This document shows, in pieces, positions 1 through 64,000 of a stretch of 64,000 nucleotides of DNA. Source of the DNA: an uncultured Gammaproteobacteria bacterium. Its GTDB lineage: Bacteria; Patescibacteriota; Microgenomatia; UBA12405; JAHJSD01. Position numbers and translations under genes: made by a program. A model generated the notes under the pieces. The model saw only the letters and a program-made list of their open reading frames with translations. It made no database searches and was not told where the DNA came from. How positions within the stretch are numbered: position 1 is the first letter of the stretch; each line of letters starts with the position of its first letter. The stretch spans positions 130,278 to 194,277 of the forward strand of contig CAZCGQ010000002.1 in the NCBI GenBank assembly GCA_964498425.1, written 5' to 3'.

Positions 1-1105
1 TCAAGCCCTTAACCTTTTCCTCTGATTGGACTTCAAAATAATGAGATACCTTAGAAAGAATTTCATCAAGCTGGCCGGTTTCTTCACCAGTTGAGGCCAT
101 TTGGTACATAATCGGCGGGAAAACACCCGTTTCCTCAAGAGCTTCCGATAAAGGCACCCCCTTTTCAACTCGATCAGCTGAATTATTTAAGCCCTGAATA
201 TATATTTCGTTACCTGAAGTTCGAGCAACAATCTCCAAAGATTCAACCAAAGAAACTCCCGCTCCAAGCAATATTGACAAAGTTCGGTTTAACTCCGCCA
301 AATTTATTGTTTTGTTCATCTGTCCAATAATTGGAACTTTCAGTTTTAACTCATCGATCTTCAGCCGATATTCCTCAACGGAAACTAAATATTTATACAC
401 CACAAAACCAACTCCAGCCAAAACCGGAAAAAGCCAAACATTATTAGAAATAAATCCAGACAAGCCCATTAAAATTCGTGTCGGCAAAGGTAATTCGGCA
501 TCAAATTCCTCATACAAAGACATCATCTTCGGGATAACAAATATCATCATGATAAAGGTAACTAAAACCATTCCAACAACGATAATTACTGGGTAGATCA
601 TTGCTCCCTTAACCTTTCCGACAAATTCCTTTTTCTTTTCTAAATTTTCAGCAAGGCGCTCAAGTACTTCATCAAGTACTCCTCCTTGTTCACCAGCTCT
701 AACAGAGGCTAAATAAACATCGCTAAACGCCCCGCCTTCCTCCGCCAAAGAATCAGCCAAACTTGATCCTCCCTCGACCTTAGCTAAAACCCGACCAATA
801 ATTTCAGATAAACGACCATCAGTTTGTTCCTCAAGTAGTTTTAAAGCCTCACTCAACGGCAAACCAGTATTGATCATCGTTGACAATTGGCGGGTAAAAC
901 TAGCCAAACTATCTATTCCGATTCTCTTAAATAAAGAGGAGGTAAAAGCGTCCAAAAAAGATGTCTTTTTCTCTTTAAGTTCAAGCAGAACAAACCCCTT
1001 ATCTTGTAAAAGTTTTATTGCCCCTTGTCGGGTTCTCGCTTCAACAATTCCGTTAGCATTTCTGCCTAACTCATTTTTAGCTTTATAGGTAAACTTTTTT
1101 AACAT
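1..1105 (-). CDS. pilC: Type IV pilus assembly / T2SS platform protein PilC (GspF family), truncated by the window edge (start at 1105, runs off the left end)
   Basis: Reverse-strand translation from ATG at 1105-1103 gives MLKKFTYKAKNELG...GspF-like protein with two T2SSF repeats and TM segments (IYPVIIVVGMVLVTFIMMIF). It sits directly after pilT and pilB on the same strand. Confidence 0.85.
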   Translation of the reverse strand, partial: MLKKFTYKAKNELGRNANGIVEARTRQGAIKLLQDKGFVLLELKEKKTSFLDAFTSSLFKRIGIDSLASFTRQLSTMINTGLPLSEALKLLEEQTDGRLSEIIGRVLAKVEGGSSLADSLAEEGGAFSDVYLASVRAGEQGGVLDEVLERLAENLEKKKEFVGKVKGAMIYPVIIVVGMVLVTFIMMIFVIPKMMSLYEEFDAELPLPTRILMGLSGFISNNVWLFPVLAGVGFVVYKYLVSVEEYRLKIDELKLKVPIIGQMNKTINLAELNRTLSILLGAGVSLVESLEIVARTSGNEIYIQGLNNSADRVEKGVPLSEALEETGVFPPIMYQMASTGEETGQLDEILSKVSHYFEVQSEEKVKGL

Positions 1106-1107
1106 TA

Positions 1108-2163
1108 TTATCTCTCCAACATCCGATACAACTTTTCCTGGTCAATAGCAAAGGATGTAGCTACTTCCTTATCAACTCGACCTTTTTTAACCCACTGGGC
1201 TAAAGACCGCTCTAAAGGAATCATCCCCATCTCCGAAGAAGTTTGAATAATATTGTCAATCATGTGAACCTTATTTTCGCGAATTGAATTTTTAACTGCT
1301 GAGGTTGACAATAAAACCTCCACTGCCGGGACAAGATTATCATCTCTGGTTGGTATCAATCTTTGCGATACCACTGCTCTTAGCGTATTCAACATCTGGG
1401 CTCTAACCTGATCCTGAGATCCCTTAGGAAAAGCATCAACAACCCGGTCAATTGTTTCAGCAGCAGAATTGGTGTGCAAAGTTGAAAAAACCAAATGGCC
1501 GGTTTCAGCTATACTCAAAACTATTTCGATTGACTTTAAGTCCCTCATCTCTCCAACAAAAATTACATCCGGGTCTTCCCTTAAAACCGATCTAAGGGCT
1601 CGATTCCAGCTTAAAGTATCCCTACCAACTTCCCGCTGTGAAACAATTGCCTCCTTGGGCTCAATAAAATACTCAATCGGGTCTTCAATAGTAATTATGT
1701 GAACACCACGTCGACTATTTATTTCCTCAAGAATAGCTGCAACAGTTGTTGATTTTCCATGTCCGGCTGGGCCGGTAATCAAAACTAAACCTTGCTGCCA
1801 GTCAACAAACCGCTGCAAAACTGAGGGCAAATTTAGTTCTTCCAAAGAAGGGATCTCTGCTGGTATTGTCCGAAAGGAAGCGGCCGGCATTCCCTTAGCA
1901 TAATAAACATTTACCCGAAATCTCACCCCATTCGGCAAAGCGTAGGAAAAATCAACTTCCTTTTCCTCGATTAGCTTTTTACTTTGTTCCTCTGATAATA
2001 CTGCCTTGACTAATTCTTCAACCTTTTCATCACTCAGCTCTGGATGATTAACCAACGGTTCCAGTTGTCCATTTATTCTTAAAGTCGGCTTAATTCCAGC
2101 AATTAAATGCAAATCCGAAGCTTTATTCTTTGAGGCTAGTTCTAATAACTCTTTTATTTCCAT
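1108..2163 (-). CDS. pilT: Twitching-motility ATPase PilT (type IV pilus retraction ATPase)
   Basis: 351 aa with Walker A GPAGHGKSTT, Asp box, Walker B DVIFVGEMRD and His box TLHTN, typical of PilT/PilU. Located in the pilB-pilT-pilC cluster. Confidence 0.9.
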   Translation of the reverse strand: MEIKELLELASKNKASDLHLIAGIKPTLRINGQLEPLVNHPELSDEKVEELVKAVLSEEQSKKLIEEKEVDFSYALPNGVRFRVNVYYAKGMPAASFRTIPAEIPSLEELNLPSVLQRFVDWQQGLVLITGPAGHGKSTTVAAILEEINSRRGVHIITIEDPIEYFIEPKEAIVSQREVGRDTLSWNRALRSVLREDPDVIFVGEMRDLKSIEIVLSIAETGHLVFSTLHTNSAAETIDRVVDAFPKGSQDQVRAQMLNTLRAVVSQRLIPTRDDNLVPAVEVLLSTSAVKNSIRENKVHMIDNIIQTSSEMGMIPLERSLAQWVKKGRVDKEVATSFAIDQEKLYRMLER

Positions 2164-2165
2164 TA

Positions 2166-3911
2166 TTAAAATTCCGCTACCCTTAATACTTCCTCAATAG
2201 TAGTAATTCCTTCTAGCGCTTTGAGGTATCCATCCTGTTTCATCGTTAACATTCCCTGTTTCCTAGCCAATTTTTCCATTTCACTAGCAGCTGATTTTTC
2301 AACAATCAATTTAGCAATTTCATCAGTAACCGGCATTACTTCAAAAATACCGATTCTTTTTCGATAACCTGTTCCTCCGCAACTCTCACATCCCTTGCCT
2401 TTCCATAAGGTTAAGCTCTTTCCCTTAGTTTCTTTTTTCTGTTTTTCAATCGCTGACTGGTACATGTCACCAAGAACCTCTCTAATATCATCTTCCATCT
2501 CCTTATCAGGATGAAATTCTTCTTTACAATCTTCACAAATTCGTCTTAATACCCGCTGTGCAATTACCGTTGTCAATGATGAAACTAATAAAAAGGGTTC
2601 CGCCCCCATATCTATCAACCGAGGTGGAGCACCAGCGGCATTATTGGTATGCAGAGTAGAGAAAACCAAGTGGCCGGTTAAGGCAGCATGAATCGCCAAA
2701 TGTGTTGTTTCTTCATCTCTAATTTCTCCAACCATAATTATATCCGGATCTTGTCGAAGGAAAGACCTTAACGCGGATGAAAAAGTTAAGCCTGCTTGCG
2801 GATTAACCTGGACTTGATTAACCCCTTCAATCTGATATTCAACTGGATCTTCGATAGTCATCGTATTCACCTTAACTGTATTAATCTTGTGCAGTCCTGA
2901 ATATAAGGTAGTAGTTTTCCCAGAGCCAGTTGGGCCACAAACAATAACCATGCCCTGAGGGTTATCAATAGAATTCTGAACATTGCGCAAAGCTTTACCT
3001 CTTAAACCCAATTCCGGCAAGGTTGGAATTTTCTGTTCTTTCTTAAGCAAGCGCATAACCACTTTCTCACCGTAAACAGTTGGTGCCGTCGATACCCGCA
3101 AATCAACTGCATCCCCATCGGCAGTAAAGGTAAACCGCCCGTCTTGGGGAATTCTACGCTCGTCAATCTTCAAATCAGCTAAAATTTTAATTCGTGAAAC
3201 AACTGCCTCATGAATTTTTTTGGGCAAGACCAACTTTTCATTTAAAATCCCATCAATTCGATATCTCACTCGAGTTTCTTCTTCCATCGGTTCTATATGA
3301 ACGTCAGAAGCCCGCGAACGCATGGCAAACTGCAAAATTGTTGAAACCACTTTCGCAATTGGGGCTTCTCGAATAACTTCTTCCAAATGATCTAAATCTG
3401 GCAGTTTTTCATTTGATGGTTTTTTTTCAGTTTCTCCTAATGCTTGTTCAACTTGAGTTGTCAATTCCTGTTCGTAATGAGTATCAACCAATTGATCAAT
3501 CTGCTCCGGCAAACCAAAATAGGCAATTATCCTCATTTCGGTTTTTTTCTCCAAAAACTCAATTGTTTCCAAATCCAGCGGATCAGCCATGGCTACACTC
3601 AACTCCTTGTCATCTTCGTCCACCTTAAATGGAATCAAGTGATATCGCTCGGCTACGCTTCTTGGAACATAAGAAACACTAACCGGAGAAAACCCTTCTT
3701 TCTCCAAATCCACAAAGGGGATATCGTATAGCTCTGATTTAGCTTGAAAAATATCCCTTTTCGGGACTAATCCCTTACTAAGAAGAACTTCTTCTTGACT
3801 TTTATCAGATTGCAATTGGAAAAGTTTAACTTCTTTTGCTTGTTCTTGATTAATTTTGCCCTTTTCATGCAAAATATCAACCAGTGATTTTTCGTTAACC
3901 ATTGATATCAT
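2166..3911 (-). CDS. pilB: Type IV pilus assembly ATPase PilB (GspE family)
   Basis: 581 aa with an N-terminal GspE_N-like region, Walker A GPTGSGKTTT, a tetra-Cys zinc motif (CEDC...CESCGG), DPDIIMVGEIRD and TLHTN. Confidence 0.9.
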   Translation of the reverse strand: MISMVNEKSLVDILHEKGKINQEQAKEVKLFQLQSDKSQEEVLLSKGLVPKRDIFQAKSELYDIPFVDLEKEGFSPVSVSYVPRSVAERYHLIPFKVDEDDKELSVAMADPLDLETIEFLEKKTEMRIIAYFGLPEQIDQLVDTHYEQELTTQVEQALGETEKKPSNEKLPDLDHLEEVIREAPIAKVVSTILQFAMRSRASDVHIEPMEEETRVRYRIDGILNEKLVLPKKIHEAVVSRIKILADLKIDERRIPQDGRFTFTADGDAVDLRVSTAPTVYGEKVVMRLLKKEQKIPTLPELGLRGKALRNVQNSIDNPQGMVIVCGPTGSGKTTTLYSGLHKINTVKVNTMTIEDPVEYQIEGVNQVQVNPQAGLTFSSALRSFLRQDPDIIMVGEIRDEETTHLAIHAALTGHLVFSTLHTNNAAGAPPRLIDMGAEPFLLVSSLTTVIAQRVLRRICEDCKEEFHPDKEMEDDIREVLGDMYQSAIEKQKKETKGKSLTLWKGKGCESCGGTGYRKRIGIFEVMPVTDEIAKLIVEKSAASEMEKLARKQGMLTMKQDGYLKALEGITTIEEVLRVAEF

Positions 3912-3960
3912 CTTGGCACATTTAAATTACAAATTCAAGACAAGATGTTAAAATGAAAAC

Positions 3961-4602
3961 ATGAGTTATTTAATCATCGGCGGGACGCCTAAACAACAAC
4001 AAGAAAAAATTAAAGAGATTACCTCCCAGTCAAGCTCCAGCCCAGCCAATAACCCTGACCGGTTAGAAATCAAGCCCGATAAAACCATTGGCATTGACCA
4101 AATACGGCAAATAAAAACCTTCTTAGGTAAAAAAAGCTGGCACAGCAAAAATATAAAAACAGTAATCATTTACGAAGGCCAAACAATGACACCACCGGCC
4201 CAAAACGCCTTTTTAAAAACCCTGGAGGAGCCGCCACCAAACTCCCAAATAATCATTACCAGTATGTCCAAAAATGCTTTACTACCAACAATAATCTCCC
4301 GATGTCAAACTTTCAAACTATCAACTTCGTCAACACTAAAAAAATCCGATGCTAAAAAATACCTTAAGGACTGGCAAAAAATTGTAAATTCAAAGATTGA
4401 CGAAAGACTAAATATAATGTCTAAAATTAAGCCTGATGACTTAAACAAATATATTCAAACCTTACAGATTCAGCTTAATAATAAAAACATTAATAAAGCC
4501 AATATAGGGGATTGGCTGGAAAATTTAGTCAAAACCAAGCAGTTAATTGAAAATAATGTCAGCCTTAACCATGCAGTTGATTGGCTAGCCCTGAAATTAT
4601 AA
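3961..4602 (+). CDS. holB: DNA polymerase III delta-prime-like clamp-loader subunit (short form)
   Basis: 213 aa containing the PPAQNAFLKTLEEPP motif and the SRC motif region IISRCQTF characteristic of delta-prime/gamma clamp-loader subunits. It lacks a P-loop, consistent with delta-prime. Confidence 0.6.
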   Translation: MSYLIIGGTPKQQQEKIKEITSQSSSSPANNPDRLEIKPDKTIGIDQIRQIKTFLGKKSWHSKNIKTVIIYEGQTMTPPAQNAFLKTLEEPPPNSQIIITSMSKNALLPTIISRCQTFKLSTSSTLKKSDAKKYLKDWQKIVNSKIDERLNIMSKIKPDDLNKYIQTLQIQLNNKNINKANIGDWLENLVKTKQLIENNVSLNHAVDWLALKL

Positions 4603-4610
4603 AATAAATC

Positions 4611-5687
4611 ATGTTCACCCCTAAATATTCAATCAACAGCCAAATTTTAAACAGCATTTCACAAATTGAAAGCTCGAAAGCAATTATTGATGCGTCTCCA
4701 ATTATACCTGCCTATGAAAAACAATTTCAGGAAGAAGCTATCGTTAATGCCGTTCACTACGGAACTAAACTAGAAGGAAATGATCTCAGCTTTAATCAAG
4801 TTGCTAAGGTAATGGAAGGAAAACAAGTCTATGCCGCTAAAAGAGATATTCAAGAAGTAATCAATTATCGGGAAGTAATGGACCATCTGGAAAGCTTAAG
4901 CCAGGAAAAAGAATCAAACGAAAAATTATATAACAAGCAAACTCTTTGTAATATCCATCAAAAAACCGTTGATGGAATTGTTTCCGAAGACCAAACTGGT
5001 CAATTTCGTAATCTCCAAGTAACAATTCGAAACAGCGTTACTGACGAAATTTTTTTCCGGCCGCCGCCGCCGATAGAAGTTGAATACTTAATCGAAGATT
5101 TTTTTAATTGGCTGAACAGCGACGCAGCCAAACAAACACACCCCGTTCTTAAAGCAGGTATAACTCACTACACCTTAGTAGCTATTCATCCCTTTACAGA
5201 AGGAAACGGACGGACGGCGAGAGCAATGACAACTCTAGTCTTAATGCAGGAAAACTACAATATTAAACGTTTATTTGCACTGGAGGAATATTTTGACCGT
5301 CACGCTGAAAGGTACTATAACTCCCTGCAGGCAGTCTCCATGCAAAAAGGGGAAATCAGCGACCGTGACCAAACCCCTTGGCTGGAATATTTCACCACCG
5401 CCTTATCAACAGAATTAAAGAAAATTGAAGAAAAGGTTCGACAAATATCATCTGACATCAGCCTGAAAAAAAAGTTGGGTAATAAACAAATCCCAATAAA
5501 CAAACGTCAGGTAAAACTAGTAGAATACATGCGAGAATATAACGCCTTAAGGATGTCTGATGCCCGGGACATTATTCCAATGGTTTCCGACGATACTATA
5601 TGGCGAGATCTTAGAAAACTAATTGAAGCCGGCATCGTTGAAAAAAAAGGAAGCACCAAAGGAGCTTATTACCGCTTAGTATCTTAA
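4611..5687 (+). CDS. Fic/DOC family protein (putative AMP transferase) with a C-terminal winged-HTH-like tail
   Basis: 358 aa with the canonical Fic motif HPFTEGNGRTARAM. A degenerate N-terminal inhibitory-helix-like element is present (GTKLEGNDL). Confidence 0.8.
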   Translation: MFTPKYSINSQILNSISQIESSKAIIDASPIIPAYEKQFQEEAIVNAVHYGTKLEGNDLSFNQVAKVMEGKQVYAAKRDIQEVINYREVMDHLESLSQEKESNEKLYNKQTLCNIHQKTVDGIVSEDQTGQFRNLQVTIRNSVTDEIFFRPPPPIEVEYLIEDFFNWLNSDAAKQTHPVLKAGITHYTLVAIHPFTEGNGRTARAMTTLVLMQENYNIKRLFALEEYFDRHAERYYNSLQAVSMQKGEISDRDQTPWLEYFTTALSTELKKIEEKVRQISSDISLKKKLGNKQIPINKRQVKLVEYMREYNALRMSDARDIIPMVSDDTIWRDLRKLIEAGIVEKKGSTKGAYYRLVS

Positions 5688-5699
5688 TAAAAATCAAAA

Positions 5700-6650
5700 A
5701 TGTTATTTCACTTTATTCTTTTAACCGTTTTTTCAATTTTACTCGCCCTGACAACCAATCTTGTTTTGAAATCCCTAAAAAGAATTTCAATCATTACCAA
5801 AATGGATAACTACGCCTTGGCCAACTTTCTACTCGCTTTAGGTACGTCCTTGCCAGAATTATCCATTGGCATCCAAGCAGCCATTGCTAATCAATCCAGC
5901 CTCTCTCTCGGCAACGTTCTTGGTTCAAACATTGCTAATCTTTCAATTGTTATCGGCGGAGCAACTCTAATTGGCGGCAGTCTAAAAATCAACAAAAATG
6001 TTATCCAAAAGAATATTTTAATTACCTTCTTAATTGCTATTGCCCCCCTTTTATTTATGATCGACCGAGAACTCGGCACAATTGATGGTTTAATTCTTTT
6101 AGCTATCTTTATCATCTGGGAAGTCTCATCGTTTCCCGGTCAAAACAGACGGGGAAGATTGCTCTCCAGCTTAAAAACCAAAGTTGGTAGAAAAAAAGTA
6201 AATCACCTCGCCGTTCACACCGGTAAACTTTTTCTTGGTCTCGGCGGCTTGTTTCTATCCGCCCATATTCTTGTTGACAGCGCTCACTTTCTAGCCAACC
6301 ACTTCAACATTCCTCCAGTAATAGTCGGTATTTTTCTCATCGGCTTAGGTAGTTCCTTACCGGAATTAGTCCTTCAGTCAAAAGCAATCAAAAACAAAGA
6401 GCCAGAAATTGCCCTTGGAGACCTGCTCGGCTCGGTTGTATTTAACTCCTCACTAATTATTGGGGTTACGGCCATTCTCCAACCCTTCAATCTAACCCAA
6501 CCCCGGCTGTATTTTCTATCTGCTATATTTTTTCTTATTGCCTTTGGCCTTTTTTACCTCTTTATCAGAACAAAAAACATCCTCGAACGCTGGGAAGGGG
6601 CAATTCTTCTCATGTTATATTTAGTTTTGGTTTCTATCGGATTAATTTAA
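5700..6650 (+). CDS. CaCA-family cation/Ca2+ exchanger (YrbG-like Na+/Ca2+ antiporter)
   Basis: 316 aa polytopic membrane protein with two alpha-repeat motifs: GTSLPELSIGIQAA...GNVLGSNIANLSIVIGG and GSSLPELVLQSKA...GDLLGSVVFNSSLIIG. Confidence 0.7.
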   Translation: MLFHFILLTVFSILLALTTNLVLKSLKRISIITKMDNYALANFLLALGTSLPELSIGIQAAIANQSSLSLGNVLGSNIANLSIVIGGATLIGGSLKINKNVIQKNILITFLIAIAPLLFMIDRELGTIDGLILLAIFIIWEVSSFPGQNRRGRLLSSLKTKVGRKKVNHLAVHTGKLFLGLGGLFLSAHILVDSAHFLANHFNIPPVIVGIFLIGLGSSLPELVLQSKAIKNKEPEIALGDLLGSVVFNSSLIIGVTAILQPFNLTQPRLYFLSAIFFLIAFGLFYLFIRTKNILERWEGAILLMLYLVLVSIGLI

Positions 6651-6657
6651 TCCACTT

Positions 6658-7035
6658 ATGTTTAAAAACCTACTTGATGCCGCCAAACAATTGGCTGAAA
6701 AAATCAATCAAGATAAAATTCAGCCAACCAAAACAATTGGCTTATCCGAAAACGGAAAAAAAATCGCCAACTATCTAAAAAGGCTCCTTCCATCAACCGC
6801 CAACCGCAAACACCTAGCCACTATTTTAATTACCGACGACGGTAATCTTCCTTTAAACAAACTTATCCACGCAGTCAAACTTTATCGGCAAAAAAACGTC
6901 AAAAGGATAATTGTCGGCTTGCCAATTTATAAACATGATGATGTTCTAGAGTTGGAAAAACTGGCTGATGCTGTTTACACTGTCCACGAACCGGCAACCT
7001 TTATTTCCGCCGCCGAATTCTATCAGGACCTCTAA
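6658..7035 (+). CDS. Hypothetical protein (125 aa)
   Basis: ORF with plausible coding composition and no recognisable motif. There is a weak PRTase-like flavour (IIVGLPIYKHDDVLE). Confidence 0.35.
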   Translation: MFKNLLDAAKQLAEKINQDKIQPTKTIGLSENGKKIANYLKRLLPSTANRKHLATILITDDGNLPLNKLIHAVKLYRQKNVKRIIVGLPIYKHDDVLELEKLADAVYTVHEPATFISAAEFYQDL

Positions 7036-7068
7036 TATTGGGGACCAAGCCACTCGCGAGCAGCTGGG

Positions 7069-7139
7069 TGGACCTGCCGGGAATCGAACCCGGAACATAC
7101 CCATGCGAAGGGTACGGTATACCGTTTACCTACAGGCCC
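7069..7139 (-). tRNA. tRNA-Ala (anticodon CGC)
   Basis: Reverse complement folds as a cloverleaf: GGGCCTG-TA-GGTA/AACGGTA/TACC-G-TACCC/TTCGCAT/GGGTA-TGTT-CCGGG/TTCGATT/CCCGG-CAGGTCC-A. It has the G3:U70 Ala identity pair and anticodon CGC. CCA is not encoded. Confidence 0.8.
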
Positions 7140-7156
7140 CATGAACCAATTTTATC

Positions 7157-7468
7157 ATGTTAAAATTAACTATGGTAAAAAAAATTGGCGACTCAAATGC
7201 CTTTCAACAAGTCTTAGACAAACTAGACCAAAGGCGAAAATATGTTAAAAAGGAATTTCAAGCTTACGGCCTAGAATTGGCCGAAGAACTCAATGACTGG
7301 AAAAACAAATCCCTCTACATTAGACTAGCCAAAAACACGCCACGAGAACTGCTTGAAAAAGCATTAAATTTCGTCAAAGACCAACCAAAAGGTGAAATAC
7401 GCAGCCGTGCACGGTTGTTTATGTGGAAGCTTAAACAACTACGGGATGAAAAAGAAAAAGAAGAATGA
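7157..7468 (+). CDS. Hypothetical charged protein (103 aa)
   Basis: ORF only. The protein is K/E-rich and helical-looking. Confidence 0.35.
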   Translation: MLKLTMVKKIGDSNAFQQVLDKLDQRRKYVKKEFQAYGLELAEELNDWKNKSLYIRLAKNTPRELLEKALNFVKDQPKGEIRSRARLFMWKLKQLRDEKEKEE

Positions 7469-7485
7469 TAAACTGACCTTAGACA

Positions 7486-8304
7486 ATGAAAAAATTAATC
7501 ATTCTATCCGTTATCGCCTTACTTCTCCCAGCCTTATTTTTGGTTGCCCAATCTCAAAAGCGTCAACCCAAAATAGTTAAACGGGCCTCTTCACAAGAAG
7601 AAACTATCGAACCCCTAATTTTGCCTGGCGAAGTTGTTGCTGACCGTCAAGTAACTCTCCGTTTTCAAACTTCAGGAAAACTAGCTTGGCTGGGGGCAGA
7701 GGAGGGAACTGAAGTAAAAAAGGGCCAGGCCATTGCCAAGCTCGATACAGTTGAACTTGAAAAAAAATTCCAGAAAGAAATGAACGATTATCTCAAACAG
7801 CGCTGGACCTTCGAACAAACCCATGATGATTATCAGGATGAAAAAGACCGGCATTTAATCACTGATGAAATAAAACGAATTCTGGAAAAAGCTCAATTTG
7901 ATTTGGAAAGCAGTGTTATTGACACTGAAATTGCTAATTTAGCTGTCAAATATGCAACGATAATCAGTCCGATTGATGGAATTGTTACTAGTCTCGACCA
8001 ACCTGTTACTGGCGTAAACATAACTCCGGCAACCTCCGAAATTACCGTTACCGATCCCAACAGTGTTTATTTTCAACTTGAAGCTGATGAAGAGGAAGTC
8101 GTTAATCTCCAAGAAAAGATGACCGGAAAAATAATTCTTGACTCCTATCCCAACCTGGAATTCGACTCAGCCGTTGACTTTATCAGCTTCACCCCAATAT
8201 CAACTTCTGGTTCAGCCTCATACGCGGTTAAATGCCCTCTGCCTGCTAATAATAATCTTCGGTTCCGAGTTGGCATGGCCGGCGAAATGGAAATTAACAA
8301 CTAA
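7486..8304 (+). CDS. Efflux-pump periplasmic adaptor subunit (HlyD/MacA-like membrane-fusion protein)
   Basis: 272 aa with an N-terminal signal/TM segment (MKKLIILSVIALLLPALFLVA). It has a coiled-coil/lipoyl-like adaptor architecture (AKLDTVELEKKFQ..., SPIDGIVTSL). It sits immediately upstream of the MacB-like ATPase and permease. Confidence 0.6.
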   Translation: MKKLIILSVIALLLPALFLVAQSQKRQPKIVKRASSQEETIEPLILPGEVVADRQVTLRFQTSGKLAWLGAEEGTEVKKGQAIAKLDTVELEKKFQKEMNDYLKQRWTFEQTHDDYQDEKDRHLITDEIKRILEKAQFDLESSVIDTEIANLAVKYATIISPIDGIVTSLDQPVTGVNITPATSEITVTDPNSVYFQLEADEEEVVNLQEKMTGKIILDSYPNLEFDSAVDFISFTPISTSGSASYAVKCPLPANNNLRFRVGMAGEMEINN

Positions 8305-8308
8305 ACCG

Positions 8309-8971
8309 ATGATAACTCTAAAAGATGTTTCTAAAAGCTATCATCTTGGAGAAACAACTGTCCACGCTTTAAACAACGTTTCTCTAGAAATTAAAAAAGG
8401 AGATTCAATCAGCATTCTTGGACCTTCAGGTTCAGGTAAATCAACCTTAATGCACATTGCCTCTGGCTTGGACTTACCCGACGAAGGCAAAGTCATTTGG
8501 GACAAAAGGGATATTTCCAATTACCCCACTCAAAAACTTGCTCGGTTCAGAAATAATAAAGTCGGATTTATTTTCCAACAATTCTTTCTACTTCCCAAAA
8601 TGACTGTCTTAGAAAATGTACTCCTTCCAACCCAATACGCTAATTCCAAAGAAAACATTCAACAACAAGCAAAAGAAATTCTTAACCTAGTTGGCCTGGA
8701 AAACAGAATGCACCACACCCCCAACCAACTGTCCGGGGGAGAACAACAGCGGGTTGCAATTGCTCGTTCCCTAATCAATAACCCTGAAGTCATTTTTGCT
8801 GATGAACCAACCGGCAACCTAGACTCCAAAACCGGCCGAAAGATTATGGCTATTCTTAAAAAGTTAAATAATGAAAACAAGATTACTTTAATTGCCGTTA
8901 CCCATGATCCGTTAGTCACCGAATACACCCAAAGAGAGGTGCGATTAGCTGATGGAAAAATAGTTCAATGA
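8309..8971 (+). CDS. ABC transporter ATP-binding protein (MacB/LolD-like)
   Basis: Walker [11 protein letters not shown]-loop, ABC signature [15 protein letters not shown], Walker [13 protein letters not shown], and H-loop THD. Start placed at ATG 8309 (MITLKDVSK) because the longer ORF from 8138 overlaps the upstream gene. Confidence 0.85.
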
Positions 8972-10167
8972 TTAAATACACTATACAAACCTTGTTCAGG
9001 AATAAAATCCGTTCGACTTTAACAACCCTAGGCGTAATTATCGGCGTTTGGGCAGTTATTCTATTAGTCGCCATTGGTAATGGCTTAAAAGTCTACATCG
9101 AACAACAATTTATGGAGCTGGGATCAAATATGATTTTTGTTCTTCCCGGCCAGTATTTTGACACAGAAGGAAACATTAGAACTACCGGAGATATGAGTGC
9201 TCTTTCTGGTGCTAATTTTGACATTGACGATGTTGACAACCTAGAAAAAATAGCCCAAGCCCCCTACATTATTCCAGCAACTTACCGAACAGTAACTGTT
9301 TCCAAAGGAAGAGAAAAAGTAATCGCTGACCTCTTGGGAACAACCGCTAATTACCCACAAGCTAGGAATTTAGATATTGCTGAAGGACGATTTTTCACCG
9401 AATCGGAAACAGCCCGGGGTAGAGAAGTGGTTATTCTGGGCCACCAAGTTAAAGAGGACCTTTATCAAAACCAGTCCCCAATTGGCGATCGAATTGAAAT
9501 AGAAGATAACCGCTACACTATTATTGGAGTCGCCGAAGAAAAAGGTGGGGGGATGAGCAACATGGGAATGACTTCCGACAGTTCAATTTATACTCCCTAT
9601 GAAGCTGTTTGGAAAATCACCAATGACGAAACCTTTAACATTATTTTTGTTTTTGCTGATAAGCGAGAAAATGTAGAAACTGTTAAAAATCAAACTAAAG
9701 AAATCTTACTTGAAGATCACCAAGAAGAAGAGTTTTCAGTAGCTGATCAAAGTGAATTTTTGGGTATTGTCAACGAAATTCTAAGTATGGTTACCATCGG
9801 ACTTGGCGGTATAGCCGCAATTTCTCTAATTGTCGGAGGAATCGGCATTATGAATACAATGTACGCTTCGGTTACAGAAAGGACCAAAGAAATTGGTTTA
9901 AGAAAGGCAGTTGGGGCAACAAATAAAAACATTCGTAATCAATTCTTAATTGAATCTTCAATCCTTAGTCTTAGCGGTGGAGCTATCGGCCTTACTCTTA
10001 GCTTTGTCAGTGTTCTCATTATGAGAAAATTTTTCCCAGCCGCAATTACTCTTTGGTCAGTACTCCTTGCCCTCGGTGTTTCTACCTTAGTTGGAATTAT
10101 CTTCGGACTGGCTCCGGCCAGAAAGGCAAGTAAGATGACACCGGTTGAAGCCCTACGTTATGAATAA
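8968..10167 (+). CDS. ABC transporter permease (FtsX/MacB-type, 4 TM)
   Basis: 399 aa with an N-terminal TM, a large periplasmic domain, and a C-terminal FtsX-like 3-TM bundle (GGIGIMNTMYASVTERTKEIGLRKAVGA). It is coupled to the ATPase by 4-nt start/stop overlap. Confidence 0.8.
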   Translation: MIKYTIQTLFRNKIRSTLTTLGVIIGVWAVILLVAIGNGLKVYIEQQFMELGSNMIFVLPGQYFDTEGNIRTTGDMSALSGANFDIDDVDNLEKIAQAPYIIPATYRTVTVSKGREKVIADLLGTTANYPQARNLDIAEGRFFTESETARGREVVILGHQVKEDLYQNQSPIGDRIEIEDNRYTIIGVAEEKGGGMSNMGMTSDSSIYTPYEAVWKITNDETFNIIFVFADKRENVETVKNQTKEILLEDHQEEEFSVADQSEFLGIVNEILSMVTIGLGGIAAISLIVGGIGIMNTMYASVTERTKEIGLRKAVGATNKNIRNQFLIESSILSLSGGAIGLTLSFVSVLIMRKFFPAAITLWSVLLALGVSTLVGIIFGLAPARKASKMTPVEALRYE

Positions 10168-10211
10168 TTTCCTCTTGAAATGGGGTATTTTCATCTGGTA
10201 TTCTGTAAGTA

Positions 10212-12071
10212 ATGGCACCAGTTCAGTTGAAGAATACTAAGGAAGGGGAGTTTAAGTTACTTGGATTGGGTGCTGGAACAACTAAAAACCAAACTGTTCT
10301 TTTCTATTCAGCCAACAACCAACAACAGCCGTTTAACATTGCTGTCGCCGATCAAAACGGCTTTAATTTTAAGCCAGTATCTCAGAAACTTAAATTTGGC
10401 TATTGGTGGCAGGAACCCTCCGCCGAAACCATCACCACAGATTATCGTCTCAGCCAAACTCGAAGAAACTATATTTTAACCTATCTTGAAAAAACCAACA
10501 GTCATTACCAACTAAAATACCGGCTGACCAAAAACTTAATCAATTGGTCAAAATCCAAAGCAATCCCGGAAATTGCTGAAGCTGGAATAAACTTGCCAAA
10601 AACCAAGACAATCATCTACGGCCGGAAAGAAATTAAAAAGGCAAATTTCGGTAAATTTTCAAATTCTGCTCTATCAAACAAGTCAATCTTTCAGCTCAAG
10701 GAAAGAGTACTTGGTCGAAGCAACTTTAAAATCAGCCAAATTTTCAATTTAAAACAAGGTTACCTAGCCCTATTCTATTGCTACCAAGATCCATACATTT
10801 TGTCATCCTACTCTTGGCTGCTTATGCTTCTTGACAAAAGCAAAGGCAATGAAATCCAATGGACAAAACAAATGCCAATTACTGGAACAATTCCTGATGC
10901 CAAAGACAAAAAAATTGGTGCCCTTGGTTCAGTTAAAATTAATGACCAGCTTATTTCCTATTGGCAGTTGGATAACCAAAAAATATATGCTCTATCTCAG
11001 CCATTTTTTGAAATCAATCAGGTTAAACCTCCAACCCCTTTCCCATACCTTAAAAAATTAGACCGCGCTCCCGAAAACCCAATTTTAAAGCCCCAGCCGG
11101 AAAACAACTGGGAGTCAAAACTTGTTTTCAATCCCTCAGCTATTGACGATGGCGAAAAAGTTCACTTAGTTTATCGAGCAATTGGAGATGATGATACTTC
11201 TTCATTTGGCTATGCCGTTTCTGAGGATGGAATAAACATTGATCAACGTTCAGACAAACCAATCTATCAACCCAGGGCGGATTTTGAAACTAACCCCCAA
11301 GCACCCCGCGTAGCCGCCAGGGAATTTATCTCTGGGGGAGGGGCAGGTGGATGTGAAGACCCAAAACTAACCAAGATAAAGGACAAAATTTACATGACTT
11401 ATACTGCCTGGGATGGGGCCAATCATCCCCGAGTAGCCTTAACTTCAATTAACAGTGATGATTTCTTTAATCAAATATGGAACTGGCAGCTGCCAGTTCT
11501 CATTTCACCTCCTAATGAAATTCACAAAAACTGGGCAATTTTCCCTAAAAAAATCAATGGTAAATACGCTATTCTTCACAGCCTTTCACCTGAAATTCTA
11601 GTTGATTATTTTGATAGCCTTGATTTTGATGGCGAGAACTTTATCGAAAGTTATTACCGCCCATCCGGCCGACAAAACAATTGGGATACTTGGGTTCGGG
11701 GACCCGGGCCAGCTCCAATTGCAACTGACGATGGCTGGCTAATCCTATACCACGCTATGGATAAAAGAGACCCCAACCGATACAAACTGGGGGCGATGAT
11801 TGTTGACAAAAATGATCCAACAGAAATACTTTACCGCTCAAATACGCCCCTGCTTGAACCAGATATGGACTACGAAAACGAAGGCTTTAAGGCAGGAGTT
11901 GTTTATTCCTGTGGAGCAGTAGTCAGAAATGACCGCCTCTTGGTTTATTACGGTGGAGCGGACACAGTCAGCTGTGTTGCCCAAATAAAGCTTGACCAAC
12001 TGCTAAACCAAATGAAACTTGATCAAGAAATTCGGCTTAGACCAGCCAAGCCTGTTTTTATGTATAATTGA
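10212..12071 (+). CDS. GH130-like (DUF377 / glycosidase-related 5-bladed beta-propeller) protein with a ~290-aa N-terminal extension
   Basis: The C-terminal ~320 aa carries the GH130 hallmarks: NPILKP, WESKLVFNPSAI, GCEDPKLTKI...YMTYTAWDG and YYGGADT. The N-terminal region is unassigned and possibly a degenerate propeller. Confidence 0.6.
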   Translation: MAPVQLKNTKEGEFKLLGLGAGTTKNQTVLFYSANNQQQPFNIAVADQNGFNFKPVSQKLKFGYWWQEPSAETITTDYRLSQTRRNYILTYLEKTNSHYQLKYRLTKNLINWSKSKAIPEIAEAGINLPKTKTIIYGRKEIKKANFGKFSNSALSNKSIFQLKERVLGRSNFKISQIFNLKQGYLALFYCYQDPYILSSYSWLLMLLDKSKGNEIQWTKQMPITGTIPDAKDKKIGALGSVKINDQLISYWQLDNQKIYALSQPFFEINQVKPPTPFPYLKKLDRAPENPILKPQPENNWESKLVFNPSAIDDGEKVHLVYRAIGDDDTSSFGYAVSEDGINIDQRSDKPIYQPRADFETNPQAPRVAAREFISGGGAGGCEDPKLTKIKDKIYMTYTAWDGANHPRVALTSINSDDFFNQIWNWQLPVLISPPNEIHKNWAIFPKKINGKYAILHSLSPEILVDYFDSLDFDGENFIESYYRPSGRQNNWDTWVRGPGPAPIATDDGWLILYHAMDKRDPNRYKLGAMIVDKNDPTEILYRSNTPLLEPDMDYENEGFKAGVVYSCGAVVRNDRLLVYYGGADTVSCVAQIKLDQLLNQMKLDQEIRLRPAKPVFMYN

Positions 12072-12075
12072 AACA

Positions 12076-13044
12076 ATGATCATTGTCAGCCGCAGTTCAG
12101 CCAACCCAATTTTAAAACCAAATTCAGACAACATCTGGGAATCAAAAGCTGTCTTCAACGGCAATCCCGTCAAAACTAATGGGAAATACAGCTTAATCTA
12201 CCGTGGATTATCTCAAAAAATAAACCATCAAAATCAAGAAATGGAGTTGTCAACTATTGGAAAAGCAACTAGTTCCGATGGTATTAAATTTGACAACCGC
12301 CAGCAATTTATAAAGCCGGAAAAAGAATGGGAACTCTTTGGCTTAGAGGATCCACGGGTGACCAAATTTAACGATAAATATTACATTTTTTATACTGCCG
12401 TCAGTGCCTATCCACCCAATCCATCAGTCATTAAAGTTGGCTTGGCAATCAGTAAGGATATGAAGACAATAGAGGAAAAATACCTCGTTACTCCCTTTAA
12501 TGCTAAATCAATGACCATGTTTCCTGAAAAAATTAACGGCAAAGTATCCGGACTATTGGCCGTTGATACTGATACCCCGCCCGCCAAAATTGCCTTTGTT
12601 CAATTTGACCAAATTGAAGATATCTGGAATCACCAGATCTGGAATCAGTGGTATAAAAACGTCGATCAACATACTATTTCCTTGCAACGTCGCCCTCAGG
12701 ACCATGTTGAAATAGGTGCTTGCCCAATAAAAACATCCCAAGGTTGGTTATTAATTTACAGTTATATAAATAATTACCAAAATACAGATAAGCGCATCTT
12801 CACTGTTGAAGCCGCTCTTTTAGACAAAAAAAATCCCGAGAAAATAATCGGCCGATCAAAATTTCCTCTGTTAGTTCCCGAGAAAAAATATGAGCTGGAA
12901 GGAATGATTCCGGATATTGTATTTCCTTCTGGAGCCTTGGTAAAAAACAATCAACTACTTATTTATTACGGCGCCGCCGACAATTACTGCTGTCTGGCTA
13001 GCTGTTCATTATCAAATTTATTAGAGGAGCTGACCAATGATTAA
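12076..13044 (+). CDS. GH130-like beta-propeller glycoside phosphorylase/hydrolase family protein (paralog 2)
   Basis: Carries NPILKPNSDNIWESKAVFNG, GLEDPRVTKFNDKYYIFYTA and YYGAADN. Start moved to ATG 12076 (MIIVSRSS...) to avoid a 50-nt overlap. Confidence 0.65.
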   Translation: MIIVSRSSANPILKPNSDNIWESKAVFNGNPVKTNGKYSLIYRGLSQKINHQNQEMELSTIGKATSSDGIKFDNRQQFIKPEKEWELFGLEDPRVTKFNDKYYIFYTAVSAYPPNPSVIKVGLAISKDMKTIEEKYLVTPFNAKSMTMFPEKINGKVSGLLAVDTDTPPAKIAFVQFDQIEDIWNHQIWNQWYKNVDQHTISLQRRPQDHVEIGACPIKTSQGWLLIYSYINNYQNTDKRIFTVEAALLDKKNPEKIIGRSKFPLLVPEKKYELEGMIPDIVFPSGALVKNNQLLIYYGAADNYCCLASCSLSNLLEELTND

Positions 13045-13984
13045 ACTTAAACGCTACGTCAATAACCCAATTCTTAATCCCATTCCTGAACATGATTGGG
13101 AAGCAAAGGCAGTTTTTAACACTGCCGCAATATATCTCGATAACCAAGCCCACTTAGTTTATCGAGCAATGGGCCATGACAATATTTCTACTTTCGGCTA
13201 CGCCTCGAGCTCAGATGGAATAAAAATTGATACCCGCTTAGCCGAACCCATCTATCAACCAAGAATTGAGGAAGAAAAAACAAAAAATCCCGGTGGGAAT
13301 TCTGGCTGTGAAGACCCAAGAATTACCCGAATAGGGGATACCTTATACATGACTTACACCGCCTACGATGGAGTTAACCCAACCCGGGTTGCTTTAACAA
13401 CAATATCAGTAGAAGATTTTCTTAATCACAATTGGAACTGGTCCGTTCCAAAAATCATTACGCCTCCGGGCATCGACAGCAAAAACTCCTGTGTTTTACC
13501 AGAAATAATTGACGGTAAATACTATATTTTCCATCGTTTTTATCCCTGCATCTGGATTGACGCTGTTGAAGACTTAAACTTTGGTGAAAACGACTGGGTC
13601 AAGGGCAGTGCCTGGATTAAACCAAGAAGCGATAAATGGGACAGCCGAAAAATTGGCATTGCTGGCCCGCCAATAAAAACCGATCACGGCTGGCTGCTTA
13701 TTTACCATGCCATCAGCGAAGCCGACCGCCATTACCGCTTAGGGGCGATTCTCCTCAAGCTCGACAATCCCACCCAAACTTTGGCAAGAACTGACTATTA
13801 TCTTCTTGAACCAAGAATGGAGTTTGAACTAAACGGCCAAGAAGATGATGTTGTTTTCTCCTGCGGCCAAGTAGTTATCGACGATATTTTATACGTCTAT
13901 TACGGCGGAGCCGACAAATCGATCGGCATTGCTGCCTGCAGTTTCACAGAATTAGTCAATAAATTAACCAAGGTTCAAACCTAA
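13037..13984 (+). CDS. GH130-like beta-propeller glycoside phosphorylase/hydrolase family protein (paralog 3)
   Basis: Carries NPILNPIPEHDWEAKAVFN, GCEDPRITRIGDTLYMTYTAYDG and YYGGADK. Confidence 0.65.
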   Translation: MIKLKRYVNNPILNPIPEHDWEAKAVFNTAAIYLDNQAHLVYRAMGHDNISTFGYASSSDGIKIDTRLAEPIYQPRIEEEKTKNPGGNSGCEDPRITRIGDTLYMTYTAYDGVNPTRVALTTISVEDFLNHNWNWSVPKIITPPGIDSKNSCVLPEIIDGKYYIFHRFYPCIWIDAVEDLNFGENDWVKGSAWIKPRSDKWDSRKIGIAGPPIKTDHGWLLIYHAISEADRHYRLGAILLKLDNPTQTLARTDYYLLEPRMEFELNGQEDDVVFSCGQVVIDDILYVYYGGADKSIGIAACSFTELVNKLTKVQT

Positions 13985-14027
13985 ACAACCTTCAAGGTTA
14001 ATTAGTACCTGAACCTCTGATATAGAT

Positions 14028-14564
14028 ATGATCAGAAAGGCAAAACTAGCTGATGCTCAGGCAATCAGCCAGCTAATAACCAAAAACCTAAAATCGCAAA
14101 AGGAAGATAAGTCCACTGGTTTTTTGAGGTACAAACGAAGTCCGAAAAAAGTCAAAAAAATTATCAAAAAATCAATTATCACTCTTGTTTATACCAAGAA
14201 TAAAAAAATTATTGGCTTAATGAACGCTCACCCGCCAATCAAATACAAAAATAAAACCTATAACTGGGAATCTAAGCTACTAGAAAAAACCTATTTTGAT
14301 AATCAAAAATCAGCTGTTATTTACCTCGGTGCAATCGACCCCGAATACCTCCACCAAGGGATCGGCAGTCAACTCTATCAAGAGATGGTCAGCAACCTAA
14401 TCCGCCAGGGATACAAATATCTATTTGCCTCAATTAGTTTAAAACCGATAAAAAATAAGGCCTCTTGGGGGTTTGTTAAATCCAAAGGATTTGAAACAGC
14501 AGCAATTATCACCCCAACAAAAAATCCCGATAAAGAAACCGCCCTATTCGTTAAAAAATTGTGA
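14028..14564 (+). CDS. Putative GNAT-family N-acetyltransferase
   Basis: 178 aa with a motif-A-like segment (IYLGAIDPEYLHQGIGSQLYQEMV). Confidence 0.4.
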   Translation: MIRKAKLADAQAISQLITKNLKSQKEDKSTGFLRYKRSPKKVKKIIKKSIITLVYTKNKKIIGLMNAHPPIKYKNKTYNWESKLLEKTYFDNQKSAVIYLGAIDPEYLHQGIGSQLYQEMVSNLIRQGYKYLFASISLKPIKNKASWGFVKSKGFETAAIITPTKNPDKETALFVKKL

Positions 14565-14571
14565 AAGAAAA

Positions 14572-14631
14572 CATTGCTTACTATCTGTAGCTTTAGCGAA
14601 ATATTGCTTGCTATCTGTAGCTTTAGCGAAA
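14572..14631. repeat. Tandem duplication of a 30-bp unit (2 copies, 2 mismatches) at the 3-prime flank of tRNA-Tyr
   Basis: CATTGCTTACTATCTGTAGCTTTAGCGAAA followed by TATTGCTTGCTATCTGTAGCTTTAGCGAAA, seen directly. Confidence 0.8.
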
Positions 14632-14636
14632 GATAG

Positions 14637-14718
14637 TCCAGGGGGTAGGATTCGAACCTACGTAGGGAAACCCGACGGTTTTACAGACCGTTCCATTTGG
14701 CCACTCTGGCACCCCTGG
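14637..14718 (-). tRNA. tRNA-Tyr (anticodon GTA), class II with a long variable arm and an unusual C1:G72 first pair
   Basis: Reverse complement CCAGGGG-TG-CCAGAGTGGCCAAATGGA-ACGGT/CTGTAAA/ACCGT-CGGGTTTCCCTAC-GTAGG/TTCGAAT/CCTAC-CCCCTGG-A. It aligns almost position-for-position with E. coli tRNA-Tyr, but the acceptor stem begins C1:G72. CCA is not encoded. Confidence 0.8.
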
Positions 14719-14878
14719 TTGAAACCAAATCTGACTTGGTAGGTGTTATTCTATAATGCTCAGCTGCTAATTGCAAAATAAAACTACGTTATCTTTAAAA
14801 ACTATAATTGACGCTTTAGGTCTAGGTAATTCAGAAGTTGTCACTTTTATCCTCGTACGACGGGAAATAACTACTGCA

Positions 14879-15547
14879 TTATAAGACTAGATAATTTTCG
14901 ATATTTAAATAAAATTCTGTTAAAAACCGACAAATATTATCATTTTCTTTTAGTTTACAAATAATTCGATTAATCTCTTCATAATCCTTTGAGCCCAGTG
15001 AAGTTAAGAAAATTTTTCTAGACTCAGTCGAGGGAGGAACAGACAAATGTTCAAGCAAGATTTGGTACCACTGCGTAACCACATCCTTATTAATATTCAA
15101 CCATTCGTCATTACTATCCCAAGCTTCTCGAAAATATCGAATATAATCCGGTCTGTTTTCAATCCAATTATAAACCAATTCATCTTCCAAGTACTTTAAA
15201 CAGCTATTAACAATTTTTATCTTCTTATTGGAGTGGAAAATTAACGGCAAATCTACCCCCAATGATAATTTAATTTCTTTAAATAGAAATTCTTGGTTTT
15301 CTTTAAAGTAATTAACCCGAACTAGGTCAATTAAACTATGAAAATAAACACCCGCCTGAAAATCAGGTTGGGCTCTTGCCTCTTTCAAATCTACCTTTCT
15401 AAGATGAGTTAAAAACCTATCCAAATTAGCTAAGTAACGAATATCGGGGAAGTTATTACCTAAAAAGAACTTATGCTTATTTTTGGCCGCGAAGTAACGG
15501 GGATAACACCTCTCTGCCACCATAACGTGGGTTATCTCTGCCGCCAT
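14879..15547 (-). CDS. Hypothetical protein (222 aa)
   Basis: ORF only. No motif recognised. Confidence 0.4.
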   Translation of the reverse strand: MAAEITHVMVAERCYPRYFAAKNKHKFFLGNNFPDIRYLANLDRFLTHLRKVDLKEARAQPDFQAGVYFHSLIDLVRVNYFKENQEFLFKEIKLSLGVDLPLIFHSNKKIKIVNSCLKYLEDELVYNWIENRPDYIRYFREAWDSNDEWLNINKDVVTQWYQILLEHLSVPPSTESRKIFLTSLGSKDYEEINRIICKLKENDNICRFLTEFYLNIENYLVL

Positions 15548-15610
15548 TGATAATTATAACAAATAAATTTTGTGGTTTAAATGGAGTAGGGGAGTGCTGA
15601 AAAAAAGATC

Positions 15611-15639
15611 TTGACAGTTTCACGGCAAAAGTTTAAAAT
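15611..15639 (+). promoter_or_regulatory. Sigma-70-like promoter TTGACA-17 bp-TAAAAT
   Basis: TTGACA at 15611-15616, a 17-nt spacer, then TAAAAT at 15634-15639. This predicts a TSS near 15646. Confidence 0.5.
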
Positions 15640-15646
15640 AAGTTAA

Positions 15647-15990
15647 CATTTTAATAAAGGCAGTGACGAGTGGTGAAGTAGAGAAGAAAACGGTAACTAG
15701 AGAGTAAGCGGTTGGTGAAAGCTTACCAAGTTTTCAAATCGAATTACCCACTTCGAGCCGAAAGGTTAAAAGCCTTTCCGGGAGTGCCCGTAACAGCACA
15801 AACGTGTGTCACATTTAGTTCCGCAATTGCGGAACAGGAACGGAGCACGTAATAAAGAGTCTTTATTGCAACCGTTCTCCGAGTGACATCGGAGATTTTT
15901 TTGTGCTAGCAATAAGGAGAAACAAGGTGGTACAGCGAGTTAAACCCTCGCCCTTGATCGAGTTAAACTCGACCGGGGCGAGGGTTTTTA
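15647..15990 (+). promoter_or_regulatory. T-box-like riboswitch leader (~345 nt) preceding the hypothetical-protein + tyrS operon
   Basis: A T-box-like sequence AAGGUGGUACAGCGAG lies at 15924-15939. Its UGGU bulge is complementary to the A73-CCA end of the local tRNA-Tyr. A possible antiterminator (GCGAG..CTCGC) is mutually exclusive with the downstream terminator. AGAGA and GGUGAAAGC stem-I-like elements are present. A candidate UAC (Tyr) specifier lies at 15745-15747. Confidence 0.4.
15945..15989 (+). terminator. Intrinsic terminator/attenuator hairpin 2 nt upstream of the start codon; it also sequesters the RBS
   Basis: CCCTCGCCC (15945-15953) pairs with GGGCGAGGG (15976-15984), followed by TTTTT. 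The RBS GAGGG (15980-15984) lies inside the 3-prime arm, 8 nt from ATG 15992. Confidence 0.6.
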
Positions 15991-15991
15991 T

Positions 15992-17332
15992 ATGAGGGAA
16001 ATTATGAAAAATAGAATACCACCAGGACCAGATGGAACAAAAAGGTTAAATCTTTTTGGAACAACAATCAACGTTGATAAGTTACCACACCAACCGGAAC
16101 CATCCTCCCCGGTAGGGAAATTAATGTCGGAACTTGAGGGCCATCAAGAAGATCTAATTTCAATATTATTTAACACTGAGCCAAGTGAACAAGAAAAAGT
16201 CCAAGCAGTAAAAACTAAAACAAATCAAATAATTAGACCCTTTCAGCAACCAGACCCAAGTAATCCCTTTGGTTCAATCTGGGGAGAAATAACTGCACAA
16301 ATAGCGGCAAATCGTCTTAACTGGTCAAGGAAAAAAATTCAAACTCACTTGTCCAGGGCTGAGCCAAGTCCGGCAAAAACCGAACAAGGTTTAGCATCAG
16401 CGTTACTAATTCAAAAAATCAATGAAAGGTTAACAGGTCGGGGAAAAGAACTTGCCCAAAGAGAACGGCTTGAAAGAAAACTAAACGCCTGGGTAGATTG
16501 GGCCAGACAGTTCGGCTGTAATCAGGAACAAGCTCAAAAAGTAACTTTATGTACTGCCAAACTTCAACTGCTTCAACCGGAAGGAGGCAAAATAATAAAT
16601 CTTAAAAGGTTAGTCGAATTATTATCTAATGGAATTCAAGGACAAACAGTTAATTTAATTCGATTGCAATGTCTTCCAACAATAAATTCCAAAAAAGGCA
16701 CCCAAGTTTCCGACAAAATGCTGACTAAAGCCCCATTACCAAGTGCAGGATTTGTGACAGTCGACCAACGGGAAGAAATAAAACCAATAAAAACAATTTC
16801 TGAGACATTAAGTCAGTTTGAAATAAATCATTCCCTAACCTTTCTGATAGTTGATATCGACTGCTTCATCCTTGATGATAGAAGCTTAGTAGAAAAAGCC
16901 GAAAAATTTGAAACAAGACTAGATAATCTGTTAAAAAGTCACTTCGCTAATGTAAACGTAACTAGATTAAGCAAAACCGCAGGTTTAGATAGTCCGAGAG
17001 AAGTCCTAACCTCATCAACAGTTTCAGAAATCATTAACAATCCTTTTCAATTATTATCACCCCTAGAGTTAGAAAGACGAACCGAAAAAATGAGAGAAAA
17101 ACTTTCTTGCATGGCAGTTCCTAGTGAAACTAAGACCTTTTCTTCCGCTCAAGAATTAACAATAAGGGAGTTTGCTATCGACTTCTGGATTGGCGAAAAA
17201 TTTGGAGGGAAAAAAGAAGCAATTTTTATCAGAAGAACTAAATCTCTTCAGGCAGCTAGTGAAACCTTTCTTCGCGGGGCTAAACAACAATCACCTCCAT
17301 TTATTGCTTTTTGGACAAATAGATTTGCATGA
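15992..17332 (+). CDS. Hypothetical protein (446 aa), first gene of the tyrS operon
   Basis: Long ORF with coding-like composition and no recognisable motifs. Its stop is 20 nt from the tyrS start. Confidence 0.5.
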   Translation: MREIMKNRIPPGPDGTKRLNLFGTTINVDKLPHQPEPSSPVGKLMSELEGHQEDLISILFNTEPSEQEKVQAVKTKTNQIIRPFQQPDPSNPFGSIWGEITAQIAANRLNWSRKKIQTHLSRAEPSPAKTEQGLASALLIQKINERLTGRGKELAQRERLERKLNAWVDWARQFGCNQEQAQKVTLCTAKLQLLQPEGGKIINLKRLVELLSNGIQGQTVNLIRLQCLPTINSKKGTQVSDKMLTKAPLPSAGFVTVDQREEIKPIKTISETLSQFEINHSLTFLIVDIDCFILDDRSLVEKAEKFETRLDNLLKSHFANVNVTRLSKTAGLDSPREVLTSSTVSEIINNPFQLLSPLELERRTEKMREKLSCMAVPSETKTFSSAQELTIREFAIDFWIGEKFGGKKEAIFIRRTKSLQAASETFLRGAKQQSPPFIAFWTNRFA

Positions 17333-17351
17333 AAGGGTTCGAAAAGATAAA

Positions 17352-18503
17352 ATGAAGAAGATGGATATCGATCAGATAATTAATTTAATTACCAGAAATT
17401 GTGAGGAGGTAATGACCAAAGATGACCTCCAAAAACTAATTAAATCCGAAACTAAATTAAATCACTACATTGGCTTTGAGATATCCGGCATGGTTCATCT
17501 CGGAACCGGCTTAATGTCAATGGGAAAAATTGCTGACTTTTTGCAAGCGGGAATTAAATGTACTATTTTATTAGCTGATTTTCACTCCTACCTTAATAAC
17601 AAGCTTGGCGGGAACTGGGAAAACATTCGAAAGGCAACCAATGCCTATTTCAAAGAAGGCTTAATTGCCTCTCTTAAATGTTTTGATATTGACGTCGATC
17701 AAATAATCTCTACTGAACAATTACAATTTGTCATGGGAAAAAACTTATACGAAAACAACCTTATCCACTGGGAAACCTTTATGGAAGTTGGCAAACATCT
17801 CACCCTGGCTAGAAACCTCCGATCAATTTCGATTATGGGAAAAAAAGAAGGAGAAAGTGTTGATATGGCAACCCTATTTTATCCCCCCCTGCAAGTAGCC
17901 GATATTTTTACTCTTCAAGCTAATCTTGTTCATGCCGGCATCGATCAACGCAAGGCACACGCTAATGCCCGAGATGTCGCCGACAAAATTACCATCAACC
18001 CTTTAAAAAACGACCAAGGGGAAATCATTTCTCCCGTCGCTGTTCACCACAATACCATTGCTGGATTAGAAGGACCGAAGACAAAAAAAGAAACGGGCGA
18101 AGAGCTGAAAATGAGCAAATCCAAACCGAAATCAGCGATTTTTATTCACGATACCCCGGAGGAAATAAATGAAAAAATTAAATCTGCTTACTGCCCACCG
18201 CAAGAAATTGCCTATAATCCAATCATCAACTGGGTAGAAACCCTAATTTTCTGGGGAGCGGATAGAGTAGAGGAGGGGTTAAAAATTAACCGAGAAGAAA
18301 AGCACGGAGGCAAAATAGAATACCAGGAAATTGATCGGTTAAAGCAAGACTATCAATCCGGTAAATTACACCCACTAGATTTAAAAAATGCTGTAGCCAG
18401 CTGGTTAATTAATAAACTTAAACCGGCAAGAATTCACTTCCAGAAAGGAAAAGCGAAAGAGGGATTGGAGTTAATGAAGGATTTAGTAAACAGTAATAAG
18501 TAA
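17352..18503 (+). CDS. tyrS: Tyrosyl-tRNA synthetase, archaeal/eukaryotic type (class Ic)
   Basis: YIGFEISGMVHLGTGL...ILLADFHSYLN, KMSKS, and C-terminal ELHPLDLKNAVASWLINKLKPAR align closely with M. jannaschii TyrRS (YIGFEPSGKIHLGH...ILLADLHAYLN; ELHPMDLKNAVAEELIKILEPIR). Start at ATG 17352 (MKKMDIDQI). Confidence 0.85.
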   Translation: MKKMDIDQIINLITRNCEEVMTKDDLQKLIKSETKLNHYIGFEISGMVHLGTGLMSMGKIADFLQAGIKCTILLADFHSYLNNKLGGNWENIRKATNAYFKEGLIASLKCFDIDVDQIISTEQLQFVMGKNLYENNLIHWETFMEVGKHLTLARNLRSISIMGKKEGESVDMATLFYPPLQVADIFTLQANLVHAGIDQRKAHANARDVADKITINPLKNDQGEIISPVAVHHNTIAGLEGPKTKKETGEELKMSKSKPKSAIFIHDTPEEINEKIKSAYCPPQEIAYNPIINWVETLIFWGADRVEEGLKINREEKHGGKIEYQEIDRLKQDYQSGKLHPLDLKNAVASWLINKLKPARIHFQKGKAKEGLELMKDLVNSNK

Positions 18504-18524
18504 TTAGTAACTAGGGAAAATACA

Positions 18525-18863
18525 ATGTTAAAAAATATAAAATCAAAGGTTCAAAATTTATCCAAAAAGTTCCTTTACGGTGGGATAATCCTCCTAATTT
18601 GGGAAATAATTTTAATTTTGCAAGGTACTCATTGGACAAATTACTTTCTCCTAATTTCCGGGGCTATTGTTGGTTCATTAATTATGGAAATTGATTGGTT
18701 TTTCCCGAGCCAAGAAATTCGCCGAATTTTACCAGTTATTCTCCTTCCCTTGACAATATTTATTCTTACTTCAACTAGTGGAACTTTAGGGAAATCGATT
18801 ATTGTTTTTGTTAACTTTATTTTAATTATTGATCAACTTAATAAAGATGAAAGTCAAAATTAA
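18525..18863 (+). CDS. Hypothetical small membrane protein (112 aa, ~3 TM)
   Basis: ORF with hydrophobic segments. Confidence 0.4.
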   Translation: MLKNIKSKVQNLSKKFLYGGIILLIWEIILILQGTHWTNYFLLISGAIVGSLIMEIDWFFPSQEIRRILPVILLPLTIFILTSTSGTLGKSIIVFVNFILIIDQLNKDESQN

Positions 18864-19041
18864 TGAGGAAAAATGTATTGGCTGTGGGCTATGCCCAGCC
18901 TTGGCCCCAGAAGTTTTCACTATGAAATACGACCAGGGTAAAGCTGTTGTTGAAAATCAACCTTCAGAATTAACCGATGAAGTTCAATCTGCCGCCGACA
19001 GCTGTCCAGTCAAGGCAATAGAAATTAGCCAAAATGAATAA
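18847..19041 (+). CDS. Ferredoxin (single 4Fe-4S cluster, ~64 aa)
   Basis: Carries CIGCGLCP ... DSCPVKAI, a classic mono-cluster ferredoxin. Start at ATG 18847 (MKVKINEEK). Confidence 0.7.
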   Translation: MKVKINEEKCIGCGLCPALAPEVFTMKYDQGKAVVENQPSELTDEVQSAADSCPVKAIEISQNE

Positions 19042-19825
19042 AAAGTTTCCAATTCCCCTCCCGGTACTAGTTTTAATGATCTCTGCTTCATTTTTGGCCG
19101 GCAGCATTTGGCAAAAATCGCAAGTTAACCCCCAGGTTAACCAAAGTACTCAAAAAGCGTTATCTCAAAATTATCGTTTCCAGCCCAAAAAAACAACAAC
19201 GCCGGAAATAAAGCTTTTTTTTCAATCCTTTAGCCAAGAAGATATTGAACTCCAAACCAATTTAATAACACTTGTAGAGGAATTCGGCCAACAAGTAACC
19301 TGGCAGCCGCATTATTTGTTTTCGGAATCCTCCAACCCTAGTCAAATCAACAACTGTCTTGCCACCGAAACCAACAGTTTTTATTGCTCACCACAAGGTA
19401 AAAACCAACTCAATCAAAATGTTCGCGAAATCTGTGCCTGGCGCTTTGCCAATAATAAGCTTCAGTGGTGGAAATTCGTAAACTCTATTTACCAAAACTG
19501 CACTTTGAGTGAAATCGACACCTGCTGGCAAGAACAAGCTAAGGAAGCAAATCTTCCCAGTAATCAAATTCAAAACTGCTTCAGCACCCAAGCTGTTGAA
19601 ATTATTCAAGAAGAAATCACTGCCTTTAACAATAATTCGATAAACCAAACTCCGGTGATATTAATTAACGATATTCGACTGCCTTTTTCGACACTAACAG
19701 CTAATGCCAAAAATGTAGTTAAAATTGGTAATAACTACTTTAGCGGCGAAGAACTAAACAGTCCGGAATATCTAAGAGCAGCTGTATGTGCGTCCTTCAA
19801 AGATAAGCCAGAATTATGCAAATAA
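19034..19825 (+). CDS. Secreted/membrane-anchored hypothetical protein with a DsbA-like thioredoxin-fold flavour but no canonical CXXC
   Basis: N-terminal TM (FPIPLPVLVLMISASFLAGSIW). A C-terminal TPVILINDIRL segment resembles the DsbA cis-Pro region. There are several Cys but no CXXC. Confidence 0.3.
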   Translation: MNKKFPIPLPVLVLMISASFLAGSIWQKSQVNPQVNQSTQKALSQNYRFQPKKTTTPEIKLFFQSFSQEDIELQTNLITLVEEFGQQVTWQPHYLFSESSNPSQINNCLATETNSFYCSPQGKNQLNQNVREICAWRFANNKLQWWKFVNSIYQNCTLSEIDTCWQEQAKEANLPSNQIQNCFSTQAVEIIQEEITAFNNNSINQTPVILINDIRLPFSTLTANAKNVVKIGNNYFSGEELNSPEYLRAAVCASFKDKPELCK

Positions 19826-19842
19826 TCGGTTCTTTTGTTTCC

Positions 19843-19871
19843 TTGAATACCTTATTTAAATAGACTATAAT
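19843..19871 (+). promoter_or_regulatory. Sigma-70-like promoter TTGAAT-17 bp-TATAAT upstream of gyrB
   Basis: TTGAAT at 19843-19848, a 17-nt spacer, then a perfect TATAAT at 19866-19871. Confidence 0.5.
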
Positions 19872-19913
19872 GTACTTAGTAAAAATGAGCTAACCTGCTT
19901 ATTATCACTGCAG

Positions 19914-19940
19914 GAATTCTGCTGAGCAGAATTTTTTTTT
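19914..19940 (+). terminator. Intrinsic terminator-like hairpin + T9 run between the promoter and the gyrB start
   Basis: GAATTCTG (19914-19921), loop, CAGAATT (19927-19933), followed by a T-run of 7-9 (19932-19940). Confidence 0.55.
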
Positions 19941-19959
19941 GCTCCTAAAAATTAAGAAT

Positions 19960-21927
19960 ATGGTAAAAAAGAAGAGTAAATCGAATAATATTGAAAAATA
20001 TACTGGAGATCAAATTGTCGTCCTGGAAGGACTAGCTCCGGTCAGGAAGCGACCGGCAATGTACATCGGGTCGACTAATGCCTCCGGCTTACATCACTGT
20101 GTCTATGAAATCGTTGATAACGCCATCGATGAAGCCTTAGCCGGGGCAGCAGAAAATGTTTGGGTTATTCTTAACGAAGACCAATCAATAACCGTCATCG
20201 ACGACGGCCGTGGAATTCCAGTAGAAGAACACCCCAAATACAAAAAGTCAACCTTAGAAATAGTTATGACCAAACTCCACGCTGGAGGTAAATTTGAAGG
20301 TGAAGCTTATAAAATTTCTGGTGGTCTTCATGGAGTTGGGTCTAGTGTCGTTAATGCTTTATCAACTTCAATGCAAGTTGAAGTTCATCGAGATAACAAA
20401 ATTTACTATCAAGCTTATAAGCAGGGAAATCCAAAGGCAAATGTAAAAGAAATTAAAGAAACCAATTTTCCAGAATCGAAAAAGCTTCTTAGCAAAGGCC
20501 AAACTGGAACAATCGTCAATTTCAAGCCTGATCCGACTATATTCAAAGAAACAACTGAATTTTCTCCAAAAACAATTAAAAATTCGCTAAGGGACAGGGC
20601 CTTTCTTATTTCTGGTTTATTCTTCCACTTTTATAATGAAATAAAGAAAGACGAATATCATTTTTATTTTGAAGGGGGAATTAGGTCATTACTTGATCAA
20701 ATCAACCGAGGTAAAGATATTATTCATGAACCAATTTATATTCAAGGCGAACAGGATGATAAGGAATTAGAAATTGCTATTCAATATACAGACAGCTCAA
20801 GGACAAATATAACTTCATTCGTTAACGTCATTAACACTCAAGACGGCGGTACTCACGAGTCCGGCTTTAAAAGTGCCCTGACGAGAGCAATTAAAAAATA
20901 TGCTGAGAAAAACGACCTACTCAAGAAAATTAAAAATGGAACAATTCGCGGTAAAGACACCCGAGAGGGATTAACTGCGGTAATTTCAGTAAAAATGCCT
21001 TCCAAAGATCTCCAATTTGAAGGTCAAACCAAAGGTAAGTTAGGTAATAGTGAAGTTAGGCCGTTTGTAGCTAAAGTTGCCCGCGAAGGGTTAGAAACCT
21101 ATTTTGAAGAACATCCCGGTCAAACCGGAACAATTTTAGAAAAAATTATGTTAACAGTTAGAGCAAGAAAAGCAGCTAAAGCTGCCCGCGACGCGATTTC
21201 TAGAAAAGGCATTTTTGATTCTCTAGGATTGCCAGGAAAACTAGCCGACTGCCAATCAAAAAACCCGAAAAAATCAGAACTATTTATTGTTGAGGGAGAC
21301 TCAGCTGGAGGTTCAGCCAAACAAGGTAGAGACCGAAAATTCCAGGCAATCTTACCATTAAGGGGTAAGGTTCTTAATACTGAAAAAGCACCTTTAGACA
21401 AAATTGTTGAATTTCCAGAACTAAAGGATCTAATCGTTGCCCTTGGCGTTGGCATTGGTGAAGAGGTAGATATGGAGAAACTTCGATATCACCGAATAAT
21501 TATTATGACTGACGCGGATGTTGACGGAGCTCACATTGCCACCTTACTCTTAACCTTCTTTTTTAGGTACCTACCGGAAACAATAAACCAAGGTAATCTC
21601 TATATCGCCCAACCGCCTTTGTTTAAAGTTAAAGCCGGCAAAAATTCTCAATATGCTTATTCCGAAAAGGAAAAAGATAAACTTTTGGCTAAGTTTGGTA
21701 AAGACTACAAAAATATATCCATTCAACGTTATAAGGGGCTTGGAGAAATGAATCCTGATCAGCTTTGGAATACAACAATGAACCCTGAAAACAGGATTTT
21801 AAAATTAGTAACCATAAATGACGCTGAACAAGCAGACGAAACTTTTTCAATCCTAATGGGTAAAAAGGTCCCACCGAGAAGACACTTTATTCAAACACAT
21901 GCTAAAATGGCAACCTTAGATATATGA
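19960..21927 (+). CDS. gyrB: DNA gyrase subunit B
   Basis: Carries VLEGLAPVRKRPAMYIGST, GHK ATPase motifs, a Toprim domain (EGDSAGGSAK, DADVDGAHI) and the GyrB tail. ATG 19960 is preferred over the TTG 19939 that lies inside the T-run. Confidence 0.9.
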   Translation: MVKKKSKSNNIEKYTGDQIVVLEGLAPVRKRPAMYIGSTNASGLHHCVYEIVDNAIDEALAGAAENVWVILNEDQSITVIDDGRGIPVEEHPKYKKSTLEIVMTKLHAGGKFEGEAYKISGGLHGVGSSVVNALSTSMQVEVHRDNKIYYQAYKQGNPKANVKEIKETNFPESKKLLSKGQTGTIVNFKPDPTIFKETTEFSPKTIKNSLRDRAFLISGLFFHFYNEIKKDEYHFYFEGGIRSLLDQINRGKDIIHEPIYIQGEQDDKELEIAIQYTDSSRTNITSFVNVINTQDGGTHESGFKSALTRAIKKYAEKNDLLKKIKNGTIRGKDTREGLTAVISVKMPSKDLQFEGQTKGKLGNSEVRPFVAKVAREGLETYFEEHPGQTGTILEKIMLTVRARKAAKAARDAISRKGIFDSLGLPGKLADCQSKNPKKSELFIVEGDSAGGSAKQGRDRKFQAILPLRGKVLNTEKAPLDKIVEFPELKDLIVALGVGIGEEVDMEKLRYHRIIIMTDADVDGAHIATLLLTFFFRYLPETINQGNLYIAQPPLFKVKAGKNSQYAYSEKEKDKLLAKFGKDYKNISIQRYKGLGEMNPDQLWNTTMNPENRILKLVTINDAEQADETFSILMGKKVPPRRHFIQTHAKMATLDI

Positions 21928-22448
21928 CAGAAAAAATTCCCTCTGGACCAAATTCACCAAAAATTGTTTTTTGCCGGGTAGAAATCCCGAAAGGCGGAAC
22001 AAATAAATATGAATTTCACCACACCATGAACCAATTAATTTTAGACCGAGTTCTACCTGGTTCAGTTTTTTATCCAACAGAATATGGCTACATTCCTTCA
22101 ACCCTAGCCGAAGACAACGACCCATTAGATATTATGGTTATGGTTTCCTCTCCAACCATTCCTGGCTGCTTAATTCGATCTAGAGTAATCGGCGGTTTAG
22201 AAATCGTTGACACCGGCGAACGAGACACAAAAATTATCGCCGTTGGAAAAAACGACCCGAGAATGAACCACTATCAAGCCTTGGATGATCTCAGCCCGGC
22301 TGTCAAAGAAGAAATTGCAGATTTTTGGGAAAGCTACGCTAATCTTGAATCTACTAAAGAAATTAGGGTAGGGAAGTGGTTAAACAAAAAACAAGCCTAT
22401 CAAGTAATTAAAGAAAGCGAACAAAGATGGCAAAAAACAAAAAAGTAA
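21924..22448 (+). CDS. ppa: Inorganic pyrophosphatase (family I)
   Basis: 174 aa with [17 protein letters not shown] and DPLDIMVM motifs. Confidence 0.85.
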
Positions 22449-25063
22449 CCCCAAGAGCGGATGAAATCAAACCGGTAACCATAACTCAGGAAATGCGCCA
22501 GGCATACCTAGACTATGCCATGAGCGTGATTGTTTCCCGGGCCTTACCGGATGTCAAAGACGGCTTAAAACCAGTCCAGCGAAGAATTCTTTACGCCATG
22601 CATCAAATGAACCTAACCAGCGGTAGAAGCCACAGTAAATCTGCCAAAATTGTTGGTGAGGTTTTAGGAAAATATCATCCCCATGGAGACAGTTCCAGCT
22701 ACGGGGCCTTAGTTCACATGGCCCAGGATTTTTCAATGCGCTACTGCCTAGTCAACGGCCAAGGTAACTTTGGCTCAGTTGACGGCGACCCGCCAGCAGC
22801 AATGCGTTACACCGAAGCTAAAATGGCTAAAATTGCTCAAGAAATGCTTAAAGATATCAGCAAGGAAACTGTTGACTTTGCCGATAACTTTGATCGAACC
22901 TTAAAAGAACCAATGGTTCTACCGACTAGAATTCCCAATCTTCTTCTCAACGGGGGTGACGGAATTGCTGTTGGTATGGCAACCAAAATTCCCCCCCACA
23001 ACCTAACCGAAGTAATTGACGCCTTAATCTTTATGATTGAACAGGGTAAACTTGAACAAAAAGAAGTAGAAGAAGAAATTGAGTTCAAAAAGCTGGCTGA
23101 CAAAACAAAAAAAACTGCTGAAAACGTCATCATGGAAGAAGTCAATAAACTTAAAGCCTGGCAGTTCGAATTTGAATCTAAGTGTTCAAGTACAAACCTC
23201 TTGGAATTCATCAAGGGCCCGGACTTCCCAACAGCCGGAGAAATCTACGACAACGAAGCAATCGTCAAAACCTATACTACCGGAAAAGGAAGTATTCCAA
23301 TGCGGGGTAAGGCTAAAATTGAAGAAGCGAACATGGGCAAACATAATATTATCATTAACGAATTACCATATCAGGTAAATAAAGCCAATTTGGTTGCCAA
23401 AATTGCAAAATTAGCTAGAGATGAAAAAATTACTGGAATTTCAGACCTCAGGGATGAATCCGATCGACATGGAATCAGAATCGTCGTTGAGTTGAAAAGA
23501 ACCTCTCGGCCAAATTCAATCCTTAACAAACTCTATAAATATACCTATCTTCAGAAAAATTATCCGGCTAACATTGTTGCCTTAGTTGACGGTGTACCGC
23601 AAACCTTAAACTTACGACAAATTCTGCTTCTTTTCATCCGGCACCGGCATGAAGTTGTTAGCCGAAGAACTCTCTACGAATTCCGTGAAGCTAAATTCAG
23701 AGCCCACATCTTGGAGGGTCTTAAAATTGCTCTTGATAACTTAGACGAAGTAATTGAAACAATCAAAAAGTCGAAAGATGCCAATGTTGCTAAAGATAAC
23801 TTGATGGAAAAATTTAACCTAACTGATATTCAAGCTCAAGCAATTTTGGATATGCAGTTAAAAAGGCTGGCCGCGTTAGAACGGCAAAAAATTGAAGCAG
23901 AATATAAGGAAATAATGGAAAAAATAGATGAACTAAAAGCATTGCTTACCAAACCTAAAGTAATGATAAAAGCAATCAAGTCCGAGCTGACTGAAATAAA
24001 GGAGAAATACGGCGATGAAAGAAAAACTAAAGTTTACAAGCGTAAAATTGGGGAACTTTCTGAAGAAGACTTAGTTGCCAAAGAAGAAGTTATCGTAACC
24101 ATCACTAAAACCGGCTATATTAAGCGGGTTGGACGAGGAACTTACCGCAGTCAACGCCGCGGCGGCAAAGGCGTTCAGGGAATGACAACGAAGGAAGAAG
24201 ATATAATTAAAAGTCTTTTCTCCTGCACAACTCATGACATTATCTATTTCTTCACCGATCAGGGTAAAGTTTATGAAAAGCGGGTCTGGGAAATTCCAGA
24301 AGGTTCCAAAAAAGCAAAAGGTCAGGCGATCATTAATCTCATTGACATTGAGCAAGGCGAAGAAGTTCAAGCCTTCTTAAAACGATCAGCTAAAAAAAGC
24401 GATCAAGAAAAATATGTCTTTCTAGCAACTGCCCAAGGTCAAGTTAAACGAACAAGACTTGAGGATTTTGACAACATCAGAAAAACTGGAATAATTGCAA
24501 TTGGACTAAAAGACAATGATGAACTAGTTGACGCCAAATTAACAAACGGTAAGAAAAACGCTTTCTTGGTCACTAAAAAAGGAAAAAGCATCCGGTTTAA
24601 AGAATCTGATGTCCGAGCAATGGGCAGAACTGCCCAAGGAGTTAAAGGTATTGACCTTAAAAAAGGTGATCAGGTTATTTCACTTGACATTATCCCGGAA
24701 AAGAAACCTGTGCCTGAAGACAAACGCCGTAAACTTTTCCGTCACCTTCTAGTAGTCACTGAAAGAGGTTTAGGCAAAAGAACTAACGCCTTTAAATATC
24801 CACTCCAAAAAAGAGCTGGCGTTGGAGTTAAAGTTGCCAATATTAACAAAAAAACTGGAGATGTCGCCGCCGCTCAAATAGTTGATCAAGATACCGAAAA
24901 AATTGTTCTAACATCCAAAAAAGGAAAGGTTATTAAGCTCCCGGTTAAAAACATCCCTGTTCTTGGTCGAACTACGCAAGGAGTTATCCTGATGCGCTTT
25001 AAATTAAAATCGGAAGCAGTATCGGCTATGGCTTGTCTTCAAGAAACTAACGGCGACAACTAA
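22427..25063 (+). CDS. gyrA: DNA gyrase subunit A
   Basis: 878 aa carrying the catalytic Tyr region [10 protein letters not shown] and the QRD region [18 protein letters not shown]-terminal beta-pinwheel repeats are present. Confidence 0.9.
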
Positions 25064-26010
25064 TCATTGCCAGAGTGAAACCTTTTATGGGTTTGATGAA
25101 GCTGTCTATCCGTAACGTGAGTATATATCTGAGTAGTAGCAATATTTTTATGGCCGAGAAGCTCCTGAACCGATCGTAAATCCGCTCCTTGACGTAATAA
25201 GTCCGTTGCAAACGAATGCCTTAAAACATGGGGCGTAACCTTTACCGGAAGTTTAGCTTTCTTCCGATACTTTTCAACCAATCTCTGAACTGACCGTGCC
25301 GATAACCGAACATCCTCATCATCCATTGAAGGGTCTTTTTTTCCTGAATAACGAATAAACAACGGATCATAATGATCATCGCGAGCGACCAAATAACGAT
25401 CCAACCATTCCACCGCCCGGTCAGACAAAAAAACCACCCTTGCCTTCTGCCCCTTACCAATAACACCAACCTCTTGAGTTTTTAAGTTTATTTCATCCCG
25501 ATTTAAACCGACTAATTCGCTTACCCGTAATCCGGTTGAAAATAAAGTTTCCAAAATAGCCTTATCACGCAAACCAATTTTTGTCGATATTTTCGGCTGA
25601 TTTAGAAACTTTTTTAATTGGTCAATACTCAAAAACTTGACCTGCCTATCCTCAGTTTTCGGCAAATCAATTTTATCTGGAGCAACTACATTATAGTTAT
25701 TCTTGATTAACCAACTCAAAAAAGACCGCAAGGCAATAATATGATAACCTTGAGTTTTCTTCTTTAAAAATGTATCTCGGCGAGTTTTAATTCTTGCCAA
25801 ATAAATCCGGAATTTCCGAATATTCTCCAGATTCAAATCGGCGAGAGTAGGGGAGTAGTCTTCCCTATCTTTTCGAAGAAATTGATTAAAACGTTTCAAA
25901 TAATGCCGATAATTACGAATAGTTAGGGGAGAGCAATTTTTTTCGATTTCCAAAGCATCCAAAAATTTGTTAACCATCGTCCATAGGTTAGATTTATTAC
26001 CTTTAGCCAT
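25060..26010 (-). CDS. Tyrosine recombinase, XerC/XerD family
   Basis: 316 aa with an N-terminal core-binding domain. The catalytic residues are R...[12 protein letters not shown]...LLGH...Y (IYTHV). It converges on gyrA with overlapping stops. Confidence 0.85.
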
Positions 26011-26914
26011 TACAATTACAAGCTATCACACTTGATTAATCATGTCAAGATTGTGCGACGTTTATAAAAACATATGATCCATACCAGTAAAAAAAATATT
26101 GTTTTTAATAAAAAATAATCTGACTAAATACCTTTTTAAATTATATGCTAATTAAAAATAATTATCACTGATATTCTCCTATCTGTAGGCATTAAGTTGC
26201 TAGAGGCATTCTAAGGCATTTTTATAAAGTAGGCCCTATATTGGGTCATCACTTCTAAGAAGGTTATAAAATTTTTGGATATTTTTTAGCACAGAGTAGT
26301 GGTTGATGAGCTAGATATAAATAAGTGAAATAAGTCTCTGATAAAGAAATAGATAAAACAAAAGTTATTAGCCGGAAGGTAGAAGTTTAATTAAATCAAA
26401 TTCAATTTAAACTTTAAATTTTTAACTTTTAATCTTTAACTCCTCTTCACTCTTCCACTTTTTATCGCGTCGCAAAAGAAATATTGTGCGACATTATACC
26501 GACCGCGTTTCTCTGATAAAAGTCACTATCATAAATTATATTAAGTAACTTTAGTAATCTCTTAATGCAAGGGAAGCCAAACTAAACCTAAAATAATACC
26601 TTTTAACATGTCTTATCAACTTAAATATGATAATAAACTAGTTTTAAACCTGTTTTAGGCCTGAAAAATTCAAGTAGAAGTAATTGAAATAAGAAGGGCA
26701 AGTTTTCCACAACTATCATGAATTTTCGCGTATTTACCTGAAAAATATACTTAGTTATATTTAACTAGCAATCCAAAAAATAAATTGCTAATTGTGAAAA
26801 TAGTCCTATAATTTTCACGAAGCGGATATGTATACTATAGGATATTCGTAAATATTATTATAGGGTTGTAGTGCTCCCCTCTTCTCTACTCGGCCATACT
26901 TATAAAAAATTTTG
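26011..26914. other. 904-bp AT-rich gene-free region (no ORF of 60 aa or more on either strand). It holds a dif-like inverted repeat and DnaA-box-like words at the strand-bias switch. It is a candidate replication terminus; an origin is the alternative.
   Basis: Genes to the left are mostly on the + strand and genes to the right are all on the - strand. The composition is AT-rich and low-complexity. Confidence 0.5.
26467..26494. promoter_or_regulatory. Candidate dif-like Xer recombination site (two ~9-11 bp inverted arms around a 6-bp spacer)
   Basis: GTCGCAAAA - GAAATA - TTGTGCGAC. The arms are 8/9 complementary. The site lies 457 bp from the Xer gene start. Confidence 0.3.
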
Positions 26915-27706
26915 TCAGCGCCAGTTGGTTACCAAAAATAAAGCAATGAATGTACCTAAACCAACCAGAACAAATTCTCGGATTGTTTCTTTAAATAATT
27001 TTTCCTGACAGTAAGCGTGACTTAATCCTAGAAAGACGTAAGCAATACTAGTCAAGTATAAAGAAGCTTTAGTTACTTCCAAGGGCCAATATGAAACAGC
27101 TAGAGCAACTTCTCCCAATATTAGCGAAAAAACTATAGCTAAACGTAAATTTTTCCAAGCAAATGGCCGCTTTAATCGAATACTCCAAAAATAGTGGATT
27201 AAAATTGGTATATTTGCCGCTAAAATTAGACCACCATTATGCCAACTGGGTAGACGAAAGGAGAAAACTACTTCATAAATAAAGAAGGAAGTAACTAAGG
27301 TTATTAAAAAACCAACAATATTGGCCGCCCTAATTAACGGAACCGTTTTTATCTCAGCAGAAACTAAAAATACATTTTCAATTAAAAACAAGGTATAGAT
27401 GCCAAAAAGAAAAACAACCAGCAGCACTAGTTCCCATACCCAGTTAACCGCAAACAAAAACCTAAATAAACTAATTCCCAGGGAAAACATCAACGGCAAA
27501 AAGGCACTGACTAAAAGATTGCGTTTATTTTTCGCCATCGAATAAAAAAGGATAATTTGGAAAATTGCTGACCCCAAAGAAAATCCAACAATTCCAGTAT
27601 ATTTCCACTGAAAAGAAACTAGGCTAAGTAAAAAATAGGCTGTTGTTAAAATCAGACTGGATATCAAAAAATAAGCTCGTTTAGACATTAACAAAAACCT
27701 CCTCAA
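26915..27706 (-). CDS. Hypothetical polytopic membrane protein (263 aa)
   Basis: ORF with about 8 hydrophobic helices. Confidence 0.4.
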   Translation of the reverse strand: MRRFLLMSKRAYFLISSLILTTAYFLLSLVSFQWKYTGIVGFSLGSAIFQIILFYSMAKNKRNLLVSAFLPLMFSLGISLFRFLFAVNWVWELVLLVVFLFGIYTLFLIENVFLVSAEIKTVPLIRAANIVGFLITLVTSFFIYEVVFSFRLPSWHNGGLILAANIPILIHYFWSIRLKRPFAWKNLRLAIVFSLILGEVALAVSYWPLEVTKASLYLTSIAYVFLGLSHAYCQEKLFKETIREFVLVGLGTFIALFLVTNWR

Positions 27707-28379
27707 CGTCGGGGTGATTTTTTACCGTTTCTAAAAACGCCTCAATCTCTTTCCTTTGATCGGCATCAACTGCTAAATTATCATTTGCAACTAACCTAAC
27801 TCCTTGCGAGACAACTTCAAATTTCTCCTCTATTTGATCAACAAACTCTCTTATTTTTTCCGGTTGAATTGAAACAATTACTTGATTTTCTTTTTCAATA
27901 AAATCCTCAACTCCATAGTCAATCAAATTTAGTATGGTATCTTCACTATCTTTTTTAACCACTACCCTACCCTGGCGTGAAAATTTATAACTAACTGAAC
28001 CCGGCTCAGCCAACCCCCCACCGTGCTTATCGAATATATTTTTAACCTCTTGAATTGTTCTTTGTCGGTTATCAGTTACAGCCTTAATCAAAACAGCCAA
28101 GCCAAATGGACCGTAGCCTTCTAAAACTACCTCATTTGAAGCTTTCTGTTTTTTAAGAGCATTATCTATTGCTCTCTTAATATTTTCCTTAGGCATATCC
28201 TCTTCTTTGGCCCGATCAATTGCCTGGCGAAGCTGAACGTTCTTATCTGGATCAGGCGACCCACCTTCTTTCACTGCTGCCGTTATCAAACTGGACAATT
28301 TGCTAAAAACCTTAGCTCTTGCCCGATCTTGAGAATTTTTTTGGCGTTTAATATTTTCCCACTTAGAATGTCCCGACAT
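27681..28379 (-). CDS. yebC: YebC/PmpR-family transcriptional regulator
   Basis: MSGHSKWENIKRQK...N-terminus and overall length are typical of YebC. Confidence 0.85.
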   Translation of the reverse strand: MSGHSKWENIKRQKNSQDRARAKVFSKLSSLITAAVKEGGSPDPDKNVQLRQAIDRAKEEDMPKENIKRAIDNALKKQKASNEVVLEGYGPFGLAVLIKAVTDNRQRTIQEVKNIFDKHGGGLAEPGSVSYKFSRQGRVVVKKDSEDTILNLIDYGVEDFIEKENQVIVSIQPEKIREFVDQIEEKFEVVSQGVRLVANDNLAVDADQRKEIEAFLETVKNHPDVEEVFVNV

Positions 28380-29290
28380 TATTGTATTTTAACATTTTCA
28401 ATCAATAATTCGATGTCACCAAATCCTTTCTCCACCCCAACTTTAATAGAACACCCTAAAACTCGGCTTAAACGTTGAACTGAATAGGTATTTTTCTGCT
28501 CCTCCCGACTAAGGTTAATAACACAACCATCAACCTCAGCCTCCAAACCATCAACTTCTACAACCCTAATTCCAATATTCTCCGGAATTGAACTAATTTT
28601 ATTCGCTAAGCCGCTTTTTTCACCAACGTTAAAAACCGACATAGTTAAACCCTCATTTTTAATAACCGGGTCAGAAAAATAAGTCCAAAACTGCTCATCA
28701 ATTTTTTCCGGTTCAATCTTGTAAATCTGAGAACCGTCTGCCAACTGTTCACTTTCGCCATAATTTTCTAAATCGATCACTTGCCAAACCAAATCATTTT
28801 TATTTAAAAATCGCCACAATCGCCAATTAGTAATATTTTGAGGAGGAAAAAGCAAATTTCGAAAACCTTTTTTTAAAAAAGACTGGCTTAAATCTTCTAC
28901 TTTTAAATTTGTATCCATTAAACCAACATCAACCGGCAAACCAAAATAATAACTCAAACTTCTTGCATAAATAGCTTGATTGCTCTCCTGTTCCGCTAAA
29001 AGAGGGAGTTTACCTACTTGATAAGAACCATGCCAAGGCGTTTCAATCATTGTTTTGGAAGGAACTCTGACCACAACGACCATATCCTTAGCTGGAGTAA
29101 CCGTCATTAACAAAGAATCCTGATCAGCTGTTTCCACACCAAAAGAAATTTGATCAACTCCCGACCAAGCTTGATTAGTCTTTATCAACCTCCAACCAAT
29201 AAGCAAAAATAAGGCTGATATCAGGCCTAAAATTATTAAAAATAATTTATTTAAATTAGATTTTCGTTTTTTCTTTCTTGGCATGTTCAA
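28379..29290 (-). CDS. Putative LytR-CpsA-Psr (LCP) family cell-envelope phosphotransferase
   Basis: N-terminal basic tail plus TM anchor. An LCP-like core is present (DSLLMTVTP...VVVVRVPSKT...YYFGLPVDVG). Confidence 0.45.
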   Translation of the reverse strand: MNMPRKKKRKSNLNKLFLIILGLISALFLLIGWRLIKTNQAWSGVDQISFGVETADQDSLLMTVTPAKDMVVVVRVPSKTMIETPWHGSYQVGKLPLLAEQESNQAIYARSLSYYFGLPVDVGLMDTNLKVEDLSQSFLKKGFRNLLFPPQNITNWRLWRFLNKNDLVWQVIDLENYGESEQLADGSQIYKIEPEKIDEQFWTYFSDPVIKNEGLTMSVFNVGEKSGLANKISSIPENIGIRVVEVDGLEAEVDGCVINLSREEQKNTYSVQRLSRVLGCSIKVGVEKGFGDIELLIENVKIQ

Positions 29291-29975
29291 GTATTTTCTT
29301 TAACTCCCCAGGTAAACCAACCTTAAAACTAACCCTTTCTTCTTTTTCTGGATGCAAAAAAGCAATTTCCTGGGCAACCAAAAACATTGTTCGGTCCTCT
29401 CCTAACTTTCCTCCATAAAGACTGTCGCCGTAAATCGGATGCCCCAGATACTGCAAATGGACGCGAATTTGATGAGTCCTGCCGGTTTTTGGCCAAACCT
29501 CAACCAAAGTATACACGTTTCCTTCTATGAAATACTTTCCAACCGGTTTAAACCGAGTTTCCGCCTTTTTACCATCAGGATTAACCCCATACCTTAATCT
29601 ATTATATGGTAAACGTCCAACCGGGCTGACAACCTTACCTTCACTCTTTAAATCACCCCGAACCAAAGCAAGATATTTTTTCTTAACCTGTCTACTCTTA
29701 AACTGACCTTGCAAAAAATCAAATGCTTCCTTATTTTTAGCCCCTAAAATTATACCCCAAGTATCTTTATCCAACCGGTGGACGATACCTCCTCTATTTT
29801 TTTGAAAATTGTAATTTGAAAATTGAATATTTTTGACCACCCAATCCTCAAGGGTTTTTCCTTGATAAGTATCAACGTTAAGAGTCACCCAATTGGCTGG
29901 CTTATTAACAAGAAAAATAGACCTATCCTCGAAGATTATTTGAGGTTTATGATTCCTTTTCTCGACACTTGACAC
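29256..29975 (-). CDS. RluA-family pseudouridine synthase
   Basis: Carries HRLDKDTWGIIL (catalytic Asp) and HQIRVH motifs. Confidence 0.8.
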   Translation of the reverse strand: MSSVEKRNHKPQIIFEDRSIFLVNKPANWVTLNVDTYQGKTLEDWVVKNIQFSNYNFQKNRGGIVHRLDKDTWGIILGAKNKEAFDFLQGQFKSRQVKKKYLALVRGDLKSEGKVVSPVGRLPYNRLRYGVNPDGKKAETRFKPVGKYFIEGNVYTLVEVWPKTGRTHQIRVHLQYLGHPIYGDSLYGGKLGEDRTMFLVAQEIAFLHPEKEERVSFKVGLPGELKKILEHAKKEKTKI

Positions 29976-30330
29976 ATTTAGTAGTTTCCGGGTAGACCAT
30001 CAACCGCTTAGTATTAATAAACTGGCCGCACTTTTCACAAATACCATACTGACCAACTTTAATTCTTGCCAATGCCTTCTTAATTTGGATTATTCTCTTG
30101 TTCATTTGGCCGGATATTGCCTTAGCCCGAGCGTGGCCAAACTGCTCGTCAGCCTCCATATCCGGTTTGGCATTTTCATTAACCCGATCCTCGTTAGCAA
30201 ACGGATCGTCTTTTTCAACTTGAGCAACCTGCCTAGTTATTTTTTTTAACTCCTCAGTTAAAAACGTTTTTACCGGTTCCAAAACAGCCTGAGGAAAAGT
30301 AAATTTTTGCTTCTCTTTCTTTTTTGTCAT
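29947..30330 (-). CDS. DksA/TraR-family C4 zinc-finger protein
   Basis: C-terminal CEKCGQFI...CVKC four-Cys finger with an acidic coiled-coil N-terminus. Confidence 0.7.
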   Translation of the reverse strand: MTKKKEKQKFTFPQAVLEPVKTFLTEELKKITRQVAQVEKDDPFANEDRVNENAKPDMEADEQFGHARAKAISGQMNKRIIQIKKALARIKVGQYGICEKCGQFINTKRLMVYPETTKCVKCREKES

Positions 30331-30333
30331 AAT

Positions 30334-30894
30334 TTAACCTCTTTGTTCCCGCCCGGAAAGTAAAACAATTCCGCTTATTCCACTGACAAGAACTAACGAC
30401 CAAACACTCAATTCTATCAACCACCTCTGCCAAAAATCAAGTCCAATCTGAAATATAGCTATTAAAATCAAGTTTATTAAGAAGAAAAAACCAACTCTTC
30501 CGCTAGGATACCAGCGAAAATTCCGATAATTCTTCCAAATAAAACCGCTGAGAACAAAAATCAAATAGACTACTCCCTCCACTAACCCAGCGTATGCAAC
30601 AGCTAAACTAACTAAACCCGGCCAAGCTAATGTTTCCATTATCGGCCAAAAACGCCAATCTAAGCTGGTACTGAAAACAAAAACCACGACAGTAACTGCC
30701 ATTAGATAACCAAAAAGGTGTAAATGCAAACCAACCAAATTAACTAAATACTGCCAAGCCAAACTAATTGCCAAACCTAGTAAAGATGCTTTAACTATCT
30801 GGTTTTCCGGATAATCATCTTTCAGTAATCGATAGGCTTGAAATAAAAAAATAAATCCGGCTAAAATTTGAAGAATCAACCGCACCTGTTGCAT
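30334..30894 (-). CDS. Hypothetical membrane protein (Trp-rich, ~5 TM)
   Basis: ORF. Start trimmed to ATG 30894 (MQQVRLIL...) so it does not overlap tRNA-Leu. Confidence 0.4.
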   Translation of the reverse strand: MQQVRLILQILAGFIFLFQAYRLLKDDYPENQIVKASLLGLAISLAWQYLVNLVGLHLHLFGYLMAVTVVVFVFSTSLDWRFWPIMETLAWPGLVSLAVAYAGLVEGVVYLIFVLSGFIWKNYRNFRWYPSGRVGFFFLINLILIAIFQIGLDFWQRWLIELSVWSLVLVSGISGIVLLSGREQRG

Positions 30895-30935
30895 TTGATG
30901 ATTATAACACGTCTTTATGTTAAAATTAGGCATCA

Positions 30936-31024
30936 GCCGCGGTGGTGGAATTGGCAGACACGCAGGTCTCAAAAACCTGTGAGGTTTACCCCTCGTGCCG
31001 GTTCAACTCCGGCCCGCGGCACCA
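30936..31024 (+). tRNA. tRNA-Leu (anticodon CAA), class II, CCA encoded
   Basis: GCCGCGG-TG-GTG/GAATTGGCAGA/CAC-G-CAGGT/CTCAAAA/ACCTG-long variable arm-CCGGG... TTCAACT ...-CCGCGGC-A-CCA. It is close to E. coli tRNA-Leu(CAA). Confidence 0.8.
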
Positions 31025-31036
31025 AAAAAAGACGTT

Positions 31037-31441
31037 TTAAAACACCCTCAATCCTTGTTTCTCGTAAAACCTGTCAAATGAGAAAACTCCATCCAATTCA
31101 TTTATTTTAACCATAGCTACATTTAAACAATCTATCCAAGAACTTCCCTTTTTATCTTGACTCAAGAAAATCTCATCGGCCATATTTTCAACCTGAGCAT
31201 TATAATCTAATTCAATCAATTTTCTTTTCCTTACCTCATTCAAAAACCGCTTAGCTATAGTCTGATTAACTTTGTATGACAATACTGTAACTGCCTCTGG
31301 AACAGTGAAGGGAGTTATAAATAATTTGTCATTTATTAGTTCCTTTGAAATTGTCAATGCTTTTTGATGGTTACTATCATCATTCTTCGCCAAAGCAACC
31401 AGAGCATCCGCGTCAACCAGTATCTTTTTTATTTTCATCAT
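31037..31441 (-). CDS. PIN-domain ribonuclease (VapC-like toxin)
   Basis: 134 aa. N-terminal LVDADALVAL contains the conserved PIN Asp, and the size is typical of VapC. Confidence 0.6.
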   Translation of the reverse strand: MMKIKKILVDADALVALAKNDDSNHQKALTISKELINDKLFITPFTVPEAVTVLSYKVNQTIAKRFLNEVRKRKLIELDYNAQVENMADEIFLSQDKKGSSWIDCLNVAMVKINELDGVFSFDRFYEKQGLRVF

Positions 31442-31673
31442 ACAAATACTTATCTAAATTATCAGATAAATTTTTTGGGCCACCCGAAATGTTAGCATCG
31501 GCCAACTTCCATAAATCATTTTTTTCTTTTGGTAAAACATACATAATTTTTCGTTTTAAACCAAAAGAAATCATTTTTCGTATAATTTCAGCCATAGATG
31601 TATCCAATTTTTTGGCTATTCTGTTCAACTCCGCGTGCTGCCCCTCCGGTAAATATATTTGAGTTCTTAGCAT
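31413..31673 (-). CDS. Putative RHH/CopG-like antitoxin (VapB-like)
   Basis: Start placed at MLRTQIYLPEGQHAELNRIAKKLDTSMAEIIRKM (87 aa). It overlaps the PIN gene start, a typical toxin-antitoxin arrangement. Confidence 0.4.
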   Translation of the reverse strand: MLRTQIYLPEGQHAELNRIAKKLDTSMAEIIRKMISFGLKRKIMYVLPKEKNDLWKLADANISGGPKNLSDNLDKYLYDENKKDTG

Positions 31674-31713
31674 TATGTTTAATGTATACCACAGATGTAT
31701 GTGGTTGTCAAGA

Positions 31714-33036
31714 TTATTTTTTAACGCCGAAAAAGGAGACTTTCTTCGGGTTGAAGTAAAGTTCAAACTGACCAACTGGACCGTTTCGGTGCTTAGCAAT
31801 ATCACAATTTACCAATTCCCTATTCTCGTCATCATCTCGATACAAAAACATAACTACGTCGCTGTCCTGTTCAATTGAACCCGATTCGCGCAAATCAGCC
31901 AATCGTGGCCGGTTGCCGCCTCTCTTCTCTACTGCCCGTGACAACTGAGATAAAGACAAAACCGGCACCTTAAGTTCTCTGGCTAAATTCTTTAAACCTT
32001 GAGAAATATCTGAAACTTCCTGAACCCGGCTGTCCCACCGGCGTCGAGAGTGCATTAGCTGTAAATAATCAACAATTATCAAATCCAAACCCTTTTCAAT
32101 TTGCAAACGCCTGGCTTTAGTTCTAATTTGAAGAATATTCAACCCGGGCGTGTCATCAATATATAAAGGTGCCTCTGCTAAAATACCCATTGCTTCTGAC
32201 AACCGAGACAAATCATCATCATTCAATTGTCCCGTTTTCATCTTCCAGGCATCAATATCGGCCTGGCGAACCAATAACCGATCAACCAATTCTTCCTTAC
32301 TCATTTCCAGCGAAAAAAAGCAAACCGACATTTTTTGTTCAACTGCAACATGCCGAGCAATGTTTAACGACCAAGCGGTTTTCCCCACCCCTGGTCGAGC
32401 AGCCAAAATAATTAAATTACTTTGCTGAAATCCAGCCAAATAATCATCTAAATCTTGAAATCCACTTGGAACTCCTCGTAAACCATCCGACCTTTTTTGC
32501 AGTTCATCCAACCGATCAAAACTTTCAGCCAACGCCTCGCGGAGCGAAGTCGGAATTTTCTTTAAGTGCTGTTGACTTAGTGAAAATATTTCCTGTTCTG
32601 CCTCATCCAGAGCCTCATCAGCAGCAATTTCATCATCAAAAGCAACCTGATTAATCTTCGCCGATGCCGATGCTAGTTCCCGCTTAGTGTGTAAATCCTT
32701 GACAATTTGAGCGTAAGAAACAGCGTGAGCTGAAGTAGGAACAGAATTAGCCAGCTTTGATAAATAAGACCGTCCGCCAACTTTATCTAACTTTTTTTTC
32801 TTCTTTAATCTCTCCGCCATCGTAACCAAATCAATCGGAACTCTTTCCTCATATAATTCCAGTGCCGCTTCAAAAATCGACTGATGACCAGACTCATAAA
32901 AACATTCCGGAGCTAAAACATCGGCTACTTCTACAACCGCATCCTTATCAATCATGATTGCCCCCAAAACTGAAGTCTCAGCTTGTTTTGAGTGGGGCGG
33001 AACTTTCAGCTGTTGAGGTGAGCTTCTTCCAACCAT
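31714..33036 (-). CDS. dnaB: Replicative DNA helicase DnaB
   Basis: 440 aa with an N-terminal domain, Walker A AARPGVGKTAWS, Walker B IIVDYLQLM, and an Arg finger. No intein is present. Confidence 0.9.
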   Translation of the reverse strand: MVGRSSPQQLKVPPHSKQAETSVLGAIMIDKDAVVEVADVLAPECFYESGHQSIFEAALELYEERVPIDLVTMAERLKKKKKLDKVGGRSYLSKLANSVPTSAHAVSYAQIVKDLHTKRELASASAKINQVAFDDEIAADEALDEAEQEIFSLSQQHLKKIPTSLREALAESFDRLDELQKRSDGLRGVPSGFQDLDDYLAGFQQSNLIILAARPGVGKTAWSLNIARHVAVEQKMSVCFFSLEMSKEELVDRLLVRQADIDAWKMKTGQLNDDDLSRLSEAMGILAEAPLYIDDTPGLNILQIRTKARRLQIEKGLDLIIVDYLQLMHSRRRWDSRVQEVSDISQGLKNLARELKVPVLSLSQLSRAVEKRGGNRPRLADLRESGSIEQDSDVVMFLYRDDDENRELVNCDIAKHRNGPVGQFELYFNPKKVSFFGVKK

Positions 33037-33039
33037 AAA

Positions 33040-33588
33040 TTATTTTAAAGCAAAATAGTCCGTACCTTCTTCAGTTAAATCGCTGTGCTTAACCTTGACT
33101 TTTTCGATCGCGTCTATGTCTTCTCTATCAATTTTATCCAAAAATTCTTTACCGATCTTGTAGCCAAAAACTATCCCTCTTGGTGAAAGTCTTTTAACAG
33201 CTTCTTCTGCTTCCTTAGCCTCTTTCTTACTGCCGGCTAAATCCAAAAATAATAAGTCCAACTGACCAAGTTTATCAACCTTTTTATGAGAGGGCTTCTC
33301 CCACTTGCCGCAAAGATAACACAATCTCCAACCTTCAATTCTAATCTCCCAGTAACCGTCCCCCGTGCTGGTAATTTGAGTTCCCCCAATTTCATACTCA
33401 CCCGGTCCAGGAACAACAAACGGCTGATCGCGGTTCATTGGAGTAACCTTATTAAGATTTACCTTATTTCCATTCCTGGGGATAACAATATCCACTTTTA
33501 TCTTATTATCCGGTATTCCTAATCCCAGGTAAGTCCGCTTAACCCGAACACGAAACAAATTTTCAATTGGATATTTGACTGTTAACAT
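33040..33588 (-). CDS. Hypothetical protein (182 aa)
   Basis: ORF only. Confidence 0.35.
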   Translation of the reverse strand: MLTVKYPIENLFRVRVKRTYLGLGIPDNKIKVDIVIPRNGNKVNLNKVTPMNRDQPFVVPGPGEYEIGGTQITSTGDGYWEIRIEGWRLCYLCGKWEKPSHKKVDKLGQLDLLFLDLAGSKKEAKEAEEAVKRLSPRGIVFGYKIGKEFLDKIDREDIDAIEKVKVKHSDLTEEGTDYFALK

Positions 33589-33718
33589 AACAATTAAATC
33601 TTAACATTAAGACCAAACCAATACAAGAACCACAATTATTTGTCGACCATAATATATCAAAATGCATCAAAATTACTGCTTGACAGGGAGAGTACCTTTT
33701 CATATTATAAGAGTAAGG

Positions 33719-34165
33719 ATGAAAAAAGAGTTAACCATAGCAATTTTTATCGGAATTCTTCTCGGCTTCGGATTAAGCGCATTTTTCTGGGCTAGAAATA
33801 ACCGGAAGATTCCCCTACTATCCTCTAGAAATCCTCAACCGACCAAACCAGAGGATATGCCCTCTCCAGTTCCAACTGAACCAGTTGAAAATGAGAATGT
33901 AACGCTAACCATCAATCAACCAGAAAACGAAATAGTAACCTCCGAAGAAAGCTTAGACATCCAAGGAACAACCATTCCTAATGCCACTGTTATTGTCATC
34001 TGGGAGGAAGGCGAGGATATCCTCGTCGCTGACAAATCCGGTAAATTTGAAACAGAAATTGAACTCATCGGCGGTGAAAATACTATTAATATTTCCGCTT
34101 ATGACAACCAAGGTGAACAATCTGCCCAAACCTTGACAGTAACCTATTCTACTGCTAAATTTTAA
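33719..34165 (+). CDS. Hypothetical secreted/membrane-anchored protein
   Basis: Start at MKKELTIAIFIGILLGFGLSAFFWA (signal anchor), followed by a beta-rich domain. Confidence 0.4.
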   Translation: MKKELTIAIFIGILLGFGLSAFFWARNNRKIPLLSSRNPQPTKPEDMPSPVPTEPVENENVTLTINQPENEIVTSEESLDIQGTTIPNATVIVIWEEGEDILVADKSGKFETEIELIGGENTINISAYDNQGEQSAQTLTVTYSTAKF

Positions 34166-34176
34166 CTAATCAACCA

Positions 34177-34971
34177 ATGAACAAAAAACTATTTGTAATC
34201 GCCTTTTTCTTGACACCATTGGCATTATTTATTCCCTATAAACTAAAGGCCCAAGAATCAACTGCCACTGCTTCCCCTACCACTGATCCGGACACAATCA
34301 AAGGGGTAAGGGAAGAAATCGAAAAGAAGGTACGGGATAAACTTGAAGAAATAGTTAATAAACAAACTAAAGTCGGCTGGATTGGTGAAGTTACTGATGT
34401 TTCTGAAACTGGGTTCAAAATTGAAGTTGACGGTGAAAACCGGACAGCAACCTTTAATGAAGATGCCGTTATTATTGATACTGACCGCCAGCAATTAACC
34501 TTTGATGACTTAGAAAAAGGCCAACGGGTAATTGCCATGGGTTACTCTCAAATTGACGGGACTTTAGACGCCCGAAGAATTGTCTTTACCGGAAAAAAAG
34601 AGCCGAGAGACAGACAGGCCATTTTCGGAACAATCACTGAAAAAGCCGAGCAGGATGAAATTATGTTAGTAAGAAATGGGCAGGAAAGTTATGAATTAAT
34701 CCTCGATAATAATTCTGCTATTGAAATGAAAACCGACGGGGAAATAACCGAAATTGAATATGACGAATTGGCTGTTGATCAAAAAATTGCCGCTGTCATC
34801 TCCCCCACCGACGGTAATACCAAAACTTATGAAGTTGAGGAACTACTGGTAATTTCCAGCCCAGCTCAAACGGAAGAAGCTACCCCAACCGAATCCGAAG
34901 AAACAGGGACGGAAATGGAAGACACCGACACCGGGACCACCGCCACCGAAACCGGAACAACTGCCCCTTAG
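34177..34971 (+). CDS. Hypothetical secreted protein with an acidic Thr/Glu-rich tail
   Basis: Signal peptide MNKKLFVIAFFLTPLALFIPYKLKA. The C-terminus is TEEATPTESEETGTEMEDTDTGTTATETGTTAP. Confidence 0.4.
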   Translation: MNKKLFVIAFFLTPLALFIPYKLKAQESTATASPTTDPDTIKGVREEIEKKVRDKLEEIVNKQTKVGWIGEVTDVSETGFKIEVDGENRTATFNEDAVIIDTDRQQLTFDDLEKGQRVIAMGYSQIDGTLDARRIVFTGKKEPRDRQAIFGTITEKAEQDEIMLVRNGQESYELILDNNSAIEMKTDGEITEIEYDELAVDQKIAAVISPTDGNTKTYEVEELLVISSPAQTEEATPTESEETGTEMEDTDTGTTATETGTTAP

Positions 34972-35015
34972 CTTATTCTCTACTCTCTAAACCACAATCT
35001 GCTAAAATATAAACC

Positions 35016-36263
35016 ATGGCTAACCAAGTACAAACCTTAAAGGGATTTCGAGACATTATGCCGGAGGAAATGGTTATTCGTCAGAGAGTAATAAACATCC
35101 TGCGCCGAACCTTTGAATCTTTTGGCTTTCAGCCAATCGCTACTCCCACCCTGGAATACGCGGAAGTTTTATTAAATAAATATGGTCAAGAAGCAGATAA
35201 ACTTGTTTACACTTTTAAAGATTTAGGCGACCGTCAAGTTGGGCTTAGATACGACCTAACTGTCCCCGTCGCCCGCTATCTAACCAGCAATCAAAATGAA
35301 ATTACCTATCCCTTTAAACGTTACCAAATCCAAAATGTTTTTCGAGCTGATAAACCCCAACGCGGCCGATTCCGAGAATTTACCCAATGTGACATCGACA
35401 CATTTGGAATTTCCACACCCCTGGCTGACGCAGAAATTACTCTAGTTATTTATACCGCTCTTAAGAACCTCGGTTTTGAAAAATTCACCATAAGAATTAA
35501 TGACCGGCAGTTGTTAACCGCAATGCTTAATCAGGCTGGAGTAGATAACAAAGACAAGCAGTCGTCAATTTTGCAGTCAATTGACAAACTAGATAAAAAA
35601 ACTAAACCGGCAATCACCCAGGAACTAAAAAACAAGGGGTTTGAAGAAAGCTTAATCAAAAATATTTTCAATAAATTAGATAACCTAACTCCTAGTCAGA
35701 ATTTAAACCAAATTTCTAATTTTCTTGATAAAAATGGGGTAAGCCGAGAATTCTATCAATTCAGTCCAAGTCTCATCCGGGGCCTAGACTATTACACCGG
35801 CCCAGTATTTGAAGCCGTTGTTACTAAACCAGATATCGGCTCAATTGGCGGTGGCGGCAGATACGACAATCTTGTCAACCAAATTGGTGGTCCCGATATT
35901 ACCGGAACCGGATTCTCATTTGGGTTAGAACGAGTTGTTGAGGTTATTAAAGATCAAAGTCTTTGGGAAAATATTTCCAGCAGTTCTACTAAAGTCTTAA
36001 TAACTATTTTCTCTCCGGAACTGGCAGAAAATTCAATGAGCACGGCCAGTAAATTTCGGCAAGAAGGAATAAACGCTGAACTGTACCTTAACCCCGAGGA
36101 GAGATTGAATAAGCAGTTAGACTACGCTAACAAGAAAAATATCCCCTGGGTGGTTATCATCGGCCCAGACGAAGTCAAAAGTAACTCTGTTACCCTCAAA
36201 AACATGAAAACTGGAAATCAACAAACCCTTTCTCTCCAAAAAGCAATTACCCAACTCCAATAA
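35016..36263 (+). CDS. hisS: Histidyl-tRNA synthetase
   Basis: Carries MANQVQTLKGFRDIMPEE, class II motifs 1-3 (FRAD..QRGRFREFTQCDIDTFG; GGGRYDNL), and an anticodon-binding domain. Confidence 0.9.
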   Translation: MANQVQTLKGFRDIMPEEMVIRQRVINILRRTFESFGFQPIATPTLEYAEVLLNKYGQEADKLVYTFKDLGDRQVGLRYDLTVPVARYLTSNQNEITYPFKRYQIQNVFRADKPQRGRFREFTQCDIDTFGISTPLADAEITLVIYTALKNLGFEKFTIRINDRQLLTAMLNQAGVDNKDKQSSILQSIDKLDKKTKPAITQELKNKGFEESLIKNIFNKLDNLTPSQNLNQISNFLDKNGVSREFYQFSPSLIRGLDYYTGPVFEAVVTKPDIGSIGGGGRYDNLVNQIGGPDITGTGFSFGLERVVEVIKDQSLWENISSSSTKVLITIFSPELAENSMSTASKFRQEGINAELYLNPEERLNKQLDYANKKNIPWVVIIGPDEVKSNSVTLKNMKTGNQQTLSLQKAITQLQ

Positions 36264-36319
36264 CCTTCAACTATTGTACTACGATCGTGGGGTAATAGTT
36301 GAAATTGCTAGGGGTTAAA

Positions 36320-37000
36320 TTACTTAATTAAATCCAGGGAGCCGTCGAGAATTTCTTCCAACTGGCGAGATTTTTTGCCAGTACGATGGTCAGTAACCCG
36401 ATTCTGTTGAAAATTATAAGTCCGAATTTTATCTGATCGACGGCCAGAACCAGCAGACTGCCGAATTTGACCAACATAACCCTTCTTTTTAGCCTGAGCT
36501 CTCTGCCACAGTTTGGAAGCAAGTAAACTTAAAGCAATCTGACGGTTTTTCTGCTGACTGCGTTCCTTCTGACACTCAACAGTAATTCCACTCGGCTTAT
36601 GAGTTAATCGAACTGCGGTTGAAACTTTGTTAACATTTTGACCGCCGTGTCCGCCAGCCCTAAAAAAGTCCCAGGTTAAATCCTCTTCCCGTATCTCTTT
36701 GGGGTTAACTGAAACTTTTGGTAAAACAATAACTACTGCCGTTGAAGTATGAATACGACCGTGCTTTTCTGTTTCCGGTATTCGCTGTACCCGGTGTGTT
36801 CCTGTTTCGCCTTGAAGAAACTTAAAAGCGTTTTGGCCGACAACTTGGAGCTTATCTTCATCAATTTTTCCTACCCGCCAACCCTTACTTTTAGCATGTT
36901 GTAGATACATTCGAAAAAGATCTTTAGCCCATATCTTCGCTTCTGTTCCACCAGCCCCCGGCTGGATTTCCAATATTGCTATGTTGGGGTTAATTTTCAT
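36320..37000 (-). CDS. Peptide chain release factor, RF1-like (PxT-type PET tripeptide + GGQ) lacking N-terminal domain 1 (226 aa)
   Basis: Codon-reader region [18 protein letters not shown] and GGQ loop [21 protein letters not shown]. In-frame TAA/TGA stops lie within the 95-nt gap to rpmE, so no upstream domain 1 is possible. Confidence 0.7.
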
Positions 37001-37094
37001 AATTCGTTTATCGGTTACGGTGAAGAAACGCGTATCGTATTTCGGTTAAAGGTAACGTAACCGTCATACGATTGACGATTCGAGCCTCGTAACC

Positions 37095-37319
37095 CTAACC
37101 TTTTTTAGACGATTCCTTTGCTAATTTTCGCTTTCTCTCAAACTTTTCTATCCGACCTTCTGTATCCAAATACTTGGTTTCACCAGTAAAAAAGGGATGA
37201 CAAGCCGAACAAATTTCAACTTCAATCTCTGGTAAAGTCGACCCAGTGGTAAAAGTGTTACCACAAGTACAAGTCACTTTAGCATCATCATGGTATTTTG
37301 GATGGATTCCTTTTTTCAT
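37095..37319 (-). CDS. rpmE: 50S ribosomal protein L31
   Basis: [10 protein letters not shown]...CTCG...[10 protein letters not shown] zinc-ribbon L31. Confidence 0.85.
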
Positions 37320-37343
37320 TGCCAAGCTATTATAACACAACAA

Positions 37344-38483
37344 CTATCTCTCTCCCAACTTAACTGAAGCTGTTTTATCCTCTCCTCCCCGCCAATATTC
37401 AATTTCAATTGTCTCCCCTACCCGCTTTTGATTAACAATTTCAGCAATGTCATTTTCTCCTTCTGCAATCCGCTTACCGTCAAGACGCGTAATGATATCC
37501 CCTTCTTCCAAATCTGCCTGTTCAGCGGCAGAATTTTCAACTACATTTCGAACATAGGCCCCTTGAGGAACCTCATTTAACAAAGCCGACCGTTCTGAAA
37601 TCATTTGATATTCAACTCCCAAGAACGCTCGCTGAAACTCCCCGGTTTCTTCAAAAGTTTGCAGGCTGTCTTTAACAATATTAATTGGAATAGCAAAGCC
37701 AATATTCTCGGCCTGCCCAGCAACGGCTACATTTACTCCAATAACTTGACCGGCAGAATTAATCAACGGCCCACCGGAATTACCGGGGTTTATGGCGGCA
37801 TCAGTTTGGATAACATTATCTATCCGCTCAACATAACCCTCGTAGATAGAGCCAGCGGTAATCCCCCGCCCTAAACCGGAAATAACTCCCGTAGTCACTG
37901 TGTGCCGAAACTCACCCAAAGCGGTTCCAATTGCAACTACTAATTGTCCAACCTGAAGCTCTTCAGAATCGCCTAATTCAATTGCTGGCAAATCAGAATC
38001 TACTTTTAAAATTGCCAAGTCATTAGCCGGGTCTCGGTATATATCCGCAACTTCATACTCCTCCCCGTTTTGGTCAATTACTCTGTATTCGGCAGAAGGG
38101 TCATTAACAACGTGCTTATTGGTTATGACTAAGCCTTCTTTAGGTATAAAACCAGAACCAATATTTTGTTCAATTCGCCGCTGTTCGGTTTCAAAATTAA
38201 AAAAACCAAAGGGGTCAAAATTCAACTGCGGAACTCGCTGGGTTTTACTTATTGAAACAGTAACTACCGAAGGAGCTGAATCTTCAACAACATTAATAAT
38301 TACCGATTCTTCCTTGAGAACCTTTCTTTCAACGTAAGCTTCTCCCGACTGACCGGTTACAGGAAAATATTGATTTAAAAATCCTAACCAGCCTAATCTA
38401 TCTGCTATTCCACCAAAAAGAACTGCAACTAAAAGTAAAAAGCCAACCCCAAAACCGGCTAAAAAGAATTTAATTTTTTTCAT
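37344..38483 (-). CDS. HtrA/DegP-family serine protease with a C-terminal PDZ domain
   Basis: N-terminal TM. Catalytic triad context: ITNKHVV (His), DLAIL (Asp), GNSGGPLIN (Ser). The PDZ domain carries GAYVRNVVENSAAEQADLEEGDIITRLDG. Confidence 0.85.
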   Translation of the reverse strand: MKKIKFFLAGFGVGFLLLVAVLFGGIADRLGWLGFLNQYFPVTGQSGEAYVERKVLKEESVIINVVEDSAPSVVTVSISKTQRVPQLNFDPFGFFNFETEQRRIEQNIGSGFIPKEGLVITNKHVVNDPSAEYRVIDQNGEEYEVADIYRDPANDLAILKVDSDLPAIELGDSEELQVGQLVVAIGTALGEFRHTVTTGVISGLGRGITAGSIYEGYVERIDNVIQTDAAINPGNSGGPLINSAGQVIGVNVAVAGQAENIGFAIPINIVKDSLQTFEETGEFQRAFLGVEYQMISERSALLNEVPQGAYVRNVVENSAAEQADLEEGDIITRLDGKRIAEGENDIAEIVNQKRVGETIEIEYWRGGEDKTASVKLGER

Positions 38484-39708
38484 TAATGACCTCCAAACCC
38501 TTTTCCAAAATTAAATCTTCTTCTTCCTCTTCAGTTCCTTCCTGTTCTTCTTTTAACTCAACAACAACCTCCGGTTGAAACCCATCTTCATTTATCGAAG
38601 ATTCATCCGGCAGTAACCAGTGGGCGGTGGTAATATGCAGCCCAGCTTCATCAGGCAATTGTTCCGGTTCTTGAATTGTCCCCTTTCCAAAAGTAGTCCG
38701 ACCAACAACCGTTGCTCGTTGATAATTACTTAACGCTCCGGCTAAAATTTCCGAAGCCGAGGCTGAACCATTGTTAACCAAAACAACCAAAGGGATTTCC
38801 ATTAAACTACCTGACCGTTCAACTTCATACTTTTGCTTAACTCCACGATAATCCTCCTGCCAAACAACGTTTTTTCCCTTTTCTAGAAATTCCCCAGCAA
38901 CATAAACCGCTCCGTACAAATAACCGCCTGGATTATTCCTCAAATCCAAAATCATTCCACCAAATTGGGCCTCATTTTTACGCTGATTAACTTCCTTGAC
39001 CCACTTGTCCCACTCCTTATTCATCCGTTCACTAAATTGAAGCATATGGGCGTAAGCAATGTCTTTACCATTAACACTTTTCCACTCAGTTTCCAAAGCC
39101 GGGATTTCAATTTCGCCCCGAGTTATCTCCACCTCAAACGGTTCCGGACGGGATTGACGGGATAAGGTTAAGGTGAGTTTATCACCAATTTCGCCTCGAA
39201 TAAGCTTAACTGCTTCTGGCAAAGTGATATCCTCTGTTGTCCGGTCAATTCCATTGTTTTCATCGACAATTTTTAAAATATAATCTCCTGCTTCAATTCC
39301 AGCTTTGTCCGCCGGAGTGTTCTTCAAAGGTGAAATTACTGCCAACTGCATGTCTTTATAACCCAATCGAATACCTACCCCCCCGAAACTACCGGTCAAG
39401 TTTTCCTGACTGACTTCATTATCATCTGGCGGAAGATAGACGGTATAAGGATCTCCCAAAGAATCAACCAATCCTGAAATAGCTCCCTGGACCATTTCCT
39501 CTGAATCCAATTTTTCCTTGTTCAGGTACTTGCTTTCCAGTTTATTCCAAACTAACCAAAAATTTGATAAATCAACATTTTTGGGATTAGCGGAACTAAA
39601 ATTATTTCTTGACAAACCATAGCGATAACCTCCATAGCCAGCAATCAAAATAATTCCCAAAACTAAAACCAACTGTCGAACTTTTCTTAATATATTTTTT
39701 TTAGTCAT
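38470..39708 (-). CDS. Carboxyl-terminal processing protease (S41, CtpA-like) with a PDZ domain
   Basis: PDZ domain GVGIRLG...TPADKAGIEAGDYILKI. The S41 catalytic region is GSASASEILAGAL...TFGKGTIQ. Confidence 0.85.
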   Translation of the reverse strand: MTKKNILRKVRQLVLVLGIILIAGYGGYRYGLSRNNFSSANPKNVDLSNFWLVWNKLESKYLNKEKLDSEEMVQGAISGLVDSLGDPYTVYLPPDDNEVSQENLTGSFGGVGIRLGYKDMQLAVISPLKNTPADKAGIEAGDYILKIVDENNGIDRTTEDITLPEAVKLIRGEIGDKLTLTLSRQSRPEPFEVEITRGEIEIPALETEWKSVNGKDIAYAHMLQFSERMNKEWDKWVKEVNQRKNEAQFGGMILDLRNNPGGYLYGAVYVAGEFLEKGKNVVWQEDYRGVKQKYEVERSGSLMEIPLVVLVNNGSASASEILAGALSNYQRATVVGRTTFGKGTIQEPEQLPDEAGLHITTAHWLLPDESSINEDGFQPEVVVELKEEQEGTEEEEEDLILEKGLEVINEKN

Positions 39709-40225
39709 TGCTTGGAATTAACAAACAACCATTATCCGCATCTAGTAAACATTTTACTCCGTTCCCTTTTTTTATCAACTTCGCCCCCGCCTTGTCAACC
39801 TGCAAACCGGGTATTCCCCAGTTAATTCCCAACTCCGTTTGCTCAGTAACCACCAACCCGCTGACTCCCAAAGCTTTGGCTTTAGCCACTAAATGCGAAG
39901 TTATATTAACATCTGAAGTTAGAACTATCTTACCCCGAAAGCTGGAATCCAAAGTTGAATAGTTTAATTCCGGGAAGCTAACTAGTTCCCCCCATTGACG
40001 TCCTTCCCCTAATCCTTTTCCACTTACTTTTTCTGATTTAAACTCTAATTTAATTTTTCTTTCGTCAATTTCACTAACCTTGCCGCTTACTGGAGCCTTA
40101 ATCTGACAATTCTTGTTTTCTGCTAATGTTTGATCTTCTGACACCATTTGGCCGCTTTCAACCAAAACATCAGTTTCTTCTGGTAAATTAACTACCCACA
40201 AAGTTTTACTCATTATCCTAGCCAA
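39701..40225 (-). CDS. Hypothetical protein (174 aa)
   Basis: ORF only. Confidence 0.35.
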   Translation of the reverse strand: MARIMSKTLWVVNLPEETDVLVESGQMVSEDQTLAENKNCQIKAPVSGKVSEIDERKIKLEFKSEKVSGKGLGEGRQWGELVSFPELNYSTLDSSFRGKIVLTSDVNITSHLVAKAKALGVSGLVVTEQTELGINWGIPGLQVDKAGAKLIKKGNGVKCLLDADNGCLLIPSND

Positions 40226-40457
40226 CGCGAGTTATAAAGGGGAGTAGCCCTAAATGCCGGGCATGCTTAACCGCTTTAGCTAGTAACCTTTGGTGTTTAG
40301 CACAAACACCAGTTTTCTCGCGAGACAAAATTCGCATACGAGGAGACAAATAATTCTTCAGATCCTCATAATCCTGCCACCTCGGCATTGTGCCCGTTCG
40401 GCAAAAATTGCAATCCCTCTTAACCGGTTGTTCTTTTTTTCTTCTTCTTCGAGCCAT
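40218..40457 (-). CDS. rpsR: 30S ribosomal protein S18
   Basis: MARRRRKKEQPVKRDCNFC...YLSPRMRILS...CAKHQRLLAKAVKHARHLGLLPF. Confidence 0.85.
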   Translation of the reverse strand: MARRRRKKEQPVKRDCNFCRTGTMPRWQDYEDLKNYLSPRMRILSREKTGVCAKHQRLLAKAVKHARHLGLLPFITRVG

Positions 40458-40459
40458 AA

Positions 40460-40960
40460 TTAAAACGGAATGTCTTTATCTTCCTCCTCTTGACTATCTT
40501 CAAAATCTTCTTCAATGCTCTTTTCCCCCTTAGACTCGTCCTCACCGCTTACTTCATCCTCTTCTTCTACCGGAGGCTGCTCTTCATCTTCCGGTTCCTC
40601 GACGGATTGAGAACTTGATTCATCCCGTGAGCTGAGGAGAATCATATCATCAATAACCACCTCTGTTGTTTGACGCTTAACATTATCATCGCCAGTCCAC
40701 TCCCGGTACTGAATTCGTCCGCCAACATAAACTTTAGCACCTTTAAAAAGAAGCTGAGCACAAAGCTCTGCCAACTGGCTCCAGGCAACAATTCGATGAA
40801 ATTGAGCCGCCTCTTTCTCATCCCCATCACTGGTTGTCCATCGACGGTTTGTCGCTAACCCAAAATTGCAAACTGCTGTCCCTCCGGGAGTATAGCGTAA
40901 CTCTGGATCCCGGGTGAGATTACCTAATAACATTACCCGATTTAGACAACGTGTTGACAT
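40460..40960 (-). CDS. ssb: Single-stranded DNA-binding protein
   Basis: OB fold (RVMLLGNLTRDPELRYT) and an acidic C-terminal tail ending DIPF. Confidence 0.85.
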   Translation of the reverse strand: MSTRCLNRVMLLGNLTRDPELRYTPGGTAVCNFGLATNRRWTTSDGDEKEAAQFHRIVAWSQLAELCAQLLFKGAKVYVGGRIQYREWTGDDNVKRQTTEVVIDDMILLSSRDESSSQSVEEPEDEEQPPVEEEDEVSGEDESKGEKSIEEDFEDSQEEEDKDIPF

Positions 40961-40970
40961 AAATCCTCCT

Positions 40971-41261
40971 TCAACTAGCTTTTAATAATAAATAACGAAT
41001 AATTGTTTCATTGCGATTAAGGTAAGTATTCAACGAGGAGAAGTCAGCACTGTCCAACACTTCAAAATTCCAGATCCAGAATTTTGCTTGATCATTACCC
41101 TTAATTTGATAAGTCAACTTCTTACTTCCCCAATCCTTTTGGTCAGTAATTTTTGCCTTAATTAATTTTAATTGCTTTTCTAGCTCTGAGAAGATTTCTT
41201 TCAATTCTTTTTCTTCACTTCCCGTCGGCGTTAAAAAAACAAACTCATATTCAACAGCCAT
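40971..41261 (-). CDS. rpsF: 30S ribosomal protein S6
   Basis: MAVEYEFVFLTP...Strong AGGAGGA RBS 4-10 nt upstream. It forms the classic rpsF-ssb-rpsR operon. Confidence 0.8.
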   Translation of the reverse strand: MAVEYEFVFLTPTGSEEKELKEIFSELEKQLKLIKAKITDQKDWGSKKLTYQIKGNDQAKFWIWNFEVLDSADFSSLNTYLNRNETIIRYLLLKAS

Positions 41262-41277
41262 TATCCTCCTATTATAC

Positions 41278-42699
41278 TTATTCCCCTCTACTTTCGTCAA
41301 GAGGTTTTATTTGATAACCAGATGGGGCATCAATAACCTGATAACCCTTACTCTCTATTTTCAACCTCAATTCATCGGCCTGATCCCAATCTCCCTCTTC
41401 TCGAACCGTTTCTCTTTGGCCTACCAATTCCACTACTTCAGCAGGTATATTAATTTCTTTTTCTTCCCTAATTAAATCCAACCCCAACACCCGATCAAAT
41501 TTTTCCGCTAAGTATCTTTTCTCTCCCTCAGACAAATCTTTTTTTAAACCTTCCCAAAAAACAGCTAAAGCTTGAGGAACATTCAAATCATTAGCTAAGG
41601 CCTGCTTGAATTCAGTTTCAATTTCAATAACCCGTGGAGTTTTTTCAATTTTCTTTCCCGCGGGAATAGAATTTAACAGGCTATTTCTCGATCGACGAGA
41701 ATTTGCTAAGCCATCCCAAGAAAAATTTATTTGTTTCCGATAATGGCCAGTTAAATAAAAATATCTTAAGTCTAGAAGATTAAAACCCTCATTAATAATG
41801 TCAGCCAAGTTATAAGCATTTCCTAGGCTTTTGCTCATTTTTCCTCCATCAATAAGTAAAAAGGCACCATGTATCCAATATTTAACGAACGGTTTTTTCC
41901 CAGTTGCCGCTTCCGCTTGAGCTATTTCATTTGGATGGTGAGTACTCCTTAAATCCTCTCCACCAACGTGAATATCAAATTGCTCACCCAAATATTTCAT
42001 ACTCATTGCTGAACATTCAATGTGCCAACCGGGAAATCCCTTTCCCCAAGGACTTGGCCACTCCATATCTCTTTTTTTATCAGTCGGACTAAATTTCCAT
42101 AAAGCAAAATCTCTCGGATCTTTTTTTTCCAGATTTTTTTCTACTCTTGCTCCGGGTTTTATTTCATCGAGAGTTGATAAATCCCCATAATTGTTTCCTT
42201 TTTTCTCAAACTGCTGAACATCAAAATAAATCCCATCACTTGTTTGATAAGCAAAGCCCATTAATTCAATTTTTTTAATCAATTTTATTTGCTCATCAAT
42301 ATGTTCCGTTGCTTTAGGAAGAACATCCGGCTTAAGTATATTTAGTTTTTCTAATCCAGACAAGAATTCGTCGGTATAGTGATTAGCAATCTCCCAAGCC
42401 GTTTTTCGCTCCTTTAAAGCCGCTTTTTCTAATTTATCTTCACCGCTATCAGCATCATCAGTTAAATGACCTACATCAGTAATATTCATAACGTGGGTTA
42501 CCTTATAATTAAAATATTGAAGACTCCGACTTAAAAGATCACTCAAAACATAGGTCCTCCAGTTCCCAATTGTTACATATGAATAGACAGTCGGGCCGCA
42601 GGTATACATACTAACCTTTCCCTCTTCAATTGGCTGGAAAACTTCTTTCTTATTGGTCAGGGAGTTAAATAGCTTAATTGTGGCCACCTTTGATTTCAT
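41278..42699 (-). CDS. cysS: Cysteinyl-tRNA synthetase
   Basis: Carries the HIGH-region equivalent (CGPTVYSYVTIGN), Zn ligand region WHIECSAM, and KMSKSLGN. Confidence 0.9.
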   Translation of the reverse strand: MKSKVATIKLFNSLTNKKEVFQPIEEGKVSMYTCGPTVYSYVTIGNWRTYVLSDLLSRSLQYFNYKVTHVMNITDVGHLTDDADSGEDKLEKAALKERKTAWEIANHYTDEFLSGLEKLNILKPDVLPKATEHIDEQIKLIKKIELMGFAYQTSDGIYFDVQQFEKKGNNYGDLSTLDEIKPGARVEKNLEKKDPRDFALWKFSPTDKKRDMEWPSPWGKGFPGWHIECSAMSMKYLGEQFDIHVGGEDLRSTHHPNEIAQAEAATGKKPFVKYWIHGAFLLIDGGKMSKSLGNAYNLADIINEGFNLLDLRYFYLTGHYRKQINFSWDGLANSRRSRNSLLNSIPAGKKIEKTPRVIEIETEFKQALANDLNVPQALAVFWEGLKKDLSEGEKRYLAEKFDRVLGLDLIREEKEINIPAEVVELVGQRETVREEGDWDQADELRLKIESKGYQVIDAPSGYQIKPLDESRGE

Positions 42700-43228
42700 T
42701 TTTGCCCCGTTGGGCGATTAATGCTGTTCCTCGCTTTTGTTTGCTTCCGGTTTCATCCAAAGGACCTTGGCCCGGCCCACCGGCCATCTGAGCCTCTTTT
42801 TTCGCCTGCTCTTCCTCAGCTTCTCGTTGAGCTTTCATTTCTTCTAACAACTGTTCTTCCTCATCTTCCTTGTCTTTTTTCTTTTGACGAACCTGCTGAA
42901 TTTCCTGATCAACATCTCGGCCGCCCACTTGTGGAGCTTTCTTTGGACTTACCTTCGGCTTGTCGTCAGGATTGTTAATACTCTGCTGCAGCTGTTCAAT
43001 TTCCTGGTCAGTTTTATCCTTATTCATTTCCTTTAGCTGATCCAGACTTATATTGTTCTTGCCATTGTCACCCTGTTTTTTACCGTCACTGCCGCCACCA
43101 ATCATTTCTCCAGCCGCTTCTTCAGCCGCTTGACCAGCCTGCTTAGCTGCTTCCTTAACCGTCTCACCGGCTACTTGGCCCAGTCCTTTAACAGTATTTG
43201 ATAAGATTTTAGGTTTGTTTGCCATCAA
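42674..43228 (-). CDS. Hypothetical low-complexity K/E/Q/G-rich protein (184 aa)
   Basis: ORF with strong compositional bias, likely disordered. Confidence 0.3.
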   Translation of the reverse strand: MMANKPKILSNTVKGLGQVAGETVKEAAKQAGQAAEEAAGEMIGGGSDGKKQGDNGKNNISLDQLKEMNKDKTDQEIEQLQQSINNPDDKPKVSPKKAPQVGGRDVDQEIQQVRQKKKDKEDEEEQLLEEMKAQREAEEEQAKKEAQMAGGPGQGPLDETGSKQKRGTALIAQRGKNEIKGGHN

Positions 43229-43506
43229 AGGCCCATCCCTTCTAACGGACCGCCGCCAATTTCCTGCATTTTCTTGGCCGCCATCTTCTGTGATTTTTTA
43301 ATTGCCTTGTTAATTGCATCAACCAAATTCTTATTTTCCTCACCATTAATCAATACTTGCTTCAGCTTTTGAGTTCCATCCATAATAACCTTTATCCCTT
43401 TGTCCTCAATTTCAACCTCTTCTTTTCCCAAAGCCTTCTTCATCTTAACTGCTTGATCTCGCAGTTTTTTCAACTTGCCTAGTTTTTTAAATTTATCTAA
43501 AGCCAT
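43225..43506 (-). CDS. ybaB: YbaB/EbfC nucleoid-associated protein
   Basis: 93 aa with MALDKFKKLGKLKKLRDQAVKMKK...It sits immediately downstream of dnaX, as is typical. Confidence 0.8.
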   Translation of the reverse strand: MALDKFKKLGKLKKLRDQAVKMKKALGKEEVEIEDKGIKVIMDGTQKLKQVLINGEENKNLVDAINKAIKKSQKMAAKKMQEIGGGPLEGMGL

Positions 43507-43529
43507 AATTCACCTCCTTCATCATCTAA

Positions 43530-44972
43530 TTATCCAAATATATCCTTAGCTGCATTATACAAATCTTTCTTCTTATCTCCAAGTATACATTTTATCTTAA
43601 CATAACCATTAAAAACCTTTTCAACTCCCTGCTCAACAATTTGCCGATTACGATGCTCCTCCAATTTGTCTTTATGAAAAGGATAAAAAACTTCTAAAAT
43701 TAAGTTTTCGCCCTCAATTCTTTTCGGCTGAGCCGCCTTTAAAAAAGCAGCAACAGAGTGATTCATCGGCTTAACTGCCTCTAATAAATTATCCCAATTT
43801 TCTCTAATTTCTTCAATGCTCATTTCAATCTTTTCTTTACTTGAACTTGGTTCAACTTTTTCAATTTTAACCTTCTTCTTCGGTTTTTGTTTAGGCTTTT
43901 TCTTAGTTTTGGCCGCTTTTTCTGAACCTGCCTCCTCACCAAGATATTTAATCACAGCTAATTGAAAGGATAACTGCGGAATTAAGGCATTTTTTTGACG
44001 GTAAGACGCCTCTGAAAACAAATCTGATAAACTAACTAGATCCCCTACCTCAAAATTGTCCGCGATTTCCTTCAACTGACTATCCTTCTCAACTCCGGTT
44101 TTAACCAAAATCAATTGTTGAATCAGGCCTAAAAGCCGCTTGAAATAATCACTAAACGATGCCCCTTCTCCAGCCAATTCTTCTCCAATGGCAATCAACT
44201 CATCTACTTTTTTTTCGGCAATTAATTTAATAACCGTCTCCGGCCTCCTTTTTTTCCAATTTCCAAGCAAATTTCTAGCTTCATCCCATTTAATTTCAGA
44301 CCCCAAGTTAAGCGTCAAATTTTCCAGCATTTTTTGAGCATCACGAAAACCGCCCTCAGACAAACCAACAATTTCATTGATAACCTTCTTATCTACCTCT
44401 AAGTCTTCTCCATCAATGACTTTTTGCAAACTCCGCTTAACCTCAGCTTCTGTCCCATGCCGAAAATCAATCCGCATTAATCTCGACATAACCGTCGGAA
44501 TTATTTTGTCGGGGTCAGTCGTACAAAGAACAAAAATTACGTGACTTGGCGGTTCTTCCAACGTTTTCAATAAGGCATTAAAAGCTTGATTAGTCAACAT
44601 GTGAACCTCATCGATAATATAAACCTTGAATTTGCCCTTAATGGGAGATAGCCCAATTTTCTCCTTTAATTCCCGAATATCATCAATACCTCGATTGGAA
44701 GCAGCATCTATTTCAACAACATCTAAGCTGGTACCCCGGGTAATTTCTAAACAAGATTCACACTGATTGCACGGCTCAAAACCTTTGCCCTCCTGACAAT
44801 TCACGGATTTTGCTAAAATTCGAGCAGCCGAAGTTTTTCCAGTTCCTTTTGGTCCGGCAAATAAAAAGGCGTGAGGAACAGAATCCTTGTTAAGGATTTT
44901 TTGTAACTCTTGACGAACACTAGCTAAATCTAGATCTTGAATAGTTTGAGGTCGATATTTTAAAAAATACAC
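43530..44972 (-). CDS. dnaX: DNA polymerase III subunit gamma/tau
   Basis: Walker A GPKGTGKTS, a Zn module (CNQCESC), Walker B/DEAD-like IIDEVHML, the SRC motif, and a Lys-rich C-terminal region. Confidence 0.85.
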   Translation of the reverse strand: MYFLKYRPQTIQDLDLASVRQELQKILNKDSVPHAFLFAGPKGTGKTSAARILAKSVNCQEGKGFEPCNQCESCLEITRGTSLDVVEIDAASNRGIDDIRELKEKIGLSPIKGKFKVYIIDEVHMLTNQAFNALLKTLEEPPSHVIFVLCTTDPDKIIPTVMSRLMRIDFRHGTEAEVKRSLQKVIDGEDLEVDKKVINEIVGLSEGGFRDAQKMLENLTLNLGSEIKWDEARNLLGNWKKRRPETVIKLIAEKKVDELIAIGEELAGEGASFSDYFKRLLGLIQQLILVKTGVEKDSQLKEIADNFEVGDLVSLSDLFSEASYRQKNALIPQLSFQLAVIKYLGEEAGSEKAAKTKKKPKQKPKKKVKIEKVEPSSSKEKIEMSIEEIRENWDNLLEAVKPMNHSVAAFLKAAQPKRIEGENLILEVFYPFHKDKLEEHRNRQIVEQGVEKVFNGYVKIKCILGDKKKDLYNAAKDIFG

Positions 44973-44973
44973 A

Positions 44974-45327
44974 TTACTTAGTTAAATTGCCTATTCCATG
45001 TTCTAAAAGTTCCTTAATTATTTCATTAACCATCCGCTGACGCTGACGGGCTTCCTTTCTGGCTAAAGGAAAACAAATAACCAAATCTCCTAGTCTTAAC
45101 ACCCCATCCGGACCTTTTTCATTCATTGGAAAGGCTAACACCTTGGGAATATAATCCTTATTTCGATAATCCTTATTTAAACTTTTTGCTTTCCGTTTAC
45201 CAACAAAGTTTATACTCAACTCTATTTTATCCGGCAGATCATACTCACTTAAGATTGTTTTAGCAATCTTTCTGATTTCCTTAACATCCAAAGGATAGCG
45301 GGGGTCCTTCTTAATTAAAATTTTCAT
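44974..45327 (-). CDS. ybeY: YbeY-like endoribonuclease with a truncated/degenerate His-triad
   Basis: VLAFPMNE...LGDLVICFP matches the YbeY core (VLSFPFE...LGDLVIC). The C-terminus ends ...LLEHGIGNLTK, so the HGxLHLxGYDH zinc site is incomplete. Confidence 0.55.
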   Translation of the reverse strand: MKILIKKDPRYPLDVKEIRKIAKTILSEYDLPDKIELSINFVGKRKAKSLNKDYRNKDYIPKVLAFPMNEKGPDGVLRLGDLVICFPLARKEARQRQRMVNEIIKELLEHGIGNLTK

Positions 45328-45746
45328 TTTAATTCTTCTTTAACGACTTCGGCAACAACGTTTCCTTCCGCCTTTCCCTTCAACTTATTCATTACTTGTC
45401 CCATAACTTCTCCAAAATTGGGCTGCTCCAGTTGACTAATAATCTCGTCAACTGTTTCTTTCACCTCATCCTTGGACATCATTTCCGGTAAATATTTTTC
45501 TAAAATCTCTATTTCCCGCTTTTCGTTGCTAACCAAATCCTCTCTTTCAGCCTTTTGGAACATCTCTAAGGCCTCTTTCTTAGCCTTCATTTCCTTTTGT
45601 AAAACCTTTATCGGCTCAAACTTCTCCGCCCTCGCCTGTTCGGTTTGAAGAAGAGAAAGCAGATACTTTAACGTTTCAGCTAACTGCTTTTCTCCTGATT
45701 TGGTCGCATTATGAATATCCTTACGGATTTTTTCAATTAAATTCAT
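45324..45746 (-). CDS. GatB/YqeY-domain protein
   Basis: 140 aa of typical YqeY helical bundle (…NKLKGKAEGNVVAEVVKEEL). Confidence 0.75.
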   Translation of the reverse strand: MNLIEKIRKDIHNATKSGEKQLAETLKYLLSLLQTEQARAEKFEPIKVLQKEMKAKKEALEMFQKAEREDLVSNEKREIEILEKYLPEMMSKDEVKETVDEIISQLEQPNFGEVMGQVMNKLKGKAEGNVVAEVVKEELK

Positions 45747-45748
45747 TT

Positions 45749-45922
45749 TTAATTGCTCCTTTTTAAAGCCTTCTTTTTTTCGTGCCTTTTTTGGGACGGC
45801 TTAACAAACTCTTGTTTATCCCTAATATCATCTATTATATTCGTTTGTTTTATGAGCTGATAAAACCGGTTGAGCATATCATGTATTGATTCTCCTTTTT
45901 TTCTTTTGACAACAAGTGGCAT
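45749..45922 (-). CDS. rpsU: 30S ribosomal protein S21 (57 aa; below the supplied 60-aa ORF cutoff)
   Basis: Manual translation MPLVVKRKKGESIHDMLNRFYQLIKQTNIIDDIRDKQEFVKPSQKRHEKKKALKRSN. A GGGAGGTG RBS lies upstream. It sits in the conserved rpsU-yqeY neighbourhood. Confidence 0.75.
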   Translation of the reverse strand: MPLVVKRKKGESIHDMLNRFYQLIKQTNIIDDIRDKQEFVKPSQKRHEKKKALKRSN

Positions 45923-45989
45923 TGCATATGAACACCTCCCTTCTCTAATTTAGTTTAACAAAGATTGACTTGAAGAACAATAATCAAAA

Positions 45990-46622
45990 TTAGTTATTTT
46001 GATTTAAGCACTGCACCCAATCACTAGTGTTAACAGTCCCGTTTTCATCAAAGTCATACTTTGAATCGCTTGTCCCGAACTTCTCCATAAAATCACTCTT
46101 ATTACATGTTGTTACTTTCTCACCGGAGCCAGTTGCTGTCGGGCTTGCTTCCGGAACTTCCGTCGGACTAGCCGCGGGCATTGTTGTCGGTGTTGCCGCT
46201 ACAGTTGGCTGAACTGCCTGAGTTGGACTGACTGTAACCTCACCCGGTTTAGTCTTAAATGAATATGGAATACCGTTGTTATCATAAATCTCTTCACCAA
46301 CCCGAATTCTAAAATAATAGGTCGTTTCTTCCTTAAGCGGCGACAAAACAACGCGATGAGTCGTACTCGGCTGATTTTCCAAAGCTCTTAAAAGCAAACT
46401 AGCCGGAGTTGTCCCGTATTCAACTGTGCCCTGAACCTCTTTATCTGTTTGCCAGGTAACAGTTGCGGACTTAACATCAGCTTGAACACGCACATTTTGA
46501 GGTTCCTTACCACCGGAGGCACCGCTTAAGTACGTTTTTGCTGTTCGAACTCCAACCGCAGCTAAAACCCCAACTAAAAGAAGAATAACAATAATCACCA
46601 CCATTTTAATCTTTTTTTTCAT
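45990..46622 (-). CDS. Secreted FN3-like module protein with a C-terminal single dockerin-like Ca-loop segment
   Basis: Signal anchor, then an FN3-like beta segment (PQNVRVQADVKSATVTWQTD...YYFRIRV), a Pro/Thr linker, and C-terminal DFDENGTVNTSD. Confidence 0.5.
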   Translation of the reverse strand: MKKKIKMVVIIVILLLVGVLAAVGVRTAKTYLSGASGGKEPQNVRVQADVKSATVTWQTDKEVQGTVEYGTTPASLLLRALENQPSTTHRVVLSPLKEETTYYFRIRVGEEIYDNNGIPYSFKTKPGEVTVSPTQAVQPTVAATPTTMPAASPTEVPEASPTATGSGEKVTTCNKSDFMEKFGTSDSKYDFDENGTVNTSDWVQCLNQNN

Positions 46623-47311
46623 AAAGACAAGGCCCAGCTAAATAATAACATAAGTCCGCCCCCAATAACAGCAATCATTATCGGTGTTTCAATTCCGGTC
46701 TCGGGCAAACTGCTTGGCGTAGACGTTGGCTGATCCGGAGCAGTTGTACTCGTTGGAGCTGGGGTGTTGGTTGCCTCAGCCGGCGTATTTGTCGGTTGAG
46801 CTGACTCCCCAATAGTATAACTGCCGCTTCCACAAGCAGCGCAATCAATTAAGTCATTTCCTTGTTGATCCCAGATTGCCGAGTCAGTATCAACACCAGA
46901 CTCACAAAGGAATGATGTTGAGGCTGTTCCCTCAGCAGTAGCTTCAAAAGTTACCGTAGCAATATCTCCTTGACCGCTGTTGGTAACCAGAGCCTGCTCA
47001 GAAAAAAGATAAATTGTCAACTTCCCGTTATTATTTTCAATATTGTAATCAAACCCTGAAAAGAAATCCCCCTCAACTACTTCATTTACCTTAAGCCTAC
47101 TTTCATCAAAACTAATTAAGGCATCCGCTGCCATTGATTCTTTGTCCCCGGTATCAATTTTAACCAGGATATCAAAGGTTTCACCAACCTCATAATTCCC
47201 ACTTGATGGCTGAAAATACAACCTTGGACCAGCCTGAGCAAAAACTGTTCCCGCCTGCCACAGGCCGATGAAAAAGATTACGGTAAAGACTACCTTTCTA
47301 GCAATTTTCAT
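46619..47311 (-). CDS. Secreted cohesin-like beta-sandwich protein with an LPETG sortase anchor
   Basis: Signal peptide. A cohesin-like domain is present (YEVGETFDILVKID...GDIATVTFEA). After a Pro/Thr linker come LPETG plus a hydrophobic tail. Confidence 0.5.
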   Translation of the reverse strand: MKIARKVVFTVIFFIGLWQAGTVFAQAGPRLYFQPSSGNYEVGETFDILVKIDTGDKESMAADALISFDESRLKVNEVVEGDFFSGFDYNIENNNGKLTIYLFSEQALVTNSGQGDIATVTFEATAEGTASTSFLCESGVDTDSAIWDQQGNDLIDCAACGSGSYTIGESAQPTNTPAEATNTPAPTSTTAPDQPTSTPSSLPETGIETPIMIAVIGGGLMLLFSWALSL

Positions 47312-47892
47312 TTATTTATTCTAATCCTTAAATCCTCTTTAGTAAACGAATATTCCTTTCCTTGTCCGGCTAATACTGTTCCCCTTGCCTCACCCGGGTT
47401 ATAGATTACAAATTCCGTTCGTCCGGCTGCCAAAGGCTTATACTCTATTACTGCTAAGGATACCTCTTCCCCGGCTGTAATTTCAACCCCCTCCATTGTG
47501 CTTGGCTCAACCAGTGAAATTAAAACCCTTTTTTCTTCCGGTTCAATCCAGTTCCTAGCAGCATAGGAAAATTTCTCGCTGGGATCAATTCCCATAACTT
47601 CAACCATGTTCGGTTGATAATTAAGATAAACATCAACTCCATCCAGCATAATGGTTTCTTTCGCTGTTAAAACTACTTTCATTTGGCTAGTTTCCCCAAG
47701 ATTAACTGCTTCTTCCCCTTGCAAGCTAACTTCCGCCTCTGTCTGAAGTTGCGTCGACTGCGGAAGGGGCAATCTCTCTTTAACCTGAGCTTGATTAACT
47801 TGAGTATTTTTAACTACCAAAATACTCTCTAATATTATTAAAAGCGCTAAAACTGGTATCAACCATTTTACTTTTTCTAAATTAAATTTCAT
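47308..47892 (-). CDS. Secreted hypothetical protein, paralog of 53764-54345
   Basis: Signal anchor. It shares ~45% identity with the 53764-54345 product (…EPE.R.L.SLVE…GEARGTVLAG.GKEY.F..EDL.I). Confidence 0.45.
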   Translation of the reverse strand: MKFNLEKVKWLIPVLALLIILESILVVKNTQVNQAQVKERLPLPQSTQLQTEAEVSLQGEEAVNLGETSQMKVVLTAKETIMLDGVDVYLNYQPNMVEVMGIDPSEKFSYAARNWIEPEEKRVLISLVEPSTMEGVEITAGEEVSLAVIEYKPLAAGRTEFVIYNPGEARGTVLAGQGKEYSFTKEDLRIRINK

Positions 47893-48997
47893 CTTCGTAT
47901 TTTGTACTCAACGTACCCAGGAAAAAGGTAACATCCTGACCGTTAACAATACCGTTAAAATTAATATCTTCCGGAATATCTCCTTGAGTCATAAATGCCT
48001 GCTTTAAAGTTGTAAAGTCAGCACTGTTCACAACCCCATTTTGATCAATGTCGCCTGGCTCAAGGCGCAACCCGGTCCAGTCAAAATTATTATCACCGGC
48101 AGCTAAGGTAATATCTTCTTCACCCAGCCAACAATGTTCTGTCTGATCATCCTCGCAATACCGCCTAGCTAAATGTACTGGTCCTTTAATCAATATAGCA
48201 TATCCATCACTGGGTTCAACTCCAACCAACTCTAAACTCCCTGTTCCAATTGCTTCTTCATTAAATTCAACAGGGACATCTTCATACTTATATGTCGACC
48301 CCTCGCCCTTAACGACGAGGTCAACGAATCTTGTTCCGATATCATCAACAACCAATTCATGCTCATCAACCCGATATTCCGTACCAACAAATTTAATCTT
48401 AAAATTCATCTCCGGCCAACCTGTTGGCGGCTCGGTTGGTATCGGAGTCGGTTCCCCTGCACTAACACTTACTTCAGCCCCAGCAAAATCTGTAATATTC
48501 AAGACCCTGTCCCTCTCCCCTTCTAGTCCCCTCGCCCCAACAAAGGAAACTGCTCCCGTTCTATTTATTGTTGATGTTCCTTCTCCGACCAAATTAAAGG
48601 TTAAGGTGACTAAATTAAAAGTGTCTTCAATTGGTGTAACACCAGATTTTAGGTAAGCTACCGTTTCCACTACCCCACCTTGAGTGGTTTGAGACAAACC
48701 ATTAAATTCTTCACTTAAGCTTGAAGAGGCAAATTCCAAAACTGATGGGTCGTAACTTAAACTAAAATGTCCACCGCTGACTAAATTACCATCCGGCAAA
48801 ACTCTAACTTGTACGCTGGCAGTTTGGTCATCCAAATCAACGTTTTGACTGTCCGGTAACACTTGAACATTAATATTCCCATAGGCTGCTCTTCTTCTAA
48901 CTTCTTGCGTCTGTTGTACTAAGGCCAAAGAAGCAATAACTGCTATCAAGGGCAAAACAAAAAGCAAAGTTAGTAGTTTTCTTTTATATTTTTCCAT
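47882..48997 (-). CDS. Secreted cohesin-like module + C-terminal dockerin-like protein (paralog of 54329-55567)
   Basis: The C-terminus DIDQNGVVNSADFTTLKQAF...EDINFNGIVNGQDVTFFLGTL is a two-segment dockerin-like Ca-binding repeat. Start at ATG 48997. Confidence 0.5.
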   Translation of the reverse strand: MEKYKRKLLTLLFVLPLIAVIASLALVQQTQEVRRRAAYGNINVQVLPDSQNVDLDDQTASVQVRVLPDGNLVSGGHFSLSYDPSVLEFASSSLSEEFNGLSQTTQGGVVETVAYLKSGVTPIEDTFNLVTLTFNLVGEGTSTINRTGAVSFVGARGLEGERDRVLNITDFAGAEVSVSAGEPTPIPTEPPTGWPEMNFKIKFVGTEYRVDEHELVVDDIGTRFVDLVVKGEGSTYKYEDVPVEFNEEAIGTGSLELVGVEPSDGYAILIKGPVHLARRYCEDDQTEHCWLGEEDITLAAGDNNFDWTGLRLEPGDIDQNGVVNSADFTTLKQAFMTQGDIPEDINFNGIVNGQDVTFFLGTLSTKYEDEI

Positions 48998-48999
48998 TT

Positions 49000-50325
49000 T
49001 TAGAATTTGGGCAACTCCGAATACCACTGATTAACATCGCCTTCGTCCAACTGGCCGTTGCAGTTAAAGTCACCGTAAAGATAATTACTATTTAATTTAT
49101 AATCATCGTACCAACCGGCAAAGTCTTCCATATTTATCGTTCCGTCACAGTTATAATCCGCACTAGACTGAATATACCCTCCGTCCGGGCAAGGCTTACA
49201 GCCACTTGGTGCCTCCGTATTTGTCGGCTGAGGTGGCGTATCTGTATTTGTTGGTTGCGGCATATCTGTGTTCGTTGGCCGCGGGGACTCCGTTGGTCTA
49301 GTTGTACTGGTTGGCTCAGGGGTTACTGTTGGCGTTACTTCATCTACCTCAAATGTTGCCCCACTGGTATTAACCTGGTATTCACTCACATCACAACTCC
49401 CAGATTCTTGAACAGGTACACAGCCTGATGCCTCCGCGTTAGTGAAGTTTAATGTTCCTTGCCCATTAACCCTTACTTCAATTTCCGCTACTGTAAAAAC
49501 TCCCCAGGGCAGTTCTTGCCAAGGTGATGATTTGTTAGCCTGAATTACCAATTGCCCTCCCCCATAGTTAACATTCAATTCACTTGGTAAACCAACTAAA
49601 CTGACATCAACTACCTCTAAGTTAGAACCATAGTTTAATCTTAAGCTGGCAATATCAACTTTTTTCTGGCTGGAATCAATCATCAAATTGGCGTTAACCG
49701 TACCTCCAGATTGGCCAACCTGATAATTACCTGGTTCAAAATAAGCAACTATTTCATGTTGCTGGGGAGGGTTAGTTGGAATTGGAGAAGGAGTGCTGGT
49801 TGCTACTGGCTCCTGGCGTATTTCAAAACTCGCTCCTAATGTGCTAGTGCTGTGTGAAGTCACTGGGCAACTACTACCACTAGGATTACAACCATTAACC
49901 GTTGCACCGTCAAATCTAAGATTACCTCCGGAATTAACCCTTACCGTAATAGTCGCTACCGTAAAACTACCACTTGGCAGCTGCTGCCAATTTCCAGTTT
50001 TAACTGCCGTTATCTCAGCTTGGCCACCTCCAGAAGTTATACTCATCTGATTAGGTAAAGCCCCCAAACTAATATTTTCAATTTCTAGCCCGGAATCATA
50101 ACTTAAATTCAGGGAAACCAAATCAACCTTTTTTTGTCCAGAATCAGCTATTAACCTAACATTAACTGTTTCTCCGGAATTATTGACTGCGTAGGAGGAC
50201 TGGTTAAAACTCAAGTCTACGTCTGCGGCCGCTCCCCGTCTCGTTTCTTGACTTTGATTTACCAAGTAAATTCCACCCAATAAAGAAGTAATTAAAATAC
50301 CAATTAAAAAAACTTTTTTTATCAT
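49000..50325 (-). CDS. Secreted protein with two cohesin-like repeats, a Pro/Thr linker and a C-terminal Cys-containing dockerin-like module
   Basis: Two ~150-aa internal repeats (…LSYDSGLEIENISLGALP…GCNP / …LNYGSNLEVVDVSLVGLP…GCVP). The C-terminus carries DYNCDGTINMEDFAGWYDDY...GDFNCNGQLDEGDVNQWY. Confidence 0.5.
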   Translation of the reverse strand: MIKKVFLIGILITSLLGGIYLVNQSQETRRGAAADVDLSFNQSSYAVNNSGETVNVRLIADSGQKKVDLVSLNLSYDSGLEIENISLGALPNQMSITSGGGQAEITAVKTGNWQQLPSGSFTVATITVRVNSGGNLRFDGATVNGCNPSGSSCPVTSHSTSTLGASFEIRQEPVATSTPSPIPTNPPQQHEIVAYFEPGNYQVGQSGGTVNANLMIDSSQKKVDIASLRLNYGSNLEVVDVSLVGLPSELNVNYGGGQLVIQANKSSPWQELPWGVFTVAEIEVRVNGQGTLNFTNAEASGCVPVQESGSCDVSEYQVNTSGATFEVDEVTPTVTPEPTSTTRPTESPRPTNTDMPQPTNTDTPPQPTNTEAPSGCKPCPDGGYIQSSADYNCDGTINMEDFAGWYDDYKLNSNYLYGDFNCNGQLDEGDVNQWYSELPKF

Positions 50326-50374
50326 CTATATATATAAGTTAAAGATATCAGAAACATATCCTGGTTTCAATAAG

Positions 50375-50938
50375 TTACAAACCTAACATTCTTAAAAACC
50401 ATTTCATAATTTTACTCGTTATTCCTTGCCCGTTTGATCCAACTGTAATATTTACATCTTCCCCTGTTGTTGTTTCAAATCCGCTAACCTGGCAGTCATT
50501 TCCGTTAGGGATACAACCATTAGATTGGGTGGTATTAAATGATATATTTCCTGAAGATTTAGCCCCAACAGTTATTGTAGCCAAATCAAATTTACCGCTC
50601 GGGAGAGACTGCCAATTACTCATCTTTACCGCTTTAATACTTATCTTCCCACCACCGGTACTAACTCCAAGCTCATCTGGCAAATCACCTAAGTCTATAT
50701 CCTTAATTTCTAATCCAGAACTGTAATCCATTTCCACCAAAGCTAAATCAACTTTTTTTTTCCCTGCGTCAATTTTTACTTTTATGTCCACTGTTTCACC
50801 AACATCAATCTGGTAGTTGTTCTTTTCAAAATAAAAATTAACAGCACTTCCCCGAGAAAAAACCAATTTCGCGTTACCGAAGAAGAAAATCAAAAAAAAA
50901 AGAACAAAGGCAGATTTTTTTACCAACTGCTTAGTCAT
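50375..50938 (-). CDS. Secreted single cohesin-like module protein
   Basis: Signal anchor MTKQLVKKSAFVLFFLIFFF, then a module homologous to the repeats in 49000-50325 (…MDYSSGLEIKDIDLGDLP…GCIPNGNDC). Confidence 0.5.
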   Translation of the reverse strand: MTKQLVKKSAFVLFFLIFFFGNAKLVFSRGSAVNFYFEKNNYQIDVGETVDIKVKIDAGKKKVDLALVEMDYSSGLEIKDIDLGDLPDELGVSTGGGKISIKAVKMSNWQSLPSGKFDLATITVGAKSSGNISFNTTQSNGCIPNGNDCQVSGFETTTGEDVNITVGSNGQGITSKIMKWFLRMLGL

Positions 50939-53432
50939 AAAGAGCTGACCTCCAAACCGAGAAATCAATGTATTCAACAGTACCATTGCAGTTGGTATCT
51001 CCATAAACACTGTTACCGTTCCCTGTACACTGACCGGTATCCGATGCCGTCCCGTCAAACATAGCTGACCTCCAAGCAGAAAAATCTAGGTAATCAACAT
51101 CTCCATCACAATCGGCATCTCCAGTTACACACTCGCCTTCTTCCGGTGTATTCGTTGGATCAACTGGAGGCACCGGTGTATTTGTCGGGCCACCTGGTCC
51201 TGCCGGCGTATTCGTCGGTTGAACTGGCGGTACCGGCGTATTCGTCGGTAATGGCTGATCTGTTGGAATTGGCGAAGGTTCAATTTCATCCTCACAAGCC
51301 CTATCGGAACAACTATACCAACCACTTCCTGGATCCTCATCCCACCATTGACAGCCATATCTACACGCTCCAGTTACGCAATAACAACTCCTTTGACTGA
51401 CAGGCGTCGGTGTCGGCTCAATTTCTTCCTCGCAAGCACTGGCCGAACAACTAAACATATTCTCCATTGGCTCATCTGACCATACACAACCATAAGCACA
51501 TGCTCTAGTTACACAGTAACATTCTCTTTGACTAACCGGCGTTGGGGAAATTTCAGCATCACACGCACTATCCGAGCAACTGTACCAACCACTTCCTGGA
51601 TCCTCATCCCACCACTGACAACCATAACTGCAAGCTCCAGTTACGCAATAACAACTCCTTTGACTGACAGGCGTCGGTGTTGGTGAAGTTTCACATCTAC
51701 TATCAGGGCTACTATTCCAACAAATCTTTGTGTCTGCGTTTGGAGGTAAAAAGAAAATACCACACTGTAAATCTGGAAGACAATCTTCCTTCCCAGTGCA
51801 AGTATCCCCACAATCGCCGTCACCAGAATCTAACTCACAACAATAAGTTGTTGATTCCCCAGAAACTCCAATAACTCCTCCACAAGGCCTGTTATAATCA
51901 GTTCTTCCCGAACACTCTGACGGCAATGAACACTCCTCATCCGACGCACACTCCACAAAATCAATATACCCTGTTGGTGTTGGGGAAACCCTCACTCGGC
52001 AAACTCCAGGCATACCTTGACTCAAGTCACAATAACCAGAACAACAGTCAGAATTGGCCCCGCACTCCCCGCCATTATTTACACAACTAGATCGACAGAT
52101 TCCGGGCATTCCTTGGCTTAAATCACAATTGCCCGAACAGCATTCAGAATTTGCACCACATTCCCCGCCATTATTTACGCATCTTGGAGTTGGCGTTGGT
52201 TCCGGTCCACAATACCTATCCGCGCACGATCTCCAAAGCCCCCCTGGATTAGCTGTCCGCCATTCACAACTATTAAATACACTGCTGCAAATTCCTTGGC
52301 AATAACAATTCAAATCACCTGAGGGTGTTGGAGTTGCCGTAGGTACTATAGTTGGGGTTGGATAAGGAAGACAGCAATACTTATAACCCCCTGGAGTAAC
52401 TCCACACTTTTTACCTCTTAAAACTGTTCCTCCACAGTTAGCCGGCGGTACACAAGCCTCATCAACATCACAACTAACAAAATCCTCCTCAGTTTCACAT
52501 CCACAACCACCGCCTACTGGAACACAATTTTCACCACTTGGGCAACTACCTAAGCAAACATTCCCATCAGGAGTAAGTTCCATATGACAACTCTCTGACG
52601 CCGGCGTTGCAGTCGGCTGAGGTCCGCAATAACAGCTCGTCCCTTGGCAATAATAGCTATTACAACAATCACTGCAGTTAGCTCTCGACGTTCCGTCTGA
52701 CGTTTCACAGGCTGTACCATCACGTTCACAAACTGAACAATTTCTGACACATTCTTCTCTAGTAATAAAATTGCCATTGGGATCAGCTACACAAGTTCCA
52801 CTCATCGTACATCGATAATTTGGCTCTGGAGTAGAAGTTGCCGTTGGTACTCTCGTTGGAGTTGGTTCAGAAACACAGCAATATTTATAACCACCTGGAA
52901 TAACTCCACATTTCTTATTGTATCTAACTAATCCTCCACAATTATCCGCTGGAACACAAACCTCATCGGCATCACAAGTAACAACTCCGCCCGGCGGCGT
53001 TGGAGCAACACAACCTCGACCGTCTATACAAGTACTATCTCCTGGACAACCATAACAAACAAGTTGGCCTCCGTAATTGACACAATGCCCGTTAGCTCCA
53101 CAACAATCACCCTCGGATTTACCGGAACAATCTGTACTTGGTCTTGGTGTAGCAGTAGGTGCTGATGTTGGATCGGGATTTTTACAGCAAATTTCGCCAA
53201 TCGGGCAAGTTCCAGAAGCATTTTCTAACCCAAAATCCGAACATCTAGCTGACCCAGGCCCCCCAGATTTACAAATCGGGCAAGTATAAGCAGCGCCGCG
53301 GCGGGTTTCTTGCTGCTGCTGTACAAGCCTTAAAGCCGCCGGCAAAGCAACTCCAATTAAAAGCAAACCAATAATAATCGGAATATTGGCCGCTCCGCGC
53401 TGAGAAAAATTATTTTTTAACTTTTTTAACAT
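50931..53432 (-). CDS. Large secreted Cys-rich repeat protein (833 aa) with a C-terminal dockerin-like module
   Basis: Signal anchor. It contains about 100 Cys in repeated knot-like units: 3x CYCVTGAC.YGC.W.DEDPGSGWYSCSD.AC, 2x VNNGGECGANS.CCSG.CDLSQGMPG.CR, and 2x KKCGV.PGGYKYCC. The C-terminus carries DADCDGDVDYLDFSAWRSAMFD...GDTNCNGTVEYIDFSVWRSALYD. Confidence 0.5.
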   Translation of the reverse strand: MLKKLKNNFSQRGAANIPIIIGLLLIGVALPAALRLVQQQQETRRGAAYTCPICKSGGPGSARCSDFGLENASGTCPIGEICCKNPDPTSAPTATPRPSTDCSGKSEGDCCGANGHCVNYGGQLVCYGCPGDSTCIDGRGCVAPTPPGGVVTCDADEVCVPADNCGGLVRYNKKCGVIPGGYKYCCVSEPTPTRVPTATSTPEPNYRCTMSGTCVADPNGNFITREECVRNCSVCERDGTACETSDGTSRANCSDCCNSYYCQGTSCYCGPQPTATPASESCHMELTPDGNVCLGSCPSGENCVPVGGGCGCETEEDFVSCDVDEACVPPANCGGTVLRGKKCGVTPGGYKYCCLPYPTPTIVPTATPTPSGDLNCYCQGICSSVFNSCEWRTANPGGLWRSCADRYCGPEPTPTPRCVNNGGECGANSECCSGNCDLSQGMPGICRSSCVNNGGECGANSDCCSGYCDLSQGMPGVCRVRVSPTPTGYIDFVECASDEECSLPSECSGRTDYNRPCGGVIGVSGESTTYCCELDSGDGDCGDTCTGKEDCLPDLQCGIFFLPPNADTKICWNSSPDSRCETSPTPTPVSQRSCYCVTGACSYGCQWWDEDPGSGWYSCSDSACDAEISPTPVSQRECYCVTRACAYGCVWSDEPMENMFSCSASACEEEIEPTPTPVSQRSCYCVTGACRYGCQWWDEDPGSGWYSCSDRACEDEIEPSPIPTDQPLPTNTPVPPVQPTNTPAGPGGPTNTPVPPVDPTNTPEEGECVTGDADCDGDVDYLDFSAWRSAMFDGTASDTGQCTGNGNSVYGDTNCNGTVEYIDFSVWRSALYD

Positions 53433-53447
53433 TATATTTGTATGTGT

Positions 53448-53690
53448 TTACTGACAGCAGTAGGGCTTATCCGAAGGACAATCTCCCTTGTTCCACCTCA
53501 TATTAATTTCATGACAAAACTGAGCTTTACATGTTGTTTGACAAGGATAGCCAAAGGTTGGCATTTGGTTTCCAGCCGCCCCTTTTCGAGTTTCTTGACT
53601 TTGCTTAACTAGCTGTAAAACGCCAATCAAAGCAAGAAGGACAAAAAAAATGGCTAGAAGGCTTAAAATTTTTCGTTTGTTTTGTTCCAT
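53448..53690 (-). CDS. Small secreted Cys-rich protein (80 aa)
   Basis: Signal anchor plus a C-terminal 6-Cys segment (GYPCQTTCKAQFCHEINMRWNKGDCPSDKPYCCQ). Confidence 0.4.
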   Translation of the reverse strand: MEQNKRKILSLLAIFFVLLALIGVLQLVKQSQETRKGAAGNQMPTFGYPCQTTCKAQFCHEINMRWNKGDCPSDKPYCCQ

Positions 53691-53763
53691 AAAGGCTGGT
53701 AAAAATCGTAACTATCCTCACTCTAGACCATAACGTATCTTTTTGTCAAGAATCAGTTCTTAA

Positions 53764-54345
53764 TTACTCGACGCTGATAGTTAAGTCTTCAGTAATAAAA
53801 TCATATTCTTTCCCCTTGCCAGCTAAAACCGTACCCCTTGCCTCTCCAGCTTTATAAATCTCTACATCAACCTTTCCATCTAAAATCGCTTGATAGGTAA
53901 TATCGGCTAAAATTAATTTTTGGCCTTTCTCTAAATTTACTTGACCATTTTCTTGAGTCTCAACTAATGATAATAAGATTCGTTCGTTTTCTGGTTCAAT
54001 CCAATTCCGTCCAACAACAGAAAATTCCGTTGTCGGCTTAACAGTTAAAATTTCAAGGCCGGCGGAATCATAACGAAGGTATACGTCTGCTCCATCTAAG
54101 ATTAATTCTTCCTCGGCAGATAAAACTACTTTAACGTTTTCAACCTCTCCCCTCCTTACCTGGCTGTTACCAATCAAATTAATCTTGGCTGCGTAATTTA
54201 AATTATCATCAACTTGAACCGAAGTTTCCGAGGCCACTTCTTTCTTCCTAACTGCCATCAATTTGACGATAAAAACACTCTCAAAAATAACTAGCAAAGA
54301 TAGGACTGGAATTATCCAAACTCTCTTTTTAAAGGTCATCTTCAT
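53764..54345 (-). CDS. Secreted hypothetical protein, paralog of 47308-47892
   Basis: See 47308-47892. Confidence 0.45.
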   Translation of the reverse strand: MKMTFKKRVWIIPVLSLLVIFESVFIVKLMAVRKKEVASETSVQVDDNLNYAAKINLIGNSQVRRGEVENVKVVLSAEEELILDGADVYLRYDSAGLEILTVKPTTEFSVVGRNWIEPENERILLSLVETQENGQVNLEKGQKLILADITYQAILDGKVDVEIYKAGEARGTVLAGKGKEYDFITEDLTISVE

Positions 54346-55567
54346 ATTTTGTGCTTAAAGTATTTAGGAAAAAAGTAATATCCTGACCGTTAACAATCCC
54401 ATTAAAATTAATATCCTCCTCAACGTCCCCCTCCAACTTTAAAGCCTCTTTCAATAAAGTAAAGTCAGCGCTGTTGACAACTCCGTTTTTGTCAATGTCC
54501 CCTGGCTCCAAGTTAATTTCTGTCCAATCAAAGCTATTTTCACCGCTATCTAAGGTTATTTCTTCTTCACCAAGCCAACAATGTTCCCTTTGGTCATCCT
54601 TACAAAATCGCTTGGCTAGATGCACCGGGCCTTTAACCAATACTGCATAACCGCTTCCCGGCTCAACTCCAGTTAAATCTATTGAACCAGTTCCAATTGC
54701 TTGATTATTAAATTCAACTGGAACGTCCTCATATTCAAAACTCTCCCCATTACCCTTAACCCAAACGTCGACTAACCGGGTACCAATGGTATCCACTGTC
54801 TTCATCACCCCGCCTACCCGATACTCTGTTCCTTCAAACTTAATTTTAAAAGTTAACTCCGGCCATCCACCTTCCGGTTCTCCTGTCGGAGTTGCCGTTA
54901 CCACCGGTATTGGCGTACTGGTAGCCTCAGGGTCTGGCGTGTTAGTTGCCCCAGACGGCGGAGTATTTGTTGCCACTGGAGTTTCTGTCGGGACTAACTC
55001 CGATACAACCGTTATCGTTGATCTATCAAAACTACTCATTGATAACTGCCGGTCAATATTACCCTCCTGACCTCTAGACCCGGTAATTACATAATCCTCA
55101 GTCCTGTTAATATCAGCTACACCCGTCTGCTTTGCTTCAAAAGTCAAAGTTGCAATTTGAAAAGGCTCATTATTTAATCGCTCTAATTCATCCCGAGCCA
55201 TTGTCGTCAATGCCGTAAACTCAACCCTTCCTCCAGCAGAAGAGTCAGACCCGGTAAATCCATTACGAACAGCAACATCAACAAACTCTAATACATCCTC
55301 ATCGTAATCCAGAGTCATTTTTACTAAATTAACCAAATTCGGTCCAGGATTAACCATAACTTGTAGGTTAACCTGTTCACCGACTTCCACTATTTTTTCA
55401 TCTGGCAAAATTGAAACGGCAACATTGCCGTAAGCAGCTTGACGTCTAGTTTCTTGGCGCTGTTGAACCAAATAAATTGCCCCAAAGAGGCCAAAAATTA
55501 AACTAAAAAAGATAAACCAGTTTTTATTACCTGTATTCGTCATACCATTGGGCAAAATCCTGCTCAT
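54329..55567 (-). CDS. Secreted cohesin-like module + dockerin-like protein (paralog of 47882-48997). The real start may be the internal Met at 55543.
   Basis: C-terminus GDIDKNGVVNSADFTLLKEALKLEGDVEEDINFNGIVNGQDITFFLNTL, plus a Thr/Pro linker. Confidence 0.5.
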   Translation of the reverse strand: MSRILPNGMTNTGNKNWFIFFSLIFGLFGAIYLVQQRQETRRQAAYGNVAVSILPDEKIVEVGEQVNLQVMVNPGPNLVNLVKMTLDYDEDVLEFVDVAVRNGFTGSDSSAGGRVEFTALTTMARDELERLNNEPFQIATLTFEAKQTGVADINRTEDYVITGSRGQEGNIDRQLSMSSFDRSTITVVSELVPTETPVATNTPPSGATNTPDPEATSTPIPVVTATPTGEPEGGWPELTFKIKFEGTEYRVGGVMKTVDTIGTRLVDVWVKGNGESFEYEDVPVEFNNQAIGTGSIDLTGVEPGSGYAVLVKGPVHLAKRFCKDDQREHCWLGEEEITLDSGENSFDWTEINLEPGDIDKNGVVNSADFTLLKEALKLEGDVEEDINFNGIVNGQDITFFLNTLSTKYEDDL

Positions 55568-57611
55568 TAACTATATCATCACAATTAAAGTCAGCGTAAA
55601 GCAAATTACTTCCGCTTCTAAAATCATCATACCAACCAGCAAAGTCCAATTCATTAACTTGACCATTACAATCATAATCAGCTCTTGAACCAACCTTTGT
55701 CCCATTTGGACAAGGCTTACAACCCTGAGGCGGAGTATTTACCGGCAAAGTTGGTGTCCCTTCCGGTTCCCGACACCGTTCAACTATTTCTTGACAATTA
55801 TTGTTCTCATTAACTTCATCAACTTGATCTCGGCTATCAATACAAACCTCAATTGTGTCACTCTGGCCAGAGCATTCCTCATAAAAACTATAAATGCCAA
55901 TATCAAAACTGCGGATATTCCCATTAGCCGGAACATCGATTTCCCCTTTGTCGTTTCCATCAACGGTTAAACTTGCCTTAACCGTTTGAATATCCTCAAT
56001 CTCCTTACCTTCGTTAACTGAATGCAAATATACCTTACCTGAAACATTTCCCTCCATCCCACCTAGCCAAACATTTTTCAGGCTTAATTCCGGCTTATCA
56101 CCAAAATAAAAACTGGCCTGGTTCCTGAAATCAGTTAAGGGAATATTTATTGGGGTACAGCCATCACAAGGATTTGGCTTGGGAACACAGGCTTCTATTT
56201 GGCCGCTCTGGAAGCGAATCGACCCTTCTTGATTAACCTTAACCTCCAAACTACCTGCCTTAAAACGAGTTCGTGGAAACCTTTGCCAAACTGATGGGTG
56301 TTTTGCTGTTAAATTGAGATTAATAGCTCCACCACTGATACTAATATTACTATCATGACCGAAATCATTTCCATAACGCGCCTCAACCTCTAAACCCGAA
56401 TCGTAAGAGAACTGCATCCTCAACCGCTTAACCGGCAAACCGGCATATTCGCCTCTCCCGTCAATGTAAAACCGAGCATCATCGCTAACATCTCCAGCTT
56501 TCTGTACAACAAAGGTATCATCATTAAAAAAGCCCCATATATCCTCCTGAACGGGTTCCTCTTGATAACAATTTTCCATGCAAGCATCGAAATCCTCTGC
56601 CATTCCCGGCCGGCCGTCACAATCAAAATCAATCATCTGTTTAACAACCTCAGCACAATCCTCTGACAAAATTACTTCATCCTCGTTGGGAACTCGACTA
56701 CAATCATTTGGCACACAATCCGGTGGGGTTGTCGGTACCGGTTGGTCTTGATGCGGAGTAGAGGTTGGAGCTGATTTGTCACAACAACAGTTACCACTAC
56801 CACAGCCATAGTCCCCATCTAAACAATTGGCAAACCGAAAACATAAATAGGTTGGCTCACATTCACAATCCGGACAAACCGCGCTGCATTCAGCAGAAAC
56901 TATCGGCGTACTGGTCGGATTAGGTTGGCAGTCACAGTTATTATCTTCCGGACAGTCAGGATTACGGCAATATTTACGGTTACCGATAATCGGAATTGCT
57001 TGAGCGGTAGAATCGCCTAAAACCACCTCTGAATCAGCCTCTTCAACAGTCGGCTGCCAGCAAATCAAATCCCCAGCACAACCATTATTATCGAGACAAA
57101 CATCATTACAACCTCCACCTGGCAAAGCTGGCGTATTAGTTGGGTTGCTTGAGGAATTAGCTTGACATTGTTTATTACTATTAGACCAACATCTGCTGGA
57201 CCCACAATCACACCCTGGAGTTAAAACCTGTGCACATTGCATACTAGGATCAGTAGCATAGGCACAACTATCAACACAAGAATTAGGAAACTCTCTCCAA
57301 CTCCCACCACTTGCTAAACAAAGCTCTCTATTAGTTGGAGTATTTGTCGGCAGCTGACTGCCACCTGGGCCAGCCGGGGTATTTGTTGGCAAACTTCCAC
57401 CCGGAGGCAATTCCCCCATCCCTACCTCACTTCCAACCTTAGTTGCCGCTTGTCGCCTTACTTCCTGTTGTTCTTGAACCAACTGTAAACCGGCAAAAAG
57501 TGAAGCCCCAATAAGAACCAAGCTGATAACTAAAATAATCTGGCTGTTTCCTCGTTCCACAAAGTTTCTCACTCTTGCTTCAAGATAATCCATTTCAACC
57601 TCTTTTGTCAA
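55527..57611 (-). CDS. Large secreted Cys-rich protein (694 aa) with a cohesin-like module and a C-terminal Cys-containing dockerin-like module
   Basis: Signal anchor. The N-terminal half is Cys-rich. The central region resembles the cohesin-like repeats (…MQFSYDSGLEVEARYGN…IEACVPKPNPCDGC). The C-terminus carries DYDCNGQVNELDFAGWYDDF...ADFNCDDIVNEQDFAQWYDEY. Confidence 0.5.
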   Translation of the reverse strand: MTKEVEMDYLEARVRNFVERGNSQIILVISLVLIGASLFAGLQLVQEQQEVRRQAATKVGSEVGMGELPPGGSLPTNTPAGPGGSQLPTNTPTNRELCLASGGSWREFPNSCVDSCAYATDPSMQCAQVLTPGCDCGSSRCWSNSNKQCQANSSSNPTNTPALPGGGCNDVCLDNNGCAGDLICWQPTVEEADSEVVLGDSTAQAIPIIGNRKYCRNPDCPEDNNCDCQPNPTSTPIVSAECSAVCPDCECEPTYLCFRFANCLDGDYGCGSGNCCCDKSAPTSTPHQDQPVPTTPPDCVPNDCSRVPNEDEVILSEDCAEVVKQMIDFDCDGRPGMAEDFDACMENCYQEEPVQEDIWGFFNDDTFVVQKAGDVSDDARFYIDGRGEYAGLPVKRLRMQFSYDSGLEVEARYGNDFGHDSNISISGGAINLNLTAKHPSVWQRFPRTRFKAGSLEVKVNQEGSIRFQSGQIEACVPKPNPCDGCTPINIPLTDFRNQASFYFGDKPELSLKNVWLGGMEGNVSGKVYLHSVNEGKEIEDIQTVKASLTVDGNDKGEIDVPANGNIRSFDIGIYSFYEECSGQSDTIEVCIDSRDQVDEVNENNNCQEIVERCREPEGTPTLPVNTPPQGCKPCPNGTKVGSRADYDCNGQVNELDFAGWYDDFRSGSNLLYADFNCDDIVNEQDFAQWYDEYR

Positions 57612-58215
57612 GAACTAGGGAAGTTATCTCCCGCTTAATTAGTCCCCCCGCTAATCTTATTCCTCTTAAAATTAATTTTAAATCATAAGCCAAACACTTC
57701 TTGTCAACATAGTTAATATCCAACTCCATCCATTTATTAAAGGGACTGTCATGATAGCCGTTAAAAAGCCAGGGCGAAATAATTCCCGGCTTAGCTTCTT
57801 CACGTTTTTTCTGCCAATCCTTAAGTTGATTTGCCTCCTTAACCGGTAGCGGCCGCGGGCCAACAATGCTCATTTCCCCTTTGATGATGTTGATTAACTG
57901 CGGCAGTTCATCTAAACCGGTGTGAGCCAGAAATCTGCCAATCTTGGTATATCTTGGGTCTTTTTTAATCTTAAACACCGGCCCGTCAGCCTCATTGAGA
58001 TGCTCAAATTTCTTCTGATCATTATCAGCGCCAGGGTACATTGTCCGAAACTTAAATAAATCAAATACTTCTCCCTTCTCCCCTACTCTCTGCTGTTTAA
58101 ACAAAATTGGCCAACCGCCGCCCAAAAACAAGATAAACAAAGAAATAATCCCCAAAACAGGCAAAAATAAAAGAAAAAAGGCAATGGTTATAAATACTTC
58201 TACTCCTCTTGGCAT
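57595..58215 (-). CDS. Polyprenyl-phosphate sugar phosphotransferase (Bac_transf family; PglC/WbaP-C-terminal-like initiating transferase)
   Basis: N-terminal TM, then KQQRVGEKGEVFDLFKFRTM...DELPQLINIIKGEMSIVGPRP. Start at ATG 58215. Confidence 0.75.
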   Translation of the reverse strand: MPRGVEVFITIAFFLLFLPVLGIISLFILFLGGGWPILFKQQRVGEKGEVFDLFKFRTMYPGADNDQKKFEHLNEADGPVFKIKKDPRYTKIGRFLAHTGLDELPQLINIIKGEMSIVGPRPLPVKEANQLKDWQKKREEAKPGIISPWLFNGYHDSPFNKWMELDINYVDKKCLAYDLKLILRGIRLAGGLIKREITSLVLDKRG

Positions 58216-58238
58216 AATTTGTATACTATTATATAGAT

Positions 58239-60191
58239 ATGAAAAAACCAAGCCAATGGGCAGTCTACTTTTTTTTCGCAATTAATTTCGTCCTTAGTTT
58301 GCTTGACCAGGGAGCCCTCCTCCCCTACCTGATTATTTTACAACTGCCCTTTTTACTTGTTTTGTTCATAAAAAAAGAAAAACTTTCATTACCACTGCTC
58401 AAACCAATCATCCTTGTCACTATTGTCTTCATAATAAACTTTTTTACCTCTGCTAATAAGCAATTTACCTTTGAAAGAATTCTCATTTGGCTGACCACCT
58501 TTTTAGTCTTCTGGATTTTTTATAATTTAAATTTCCAGACTAAAGATAAAAAGTTGTTTATTAACCTCCTAATCTATACTTCCCTTCTCTTAATTCCTTT
58601 CTTTCTCTACTACCGAATAACCCACACCGTTATTCACACTTCCGCCTTGTCAATGATCCAACCAATGACCGGCCACGTCCATATATCTTCCCTATTTTTG
58701 CTCAGCCTAACCGCCAGCTTTTTAACCAAACGCCACCTTATTTCTCTCATTTTGCTCATCAGTCTGGCGGCAACCAACTCTGTTTCCTCCTTTTTCGCTT
58801 TATTTTTAGGCAGTCTTTTGCTCATTACTATTCCCAATAAACTAGTTAAGCCCAAAATTAAAATAGTCACTATAAGCATCGCTATCGTCATTTTTACAAC
58901 ACTTCTAGCCCTTAGCTCTAAAACTCCTAAAGCCTTGGACAGTATTGACCCTCTTTGGGCCAAAAAAACGCTTGGTGGGGCTAGAATTCACTACTGGGAG
59001 CAGGCATTTAAAGGCTTTATAGCCCGACCAATTACCGGCTGGGGGTTGGATACTTCAGGCATCGTCTCCCAAAAATTCATGAATGATGGCTACTATTCTC
59101 TTTATCCCCACGGTTTTCTCTTTAAAATTTTAGCCGAAACAGGATTAATTGGGTTAATGGCTTTCAGTTATTTAGTTATTCTACTAACTAAATCGGTTTC
59201 CTTAAAAAGTAAGGAAAATATAATTATTGCTAGCATAATTATTATTTCAGCTCTTGAATCTTTAACTGACTTTGGCTGGCAGTTTCCCTCAATAATGTTT
59301 ATTCTAGCTGGCAGCCTAGGTATTATTGTAAAAAAAGCTGAGATCGCTAAAACTAAAACAACTACTCTTCTTATGATTAGTCTATTACTGGCAATAATCT
59401 CAACCGGCCTAGTAGCATCCACCCATTTTAAAAGACAGGGGAAATATGACCTTGCCCAAATTTTCTATCCACTCGACCAGGAAATTTATGTAGAAAATTA
59501 TGAAATTATTAACCCAAAAATAACGCACTTTTTCTTCGGCCAGGACCCAAATTTTTGGGGCAAAATGGCTTACAAATATCAACAAAACGATGAACTTGAT
59601 AAAGAGATTAATGCTCGGGAAAAAGAACTTGCAAAGCTTAAACCTAGTTTCTCTCAAAGAAAAAAGCAAGAATTAATTAGTTTGTACCTTAAAAATAATC
59701 AAGAAAAAGAAGCAACTAACACTATTTTTGAAAGAATCTGGGCACCTATTAAAACTAGCGAAAAAACTGTGACATTTACTAATCAGGAAAAAAATATCAT
59801 TGATCAATTAATAAAAAATAATAAAGGCCTAATTTTTTCACAAATTAATAAAATTAGTAAACAAATTGATATACAAGAAAAGCCTCAGCTTTTTTACACT
59901 CAGCTTTTTTATCAATTAGGTTTAGAGCTATATAATGAAAATCAACCTAAAAGTACAGAAATTTTATGGAAAAAAATTACAAAAATAAATCCTCAATGGA
60001 GCCACTTTCACATTGAGCTTGCCAACTTGTATTGGGAAAAGGGAGAGAAAAAAAAAGCTGTAAATCAACTCGAAGAGATTTGTTCCCAATACAACTCTCC
60101 CCGAAAACACTGTTTAAATTACTTAAAAGACTACCCTTACTTTCAAAAGCCAGGTAGTTTAGAAAATCAAATTCCAATATTTACTCCTTAA
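58239..60191 (+). CDS. O-antigen ligase/Wzy_C-like polytopic membrane protein (possible PglL-type O-oligosaccharyltransferase) with a C-terminal soluble TPR-like domain
   Basis: About 12 TM helices with a large periplasmic-loop region (WAKKTLGGARIHYWEQAFKGF). The ~230-aa C-terminal domain is helical and repeat-like. Confidence 0.5.
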   Translation: MKKPSQWAVYFFFAINFVLSLLDQGALLPYLIILQLPFLLVLFIKKEKLSLPLLKPIILVTIVFIINFFTSANKQFTFERILIWLTTFLVFWIFYNLNFQTKDKKLFINLLIYTSLLLIPFFLYYRITHTVIHTSALSMIQPMTGHVHISSLFLLSLTASFLTKRHLISLILLISLAATNSVSSFFALFLGSLLLITIPNKLVKPKIKIVTISIAIVIFTTLLALSSKTPKALDSIDPLWAKKTLGGARIHYWEQAFKGFIARPITGWGLDTSGIVSQKFMNDGYYSLYPHGFLFKILAETGLIGLMAFSYLVILLTKSVSLKSKENIIIASIIIISALESLTDFGWQFPSIMFILAGSLGIIVKKAEIAKTKTTTLLMISLLLAIISTGLVASTHFKRQGKYDLAQIFYPLDQEIYVENYEIINPKITHFFFGQDPNFWGKMAYKYQQNDELDKEINAREKELAKLKPSFSQRKKQELISLYLKNNQEKEATNTIFERIWAPIKTSEKTVTFTNQEKNIIDQLIKNNKGLIFSQINKISKQIDIQEKPQLFYTQLFYQLGLELYNENQPKSTEILWKKITKINPQWSHFHIELANLYWEKGEKKKAVNQLEEICSQYNSPRKHCLNYLKDYPYFQKPGSLENQIPIFTP

Positions 60192-60370
60192 AATAAAGTA
60201 TAAATAAATGGAGCAACCGGAGAAGTTTCTGCAAGAATAAATAAGATTCCAAAGATAAACAAAAAAATTACGATTGGAACTAGCCACCACTTTTTATTCA
60301 CCATAAGAAATTTTAAAAAATCCCCCATTATTCCTAGTTTCGAAACAATATCCCTAATTATTTTCTTCAT
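60188..60370 (-). CDS. Small membrane protein (60 aa) downstream of the carbamoyltransferase
   Basis: Single TM (WWLVPIVIFLFIFGILFILA). Small proteins of this type often accompany NodU/CmcH-type carbamoyltransferases. Confidence 0.3.
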   Translation of the reverse strand: MKKIIRDIVSKLGIMGDFLKFLMVNKKWWLVPIVIFLFIFGILFILAETSPVAPFIYTLF

Positions 60371-62076
60371 TTTTTTATAACAAAATTTTGTAAAACCAAA
60401 ACATCAATGCCTGTATTTACATAACAATTATAAGCATTTTCAGGTGTATTGACAATAGGCTCCCCTCTGATGTTAAAGGAAGTATTTAAAACCACTGGAC
60501 AACCAGTTAAATCATAAAAAGATTTAATCAAATGATAATACTTCTCGTTTTGTTTTTGATTTACCGTTTGTATCCGAGAAGAACCATTCTCGTGAGTTAC
60601 TGCTGGGATTTTTTTCCGACCTTGTTTGGTTTGAACCACCTTAAGCATAAACGGTGACCGGTCACCAGGAATAAAATATTCATCCGCCTTATCTTCTAAA
60701 ACTGATGGAGCAAAAGGCCGAAATGGTTCCCTGTGCTTCACCTTAGCATTCATAATGTCCTTCATTTCTGGATTCCTCGAGTCAGCAATCAGCGTCCGGT
60801 TGCCCAATGCCCGAGGCCCCCATTCCATCCTATCCTGATACCAAGCAACTACTTTTTGATCAGCAATAAGTCTAGCTACAACTTTAGTTAGTTTTTCAAT
60901 ATTTTCAAAGTATTCATAGCTGACCTTGTTGTCATCTAGAAACTGTCGAATTTCGTCATTAGAATAACTTGGACCGTAAAAAACCTCATCCATTGTAAAT
61001 TCTCTTTTCTTGTCAAGCAAAGAATTATATATATAGAAGGCAGTACCTAAAGCTCCACCTGCATCGCCGGCGGCCGGCTGAATATATAAATTTTCAAATG
61101 AAGTCTGGGGAATAATCTTCCCATTAGCAGCACTATTTAAGGCTACTCCCCCGGCCATGCATAAATTTTTCAATTTAGTTTCTTGATATAAACCTTCTAT
61201 CATTTTAAGTATTACCTCCTCCGTCACCTTTTGAATACTTGCAGCAACATCCCTGTAATGCTGAGGAAAAGTCTCACTTTTTTGCTTTAAAGGCGGTTGA
61301 TTATCAAAAAGTTTGATAAACTTCTGATTAATAGACTTTAAGCCATACTCATATGAAAAATATTTCATGTTTAATTGAAAAGCGCCGTCATTATTTATTT
61401 CAATTAAATTATCCTTTATTACTTTCTCATACTTTGGTTCACCATAAGGAGCTAAGCCCATCATTTTATACTCGCCATTATTTATTCGAAATCCGCAGTA
61501 GTAAGTAAAAGCAGAATACAGCAAGCCAAGAGAATGTGGAAAATTTATTGATTTATTTAATTCAATTTTGTTACCCTTCCCAACACCCTTAGTTGCTGTC
61601 TCCCACTCCCCTACTCCATCTAAAGTTAAGATAGCTGCCTCTTGAAAAGGAGAAACTAAAAATGAACTTGCGGCATGTGACAAATGATGTTTCAAAAAAA
61701 CGATATCTTTATCCCAACCTAATTCCTTTTGAATAATATTTTTAATCCACAGCTTTTCTTTAAACCAAATTGGCATAGCCTGACGAAAAGAGTTGAAGCC
61801 CTTTGGCACTGTTTTTAAATAAGTTTCCAAAATCCGTTCAAATTTTAAAAAAGGTTTTTCATAAAAGCCAACATAATCCAAATCACTAGAGGTTATGCCT
61901 GCCTCTTTAAGACAATATTTAATTGCCCCTTTAGGAAATGAAGCATCATGCTTCTTGCGTGAAAATCTTTCTTCAGCAACAGCAGCCACTAATTGCCCAT
62001 CTTTAACTAATGCAGCTGCCGAATCATGGTAAAAGCAGGAAAGGCCTAATATATAAGTTGGTTTAACATTGTTCAT
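60367..62076 (-). CDS. Carbamoyltransferase (NodU/CmcH/NovN family)
   Basis: N-terminus YILGLSCFYHDSAAALVKDGQLVAAVAEERFSRKKHD plus a C-terminal YrdC/Kae1-like carbamoyltransferase domain. 569 aa. Confidence 0.85.
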   Translation of the reverse strand: MNNVKPTYILGLSCFYHDSAAALVKDGQLVAAVAEERFSRKKHDASFPKGAIKYCLKEAGITSSDLDYVGFYEKPFLKFERILETYLKTVPKGFNSFRQAMPIWFKEKLWIKNIIQKELGWDKDIVFLKHHLSHAASSFLVSPFQEAAILTLDGVGEWETATKGVGKGNKIELNKSINFPHSLGLLYSAFTYYCGFRINNGEYKMMGLAPYGEPKYEKVIKDNLIEINNDGAFQLNMKYFSYEYGLKSINQKFIKLFDNQPPLKQKSETFPQHYRDVAASIQKVTEEVILKMIEGLYQETKLKNLCMAGGVALNSAANGKIIPQTSFENLYIQPAAGDAGGALGTAFYIYNSLLDKKREFTMDEVFYGPSYSNDEIRQFLDDNKVSYEYFENIEKLTKVVARLIADQKVVAWYQDRMEWGPRALGNRTLIADSRNPEMKDIMNAKVKHREPFRPFAPSVLEDKADEYFIPGDRSPFMLKVVQTKQGRKKIPAVTHENGSSRIQTVNQKQNEKYYHLIKSFYDLTGCPVVLNTSFNIRGEPIVNTPENAYNCYVNTGIDVLVLQNFVIKK

Positions 62077-62281
62077 AAAAATTCTTATTGTCTAGATCTG
62101 CTAAAAATCTCTTTACCCAAAAAATACTCTCCTTTTTTGGGCTCTTAAATAACCAAAGAAAAAAACCTAACGGCACGAAAAATAAGAAATATATAACAGA
62201 CAACAAAATATACGTCTGAACTCTAGATACTATTCTACTTATGAATATAAATTTTAACTTTAGCCCCTTAATTATTTCCAT
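62063..62281 (-). CDS. Small membrane protein (72 aa) upstream of the carbamoyltransferase
   Basis: Single or double TM ORF overlapping the carbamoyltransferase start by 14 nt. Confidence 0.3.
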   Translation of the reverse strand: MEIIKGLKLKFIFISRIVSRVQTYILLSVIYFLFFVPLGFFLWLFKSPKKESIFWVKRFLADLDNKNFYEQC

Positions 62282-62341
62282 TATAGTAATATGTAATCAC
62301 TAGAAAATTAATTATATCAAATTAATAAGAGAAACAAATTT

Positions 62342-63934
62342 TTAATAATTTAACTTTACATCTTTAATTATCTCAACAACTTTTTGAGCTATTAATTGAT
62401 GTCCATAATTCGTAGGATGAACAAAATCCCACCAAATGATACCGGTGTGATTTTTTTGTTTTAAATATTCATGAAGGTCAAAATAATCAATATCATTTTC
62501 CTTGGCTACTTCTATCATAATATCGTGGAAAAAGCTATCAGAACTAATTTCTAAAGAGTTTGGTTCTAATAGAAAAATTACTTTTAGTCCTTTTGCTTCA
62601 CTTAAGTCAATGATTTTTTGCAAATTCTTCCTAAATTCCTTAGGATTTACATCATTCGTAGATAAATTAACTACTACCATTTCTAGTGGTAATTTTAACC
62701 AATAATCTCTATAATAATCAACCAAATCTTTTGATTTAACCCCATACATACCAGCATTAATAAAATTATAACTATCTTTTGAAAAATCTCCCAAAACTCT
62801 CTCTTTATTTTGATTTTGTGCTAAGTAACCATTTTCTTTATTAATCATATTCTCAGCTCTTGCCACAAACGTTAAATATTCTTCCGATGCACCAGCACCC
62901 CAAGTTTGTGAGGTGCCAAGAAACAAAACATTTTTACTATTTACATCAGCCGATTCCCAAGAGGATTTTGCCTTTTGTTTAATAATATTCTCCTTTCTTT
63001 GTAACGATGTTTCCTCTTTTTGAATAAGATTATTAAAAAAGCTATTTAAACTAGGATATCGAGTACTAAAATAAAAATAAGAGTATAGATAGATAGCACC
63101 AATCACTAAGCAAAAGGATAAAAAAATTGATAAAGTAATATAAATTGATCTTTCAAATGAATTTCCTTTTCTAACAAGACAAATCTGAAAAACCTTAGTA
63201 ATAACACTCATTACTAAAAAAACTCCAAAAAATATATAAATTAAATTTTTATCATTACGAAAATTTTCTTTAAAAACATTGCCCTCCACATCCATAATAA
63301 TAATATTGTCTACATAGCTATTAGAGTATGATCCGCGAAAACCGATTTTACTTTGCAATAAGGGCATATCTATTCCATCAACTAAAGCTATCTTGTCGCC
63401 AATTTTAATTTTCATCCTTCCCGTTTCGTTAAATACTACTTCAACCCTGTACCACACACCCTCTTTAAATCCATTTATACTTAAATCTCTAGTATCTACA
63501 AATTTCCCGGAATTTTCAGCCAATATGTATTCATTTTTAAATTTAGGGTTTAAACTAAATCTAATAGCAGAAAACCCATTTATTGTTTTGTTAAATATAA
63601 ATAATAAATAAGAATCTTCACTTAATCTAAAATCAAAACTAACTATGCTCGGGTATACTTTATCTCCATAAACAACTTCCTGAAAACCATGCCATGCTCC
63701 TAAATTTAATTTTTCCTTTGATAATGTTTGTTTTTTCGTAAAAAACTGGTAACTTCCCATCACAAATTTCTTTAAGAATAATTTGCTTGATAACCAATTT
63801 CCATTTCTGTCTAAAGTATTCGTCGCTAATAAAAATGTTCTCGTTGCAAAAAAAGAGAAGCAAAGATTAACTAAGCAAAATAACAATAATAAATAAATTG
63901 ATTTAATTTTCGATTGTTGCAGCAATTTGTGCAT
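62342..63934 (-). CDS. Membrane-anchored SGNH/GDSL-type hydrolase (possible glycan O-acyl esterase/transferase)
   Basis: N-terminal TM plus a lectin/jelly-roll-like region and a central TM pair. The C-terminal SGNH fold carries LFLGTSQTWG (block I Ser), VVVNLSTNDV (block III) and WDFVHPT (block V Asp/His). Confidence 0.5.
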   Translation of the reverse strand: MHKLLQQSKIKSIYLLLLFCLVNLCFSFFATRTFLLATNTLDRNGNWLSSKLFLKKFVMGSYQFFTKKQTLSKEKLNLGAWHGFQEVVYGDKVYPSIVSFDFRLSEDSYLLFIFNKTINGFSAIRFSLNPKFKNEYILAENSGKFVDTRDLSINGFKEGVWYRVEVVFNETGRMKIKIGDKIALVDGIDMPLLQSKIGFRGSYSNSYVDNIIIMDVEGNVFKENFRNDKNLIYIFFGVFLVMSVITKVFQICLVRKGNSFERSIYITLSIFLSFCLVIGAIYLYSYFYFSTRYPSLNSFFNNLIQKEETSLQRKENIIKQKAKSSWESADVNSKNVLFLGTSQTWGAGASEEYLTFVARAENMINKENGYLAQNQNKERVLGDFSKDSYNFINAGMYGVKSKDLVDYYRDYWLKLPLEMVVVNLSTNDVNPKEFRKNLQKIIDLSEAKGLKVIFLLEPNSLEISSDSFFHDIMIEVAKENDIDYFDLHEYLKQKNHTGIIWWDFVHPTNYGHQLIAQKVVEIIKDVKLNY

Positions 63935-64000
63935 ATAAAACCCTTATAGTTTTATTTTCTTTCTCCATTACTAAATAAATATCTCTACTTTCCCCTATTT

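Follow-up and report, generated by a model that had tools for sequence, protein, structure and literature searches.

The 64-kb stretch of DNA analysed here (the window) encodes an archaeal/eukaryal-type tyrosyl-tRNA synthetase (TyrRS) and a tRNA-Tyr that combines a bacterial class II body with the pair C1:G72. The TyrRS is the last gene of an operon that follows the order promoter, T-box(Tyr) leader, ORF446, TyrRS. Most probably these features have a joint explanation, in which a hybrid TyrRS/tRNA pair operates under T-box control, a bacterial tyrS was displaced, and ORF446 serves as a helper. The source is an uncultured CPR bacterium: genes for gyrB, gyrA, dnaX and a PilB-type ATPase of the bacterial host were identified in the window, and the closest named homologues of the TyrRS are from Candidatus Shapirobacteria (Microgenomates) and Patescibacteria. 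The pairing of C1:G72 with archaeal-type TyrRS in CPR bacteria is already known (Mukai, Reynolds, Crnkovic & Soll, 2017, Life 7:8; PMC5370408); the operon context of the enzyme appears to be new.

The open reading frame listed for the TyrRS spans 17172-18503, and the ATG at 17352 is likely the true start because homologues and the Pyrococcus horikoshii TyrRS align from there. The resulting protein (17352..18503, plus strand; 383 aa) begins 19 nt past the end of ORF446. PF00579 is the only Pfam domain; the C-terminal S4-like domain is lacking, as Pfam found no S4 domain. The protein scores 371 bits against NCBIfam NF006330, the archaeal/eukaryal-type TyrRS model (cut-off 220), and 96 against the bacterial tyrS model TIGR00234, below the cut-off of 113.8. 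Its top relatives of solved structure are the archaeal TyrRS 2cyc (1.9e-103), 7fg6 and 2cya, followed by the eukaryotic and M. jannaschii enzymes, with no bacterial TyrRS at E ≤ 1e-3. BLASTP gives no significant match with E. coli TyrS (E = 0.056). Thus, the assignment in the preliminary description to the archaeal type, rather than to bacterial TyrS or TyrZ, holds. The motifs quoted there (HYIGFEISGMVHLG, ILLADFHSYLNN, KMSKS and KLHPLDLKNAVA) are all present, with HIGH in the form HLGT. The occurrence of KMSKS rather than KMSSS, which had been singled out, is real but is no oddity, as it is normal for long archaeal TyrRS and is found in 2cyc. CPR bacteria harbour a large and varied family of such TyrRS (4,115 matches at E ≤ 1e-20).

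In M. jannaschii TyrRS, C1:G72 is read by Arg132, Arg174 and Lys175 (PMC1934993). The equivalent residues in the window enzyme are R157, R200 and K201, which are invariant across 120 homologues. Also kept are the tyrosine pocket (Y39, Y177, Q181, D184, Q199) and the anticodon-binding D343. We infer that aminoacylation by this enzyme is specific for C1:G72 tRNA.

The tRNA-Tyr(GUA) gene lies at 14637..14718 on the minus strand and was called as tRNA-Tyr(GTA) by both ARAGORN and Rfam RF00005 (14636/7-14718; 56.2 bits). The two programs concur on the ends, so that pair 1:72 is C:G. The acceptor strands (CCAGGGG...CCCCUGG-A) give C1:G72, C2:G71, A3:U70 and A73, and the CCA is not gene-encoded. A long variable arm, with the stem GGG-UUU-CCC, is present. 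An earlier statement that the molecule aligns base-for-base with E. coli tRNA-Tyr stands insofar as the alignment is without gaps, but identity is just 57/82 (70%). As had been claimed, this is the sole tRNA-Tyr within the window (ARAGORN); the remaining tRNAs are Ala-CGC and Leu-CAA. Five relatives (L007, L009, L055, L074, L098) share this tRNA-Tyr type, and their genes covary at 7:66. The window gene is located outside the T-box operon, on the opposite strand.

Pair 1:72 was surveyed in relatives. C1:G72 is present in all ten tRNA-Tyr genes linked to archaeal-type TyrRS and in none of the four that adjoin a tyrS of bacterial type, in operons belonging to the same family; all four have G1:C72. 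Synthetase type and pair 1:72 thus co-vary perfectly (Fisher p = 0.001), in a count that treats as a separate class, and leaves out, two tRNA(GUA) genes with G1•U72 at archaeal-type loci; these are second tRNA(GUA) genes in two relatives. The proposal of a co-adapted enzyme-tRNA pair following synthetase replacement is supported by the concordant tRNA ends, the type of the TyrRS, this co-variation and R157/R200/K201; the checks suggested along with it all turned out favourably. Since the body of the tRNA belongs to bacterial class II, the simplest history is that pair 1:72 was flipped in a tRNA of bacterial origin. Within the source organism, the TyrRS and tRNA-Tyr presumably form the working pair rather than an orthogonal one.

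Expression of the operon is predicted to start from a sigma-70-type promoter (TTGACA-17-TAAAAT, 15611..15639, plus strand; 11/12 consensus positions), the -35 and -10 boxes of which are conserved in L096 and L104. A T-box leader follows at 15654..15958 on the same strand. It scores 86.2 bits against Rfam RF00230 (E 2e-19 to 3e-17), under the gathering score of 93; of seven homologous full-length leaders, three (L100, L097 and L098, with 107.3, 97.2 and 94.2 bits) lie above it. Nine compensatory pairs were counted among three close leaders. Stem I is full-length, with a K-turn, a specifier loop and a distal AGAGAG/GGUUGGUGAAAGC platform, and Stem II, a Stem III region and the antiterminator are also present. 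The cmscan alignment places the 3' side of the specifier loop, GAAUUACCC, at 15741..15749 and the tyrosine specifier codon UAC, which pairs with the anticodon GUA, at 15745-15747. This string occurs in 7/8 leaders examined (AAAUUACCC in L097), amid variable flanking helices. The nucleotide 3' of the UAC is C, where a purine is usual.

In the same alignment the antiterminator, AAGG[UGGUACA]GCGAG...CUCGCCCUU, occupies 15924..15955 (plus strand), with a UGGU bulge (15928-15931) as the predicted partner of the tRNA 3' end, A73-C-C-A. In isolation, the antiterminator folds into the canonical bulged helix (-10.2 kcal/mol). Its 3' half is overlapped by the 5' arm of an intrinsic terminator (15942..15989, plus strand), identified as an inverted repeat with 12-nt perfect arms, AAACCCUCGCCC/GGGCGAGGGUUU, and a U-tract. 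The terminator fold (-33.6 kcal/mol, z -5.9) shows compensatory changes in L096 and L104. This arrangement points to antitermination by uncharged tRNA-Tyr.

ORF446 encodes 442 aa from the ATG at 16004 (16004..17332, plus strand), preceded by the Shine-Dalgarno sequence GAGGGA; an alternative ATG occurs at 15992. It has no Pfam, NCBIfam or PHROG match, and belongs to a rare, unnamed and apparently undescribed family (24 representatives among 1.84 billion proteins). There is no tyrosine in the 442 residues (P ~ 1e-6 by chance for this protein alone), nor in 8,418 core residues of the family, so such a protein could be translated even when Tyr-tRNA is unavailable. The AlphaFold2 model (pLDDT 91.4) predicts an N-terminal helical domain (~190 aa) and a class-Ic-synthetase-like alpha/beta domain. 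In a Foldseek search of the PDB, the top ~47 matches consist entirely of TyrRS, TrpRS, cyclodipeptide synthases and tyrosine isonitrile synthases (PvcA/PIsnA), at moderate similarity (best E 2.4e-3, TM 0.31-0.44). Profile-profile comparison with TyrRS showed no sequence similarity, and the HIGH and KMSKS motifs are absent. As modelled, the protein resembles a tyrosine-free class Ic synthetase. We infer that its ligand is tyrosine and/or tRNA-Tyr and that it acts as an aid or back-up to the TyrRS under tyrosine starvation.

Cyclodipeptide synthases (AlbC and others) and PvcA/PIsnA bind aminoacyl-tRNA or L-tyrosine, and several of them (the cyclodipeptide synthases 6y4b, with bound Phe-tRNA, 5mlp and 3oqv, and 9dh4 of the PvcA/PIsnA group, with L-Tyr) rank level with TyrRS among the matches. 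With the tRNA-Tyr gene directly upstream in relatives, ORF446 might instead be a biosynthetic enzyme that merely shares the operon, akin to a cyclodipeptide synthase (using Tyr-tRNA) or an isonitrile synthase (using L-Tyr), and no TyrRS helper. We regard this as unlikely, given that a tyrosine-consuming pathway switched on by uncharged tRNA-Tyr would be counter-intuitive and that the Pfam models of these enzymes (PvcA, cyclodipeptide synthase) do not match ORF446. The protein is larger than they are (~440 aa) and shows no sequence similarity to them. Cyclodipeptide synthases use conserved catalytic tyrosines, unlike this tyrosine-free family, and no tailoring or biosynthetic genes were seen nearby. 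A role as helper of the TyrRS remains the preferred reading.

In relatives, the operon runs from T-box to tRNA-Tyr, ORF446 homologue and tyrS, with a TyrRS of either bacterial or archaeal type. The T-box leader, ORF446 and the conserved operon had been missed in the first reading of the sequence. The gene order of the window is repeated in an independent assembly (Logan SRR15425351, L095) and in L096, L103 and L104. For archaeal-type TyrRS the T-box context is a minority arrangement, since the loci of the closest TyrRS relatives (L001, L002) lack a T-box and ORF446 homologues are absent from all 93 other loci with archaeal-type TyrRS. No link between T-boxes and CPR bacteria was found in the literature searched. 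Cross-contamination of CPR and DPANN bins is known (PMC5370408), and the TyrRS could in principle be a DPANN (archaeal) contaminant or a product of chimeric assembly, or the tRNA could have a mis-called 5' end. This is effectively refuted by the repeated gene order, the position of the TyrRS in a bacterial operon, 19 nt past ORF446 and with a T-box upstream, the presence of bacterial gyrB and gyrA ~1.4 kb downstream, and the concordant tRNA ends.

Sister operons comprise a T-box, a V-arm tRNA-Tyr with G1:C72, an ORF446 homologue and a bacterial tyrS. They point to an operon that was ancestrally bacterial and in which tyrS was later displaced by the archaeal-type gene. As the bacterial tyrS in this slot is seemingly a housekeeping gene, replacement is indicated rather than addition. 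This argues against the archaeal-type TyrRS and C1:G72 tRNA being an auxiliary second system, akin to TyrZ and other stress-specific duplicates, beside a bacterial TyrS and G1:C72 tRNA-Tyr elsewhere in the genome. Such a system would suit the T-box control and tyrosine-free partner, which suggest a starvation-specific role, and the occurrence of two distinct tRNA(GUA) genes in each of two relatives. In one CPR bacterium a bacterial and an archaeal TrpRS pair were found side by side (Mukai et al., 2017; PMC5370408), and the window covers 64 kb of a contig that is at least 204 kb long. We nevertheless consider it improbable, as the window's sole tRNA-Tyr has C1:G72, tblastn of the window finds no class Ic paralogue, the linkage of C1:G72 to archaeal-type TyrRS is without exception among the ten genes counted, and CPR genomes are small.

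Mukai et al. (2017; PMC5370408) raised the possibility that the archaeal-type identity set is ancestral in CPR lineages, a LUCA-like relic rather than a product of lateral transfer, and the size and diversity of the TyrRS family would be compatible with this. It is very improbable here: the tRNA body and the T-box are bacterial, and sister lineages hold the same operon with bacterial tyrS and G1:C72 tRNA. Moreover, ORF446 homologues linked to archaeal-type TyrRS are closest to the window protein (28-44% identity, versus 17-25% for those linked to bacterial tyrS), which fits a single swap.

Under the replacement history, the TyrRS, without the S4-like domain by which bacterial enzymes bind the variable arm, would read C1:G72, A73 and the GUA anticodon. 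The tRNA would have kept its bacterial class II body while the pairs at the top of its acceptor stem were switched to C1:G72, fitting the archaeal-type enzyme. When uncharged tRNA-Tyr accumulates, its anticodon would pair with the UAC specifier, its elbow would dock onto the Stem I platform and its free ACCA end would pair with the UGGU bulge. These contacts may stabilise the antiterminator against the strong terminator and allow transcription of ORF446 and TyrRS. Pair 1:72 is read by no T-box contact, so the riboswitch could stay unchanged through the swap of synthetase and acceptor end.

The B. subtilis tyrS gene is the founding T-box example. Gram-positive tyrS leaders (RF00230) share with the window a promoter, Stem I with K-turn, specifier loop and distal platform, a UAC specifier, a terminator and a competing antiterminator with a UGGN bulge, and a downstream tyrS. 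The window differs in its CPR host and archaeal-type synthetase, in the placement of ORF446 (in relatives also the cognate tRNA gene) between leader and tyrS, in the C after the specifier, and in a score just below the Rfam gathering value.

The CPR pairs of Mukai et al. represent the same phenomenon in the same radiation, with Shapirobacteria among the groups listed; the V-arm of C1-G72 tRNA-Tyr is often kept but is lacking in some lineages, and TyrRS fusion variants exist (PMC5370408). Their text is silent on T-box leaders, a partner ORF upstream of TyrRS, tRNA-TyrRS cassettes and tRNA(GUA) with G1•U72. It does describe CPR tRNA-Trp(A73)-ORF1-TrpRS-A1 operons, in which ORF1 has no Trp and is predicted to be class-I-synthetase-like (PMC5370408). 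In both systems, an ORF devoid of the cognate amino acid is flanked by the cognate tRNA gene on one side and by a class Ic synthetase on the other. Compared by description, the present system concerns tyrosine instead of tryptophan and is T-box-controlled, and ORF1, unlike the ORF446 model with its match to the class Ic catalytic fold, is reported to lack a Rossmann fold (PMC5370408).

The M. jannaschii TyrRS, used with its tRNA-Tyr as an orthogonal pair in genetic-code expansion, is 37% identical to the window enzyme in the catalytic core, and its G34-binding Asp286 is conserved along with R132/R174/K175. The window TyrRS differs in carrying KMSKS and in belonging to the long type, as does P. 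horikoshii 2cyc; the body of its natural tRNA is of bacterial class II, and the two presumably function as the native pair of a bacterium.

The tyrosyl-tRNA synthetase (TyrRS) encoded at 17352-18503 (+) is of archaeal rather than bacterial type, as the preliminary description had proposed. It scores 371 bits against NCBIfam model NF006330 (archaeal/eukaryal-type TyrRS; PRK08560; cut-off 220) and 96 bits against the bacterial tyrS model TIGR00234, under the cut-off of 113.8. The top matches among PDB sequences are archaeal TyrRS (2cyc, 1.9e-103; 7fg6; 2cya), followed by eukaryotic and Methanocaldococcus jannaschii enzymes; no bacterial TyrRS was found at E ≤ 1e-3 among all PDB sequences, and BLASTP against E. 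coli TyrS (from NC_000913.3) was not significant. The listed open reading frame (17172-18503) has a single Pfam domain, tRNA-synt_1b (PF00579), and Pfam did not reveal an S4-like C-terminal domain of the kind that binds the long variable arm (V-arm) of tRNA. Homologues and the P. horikoshii enzyme begin to align at ATG 17352, which gives a 383-aa protein that can be aligned with 2cyc (375 aa) over its full length. An exact look-up of this protein returned no match because the gene call of the collection begins at a later Met (363 aa; homologue P0001 of locus L095).

The residues that read the first base pair of the tRNA are also conserved. In M. jannaschii TyrRS, the C1:G72 pair is read by Arg132, Arg174 and Lys175 (PMC1934993). 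In an alignment of the window enzyme with this reference (identical to 1j1u_A) and 120 homologues, these correspond to R157, R200 and K201, which are invariant in all 120 homologues. The G34-binding Asp286 is kept as D343, as is the tyrosine pocket (Y32, Y151, Q155, D158 and Q173 in M. jannaschii numbering). The KMSKS motif, earlier remarked on as differing from KMSSS, is indeed present but is no peculiarity, since 2cyc carries it too.

Three tRNA genes were identified in the window by ARAGORN, one of them tRNA-Tyr(GTA) at 14636-14718 (-). The Rfam tRNA model places this gene at 14637-14718 (56.2 bits) and shows an A after the acceptor stem CCAGGGG/CCCCUGG. Thus the tRNA has C1, G72 and discriminator A73, which, with its GUA anticodon, are the features of archaeal and eukaryotic tRNA-Tyr, and it lacks the bacterial G1:C72 pair; both programs agree with the ends read originally from the sequence. 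No CCA is encoded. With a variable region of 13 nt that includes a 3-bp GGG/CCC stem, the tRNA belongs to class II and has the long variable arm of bacteria, as previously described; the archaeal body is of class I and its variable loop is short. Given C1:G72 together with this arm, the molecule is a hybrid and not an archaeal tRNA. It was said to match E. coli tRNA-Tyr base for base; the alignment is free of gaps, but 57 of 82 positions are identical (72% in the body). Outside the acceptor stem, the body is 65-73% identical to bacterial V-arm tRNA-Tyr versus 57-63% to short C1:G72 tRNAs. The gap between a GNAT acetyltransferase gene and the tRNA-Tyr 3′ end is occupied by a tandem direct repeat (14569-14628; two 30-nt copies, 93% identity; AAAYATTGCTTRCTATCTGTAGCTTTAGCG).

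The host is a bacterium: gyrB, gyrA, dnaX and the gene of a PilB-type ATPase are among the bacterial genes of the window, the nearest named TyrRS homologues are from 'Candidatus Shapirobacteria' and 'Patescibacteria group', and the gene order is identical in an independent assembly (L095). Contamination or a chimeric assembly is therefore very unlikely.

Archaea/eukarya-type TyrRS with C1-G72 tRNA-Tyr have been reported from Parcubacteria, Microgenomates, Dojkabacteria and Katanobacteria, with Shapirobacteria among the representative groups, and the tRNA often keeps the V-arm, which indicates its bacterial ancestry (Mukai, Reynolds, Crnkovic & Soll, 2017; PMC5370408). The pair in the window is a member of this published class; the earlier interpretation as a co-adapted pair is correct, and it was already known. 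Such a pair contradicts textbook expectation, since it shows that the rules of tRNA identity are not fixed by domain of life, but the case had been published with that class.

The sequence features, the gene order and the co-variation of enzyme and tRNA are matters of observation. We surveyed 13 genome loci and 80 metagenome loci with this TyrRS type (61-82% identity). Eight have a flanking tRNA-Tyr and, with the window tRNA, C1:G72 and A73 occur in 9/9, with a V-arm in five and a short variable loop in four. In six relatives, the tRNA-Tyr gene is 20-60 nt upstream of TyrRS on the same strand. When loci with bacterial tyrS are included and canonical tRNA-Tyr are counted (a second kind of tRNA(GUA), with G1•U72, being left out), archaeal-type TyrRS occurs with C1:G72 in 10/10 and bacterial tyrS with G1:C72 in 4/4 cases (Fisher p = 0.001). 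Since the archaeal-type enzyme is without an S4-like domain, the V-arm is probably a passive leftover. Two related metagenome loci in the survey also encode a tRNA with a CUA (amber-reading) anticodon (L063 6911-6986; L064 1171-1246). It has G1:C72, A73 and an encoded CCA, is located ~3 kb upstream of TyrRS and is flanked by an inverted repeat (GGAGAGTATGG...CCATACTCTCC); its 'Pyl' label from ARAGORN derives from the anticodon alone.

Overlooked in the preliminary description is a T-box leader at 15654-15958 (+). An Rfam scan without gathering cut-off matched RF00230 at 86.2 bits (E 2e-19 to 3e-17, varying with search size), so the gathering score of 93 is not reached, whereas homologous leaders exceed it (107.3 bits in L100, 97.2 in L097 and 94.2 in L098). 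A near-consensus promoter (TTGACA-17-TAAAAT, 15611-15639, +) precedes a full-length Stem I, with a K-turn (UGA/GA), a specifier loop (GAAU-UAC-C) and a distal platform (AGAGAG...GGUUGGUGAAAGC). The 3′ side of the specifier loop (GAAUUACCC, 15741-15749, +) contains UAC and one unpaired C. The antiterminator contains the T-box sequence AAGG[UGGUACA]GCGAG, in which the UGGU bulge is complementary to the A73-CCA end. Its formation would exclude that of a terminator (15942-15989, +; -33.6 kcal/mol, z -5.9), the 5′ arm of which overlaps it, with CUCGCCC common to both. The tyrosine codon UAC was assigned using the standard frame, with the closing helix defined by comparison. Alternative specifiers (UUA, ACC and CCC) were set aside because the covariation-defined helix and the standard frame give UAC plus one unpaired nucleotide in 8/8 leaders, and because the linked tRNA and synthetase are tyrosine-specific. 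The leaders of the window, L096 and L104 are ~90% identical versus 42-44% for the ORFs that follow them, and nine compensatory pair changes occur among them; thus, the leader RNA is under strong constraint. In every predicted feature save the Rfam threshold, which close homologues exceed, the leader has the form of a T-box. We found no papers on T-boxes in CPR, Patescibacteria or Microgenomates in an open-access library, although this absence does not prove novelty.

The leader leads directly into ORF446, a 442-aa protein encoded at 16004-17332 (+; likely start ATG 16004 behind GAGGGA), and TyrRS begins 19 nt downstream of it. ORF446 has no match in Pfam (even at E ≤ 1), NCBIfam or PHROG. A word-indexed search of 5.8 billion proteins returned ORF446 itself and one 44%-identical protein, and HMMER, run exhaustively on 1.84 billion cluster representatives, identified 24 family members, to which three from a word-indexed profile search added nothing. 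Conserved motifs include N.FGS.WNE.TA, LHCL.F.N....GI.V, SQ.D.L, DND.FV, KTR.FAR and LQR..A.QQA...F..GAK.

The operons were compared by looking up eight more family members and annotating their loci with Rfam, ARAGORN and NCBIfam; relatives show the order tRNA-Tyr, ORF, tyrS. In L097, L099 (T-box 71.0 bits), L100 and L101 (86.4 bits), the leader is followed by a V-arm G1:C72 tRNA(GUA), the ORF and a bacterial tyrS (TIGR00234 with weak S4 in L099). The L102 contig, in which no T-box is seen, begins at the V-arm G1:C72 tRNA and ends after the ORF. L096 (83.4 bits) and L098 have a short-loop G1•U72 tRNA(GUA) after the leader, then the ORF, followed in L096 by archaeal-type TyrRS and in L098 by a V-arm C1:G72 tRNA-Tyr, where the contig ends. 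L104 (70.0 bits) resembles the window, with no tRNA between leader and ORF and an archaeal-type TyrRS downstream. The L103 contig begins at the ORF, with neither T-box nor tRNA(GUA) seen, and includes an archaeal-type TyrRS that shares 60% identity with that of the window. Genes inserted between the ORF and tyrS encode an NYN-domain (RNase-like) protein in L097 (1926-2492) and a 74-aa ORF in L103 (1348-1572).

In two operons of the archaeal-type TyrRS, the second kind of tRNA(GUA) is encoded directly after the T-box terminator (L096 521-592; L098 9895-9966). Its variable loop is short, its discriminator is A73 and its first pair is a G1•U72 wobble (GCGCAGG/CCUGCGU; GCGGGGG/CCCCCGU), which is conserved between the two tRNAs at 81% overall identity. 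It is absent from the leader-ORF junction in the window and L104.

Among the 93 surveyed loci, T-boxes were identified only in L078 (2188-2530), L090 (1-560) and L091 (380-1020, identical to L092 9363-10003), and these are of a different kind (42-48 bits). Stem I is ultrashort, a mere hairpin with the loop ACAUAAUACAC, containing UAC then A, and a terminator is present. In L090 and L091, the T-box precedes a small ORF, then a C1:G72 tRNA-Tyr with a short loop and finally the archaeal-type TyrRS; thus, this T-box appears to control the gene of its own putative ligand. In the open-access library, we found no papers that tie T-boxes to TyrRS of archaeal type or that describe tRNA genes under T-box regulation.

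By established T-box and TyrRS biology, uncharged tRNA-Tyr would bind the leader through GUA:UAC pairing, stacking of the elbow on the platform and ACCA:UGGU pairing. Binding would stabilise the antiterminator and allow transcription of ORF446 and TyrRS. From T-box-tRNA structures, the riboswitch is not known to recognise the bases of pair 1:72. Bacterial tyrS may thus have been displaced by an archaeal-type TyrRS acquired laterally, with inversion of the terminal tRNA pairs, while T-box regulation was kept. Seeing only the anticodon, elbow and ACCA end, it could regulate throughout the exchange of both TyrRS and 1:72, which suggests a route for such swaps. The operon appears to have outlived an inter-domain synthetase swap. 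Among sister operons, some still have bacterial tyrS with G1:C72, as before the swap, and others have archaeal TyrRS with C1:G72, as after it; together they are a natural experiment in how one synthetase replaces another. For genetic-code engineering, two natural variants could be screened for orthogonality, the V-arm C1:G72 tRNA and the G1•U72 tRNA(GUA).

An unusual feature of ORF446 is that none of its 442 residues is tyrosine, versus a window background of 3.1% (P~1e-6). The aligned core of 25 family members has no tyrosine in 8,418 residues, with normal Phe and Trp; tyrosines are confined to N-terminal extensions that are themselves doubtful, as some overlap the tRNA gene upstream. Partner TyrRS proteins contain 1.6-3.0% tyrosine. 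The family thus appears to be subject to an absolute tyrosine ban and to be strictly linked to tRNA-Tyr, tyrS and a Tyr T-box. This family-wide ban would imply that ORF446 must be made when Tyr-tRNA-Tyr is lacking.

AlphaFold2 with the 25-sequence alignment gave a model of ORF446 with pLDDT 91.4 and pTM 0.83, superseding an unusable one from two sequences (pLDDT 43.8). Nearly all of the top 50 Foldseek matches in the PDB are class Ic synthetase-fold proteins, including A. fulgidus and M. jannaschii TyrRS, TrpRS homologues, cyclodipeptide synthases and the tyrosine isonitrile synthases PvcA and PIsnA (probabilities 0.84-1.00; modest E-values, best 2.4e-3; TM-scores 0.3-0.5). HIGH and KMSKS motifs were not found in the family alignment, PF00579 was not matched, hhalign against a TyrRS profile gave a probability of 0.5% (no similarity), and the family profile found only noise among PDB sequences. 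The predicted relation to TyrRS and other class Ic proteins is therefore at the level of fold only. Derivation from a decayed bacterial TyrS was rejected at the sequence level because BLASTP against E. coli TyrS was not significant, Pfam gave no match at E ≤ 1 and the hhalign probability was 0.5%. Overall, ORF446 and its relatives appear to constitute a new protein family with a confidently predicted structure.

Based on the tyrosine ban, the fold and the gene neighbours, we consider it most likely that ORF446 binds tyrosine or tRNA-Tyr and serves TyrRS as a helper or backup, with about an even chance of this being correct. The Foldseek matches also bring to mind a biosynthetic enzyme similar to cyclodipeptide or isonitrile synthases. 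Cyclodipeptide synthases have conserved catalytic Ser, Tyr and Glu residues, whereas ORF446 has no Pfam match and its family no tyrosine; we rank such an enzyme below the helper or backup and regard it as quite unlikely. On a further reading, the family may be a hitherto unrecognised, tyrosine-free class Ic-fold offshoot that acts directly on tRNA-Tyr, for example as an emergency route that restores Tyr-tRNA-Tyr or that stabilises or activates TyrRS when tyrosine codons are untranslatable. Such a route would break a deadlock, because the window TyrRS itself contains nine tyrosines. The G1•U72 tRNA(GUA) of L096 and L098 would then be a dedicated substrate or a poorly chargeable, built-in inducer of the riboswitch, and T-box, tRNA, ORF and tyrS would form a self-contained rescue cassette. 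This scenario is speculative and on balance doubtful; if true, the cassette could tolerate a synthetase swap between domains of life. Whether the family acts in tyrosine decoding during starvation can be tested directly.

A tryptophan-free ORF1 has been reported between tRNA-Trp and TrpRS-A1 in CPR (PMC5370408). Like the ORF446-family proteins of related operons, it is encoded between a class Ic synthetase and the gene of the cognate tRNA, and it has none of the cognate amino acid, a parallel that we treat as an analogy only; no relevant follow-up papers on TrpRS-A/ORF1 were found in the open-access library. The T-box operon context and the tyrosine-free synthetase-like family appear to constitute a new variant that is worth follow-up.

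A 222-aa ORF (14879-15547, -) lies between tRNA-Tyr and the promoter of the T-box, is oriented away from the operon and also occurs in L095. It has sub-threshold likeness to zinc-dependent phospholipase C (E = 0.038) and otherwise no family match, and homologues are absent from the 13 related genome loci. ORF446 and this protein as general partners of archaeal-type TyrRS were rejected because tblastn found no homologue in L001-L013 and no ORF446-family member occurs in L001-L093. Just upstream of this region are two GH130 (beta-1,4-mannooligosaccharide phosphorylase family) genes (10212-12071 and 13037-13984, +), the first with a ~280-aa N-terminal extension without Pfam match. Seven CPR-type genome loci (L001, L002, L004, L005, L007, L008 and L013) have the public title 'uncultured Gammaproteobacteria bacterium', which looks like a default or erroneous label. 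Two members of the archaeal-type TyrRS clade, P0014 (554 aa) and P0071 (505 aa), have fused domains; the fusions in the clade are to a YbaK-type editing domain (PF04073) or a tRNA-binding domain (PF01588) and are additional to the B2-domain fusions reported in 2017 (PMC5370408).

Follow-up and report, generated by a model that had tools for sequence, protein, structure and literature searches.

The window analysed here, a stretch of 64,000 nucleotides, carries an archaeal/eukaryotic-type tyrosyl-tRNA synthetase gene (tyrS) in one operon with a gene for a 446-amino acid protein, and a tRNA-Tyr gene on the opposite strand (Table 1). A leader of about 344 nt, running from a predicted transcription start near 15646 to 15989, precedes the operon. 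The sequence-only reading had proposed a TTGACA-17-TAAAAT promoter followed by some 345 nt of leader, and both were recovered at the same coordinates. This putative promoter was the top-scoring site in a scan of positions 14500–19000, where promoter-like sites were not enriched (15 found, 10.7 expected). Its TTGACA box is invariant and in the same position in the related loci L002 and L003, and a TTGACA-type promoter is also present in L019 and L087; this conservation argues for a promoter better than the scan score does. We rejected the possibility that 15611–15989 is the 3′ untranslated region of the upstream gene, since ORF 14879–15547 (−) starts at 15547 and is transcribed divergently from the leader.

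The tyrS gene lies 1.36 kb downstream of the leader. Its product matched NF006330 at 371 bits, the bacterial TIGR00234 model stayed below its cut-off, and the closest PDB relatives were archaeal and eukaryotic TyrRS, in agreement with the archaeal type assigned earlier. The relatives of this TyrRS, together with downstream synteny with Shapirobacteria/Patescibacteria metagenome-assembled genomes, suggest that the host is a Shapirobacteria-like CPR bacterium. Searches of Pfam, NCBIfam and PDB sequences returned nothing for the 446-aa protein, even with a 22-member profile, and an hhalign comparison of its family with the TyrRS family gave a probability of 0.5%. An AF2 model built from 22 sequences predicts a class-Ic-aaRS/cyclodipeptide-synthase/PvcA-like fold; a three-sequence input had given a pLDDT of only 56. 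Residues C227, Q132, Q259 and D288/D290 of the protein are invariant.

Table 1. Coordinates of the tyrS leader elements and neighbouring genes in the window.
Feature	Position	Strand	Remarks
tRNA-Tyr (GUA)	14636..14718	−	discriminator A73, C1:G72, long variable arm, no encoded CCA
Predicted sigma-70-type promoter TTGACA-17-TAAAAT	15611..15639	+	TTGACA 15611–15616, TAAAAT 15634–15639; 11/12 positions
Stem I	15660..15758	+	RF00230 alignment; covariation on A5
Stem I helices, in order			GAGU/ACUU, specifier loop, GA/UC, GAAAAC/GUUUUC, AG bulge, GUAAGC/GCUUAC, distal loop
Stem I base GC/GC	15660–61 with 15757–58	+	
K-turn	15662–67, 15754–56	+	AGUGAC, CGA
Specifier loop	15672–80, 15741–49	+	5′ side GGUGAAGUA, 3′ side GAAUUACCC
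AG bulge AGAGA	15699–15703	+	
Distal loop GGUUGGUGAAA	15710–15720	+	
Specifier codon UAC (Tyr)	15745..15747	+	canonical GAA-N-NNN position (RF00230 alignment)
Stem II	15760..15778	+	GAAAGG/CCUUUC, loop UUAAAAG; helix 6 100% paired, double-sided changes in 4/6 pairs
Stem IIA (CGGG/CCCG) and IIA/B pseudoknot	15779..15799	+	F-box-like CCCGUAAC; helices 7–8 100% paired
Clade-specific linker insertion	15800..15853	+	49-nt insertion relative to RF00230; varies among leaders
Linker hairpin GUUCCGCAAUUGCGGAAC	15818–15835	+	missing from L003
Stem III	15854..15918	+	5′ purine string AAAGAG 15854–59; encloses apical hairpin
Stem III basal helix	15860–69 / 15909–18	+	UCUUUAUUGC / GCAAUAAGGA, 10 bp
Apical stem III hairpin and U7	15876..15902	+	UCUCCGA-GUGACA-UCGGAGA; −10.5 kcal/mol; 7 bp, 4 G-C pairs
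Antiterminator	15924..15955	+	RF00230 alignment; covariation in 14 leaders
Helix A1	15924–27 / 15952–55	+	AAGG/CCUU
Helix A2	15935–39 / 15947–51	+	GCGAG/CUCGC
7-nt T-box bulge UGGUACA	15928–34	+	UGGU complementary to tRNA 3′ ACCA
T-box sequence AAGGUGGUACAGCG	15924–15937	+	
Intrinsic terminator	15945..15989	+	CCCUCGCCC 15945–53 / GGGCGAGGG 15976–84, inner UCGAG/CUCGA helix, U5 15985–89
First regulated gene, 446 aa	15992..17332	+	alternative in-frame start 16004; rare family
tyrS, archaeal/eukaryotic-type TyrRS	17352..18503	+	start 17352 or 17361; 19–28 nt after previous stop

Match of the leader to the T-box family

Positions 15654–15958 (+) matched the Rfam T-box model RF00230 at 86.2 bits, with model positions 1–219 aligned end to end and E values of 2.5e-19 when the region was searched alone and 2.6e-17 when the whole window was searched. 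The Rfam search suggested with the sequence-only reading thus returned a full-length match with a score below the curated gathering threshold of 93 bits: at that threshold no T-box was reported in the whole window, and the match appeared only with E-value reporting, which revealed no further T-box elsewhere in the 64 kb. We attribute the shortfall to two insertions, of 49 nt and about 40 nt, and not to missing elements; the RF00230 alignment and direct reading placed all canonical motifs in order, namely the K-turn, specifier loop, AG bulge, distal loop, stem II, IIA/B pseudoknot, stem III, UGGU bulge, antiterminator and terminator. The fold of the leader gave z = −6.1 against shuffled sequences.

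Stem I has the K-turn (AGUGAC/CGA) and S-turn specifier loop (GGUGAAGUA / GAA-U-UAC-C) of a T-box, and the helices flanking them covary. The nucleotide after the UAC specifier is C where the consensus has a purine; UAC itself occupied the specifier position in every related leader in which that region was read (13 loci). Both the AG bulge and the distal loop match the consensus and are nearly invariant among five full-length leaders, and would form the tRNA-elbow platform typical of class I. AGAGA, the distal-loop element and the UAC codon had all been pointed out before, and the RF00230 alignment assigns them the same roles. The tRNA-Tyr gene, flagged earlier for its discriminator A, is suitable as the cognate ligand: its GUA anticodon is complementary to UAC, and its A73, which recurs in 16/16 tRNA-Tyr genes of related loci, is complementary to the U of UGGU. 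The presence of tyrS downstream, a gene for charging with the same amino acid, likewise fits a T-box specific for tyrosine.

Downstream of stem I lie stem II and the IIA/B pseudoknot, elements found in most non-glycine T-boxes. The pseudoknot pairs GUG (15784–86) with CAC (15797–99), and across the leaders this pairing takes the forms GUG/CAC, AUG/CAU and GCG/CGC. The discriminator has been described as 5′-RRRxG-stem III-AA-3′ followed by A1, a 7-nt bulge starting UGGN, and A2 (PMC7583486); in the window we read AAAGAG, a 10-bp basal stem III, GAAAC and then AAGG-UGGUACA-GCGAG. A script found a basal stem III helix of 8–10 bp with lineage-specific sequence, an RRRxG-like string and an A-rich linker in 8 leaders, its picks in the other 6 being unreliable.

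Conservation and covariation of the leader

The same leader was found before homologous operons in 14 other loci, comprising L002, L003 and 12 further loci located by nhmmer and a custom covariance model. RF00230 scored L002 at 83.4 bits and L003 at 70 bits, within a range of 45–83 bits for the relatives. A custom covariance model of the discriminator, run on 84 sources, found no leaders beyond those found by nhmmer. Two pattern searches produced mainly spurious candidates: a metagenome scan for GTGGTGAAGTAG-N50-80-GAATTACCC returned 14 loci, 13 of them chance matches and one, L087, a true leader, and a regular expression for the T-box core gave false positives in L022 (within coding sequence) and at several GGGTGG[ACG]AC matches. 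Among the relatives the leader is often directly followed by tRNA-Tyr, and their regulon also includes tRNA-Tyr, a YbaK-type editing domain, an M20 peptidase and a racemase. Stem I is truncated in nine of them (L077, L080, L083, L052, L075, L076, L068, L060 and L048) and intermediate in L040; the short-stem-I leaders also end in hairpin and U-run terminators.

In the 5′ domain 97.6% of cells in 33 pairs were paired and 15 pairs had changed on both sides, a level reached in 0/500 shuffles, although this apparent support is inflated on two counts: the comparison comprised only five full-length leaders, and the structure under test came from the window sequence itself. Sliding the partners by 1–3 columns lowered pairing to 31–50%. 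Stem I helices 1–5 (A5) were 90–100% paired, with double-sided changes in 8/20 pairs; stem II, stem IIA and the pseudoknot were all 100% paired, with compensatory changes in 4/6, 1/4 and 2/3 pairs, respectively. Across 14 leaders the antiterminator was 97.6% paired, 4/9 of its pairs were double-changed, and at most 1/500 shuffles reached any of five measures. The terminator was 89.8% paired in 14 leaders, and covariation beyond shuffles was not found for it. The earlier proposal of a T-box leader before the tyrS operon, for which conservation and covariation had been named as checks, is thus borne out by the RF00230 match, the 14 related loci and the compensatory changes in stem I, stem II, the pseudoknot and the antiterminator.

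Proposed antitermination mechanism and competing readings

The 5′ arm of the terminator, CCCUCGCCC, overlaps the 3′ strands of both A1 (CCUU) and A2 (CUCGC), so that the two structures are mutually exclusive. ViennaRNA gave −33.9 kcal/mol for the terminator segment and −7.3 to −10.2 kcal/mol for the antiterminator; the terminator pairing is conserved in 14 leaders, nearly all of which have a U5–U8 run after the hairpin. This site was not listed by a simple terminator scan, whose loop-length limit it exceeds. The sequence-only reading had described the same competition, along with a T-box consensus whose UGGU bulge fits A73 and a hairpin and U5 run ending just before ATG 15992, and sequence comparison and folding reproduced each of these.

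On the strength of the sequence and structure match, conservation, covariation, matching tRNA and energetics, we read the leader as a class I (transcription-attenuating) T-box riboswitch for tRNA-Tyr that controls the tyrS operon, with a probability of roughly 90%. By analogy with the established T-box mechanism, from which we take how tRNA is bound, how its charging is sensed and in which direction expression is regulated, transcription would start about 7 nt past the TAAAAT −10 box. Stem I would fold first and capture tRNA-Tyr through UAC-GUA pairing, with the distal platform of AG bulge and distal loop stacking on the tRNA elbow and stem II and the IIA/B pseudoknot assisting. As the discriminator (stem III with A1/A2) emerges, UGGU would pair with the free A73-C-C-A of uncharged tRNA-Tyr and stabilise the weak antiterminator; CCCUCGCCC would be kept from the terminator, and RNA polymerase would consequently read into the 446-aa gene and tyrS. 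When tRNA-Tyr is charged, this stabilisation would be lacking and the much stronger terminator (about −34 kcal/mol, U5) would form, stopping transcription at about 15989.

One feature that counts against this account is the apical hairpin and U7 of stem III, which has the look of an intrinsic terminator, or of a pause site, within the leader and could end transcripts before the discriminator is made. It might be a regulated early terminator, giving two successive termination decisions: its 7-bp stem and U7 form one of only two terminator-like sites on either strand in the 14500–19000 scan, and a GC hairpin with U6–U8 is kept at the equivalent place in 12/15 leaders despite differing stem sequences. 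We consider such a double attenuator rather unlikely, as no signal-responsive alternative structure that would prevent the 15876–15902 hairpin was identified, its apical place in a purine-string-flanked stem III suits a structural or pausing role, and L076, L068 and L060 manage without the GC hairpin and U-run. Most likely, the hairpin and U7 would act as a pause that gives the tRNA time to dock.

The hairpin at 15945–15984 might instead serve mainly to hide the Shine-Dalgarno (SD) sequence of ATG 15992, making this a translational or dual-level T-box comparable to those of actinobacterial ileS. As the sequence-only reading had noted in stating that the hairpin buries the ribosome-binding site, GAGGG (15980–15984) does lie in the terminator 3′ arm, 7 nt before ATG 15992, and the two differences in the MREIM codons between the window and L002 on the one hand and L003 on the other (AGG to AGA, ATT to ATA) are both synonymous, which would agree with translation truly starting at the first ATG. 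This geometry is not shared by the two closest homologous operons, whose hairpins contain no SD: the L003 start codon lies about 30 nt past the terminator U-run, and in L002 a whole tRNA gene intervenes between terminator and start codon. The alternative in-frame ATG 16004 moreover has its own GAGGGA (15994–15999). Given these arrangements, occlusion of the ribosome-binding site is at most incidental. Translational (class II) T-boxes sequester the SD without a U-run terminator, whereas the U-run conserved after the hairpin is the mark of an intrinsic one. Translational control is accordingly improbable as the main function, and the switch looks like ordinary transcription attenuation.

Decay of the leader into a non-functional T-box remnant would account for the sub-cut-off Rfam score, the large insertions and the C after the specifier. 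It would also fit the lack of a leader in L005 and L006, which among tyrS relatives with sufficient upstream sequence stand closest (78% TyrRS identity); this, with a leader in only 11/80 reference loci, indicates that the leader is dispensable in the clade. We nevertheless regard decay as very improbable: the functional motifs are all intact, compensatory changes preserve helix pairing, and the aligned leader core is about 85–90% identical by eye against 41–45% for the 446-aa protein. A shifted specifier frame that reads UUA (Leu) or ACC (Thr), conceivable because GAAUUACCC has no purine after the codon to fix the frame, can be practically discounted, given that the covariance-model alignment places UAC at the consensus codon position, short-stem-I relatives read UAC then A, the operon encodes TyrRS and those of relatives also tRNA-Tyr, and the UGGU bulge fits A73 of tRNA-Tyr.

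Significance and relation to known systems

The T-box is a well-known kind of switch, here in a little-studied lineage and missed by standard annotation thresholds. With 86 bits in the window and 45–83 bits in its relatives against a cut-off of 93, curated thresholds miss real CPR T-boxes, and riboswitch censuses of these lineages are likely undercounts. If our reading is correct, an archaeal-type synthetase acquired by horizontal transfer, and working with a tRNA whose identity pair is switched, is under the control of a bacterial tRNA-sensing RNA. This would be in line with a T-box recognising only the anticodon, elbow and NCCA end of its tRNA, and such a sensor would therefore survive a swap of the synthetase/tRNA identity system. 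CPR bacteria have been placed near Chloroflexi in recent deep-phylogeny work. That position would fit the proposal that T-boxes arose in an ancestor shared by Firmicutes, Actinobacteria, Chloroflexi and Deinococcus-Thermus (TBDB preprint).

The earlier remark that T-box control of such a synthetase would be notable outside Firmicutes and Actinobacteria holds in part. T-boxes have already been reported from Chloroflexi, Deinococcus-Thermus and a few Proteobacteria (PMC2494555), and archaeal-type TyrRS in CPR bacteria is published (PMC5370408); our literature search found no T-box in CPR/Patescibacteria, on an archaeal-type synthetase or upstream of tRNA genes, so that the window adds a T-box to a radiation that has none in the searched literature. 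More tentatively, Shapirobacteria-type leaders may possibly make up a T-box sub-lineage of their own that follows separate rules: an obligatory stem III hairpin and U-tract checkpoint, transcriptional control without the stem I elbow platform in some members, and a regulon that includes the ligand tRNA-Tyr and a new class-Ic-aaRS/cyclodipeptide-synthase-like enzyme (the 446-aa protein) acting on tyrosine or Tyr-tRNA. In that case the window would show how a bacterial RNA sensor has been rewired to serve a tRNA-Tyr/TyrRS pair derived from archaea. The tRNA-Tyr in the regulon, the short stem I combined with terminators and the stem III hairpin with its U-run offer leads for T-box mechanism, and the 446-aa protein with its predicted aaRS fold is a lead for CPR tyrosine metabolism.

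Three known systems invite comparison. Archaeal-type TyrRS with C1-G72 tRNA-Tyr was described in CPR bacteria including Shapirobacteria by Mukai et al. 2017 (PMC5370408), with C1:G72 tRNA-Tyr, with or without a V-arm, in Microgenomates; the synthetase type and the tRNA-Tyr identity features are the same as in the window, and that paper mentions no T-box or riboswitch, whereas our reading places the synthetase operon under T-box control. The actinobacterial ileS translational T-boxes with ultrashort or intermediate stem I (Sherwood et al. 2015, reviewed in PMC7583486) share the discriminator core and have stem II and the pseudoknot, and their truncated stem I is comparable to that of the window's relatives (L077 and others, with L040 intermediate). 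The window leader differs from them in that its stem I is full-length and a U-run terminator takes the place of an SD sequestrator; a short stem I with a terminator, as in those relatives, is not the rule for transcriptional T-boxes (PMC7583486). The third system is the B. subtilis tyrS leader, the founding class I transcriptional T-box (RF00230), which has the same element order, an S-turn specifier loop with UAC, a UGGU bulge and mutually exclusive antiterminator and terminator; it is likewise specific for tyrosine and likewise regulates a tyrS gene. Compared with it, the window leader belongs to a Shapirobacteria-like CPR host with an archaeal-type synthetase and a C1:G72 tRNA, carries C after the specifier and a 49-nt linker insertion, scores just under the Rfam cut-off, has a stem III elaborated with an apical GC hairpin and U7, and is followed by a 446-aa protein of predicted aaRS fold ahead of tyrS.

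Anatomy and identity of the leader

A sequence-only reading had proposed a tyrosine T-box leader in front of the tyrS operon, and every sequence feature that it listed was found within 15600-16010. The proposal is upheld by the anatomy, conservation and energetics of the leader and by a matching tRNA, and we put at about 90% the probability that the leader is a T-box specific for tRNA-Tyr and controls a 446-aa gene (15992-17332) and tyrS (17352-18503) by transcription attenuation. Binding of the tRNA, sensing of its charging and the direction of regulation are what the established T-box mechanism would predict. No ORF of at least 50 aa was found on either strand in 15548-15991.

Features of the leader region and of operons in related loci (window positions unless a locus handle, L, is given)
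Feature	Position	Strand	Remark
tRNA-Tyr	14636-14718	-	CCA not encoded
Upstream ORF, 222 aa	14879-15547	-	start at 15547; no family match
Promoter TTGACA-17-TAAAAT	15611-15639	+	11/12 positions match; top-scoring site of region scanned
AGAGA	15699-15703	+	direct reading
GGUUGGUGAAA (distal loop)	15710-15720	+	direct reading
UAC specifier	15745-15747	+	direct reading
Apical stem III hairpin and U7	15876-15902	+	7 bp, GC-rich, -10.5 kcal/mol
T-box-like sequence AAGGUGGUACAGCG	15924-15937	+	direct reading
GC-rich hairpin (terminator), CCCUCGCCC / GGGCGAGGG	15945-15953 / 15976-15984	+	then U5 15985-15989
ATG of 446-aa gene	15992	+	just past U5
Leader-adjacent tRNA-Tyr	L002 521-593; L019 1836-1920; L040 1503-1587; L068 2847-2919; L075 2064-2136; L076 2847-2919; L077 1665-1737; L083 1537-1610; L087 9964-10048 (-)
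PF04073-TyrRS fusion	L019 2984-4615; L060 3545-5101; L075 3497-5059; L080 3518-5089
PF04073 as separate gene, same T-box operon	L040 2629-3150

At gathering thresholds, Rfam returned only three tRNAs and no T-box from the window. When the search with the T-box family RF00230 that the sequence-only reading had proposed was run with E-value reporting, the full model (1-219) aligned to 15654-15958 with 86.2 bits, though below the curated cut-off of 93 (E = 2.5e-19 for the region and 2.6e-17 for the whole window). The K-turn, the S-turn/specifier loop (GAA-U-UAC-C), the AG bulge, a near-perfect distal loop, stem II, stem IIA/B, stem III and the T-box with its UGGUACA bulge all fell at consensus positions. 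The score is reduced by a 49-nt insertion past the pseudoknot and a ~40-nt insertion within stem III, and the curated bit-score threshold is the sole T-box criterion on which the leader falls short.

The anticodon of the window tRNA-Tyr (GUA) fits the UAC specifier and its discriminator A fits the U of UGGU, in agreement with the pairings first suggested. This tRNA gene sits 0.9 kb upstream of the leader promoter on the opposite strand, and its product joins the archaeal identity pair C1:G72 to a bacterial long variable arm, a combination already known for the Candidate Phyla Radiation (CPR; PMC5370408). Folding energies were -33.9 kcal/mol for the terminator segment and -7.3 (canonical) to -10.2 kcal/mol for the antiterminator, a balance that is the usual default-off arrangement, and the whole-leader fold was more stable than its shuffles (z = -6.1).

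The apical stem III hairpin with its U7 was one of two terminator-like sites from a simple scan; it lies within the leader, upstream of the actual switch, and 12 of the 15 leaders have a GC hairpin followed by U6-U8 at the corresponding position, its stem sequence differing among them. We read it as a putative programmed pause; it could also be a real early terminator. That the region is a 3′ UTR of the upstream gene is ruled out, as that ORF begins at 15547 on the minus strand and the leader region is thus divergent intergenic. Directly upstream of the same ORF is a divergent promoter-like TTTAAA-17-TATAAT with an extended TG (15553-15581, minus strand), and the tRNA-Tyr gene comes after the ORF on that strand.

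Conservation and covariation

Just two close relatives of the 446-aa protein were found among 5.8 billion proteins, and both contigs (L002 and L003, the two closest homologous operons) carry the same leader, matching the full RF00230 model with 83.4 and 70 bits, respectively, with the UAC at the same place and the -35 TTGACA kept. Identity is ~85-90% in the aligned leader core (by eye) compared with 41-45% for the 446-aa protein. Using nhmmer and a custom discriminator covariance model, we found the leader in 11 of 80 reference loci and one metagenome contig, always on the same strand as tyrS and 0.4-2.5 kb upstream of it. The nearest TyrRS relatives with sufficient upstream sequence (L005 and L006) were without it, indicating a patchy distribution in the clade.

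The 5′ domain was tested in five full-length leaders over 33 pairs, representing four stem I helices, stem II, stem IIA and the IIA/B pseudoknot. Pairing was 97.6% with changes on both sides in 15 pairs; none of 500 shuffles reached these values, and pairing fell to 31-50% when the partners were shifted by 1-3 columns. Compensatory changes include GAAAAC/GUUUUC to GGGGA/UCCCC, and the pseudoknot occurs as GUG/CAC, AUG/CAU and GCG/CGC. Across 14 leaders the antiterminator was also 97.6% paired, with both-side changes in four pairs, and the terminator was 90% paired and too conserved for covariation to show. A stem III basal helix of 8-10 bp, differing in sequence between lineages, was detected by script in eight leaders, where it stands between an RRRxG-like purine string and an A-rich linker, in line with the description of the discriminator in PMC7583486. 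All these covariation results are to be read as those of few, mutually related sequences and of a structure derived from the window itself.

Burial of the ribosome-binding site by the terminator, also suggested initially, is unsupported as a conserved feature, since the geometry differs in L003 (start codon ~30 nt beyond the U-run) and L002 (a tRNA gene between terminator and start codon). An in-frame ATG at 16004 has a GAGGGA of its own. The MREIM codons show two nucleotide differences, both synonymous, so that the first ATG (15992) may, on this thin evidence, still be the start.

Regulated genes and host lineage

The 446-aa ORF is followed 19-28 nt later by TyrRS, which matches NF006330 (371 bits), does not reach the cut-off of the bacterial tyrS model, and has archaeal (2cyc, 2cya, 2cyb, 1j1u) and eukaryotic TyrRS as best solved relatives, bearing out its earlier assignment to the archaeal type. 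The public tyrS call (2621 in L001, the public record of this region; window 17412) begins after a strong GAGGAGG. The family models reach upstream of this position, as does a conserved N-terminal helix (IINLITRNCEEV), placing the start further upstream, probably at 17352 or 17361.

No family match was obtained for the 446-aa ORF, whose own family has only 24 members (profile search of 1.84 billion representatives) and which has neither sequence nor profile similarity to TyrRS. Its AlphaFold2 model, built from a 22-sequence alignment, reached pLDDT 89.7 and pTM 0.81, and Foldseek listed families of the class-Ic-aaRS, cyclodipeptide synthase and PvcA type weakly (E ~2e-3 and above, TM 0.3-0.46). 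The protein is a predicted class-Ic-aaRS-like fold placed under tyrosine control.

Named TyrRS relatives belong to Candidatus Shapirobacteria or the Patescibacteria group, and a TyrRS profile retrieved the 80 reference loci, almost all of them from Shapirobacteria/Microgenomates-type MAGs; several of these loci show synteny with the window for the two genes 3′ of tyrS. Dozens of MAGs titled 'uncultured Gammaproteobacteria bacterium' (L004-L007, L010, L011 and others) encode TyrRS 58-82% identical to that of the window and of named Shapirobacteria, several (L004-L007 and L031) having the two genes 3′ of tyrS in common with it as well, and these titles look like bulk-submission placeholders or mislabels. 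Archaeal-type TyrRS with C1-G72 tRNA-Tyr has already been published for these CPR lineages in PMC5370408, where T-boxes are unmentioned.

Variant leaders and comparison with known T-boxes

Some features of the relatives are absent from the window. A tRNA-Tyr gene lies at most ~11 nt past the terminator U-run, ahead of the protein genes, in nine of 15 leaders, and within 0.4 kb in two more. Its position directly past the terminator suggests that the ligand tRNA is transcribed together with its own sensor and under the control of that sensor, and so appears to be part of the riboswitch's own regulon in those relatives; a literature search found no report of a T-box controlling its own ligand tRNA gene. 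The 1:72 pair of leader-linked tRNA-Tyr is G1:C72 in L019, L040 (copy a) and L087 and A1:U72 in L075, L040 having an additional C1:G72 copy, and lengths are ~73-75 nt (no V-arm) or 83-85 nt. Elsewhere the regulon includes an M20 peptidase, an Asp/Glu-type racemase, an MBL-fold hydrolase and a YbaK-type editing domain, free or TyrRS-fused; in the fused form, seen in several relatives, this aminoacyl-tRNA editing domain of YbaK/ProX type (PF04073) is N-terminal to the archaeal-type TyrRS.

Stem I is a bare specifier hairpin (GGAGG-AAAUAAUACAC-CCUCU), with AG bulge and distal loop absent, in nine relatives (L077, L080, L083, L052, L075, L076, L068, L060 and L048), L040 being intermediate. In the L077 leader (1412-1663), 8 nt replace 74 model positions and RF00230 gives 45 bits only. 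Long-stem-I leaders have a C directly 3′ of the specifier, where these short-stem-I relatives have an A. A long stem I is generally needed by transcriptional T-boxes (reviewed in PMC7583486), yet the short-stem-I leaders nonetheless end in a hairpin and U-run, by which they differ from the translational T-boxes of Actinobacteria, whose stem I is likewise short.

Known T-boxes come from Firmicutes, Actinobacteria, Chloroflexi, Deinococcus-Thermus and a few Proteobacteria (PMC2494555; TBDB preprint), so that occurrence outside Firmicutes and Actinobacteria, which the sequence-only reading had counted as part of what would be notable, is not new by itself; our literature search found no paper tying T-boxes to CPR/Patescibacteria. 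The window leader works like that of B. subtilis tyrS and other class I T-boxes and is one of them by its defining features, and the clade-specific features, if proved functional, would make it a distinct T-box variant.

Follow-up and report, generated by a model that had tools for sequence, protein, structure and literature searches.

A prfA ortholog of Microgenomates probably encodes a natural release factor RF1 without domain 1

The prfA locus of the DNA studied here—a stretch of 64 kb, which we call the window—encodes on the minus strand (36320..37000) a 226-aa homolog of release factor 1 (RF1) that comprises domains 2, 3, and 4 only. We consider it probable that the gene is a Microgenomates prfA ortholog and that its product is a naturally truncated RF1, acting as the cell's class I release factor for UAA and UAG without contacts to the L11 stalk or RF3, with UGA read by a separate RF2. 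To our knowledge, essentially no textbook bacterial RF1 or RF2 is without domain 1, whose supposed roles are docking to the L11 stalk and RF3-driven recycling. A sequence-only reading of the same DNA had noticed an RF1-like product lacking all of domain 1 and had proposed either a working RF1 in minimised form or a PrfH-like rescue factor. The open reading frame, Pfam, and the PDB alignment bear out the missing domain, and the first of these proposals is supported by the prfA position, RF1-specific residues, purifying selection, and co-evolution of the GGQ domain.

The reading frame, assigned from its translation together with Pfam, NCBIfam, PDB matching, and AlphaFold2, runs from an ATG at 37000-36998 to a TAA at 36322-36320. 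Upstream on the minus strand lies rpmE (37095..37319; ribosomal protein L31, 74 aa, TAG stop), and the convergent downstream neighbor, given here as context, is hisS (35016..36263, plus strand), which belongs to the conserved block; as had been stated, neither adjoining gene is rtcB. The spacer between rpmE and the RF gene (37001..37094, minus strand) is non-coding and measures 94 nt rather than the 95 nt first given, with in-frame stops where the sequence-only reading had placed them (TGA at 37066-37064 and TAA at 37048-37046 in the RF frame). That reading had also excluded a CTTTGAC frameshift site, and CTTTGA is indeed absent upstream of the RF start; given this absence and the RF-frame stops in the spacer, a frameshift site or hidden N-terminal exon was rejected. 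Among close relatives, the rpmE-coding sequence reaches the RF start or nearly so, and in relatives the gene that precedes the RF gene either overlaps its start or stops 3–16 nt short of it. The 94-nt rpmE–prfA spacer is specific to the window's genome, and neither the rest of the window nor the related loci compared hold anything similar. Its predicted fold is one long hairpin with imperfect pairing (-30.5 kcal/mol, z -2.3); it has no T-tract after it and no obvious Shine-Dalgarno sequence, and it gave no Rfam match at the gathering score.

Pfam recovers a full RF-1 domain, together with a PCRF domain matched only at positions 101-194 of 194. Against NCBIfam models, the protein scores 281 and 273 bits for RF1 (TIGR00019 and NF001859), 219 for RF2, 77 for PrfH, and 55 for ArfB; the two RF1 scores lie below the equivalog cut-offs of 400 and 423 because the match begins at model positions 106 and 114. 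The same ranking (RF1 best, RF2 next, PrfH far lower) answers the sequence-only reading's call for alignment with the three families, and all 71 family members scanned match the RF1, RF2, and PrfH models with the best E-value for RF1. As regards RF2, the window protein has PET and IRTYNF rather than SPF and IRSY..P..VKD, and its similarity to ArfB stays below the cut-off (55 bits against 100) and is confined to residues 102-134. The best PDB match is RF1 of T. maritima (query 7-225 against residues 87-316 of 342), and the PDB alignment to E. coli RF1 covers residues 111-340. By multiple alignment to E. coli reference sequences whose numbering agrees with the PDB alignment, the window protein lacks residues 2-104, that is, all of domain 1; it also differs from canonical RF1 by two losses not listed in the earlier reading, a domain 2 hairpin (E. 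coli 151-160, 10 residues) and the C-terminal 19 residues (342-360). Shared with canonical RF1 are domains 2, 3, and 4, the PxT head, GRIHTS, GGQ, the switch-loop region, and 46-51% identity over the common region, as well as the position beside rpmE. We built an AlphaFold2 model with the 71 family members (pLDDT 79.8, pTM 0.74); its fit to free T. maritima RF1 (1rq0) has a TM-score of 0.81 and an rmsd of 3.5 Å, and the predicted fold is the closed form of RF1 domains 2-4. By descent, reading head, and gene position, then, the protein is an RF1 ortholog, one that lacks the architecture expected of an RF1 family member.

The functional motifs are all encoded in the retained part. Codons for G17-G18-T19-E20 (36941..36952, minus strand) correspond by alignment to E. 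coli G120/E123 at the tip of helix alpha5, which we take to read U1 of the stop codon as in RF1–ribosome structures. The RF1 reading head (residues 72-86; 36743..36787, minus strand), aligned to E. coli Q185-S199, contains the PxT tripeptide (PET, 36770-36778) as well as I-H-T, the residues for stacking and recognition, and the GGQ motif for peptidyl-tRNA hydrolysis (36638..36646, minus strand) was located by motif scan and family alignment; PET and GGQ, both named in the sequence-only reading, were confirmed at residues 75-77 and 119-121. Columns invariant in the 71 members include G17, G18, G119, G120, and Q121 and, in the reading head, Q72, R73, P75, T77, E78, R82, H84, T85, and S86, with E20 and I83 conserved in at least 90%. 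These conserved columns correspond to T. thermophilus G116, E119, Q181, P184, T186, I192, H193, and T194, which in RF1–ribosome structures read U1, A2, and the third base. The protein holds only the decoding module of domains 2 and 4 and the GGQ module of domain 3, and in it all residues known for stop-codon reading and release catalysis are conserved.

The short form is widespread. Protein searches returned more than 120 clusters (90% identity level), 55-96% identical to the window protein and nearly all 225-235 aa long with the same start; named sources are Roizman-, Shapiro-, and Gottesmanbacteria and the "Patescibacteria group". The same start and length recur in many independent assemblies from NCBI, JGI, ENA, and Logan, and six species-level relatives in GTDB carry a 226-aa gene starting MKINP or MNINP. 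Such constancy is, on the evidence of the sequences, far beyond what chance or miscalling would be expected to produce. Pairwise dN/dS against six orthologs is 0.02-0.09, with dS saturated, and points to strong purifying selection on the short RF1. Clustering at 50% identity merges the fully short forms into a few clusters, and the next in order are already ordinary RF1s. Databases label the family "peptide chain release factor-like protein", "PCRF domain-containing", or "hypothetical protein", and the missing domain 1 explains why pipelines fall back on "release factor-like" or "hypothetical". The closest genomes (L002-L008) are deposited as "uncultured Gammaproteobacteria bacterium" TPA records, although their genes are Patescibacteria-like; a mislabel is probable. 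Two "RF1" proteins of 477 and 481 aa (P0121, P0122) carry an exact internal duplication of ~120-150 residues, and their double RF stretches were set aside as internal duplications in ordinary RF1s, probably misassemblies.

The rpmE–prfA neighborhood recognised in the sequence-only reading extends well beyond the window: rpmE adjoins the RF gene in every CPR locus examined, be its RF1 short, intermediate, or full-length. Next to rpmE, RF1 is 226-235 aa long in twelve loci (L001-L009, L011, L013, L070), 242 aa in L164, 256 aa in Amesbacteria (L232), 269 aa in L230, 301 aa in Chisholmbacteria (L010/L012), 331 aa in L235, and 356 aa in Dojkabacteria (L050); the order in Roizmanbacteria is hisS-RF1-rpmE, with the RF start 3 nt past the hisS stop. 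Intermediate-length RF1s retain a coiled-coil remnant that becomes progressively shorter, and these graded lengths at one orthologous locus suggest that the N-terminal extension has shrunk stepwise. An ENA scaffold of uncertain affiliation (L234, GC 37%) encodes a full-length RF1 that is among the closest full-length matches to the short-family profile; its genes run prfA-prmC-sua5, with secA-prfB 3.8 kb downstream of prfA and a canonical CTC-TTT-GAC frameshift site, and both of its RFs show a GGQNVNK context.

We also considered which stop codons the organism uses. The window is 39% G+C; among its 61 long ORFs, taken without overlaps, TAA is the stop of 42, TGA of 14, and TAG of 5, in agreement with the earlier observation that all three stops are in use. 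The TAG-ended ORFs, rpmE among them, imply a need for RF1. TGA is a true stop in the window, for example after gyrB, which ends ...ATLDI followed by TGA at what we take to be the usual GyrB C-terminus; ARAGORN predicts three tRNA genes in the window (Ala, Tyr, and Leu), with no suppressor tRNA among them. The sequence-only reading had concluded that an RF2-like activity must exist somewhere, and rightly so: Microgenomates do encode RF2s, 333-337 aa long.

Since the GGQ domains of RF1 and RF2 are closely alike in several genomes, the search for RF2 used a chimeric profile that joined an RF2 reading head, a Microgenomates RF1 GGQ domain, and an RF2 domain 4 motif. Its top matches were mostly RF2 fragments from other phyla; one fragment (P0314) joins an SPF head to a Microgenomates-type GGQ domain, and a search with it led to a "peptide chain release factor 2" family from Candidatus Roizmanbacteria, Microgenomates bacterium OLB22, and GW2011_GWA2_46_7, so that RF2 of the clade is known from these sources rather than from the window's own lineage. 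The complete Microgenomates RF2s (P0518, P0520, P0522) are single ORFs whose scores of 411-418 bits exceed the prfB cut-off of 370. Ahead of GxGGxE they carry 104-106 residues, compared with 133 in E. coli RF2, 116 in E. coli RF1, and 13 in the window RF1, which indicates that the RF2 of the clade keeps a somewhat shortened domain 1 and that its RF1 has lost that domain. A canonical RF2 of this kind would account for the TGA stops. The RF2 P0406 and the short RF1 P0067 come from sister Roizmanbacteria MAGs in separate assemblies (GCA_001789955.1 and GCA_001789935.1, respectively).

Other routes to RF2 were less productive: none was present in the RF1 neighborhoods of six further CPR lineages, GTDB searched with the short RF yielded nothing but RF1 loci, RF2 profiles run against IMG/VR recovered ordinary or phage RFs, and the anchors secA and smpB were not found in the CPR DNA examined. 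In a metagenome scan with RF2 domain 2, limited to the 80 loci nearest to the first query sequence, all RF2s uncut by a contig end have domain 1. Apparent "short RF2s" of 205-292 aa were rejected as partial sequences or internal-Met calls (MDW inside GGTEAMDW). The genes after prfB in OLB22 are a 164-aa ORF, ftsE, and ftsX; prfB itself is split (45 + 292 aa), and a programmed CTTTGAC site was rejected as the cause in favor of a 1-nt frame change near an A-run. The complete Microgenomates RF2 genes lack a programmed +1 frameshift. The RF2 head of the clade (P0518, P0520, P0522, P0407, P0415) reads G-V-H-R-L-V-R-Q-S-P-F-N-A-D-K-L-R-Q-T-S-F, with SPF kept and the usual R-R-H-T-S-F replaced by L-R-Q-T-S-F, in which the base-stacking position holds Gln instead of His.

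In a stretch of 68 residues around GGQ, identity of the window RF1 is 57-65% with RF2s of the clade and 46-49% with the E. coli RFs; E. coli RF1 and RF2 share 63% there. A derived motif around GGQ, beginning L-E-W-x-F-[FY], is common to RF1 and RF2 of the clade. The GGQ domains of the two factors have co-evolved, and concerted evolution is what would be expected of two factors working on the same ribosome.

A further difference lies in charge. Canonical RF1 has a pI of ~5, against ~10 for the window protein: across 41 full-length RF1s the median pI is 5.05 and the net charge -17, with domains 2-4 alone at -5, whereas the short family has a median pI of 9.85 and a net charge of +10, and the window protein reaches pI 10.3 and +19. 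The acidic parts of an ordinary RF1 are domain 1 (net -12) and, in E. coli, the C-terminal tail (net -5), and intermediate-length RF1s have a charge in between. In the closest full-length relatives, domains 2-4 are already at net +1 to +5, and the shift may come partly from lineage composition; electrostatic compensation is for this reason advanced here as a hypothesis.

Other explanations for a short factor have to be weighed against these observations. The gene could be a PrfH-like or other specialised rescue paralog, with the true full-length RF1 encoded elsewhere—PrfH being an RtcB-linked rescue factor for damaged ribosomes. PrfH (RFH; TIGR03072) does share the absence of domain 1 (PMC1586002), the GGQ motif, and a similar size (~200-230 aa) with the window protein, and our view is that of the 64-kb window and the loci compared rather than of a whole genome. 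Yet the PrfH model gives 77 bits against a cut-off of 166.65, and BLASTP to a PrfH-like protein from an IMG/VR contig aligns the GGQ domain only (42% identity over 67 residues), so the second proposal of the sequence-only reading finds no support. The RF1 reading head is invariant in the family, whereas PrfH has its own conserved head and decoding-site residues (PMC1586002) and an rtcB partner; the RtcB family is absent from all Pfam-annotated related loci. The gene moreover stands at the prfA locus, where relatives have longer forms of RF1, and no second RF homolog was found in the 64-kb window (tblastn, GGQ scan), within 10 kb of RF1 in 13 CPR loci (tblastn), or in the gene tables of further CPR loci. 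A PrfH-like identity is therefore largely refuted, and we consider a rescue paralog of any kind very unlikely. Still less probable, in our estimation, is a split RF1, its domain 1 supplied in trans by a small protein of its own. Conservation of domain 1 is poor and a free-standing copy could be missed, yet when the window and ~430 kb of related CPR DNA were searched with an HMM from 44 RF1 N-domains, no ORF for a separate domain 1 turned up, only the reduced N-domain within a 301-aa RF1. The series of lengths (356, 331, 301, 269, 256, 242, 235, and 226 aa) looks like stepwise erosion rather than fission, and the acidic C-terminal tail has been lost too, with the rest of the protein turned basic.

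Even less weight attaches to an omnipotent short factor that reads UGA as well. Its appeal is that TGA ends 14 of the 61 window ORFs and that the window holds no RF2 gene; against it, the reading head is strictly of RF1 type, and canonical RF2 genes with SPF in the clade pass the prfB cut-off. The unusual 94-nt spacer with in-frame stops directly upstream might raise the suspicion of a pseudogene in decay or of an artefact of assembly or annotation, and this we regard as practically negligible: the start and length repeat across independent assemblies, dN/dS is low (0.02-0.09), and the gene upstream comes right up to the start codon in relatives. Conservation refutes this reading.

Taking the short protein as the working RF1, we can outline how it might act. 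It would bind the A site, read UAA and UAG through its PxT head, and then open to set GGQ in the peptidyl-transferase center as canonical RF1 does. [quoted passage not shown] Loss of the acidic domain 1 and acidic tail, with Lys and Arg added in domains 2-4, could compensate for lost ribosome affinity, and UGA would be read by the separate canonical RF2 with its domain 1 retained. According to the account of Mora et al. 2003 given in PMC1586002, engineered E. coli RF1 without its N-terminal domain remains codon-specific in peptide release and functional in vivo, but RF3 no longer stimulates it; the same source describes RF3 as dispensable and missing from small genomes, and it suggests, reviewers' comments included, that domain 1 seemingly matters more for RF2 than for RF1. 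In the literature we searched on release factors in Patescibacteria, CPR, and Microgenomates, we found no description of a truncated RF1.

The window protein has the same architecture as that engineered factor (Mora et al. 2003, in PMC1586002), from which it differs in being natural, fixed in a large clade, and basic, with additional losses in domain 2 and at the C-terminus, and in being known here from sequence. It amounts to a natural repeat of the laboratory deletion, with the domain 1 third lost from RF1 across the group; the dispensability of domain 1, which has so far rested on the E. coli truncation, is here met as a fixed condition in a large and diverse clade. Nature here provides a test of the purpose of domain 1, of why RF1 and RF2 depend on it and on L11 to different degrees, and of how a class I factor leaves the ribosome without RF3, and a compact 226-aa RF1 may be of use in structural and synthetic-biology work. 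Tentatively, and with less than even confidence, we propose that Microgenomates dropped L11-stalk docking and RF3 coupling for RF1 only, leaving a tRNA-sized basic module with electrostatic affinity for the ribosome, that RF2 kept domain 1, and that the same design re-arose on large phage-classed contigs. If true, the asymmetry between RF1 and RF2 would imply a role of domain 1 that is independent of RF3 and on which RF2 relies and RF1 does not.

The GGQ-only rescue factors ArfB, ICT1, and C12orf65 share a GGQ domain and a basic character with the window protein, but they lack domains 2 and 4, which are intact in the window protein, and place a C-terminal tail in the mRNA channel. Viral-classed IMG/VR contigs (L205, L206, L209, L210, L211, L214, L219-L225, and L228; 12-561 kb, most >79 kb) encode RF1-like proteins of ~225-235 aa that end straight after G-x-[LF]-D-x-L and carry the head P-P-T-E...G-R-R-Q-T-S. 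These have in common with the window protein the absence of domain 1, the same C-terminal end point, GGQ, and a basic pI (9.3-9.6), yet they are only 34-42% identical to it and have P-P-T and R-R-Q-T-S in place of P-x-T and R-I-H-T-S; they look like an independent domain-1-less lineage of RF1 type. Three other IMG/VR contigs (L081 and L082, GC 24%, 200-376 kb; and L083) code for PrfH-like proteins of ~205 aa with an LQLSAGQGPxEC... start, a GGQ domain, and no PxT or SPF head.

Elsewhere in the window, three tandem paralogs occupy 10212-13984, two of them confirmed as GH130 (beta-1,4-mannooligosaccharide phosphorylase family); the first has a 280-aa N-terminal extension without a Pfam match. 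At 15992-18503, a 446-aa ORF without any Pfam match shares 160 nt with a class I tRNA synthetase gene of the Tyr/Trp type, as read from a long TTG start; the synthetase domain starts at residue 93, so the true start probably lies downstream. Finally, the region 45990-57611 holds a run of genes for some ten secreted proteins, which have N-terminal signal anchors, Cys-rich modules, P-T-N-T-P linkers, and dockerin-like repeats at the C-terminus. Most of them lack a Pfam match and one has CARDB, and within the region the sub-blocks 47308-49027 and 53764-55567 look duplicated.
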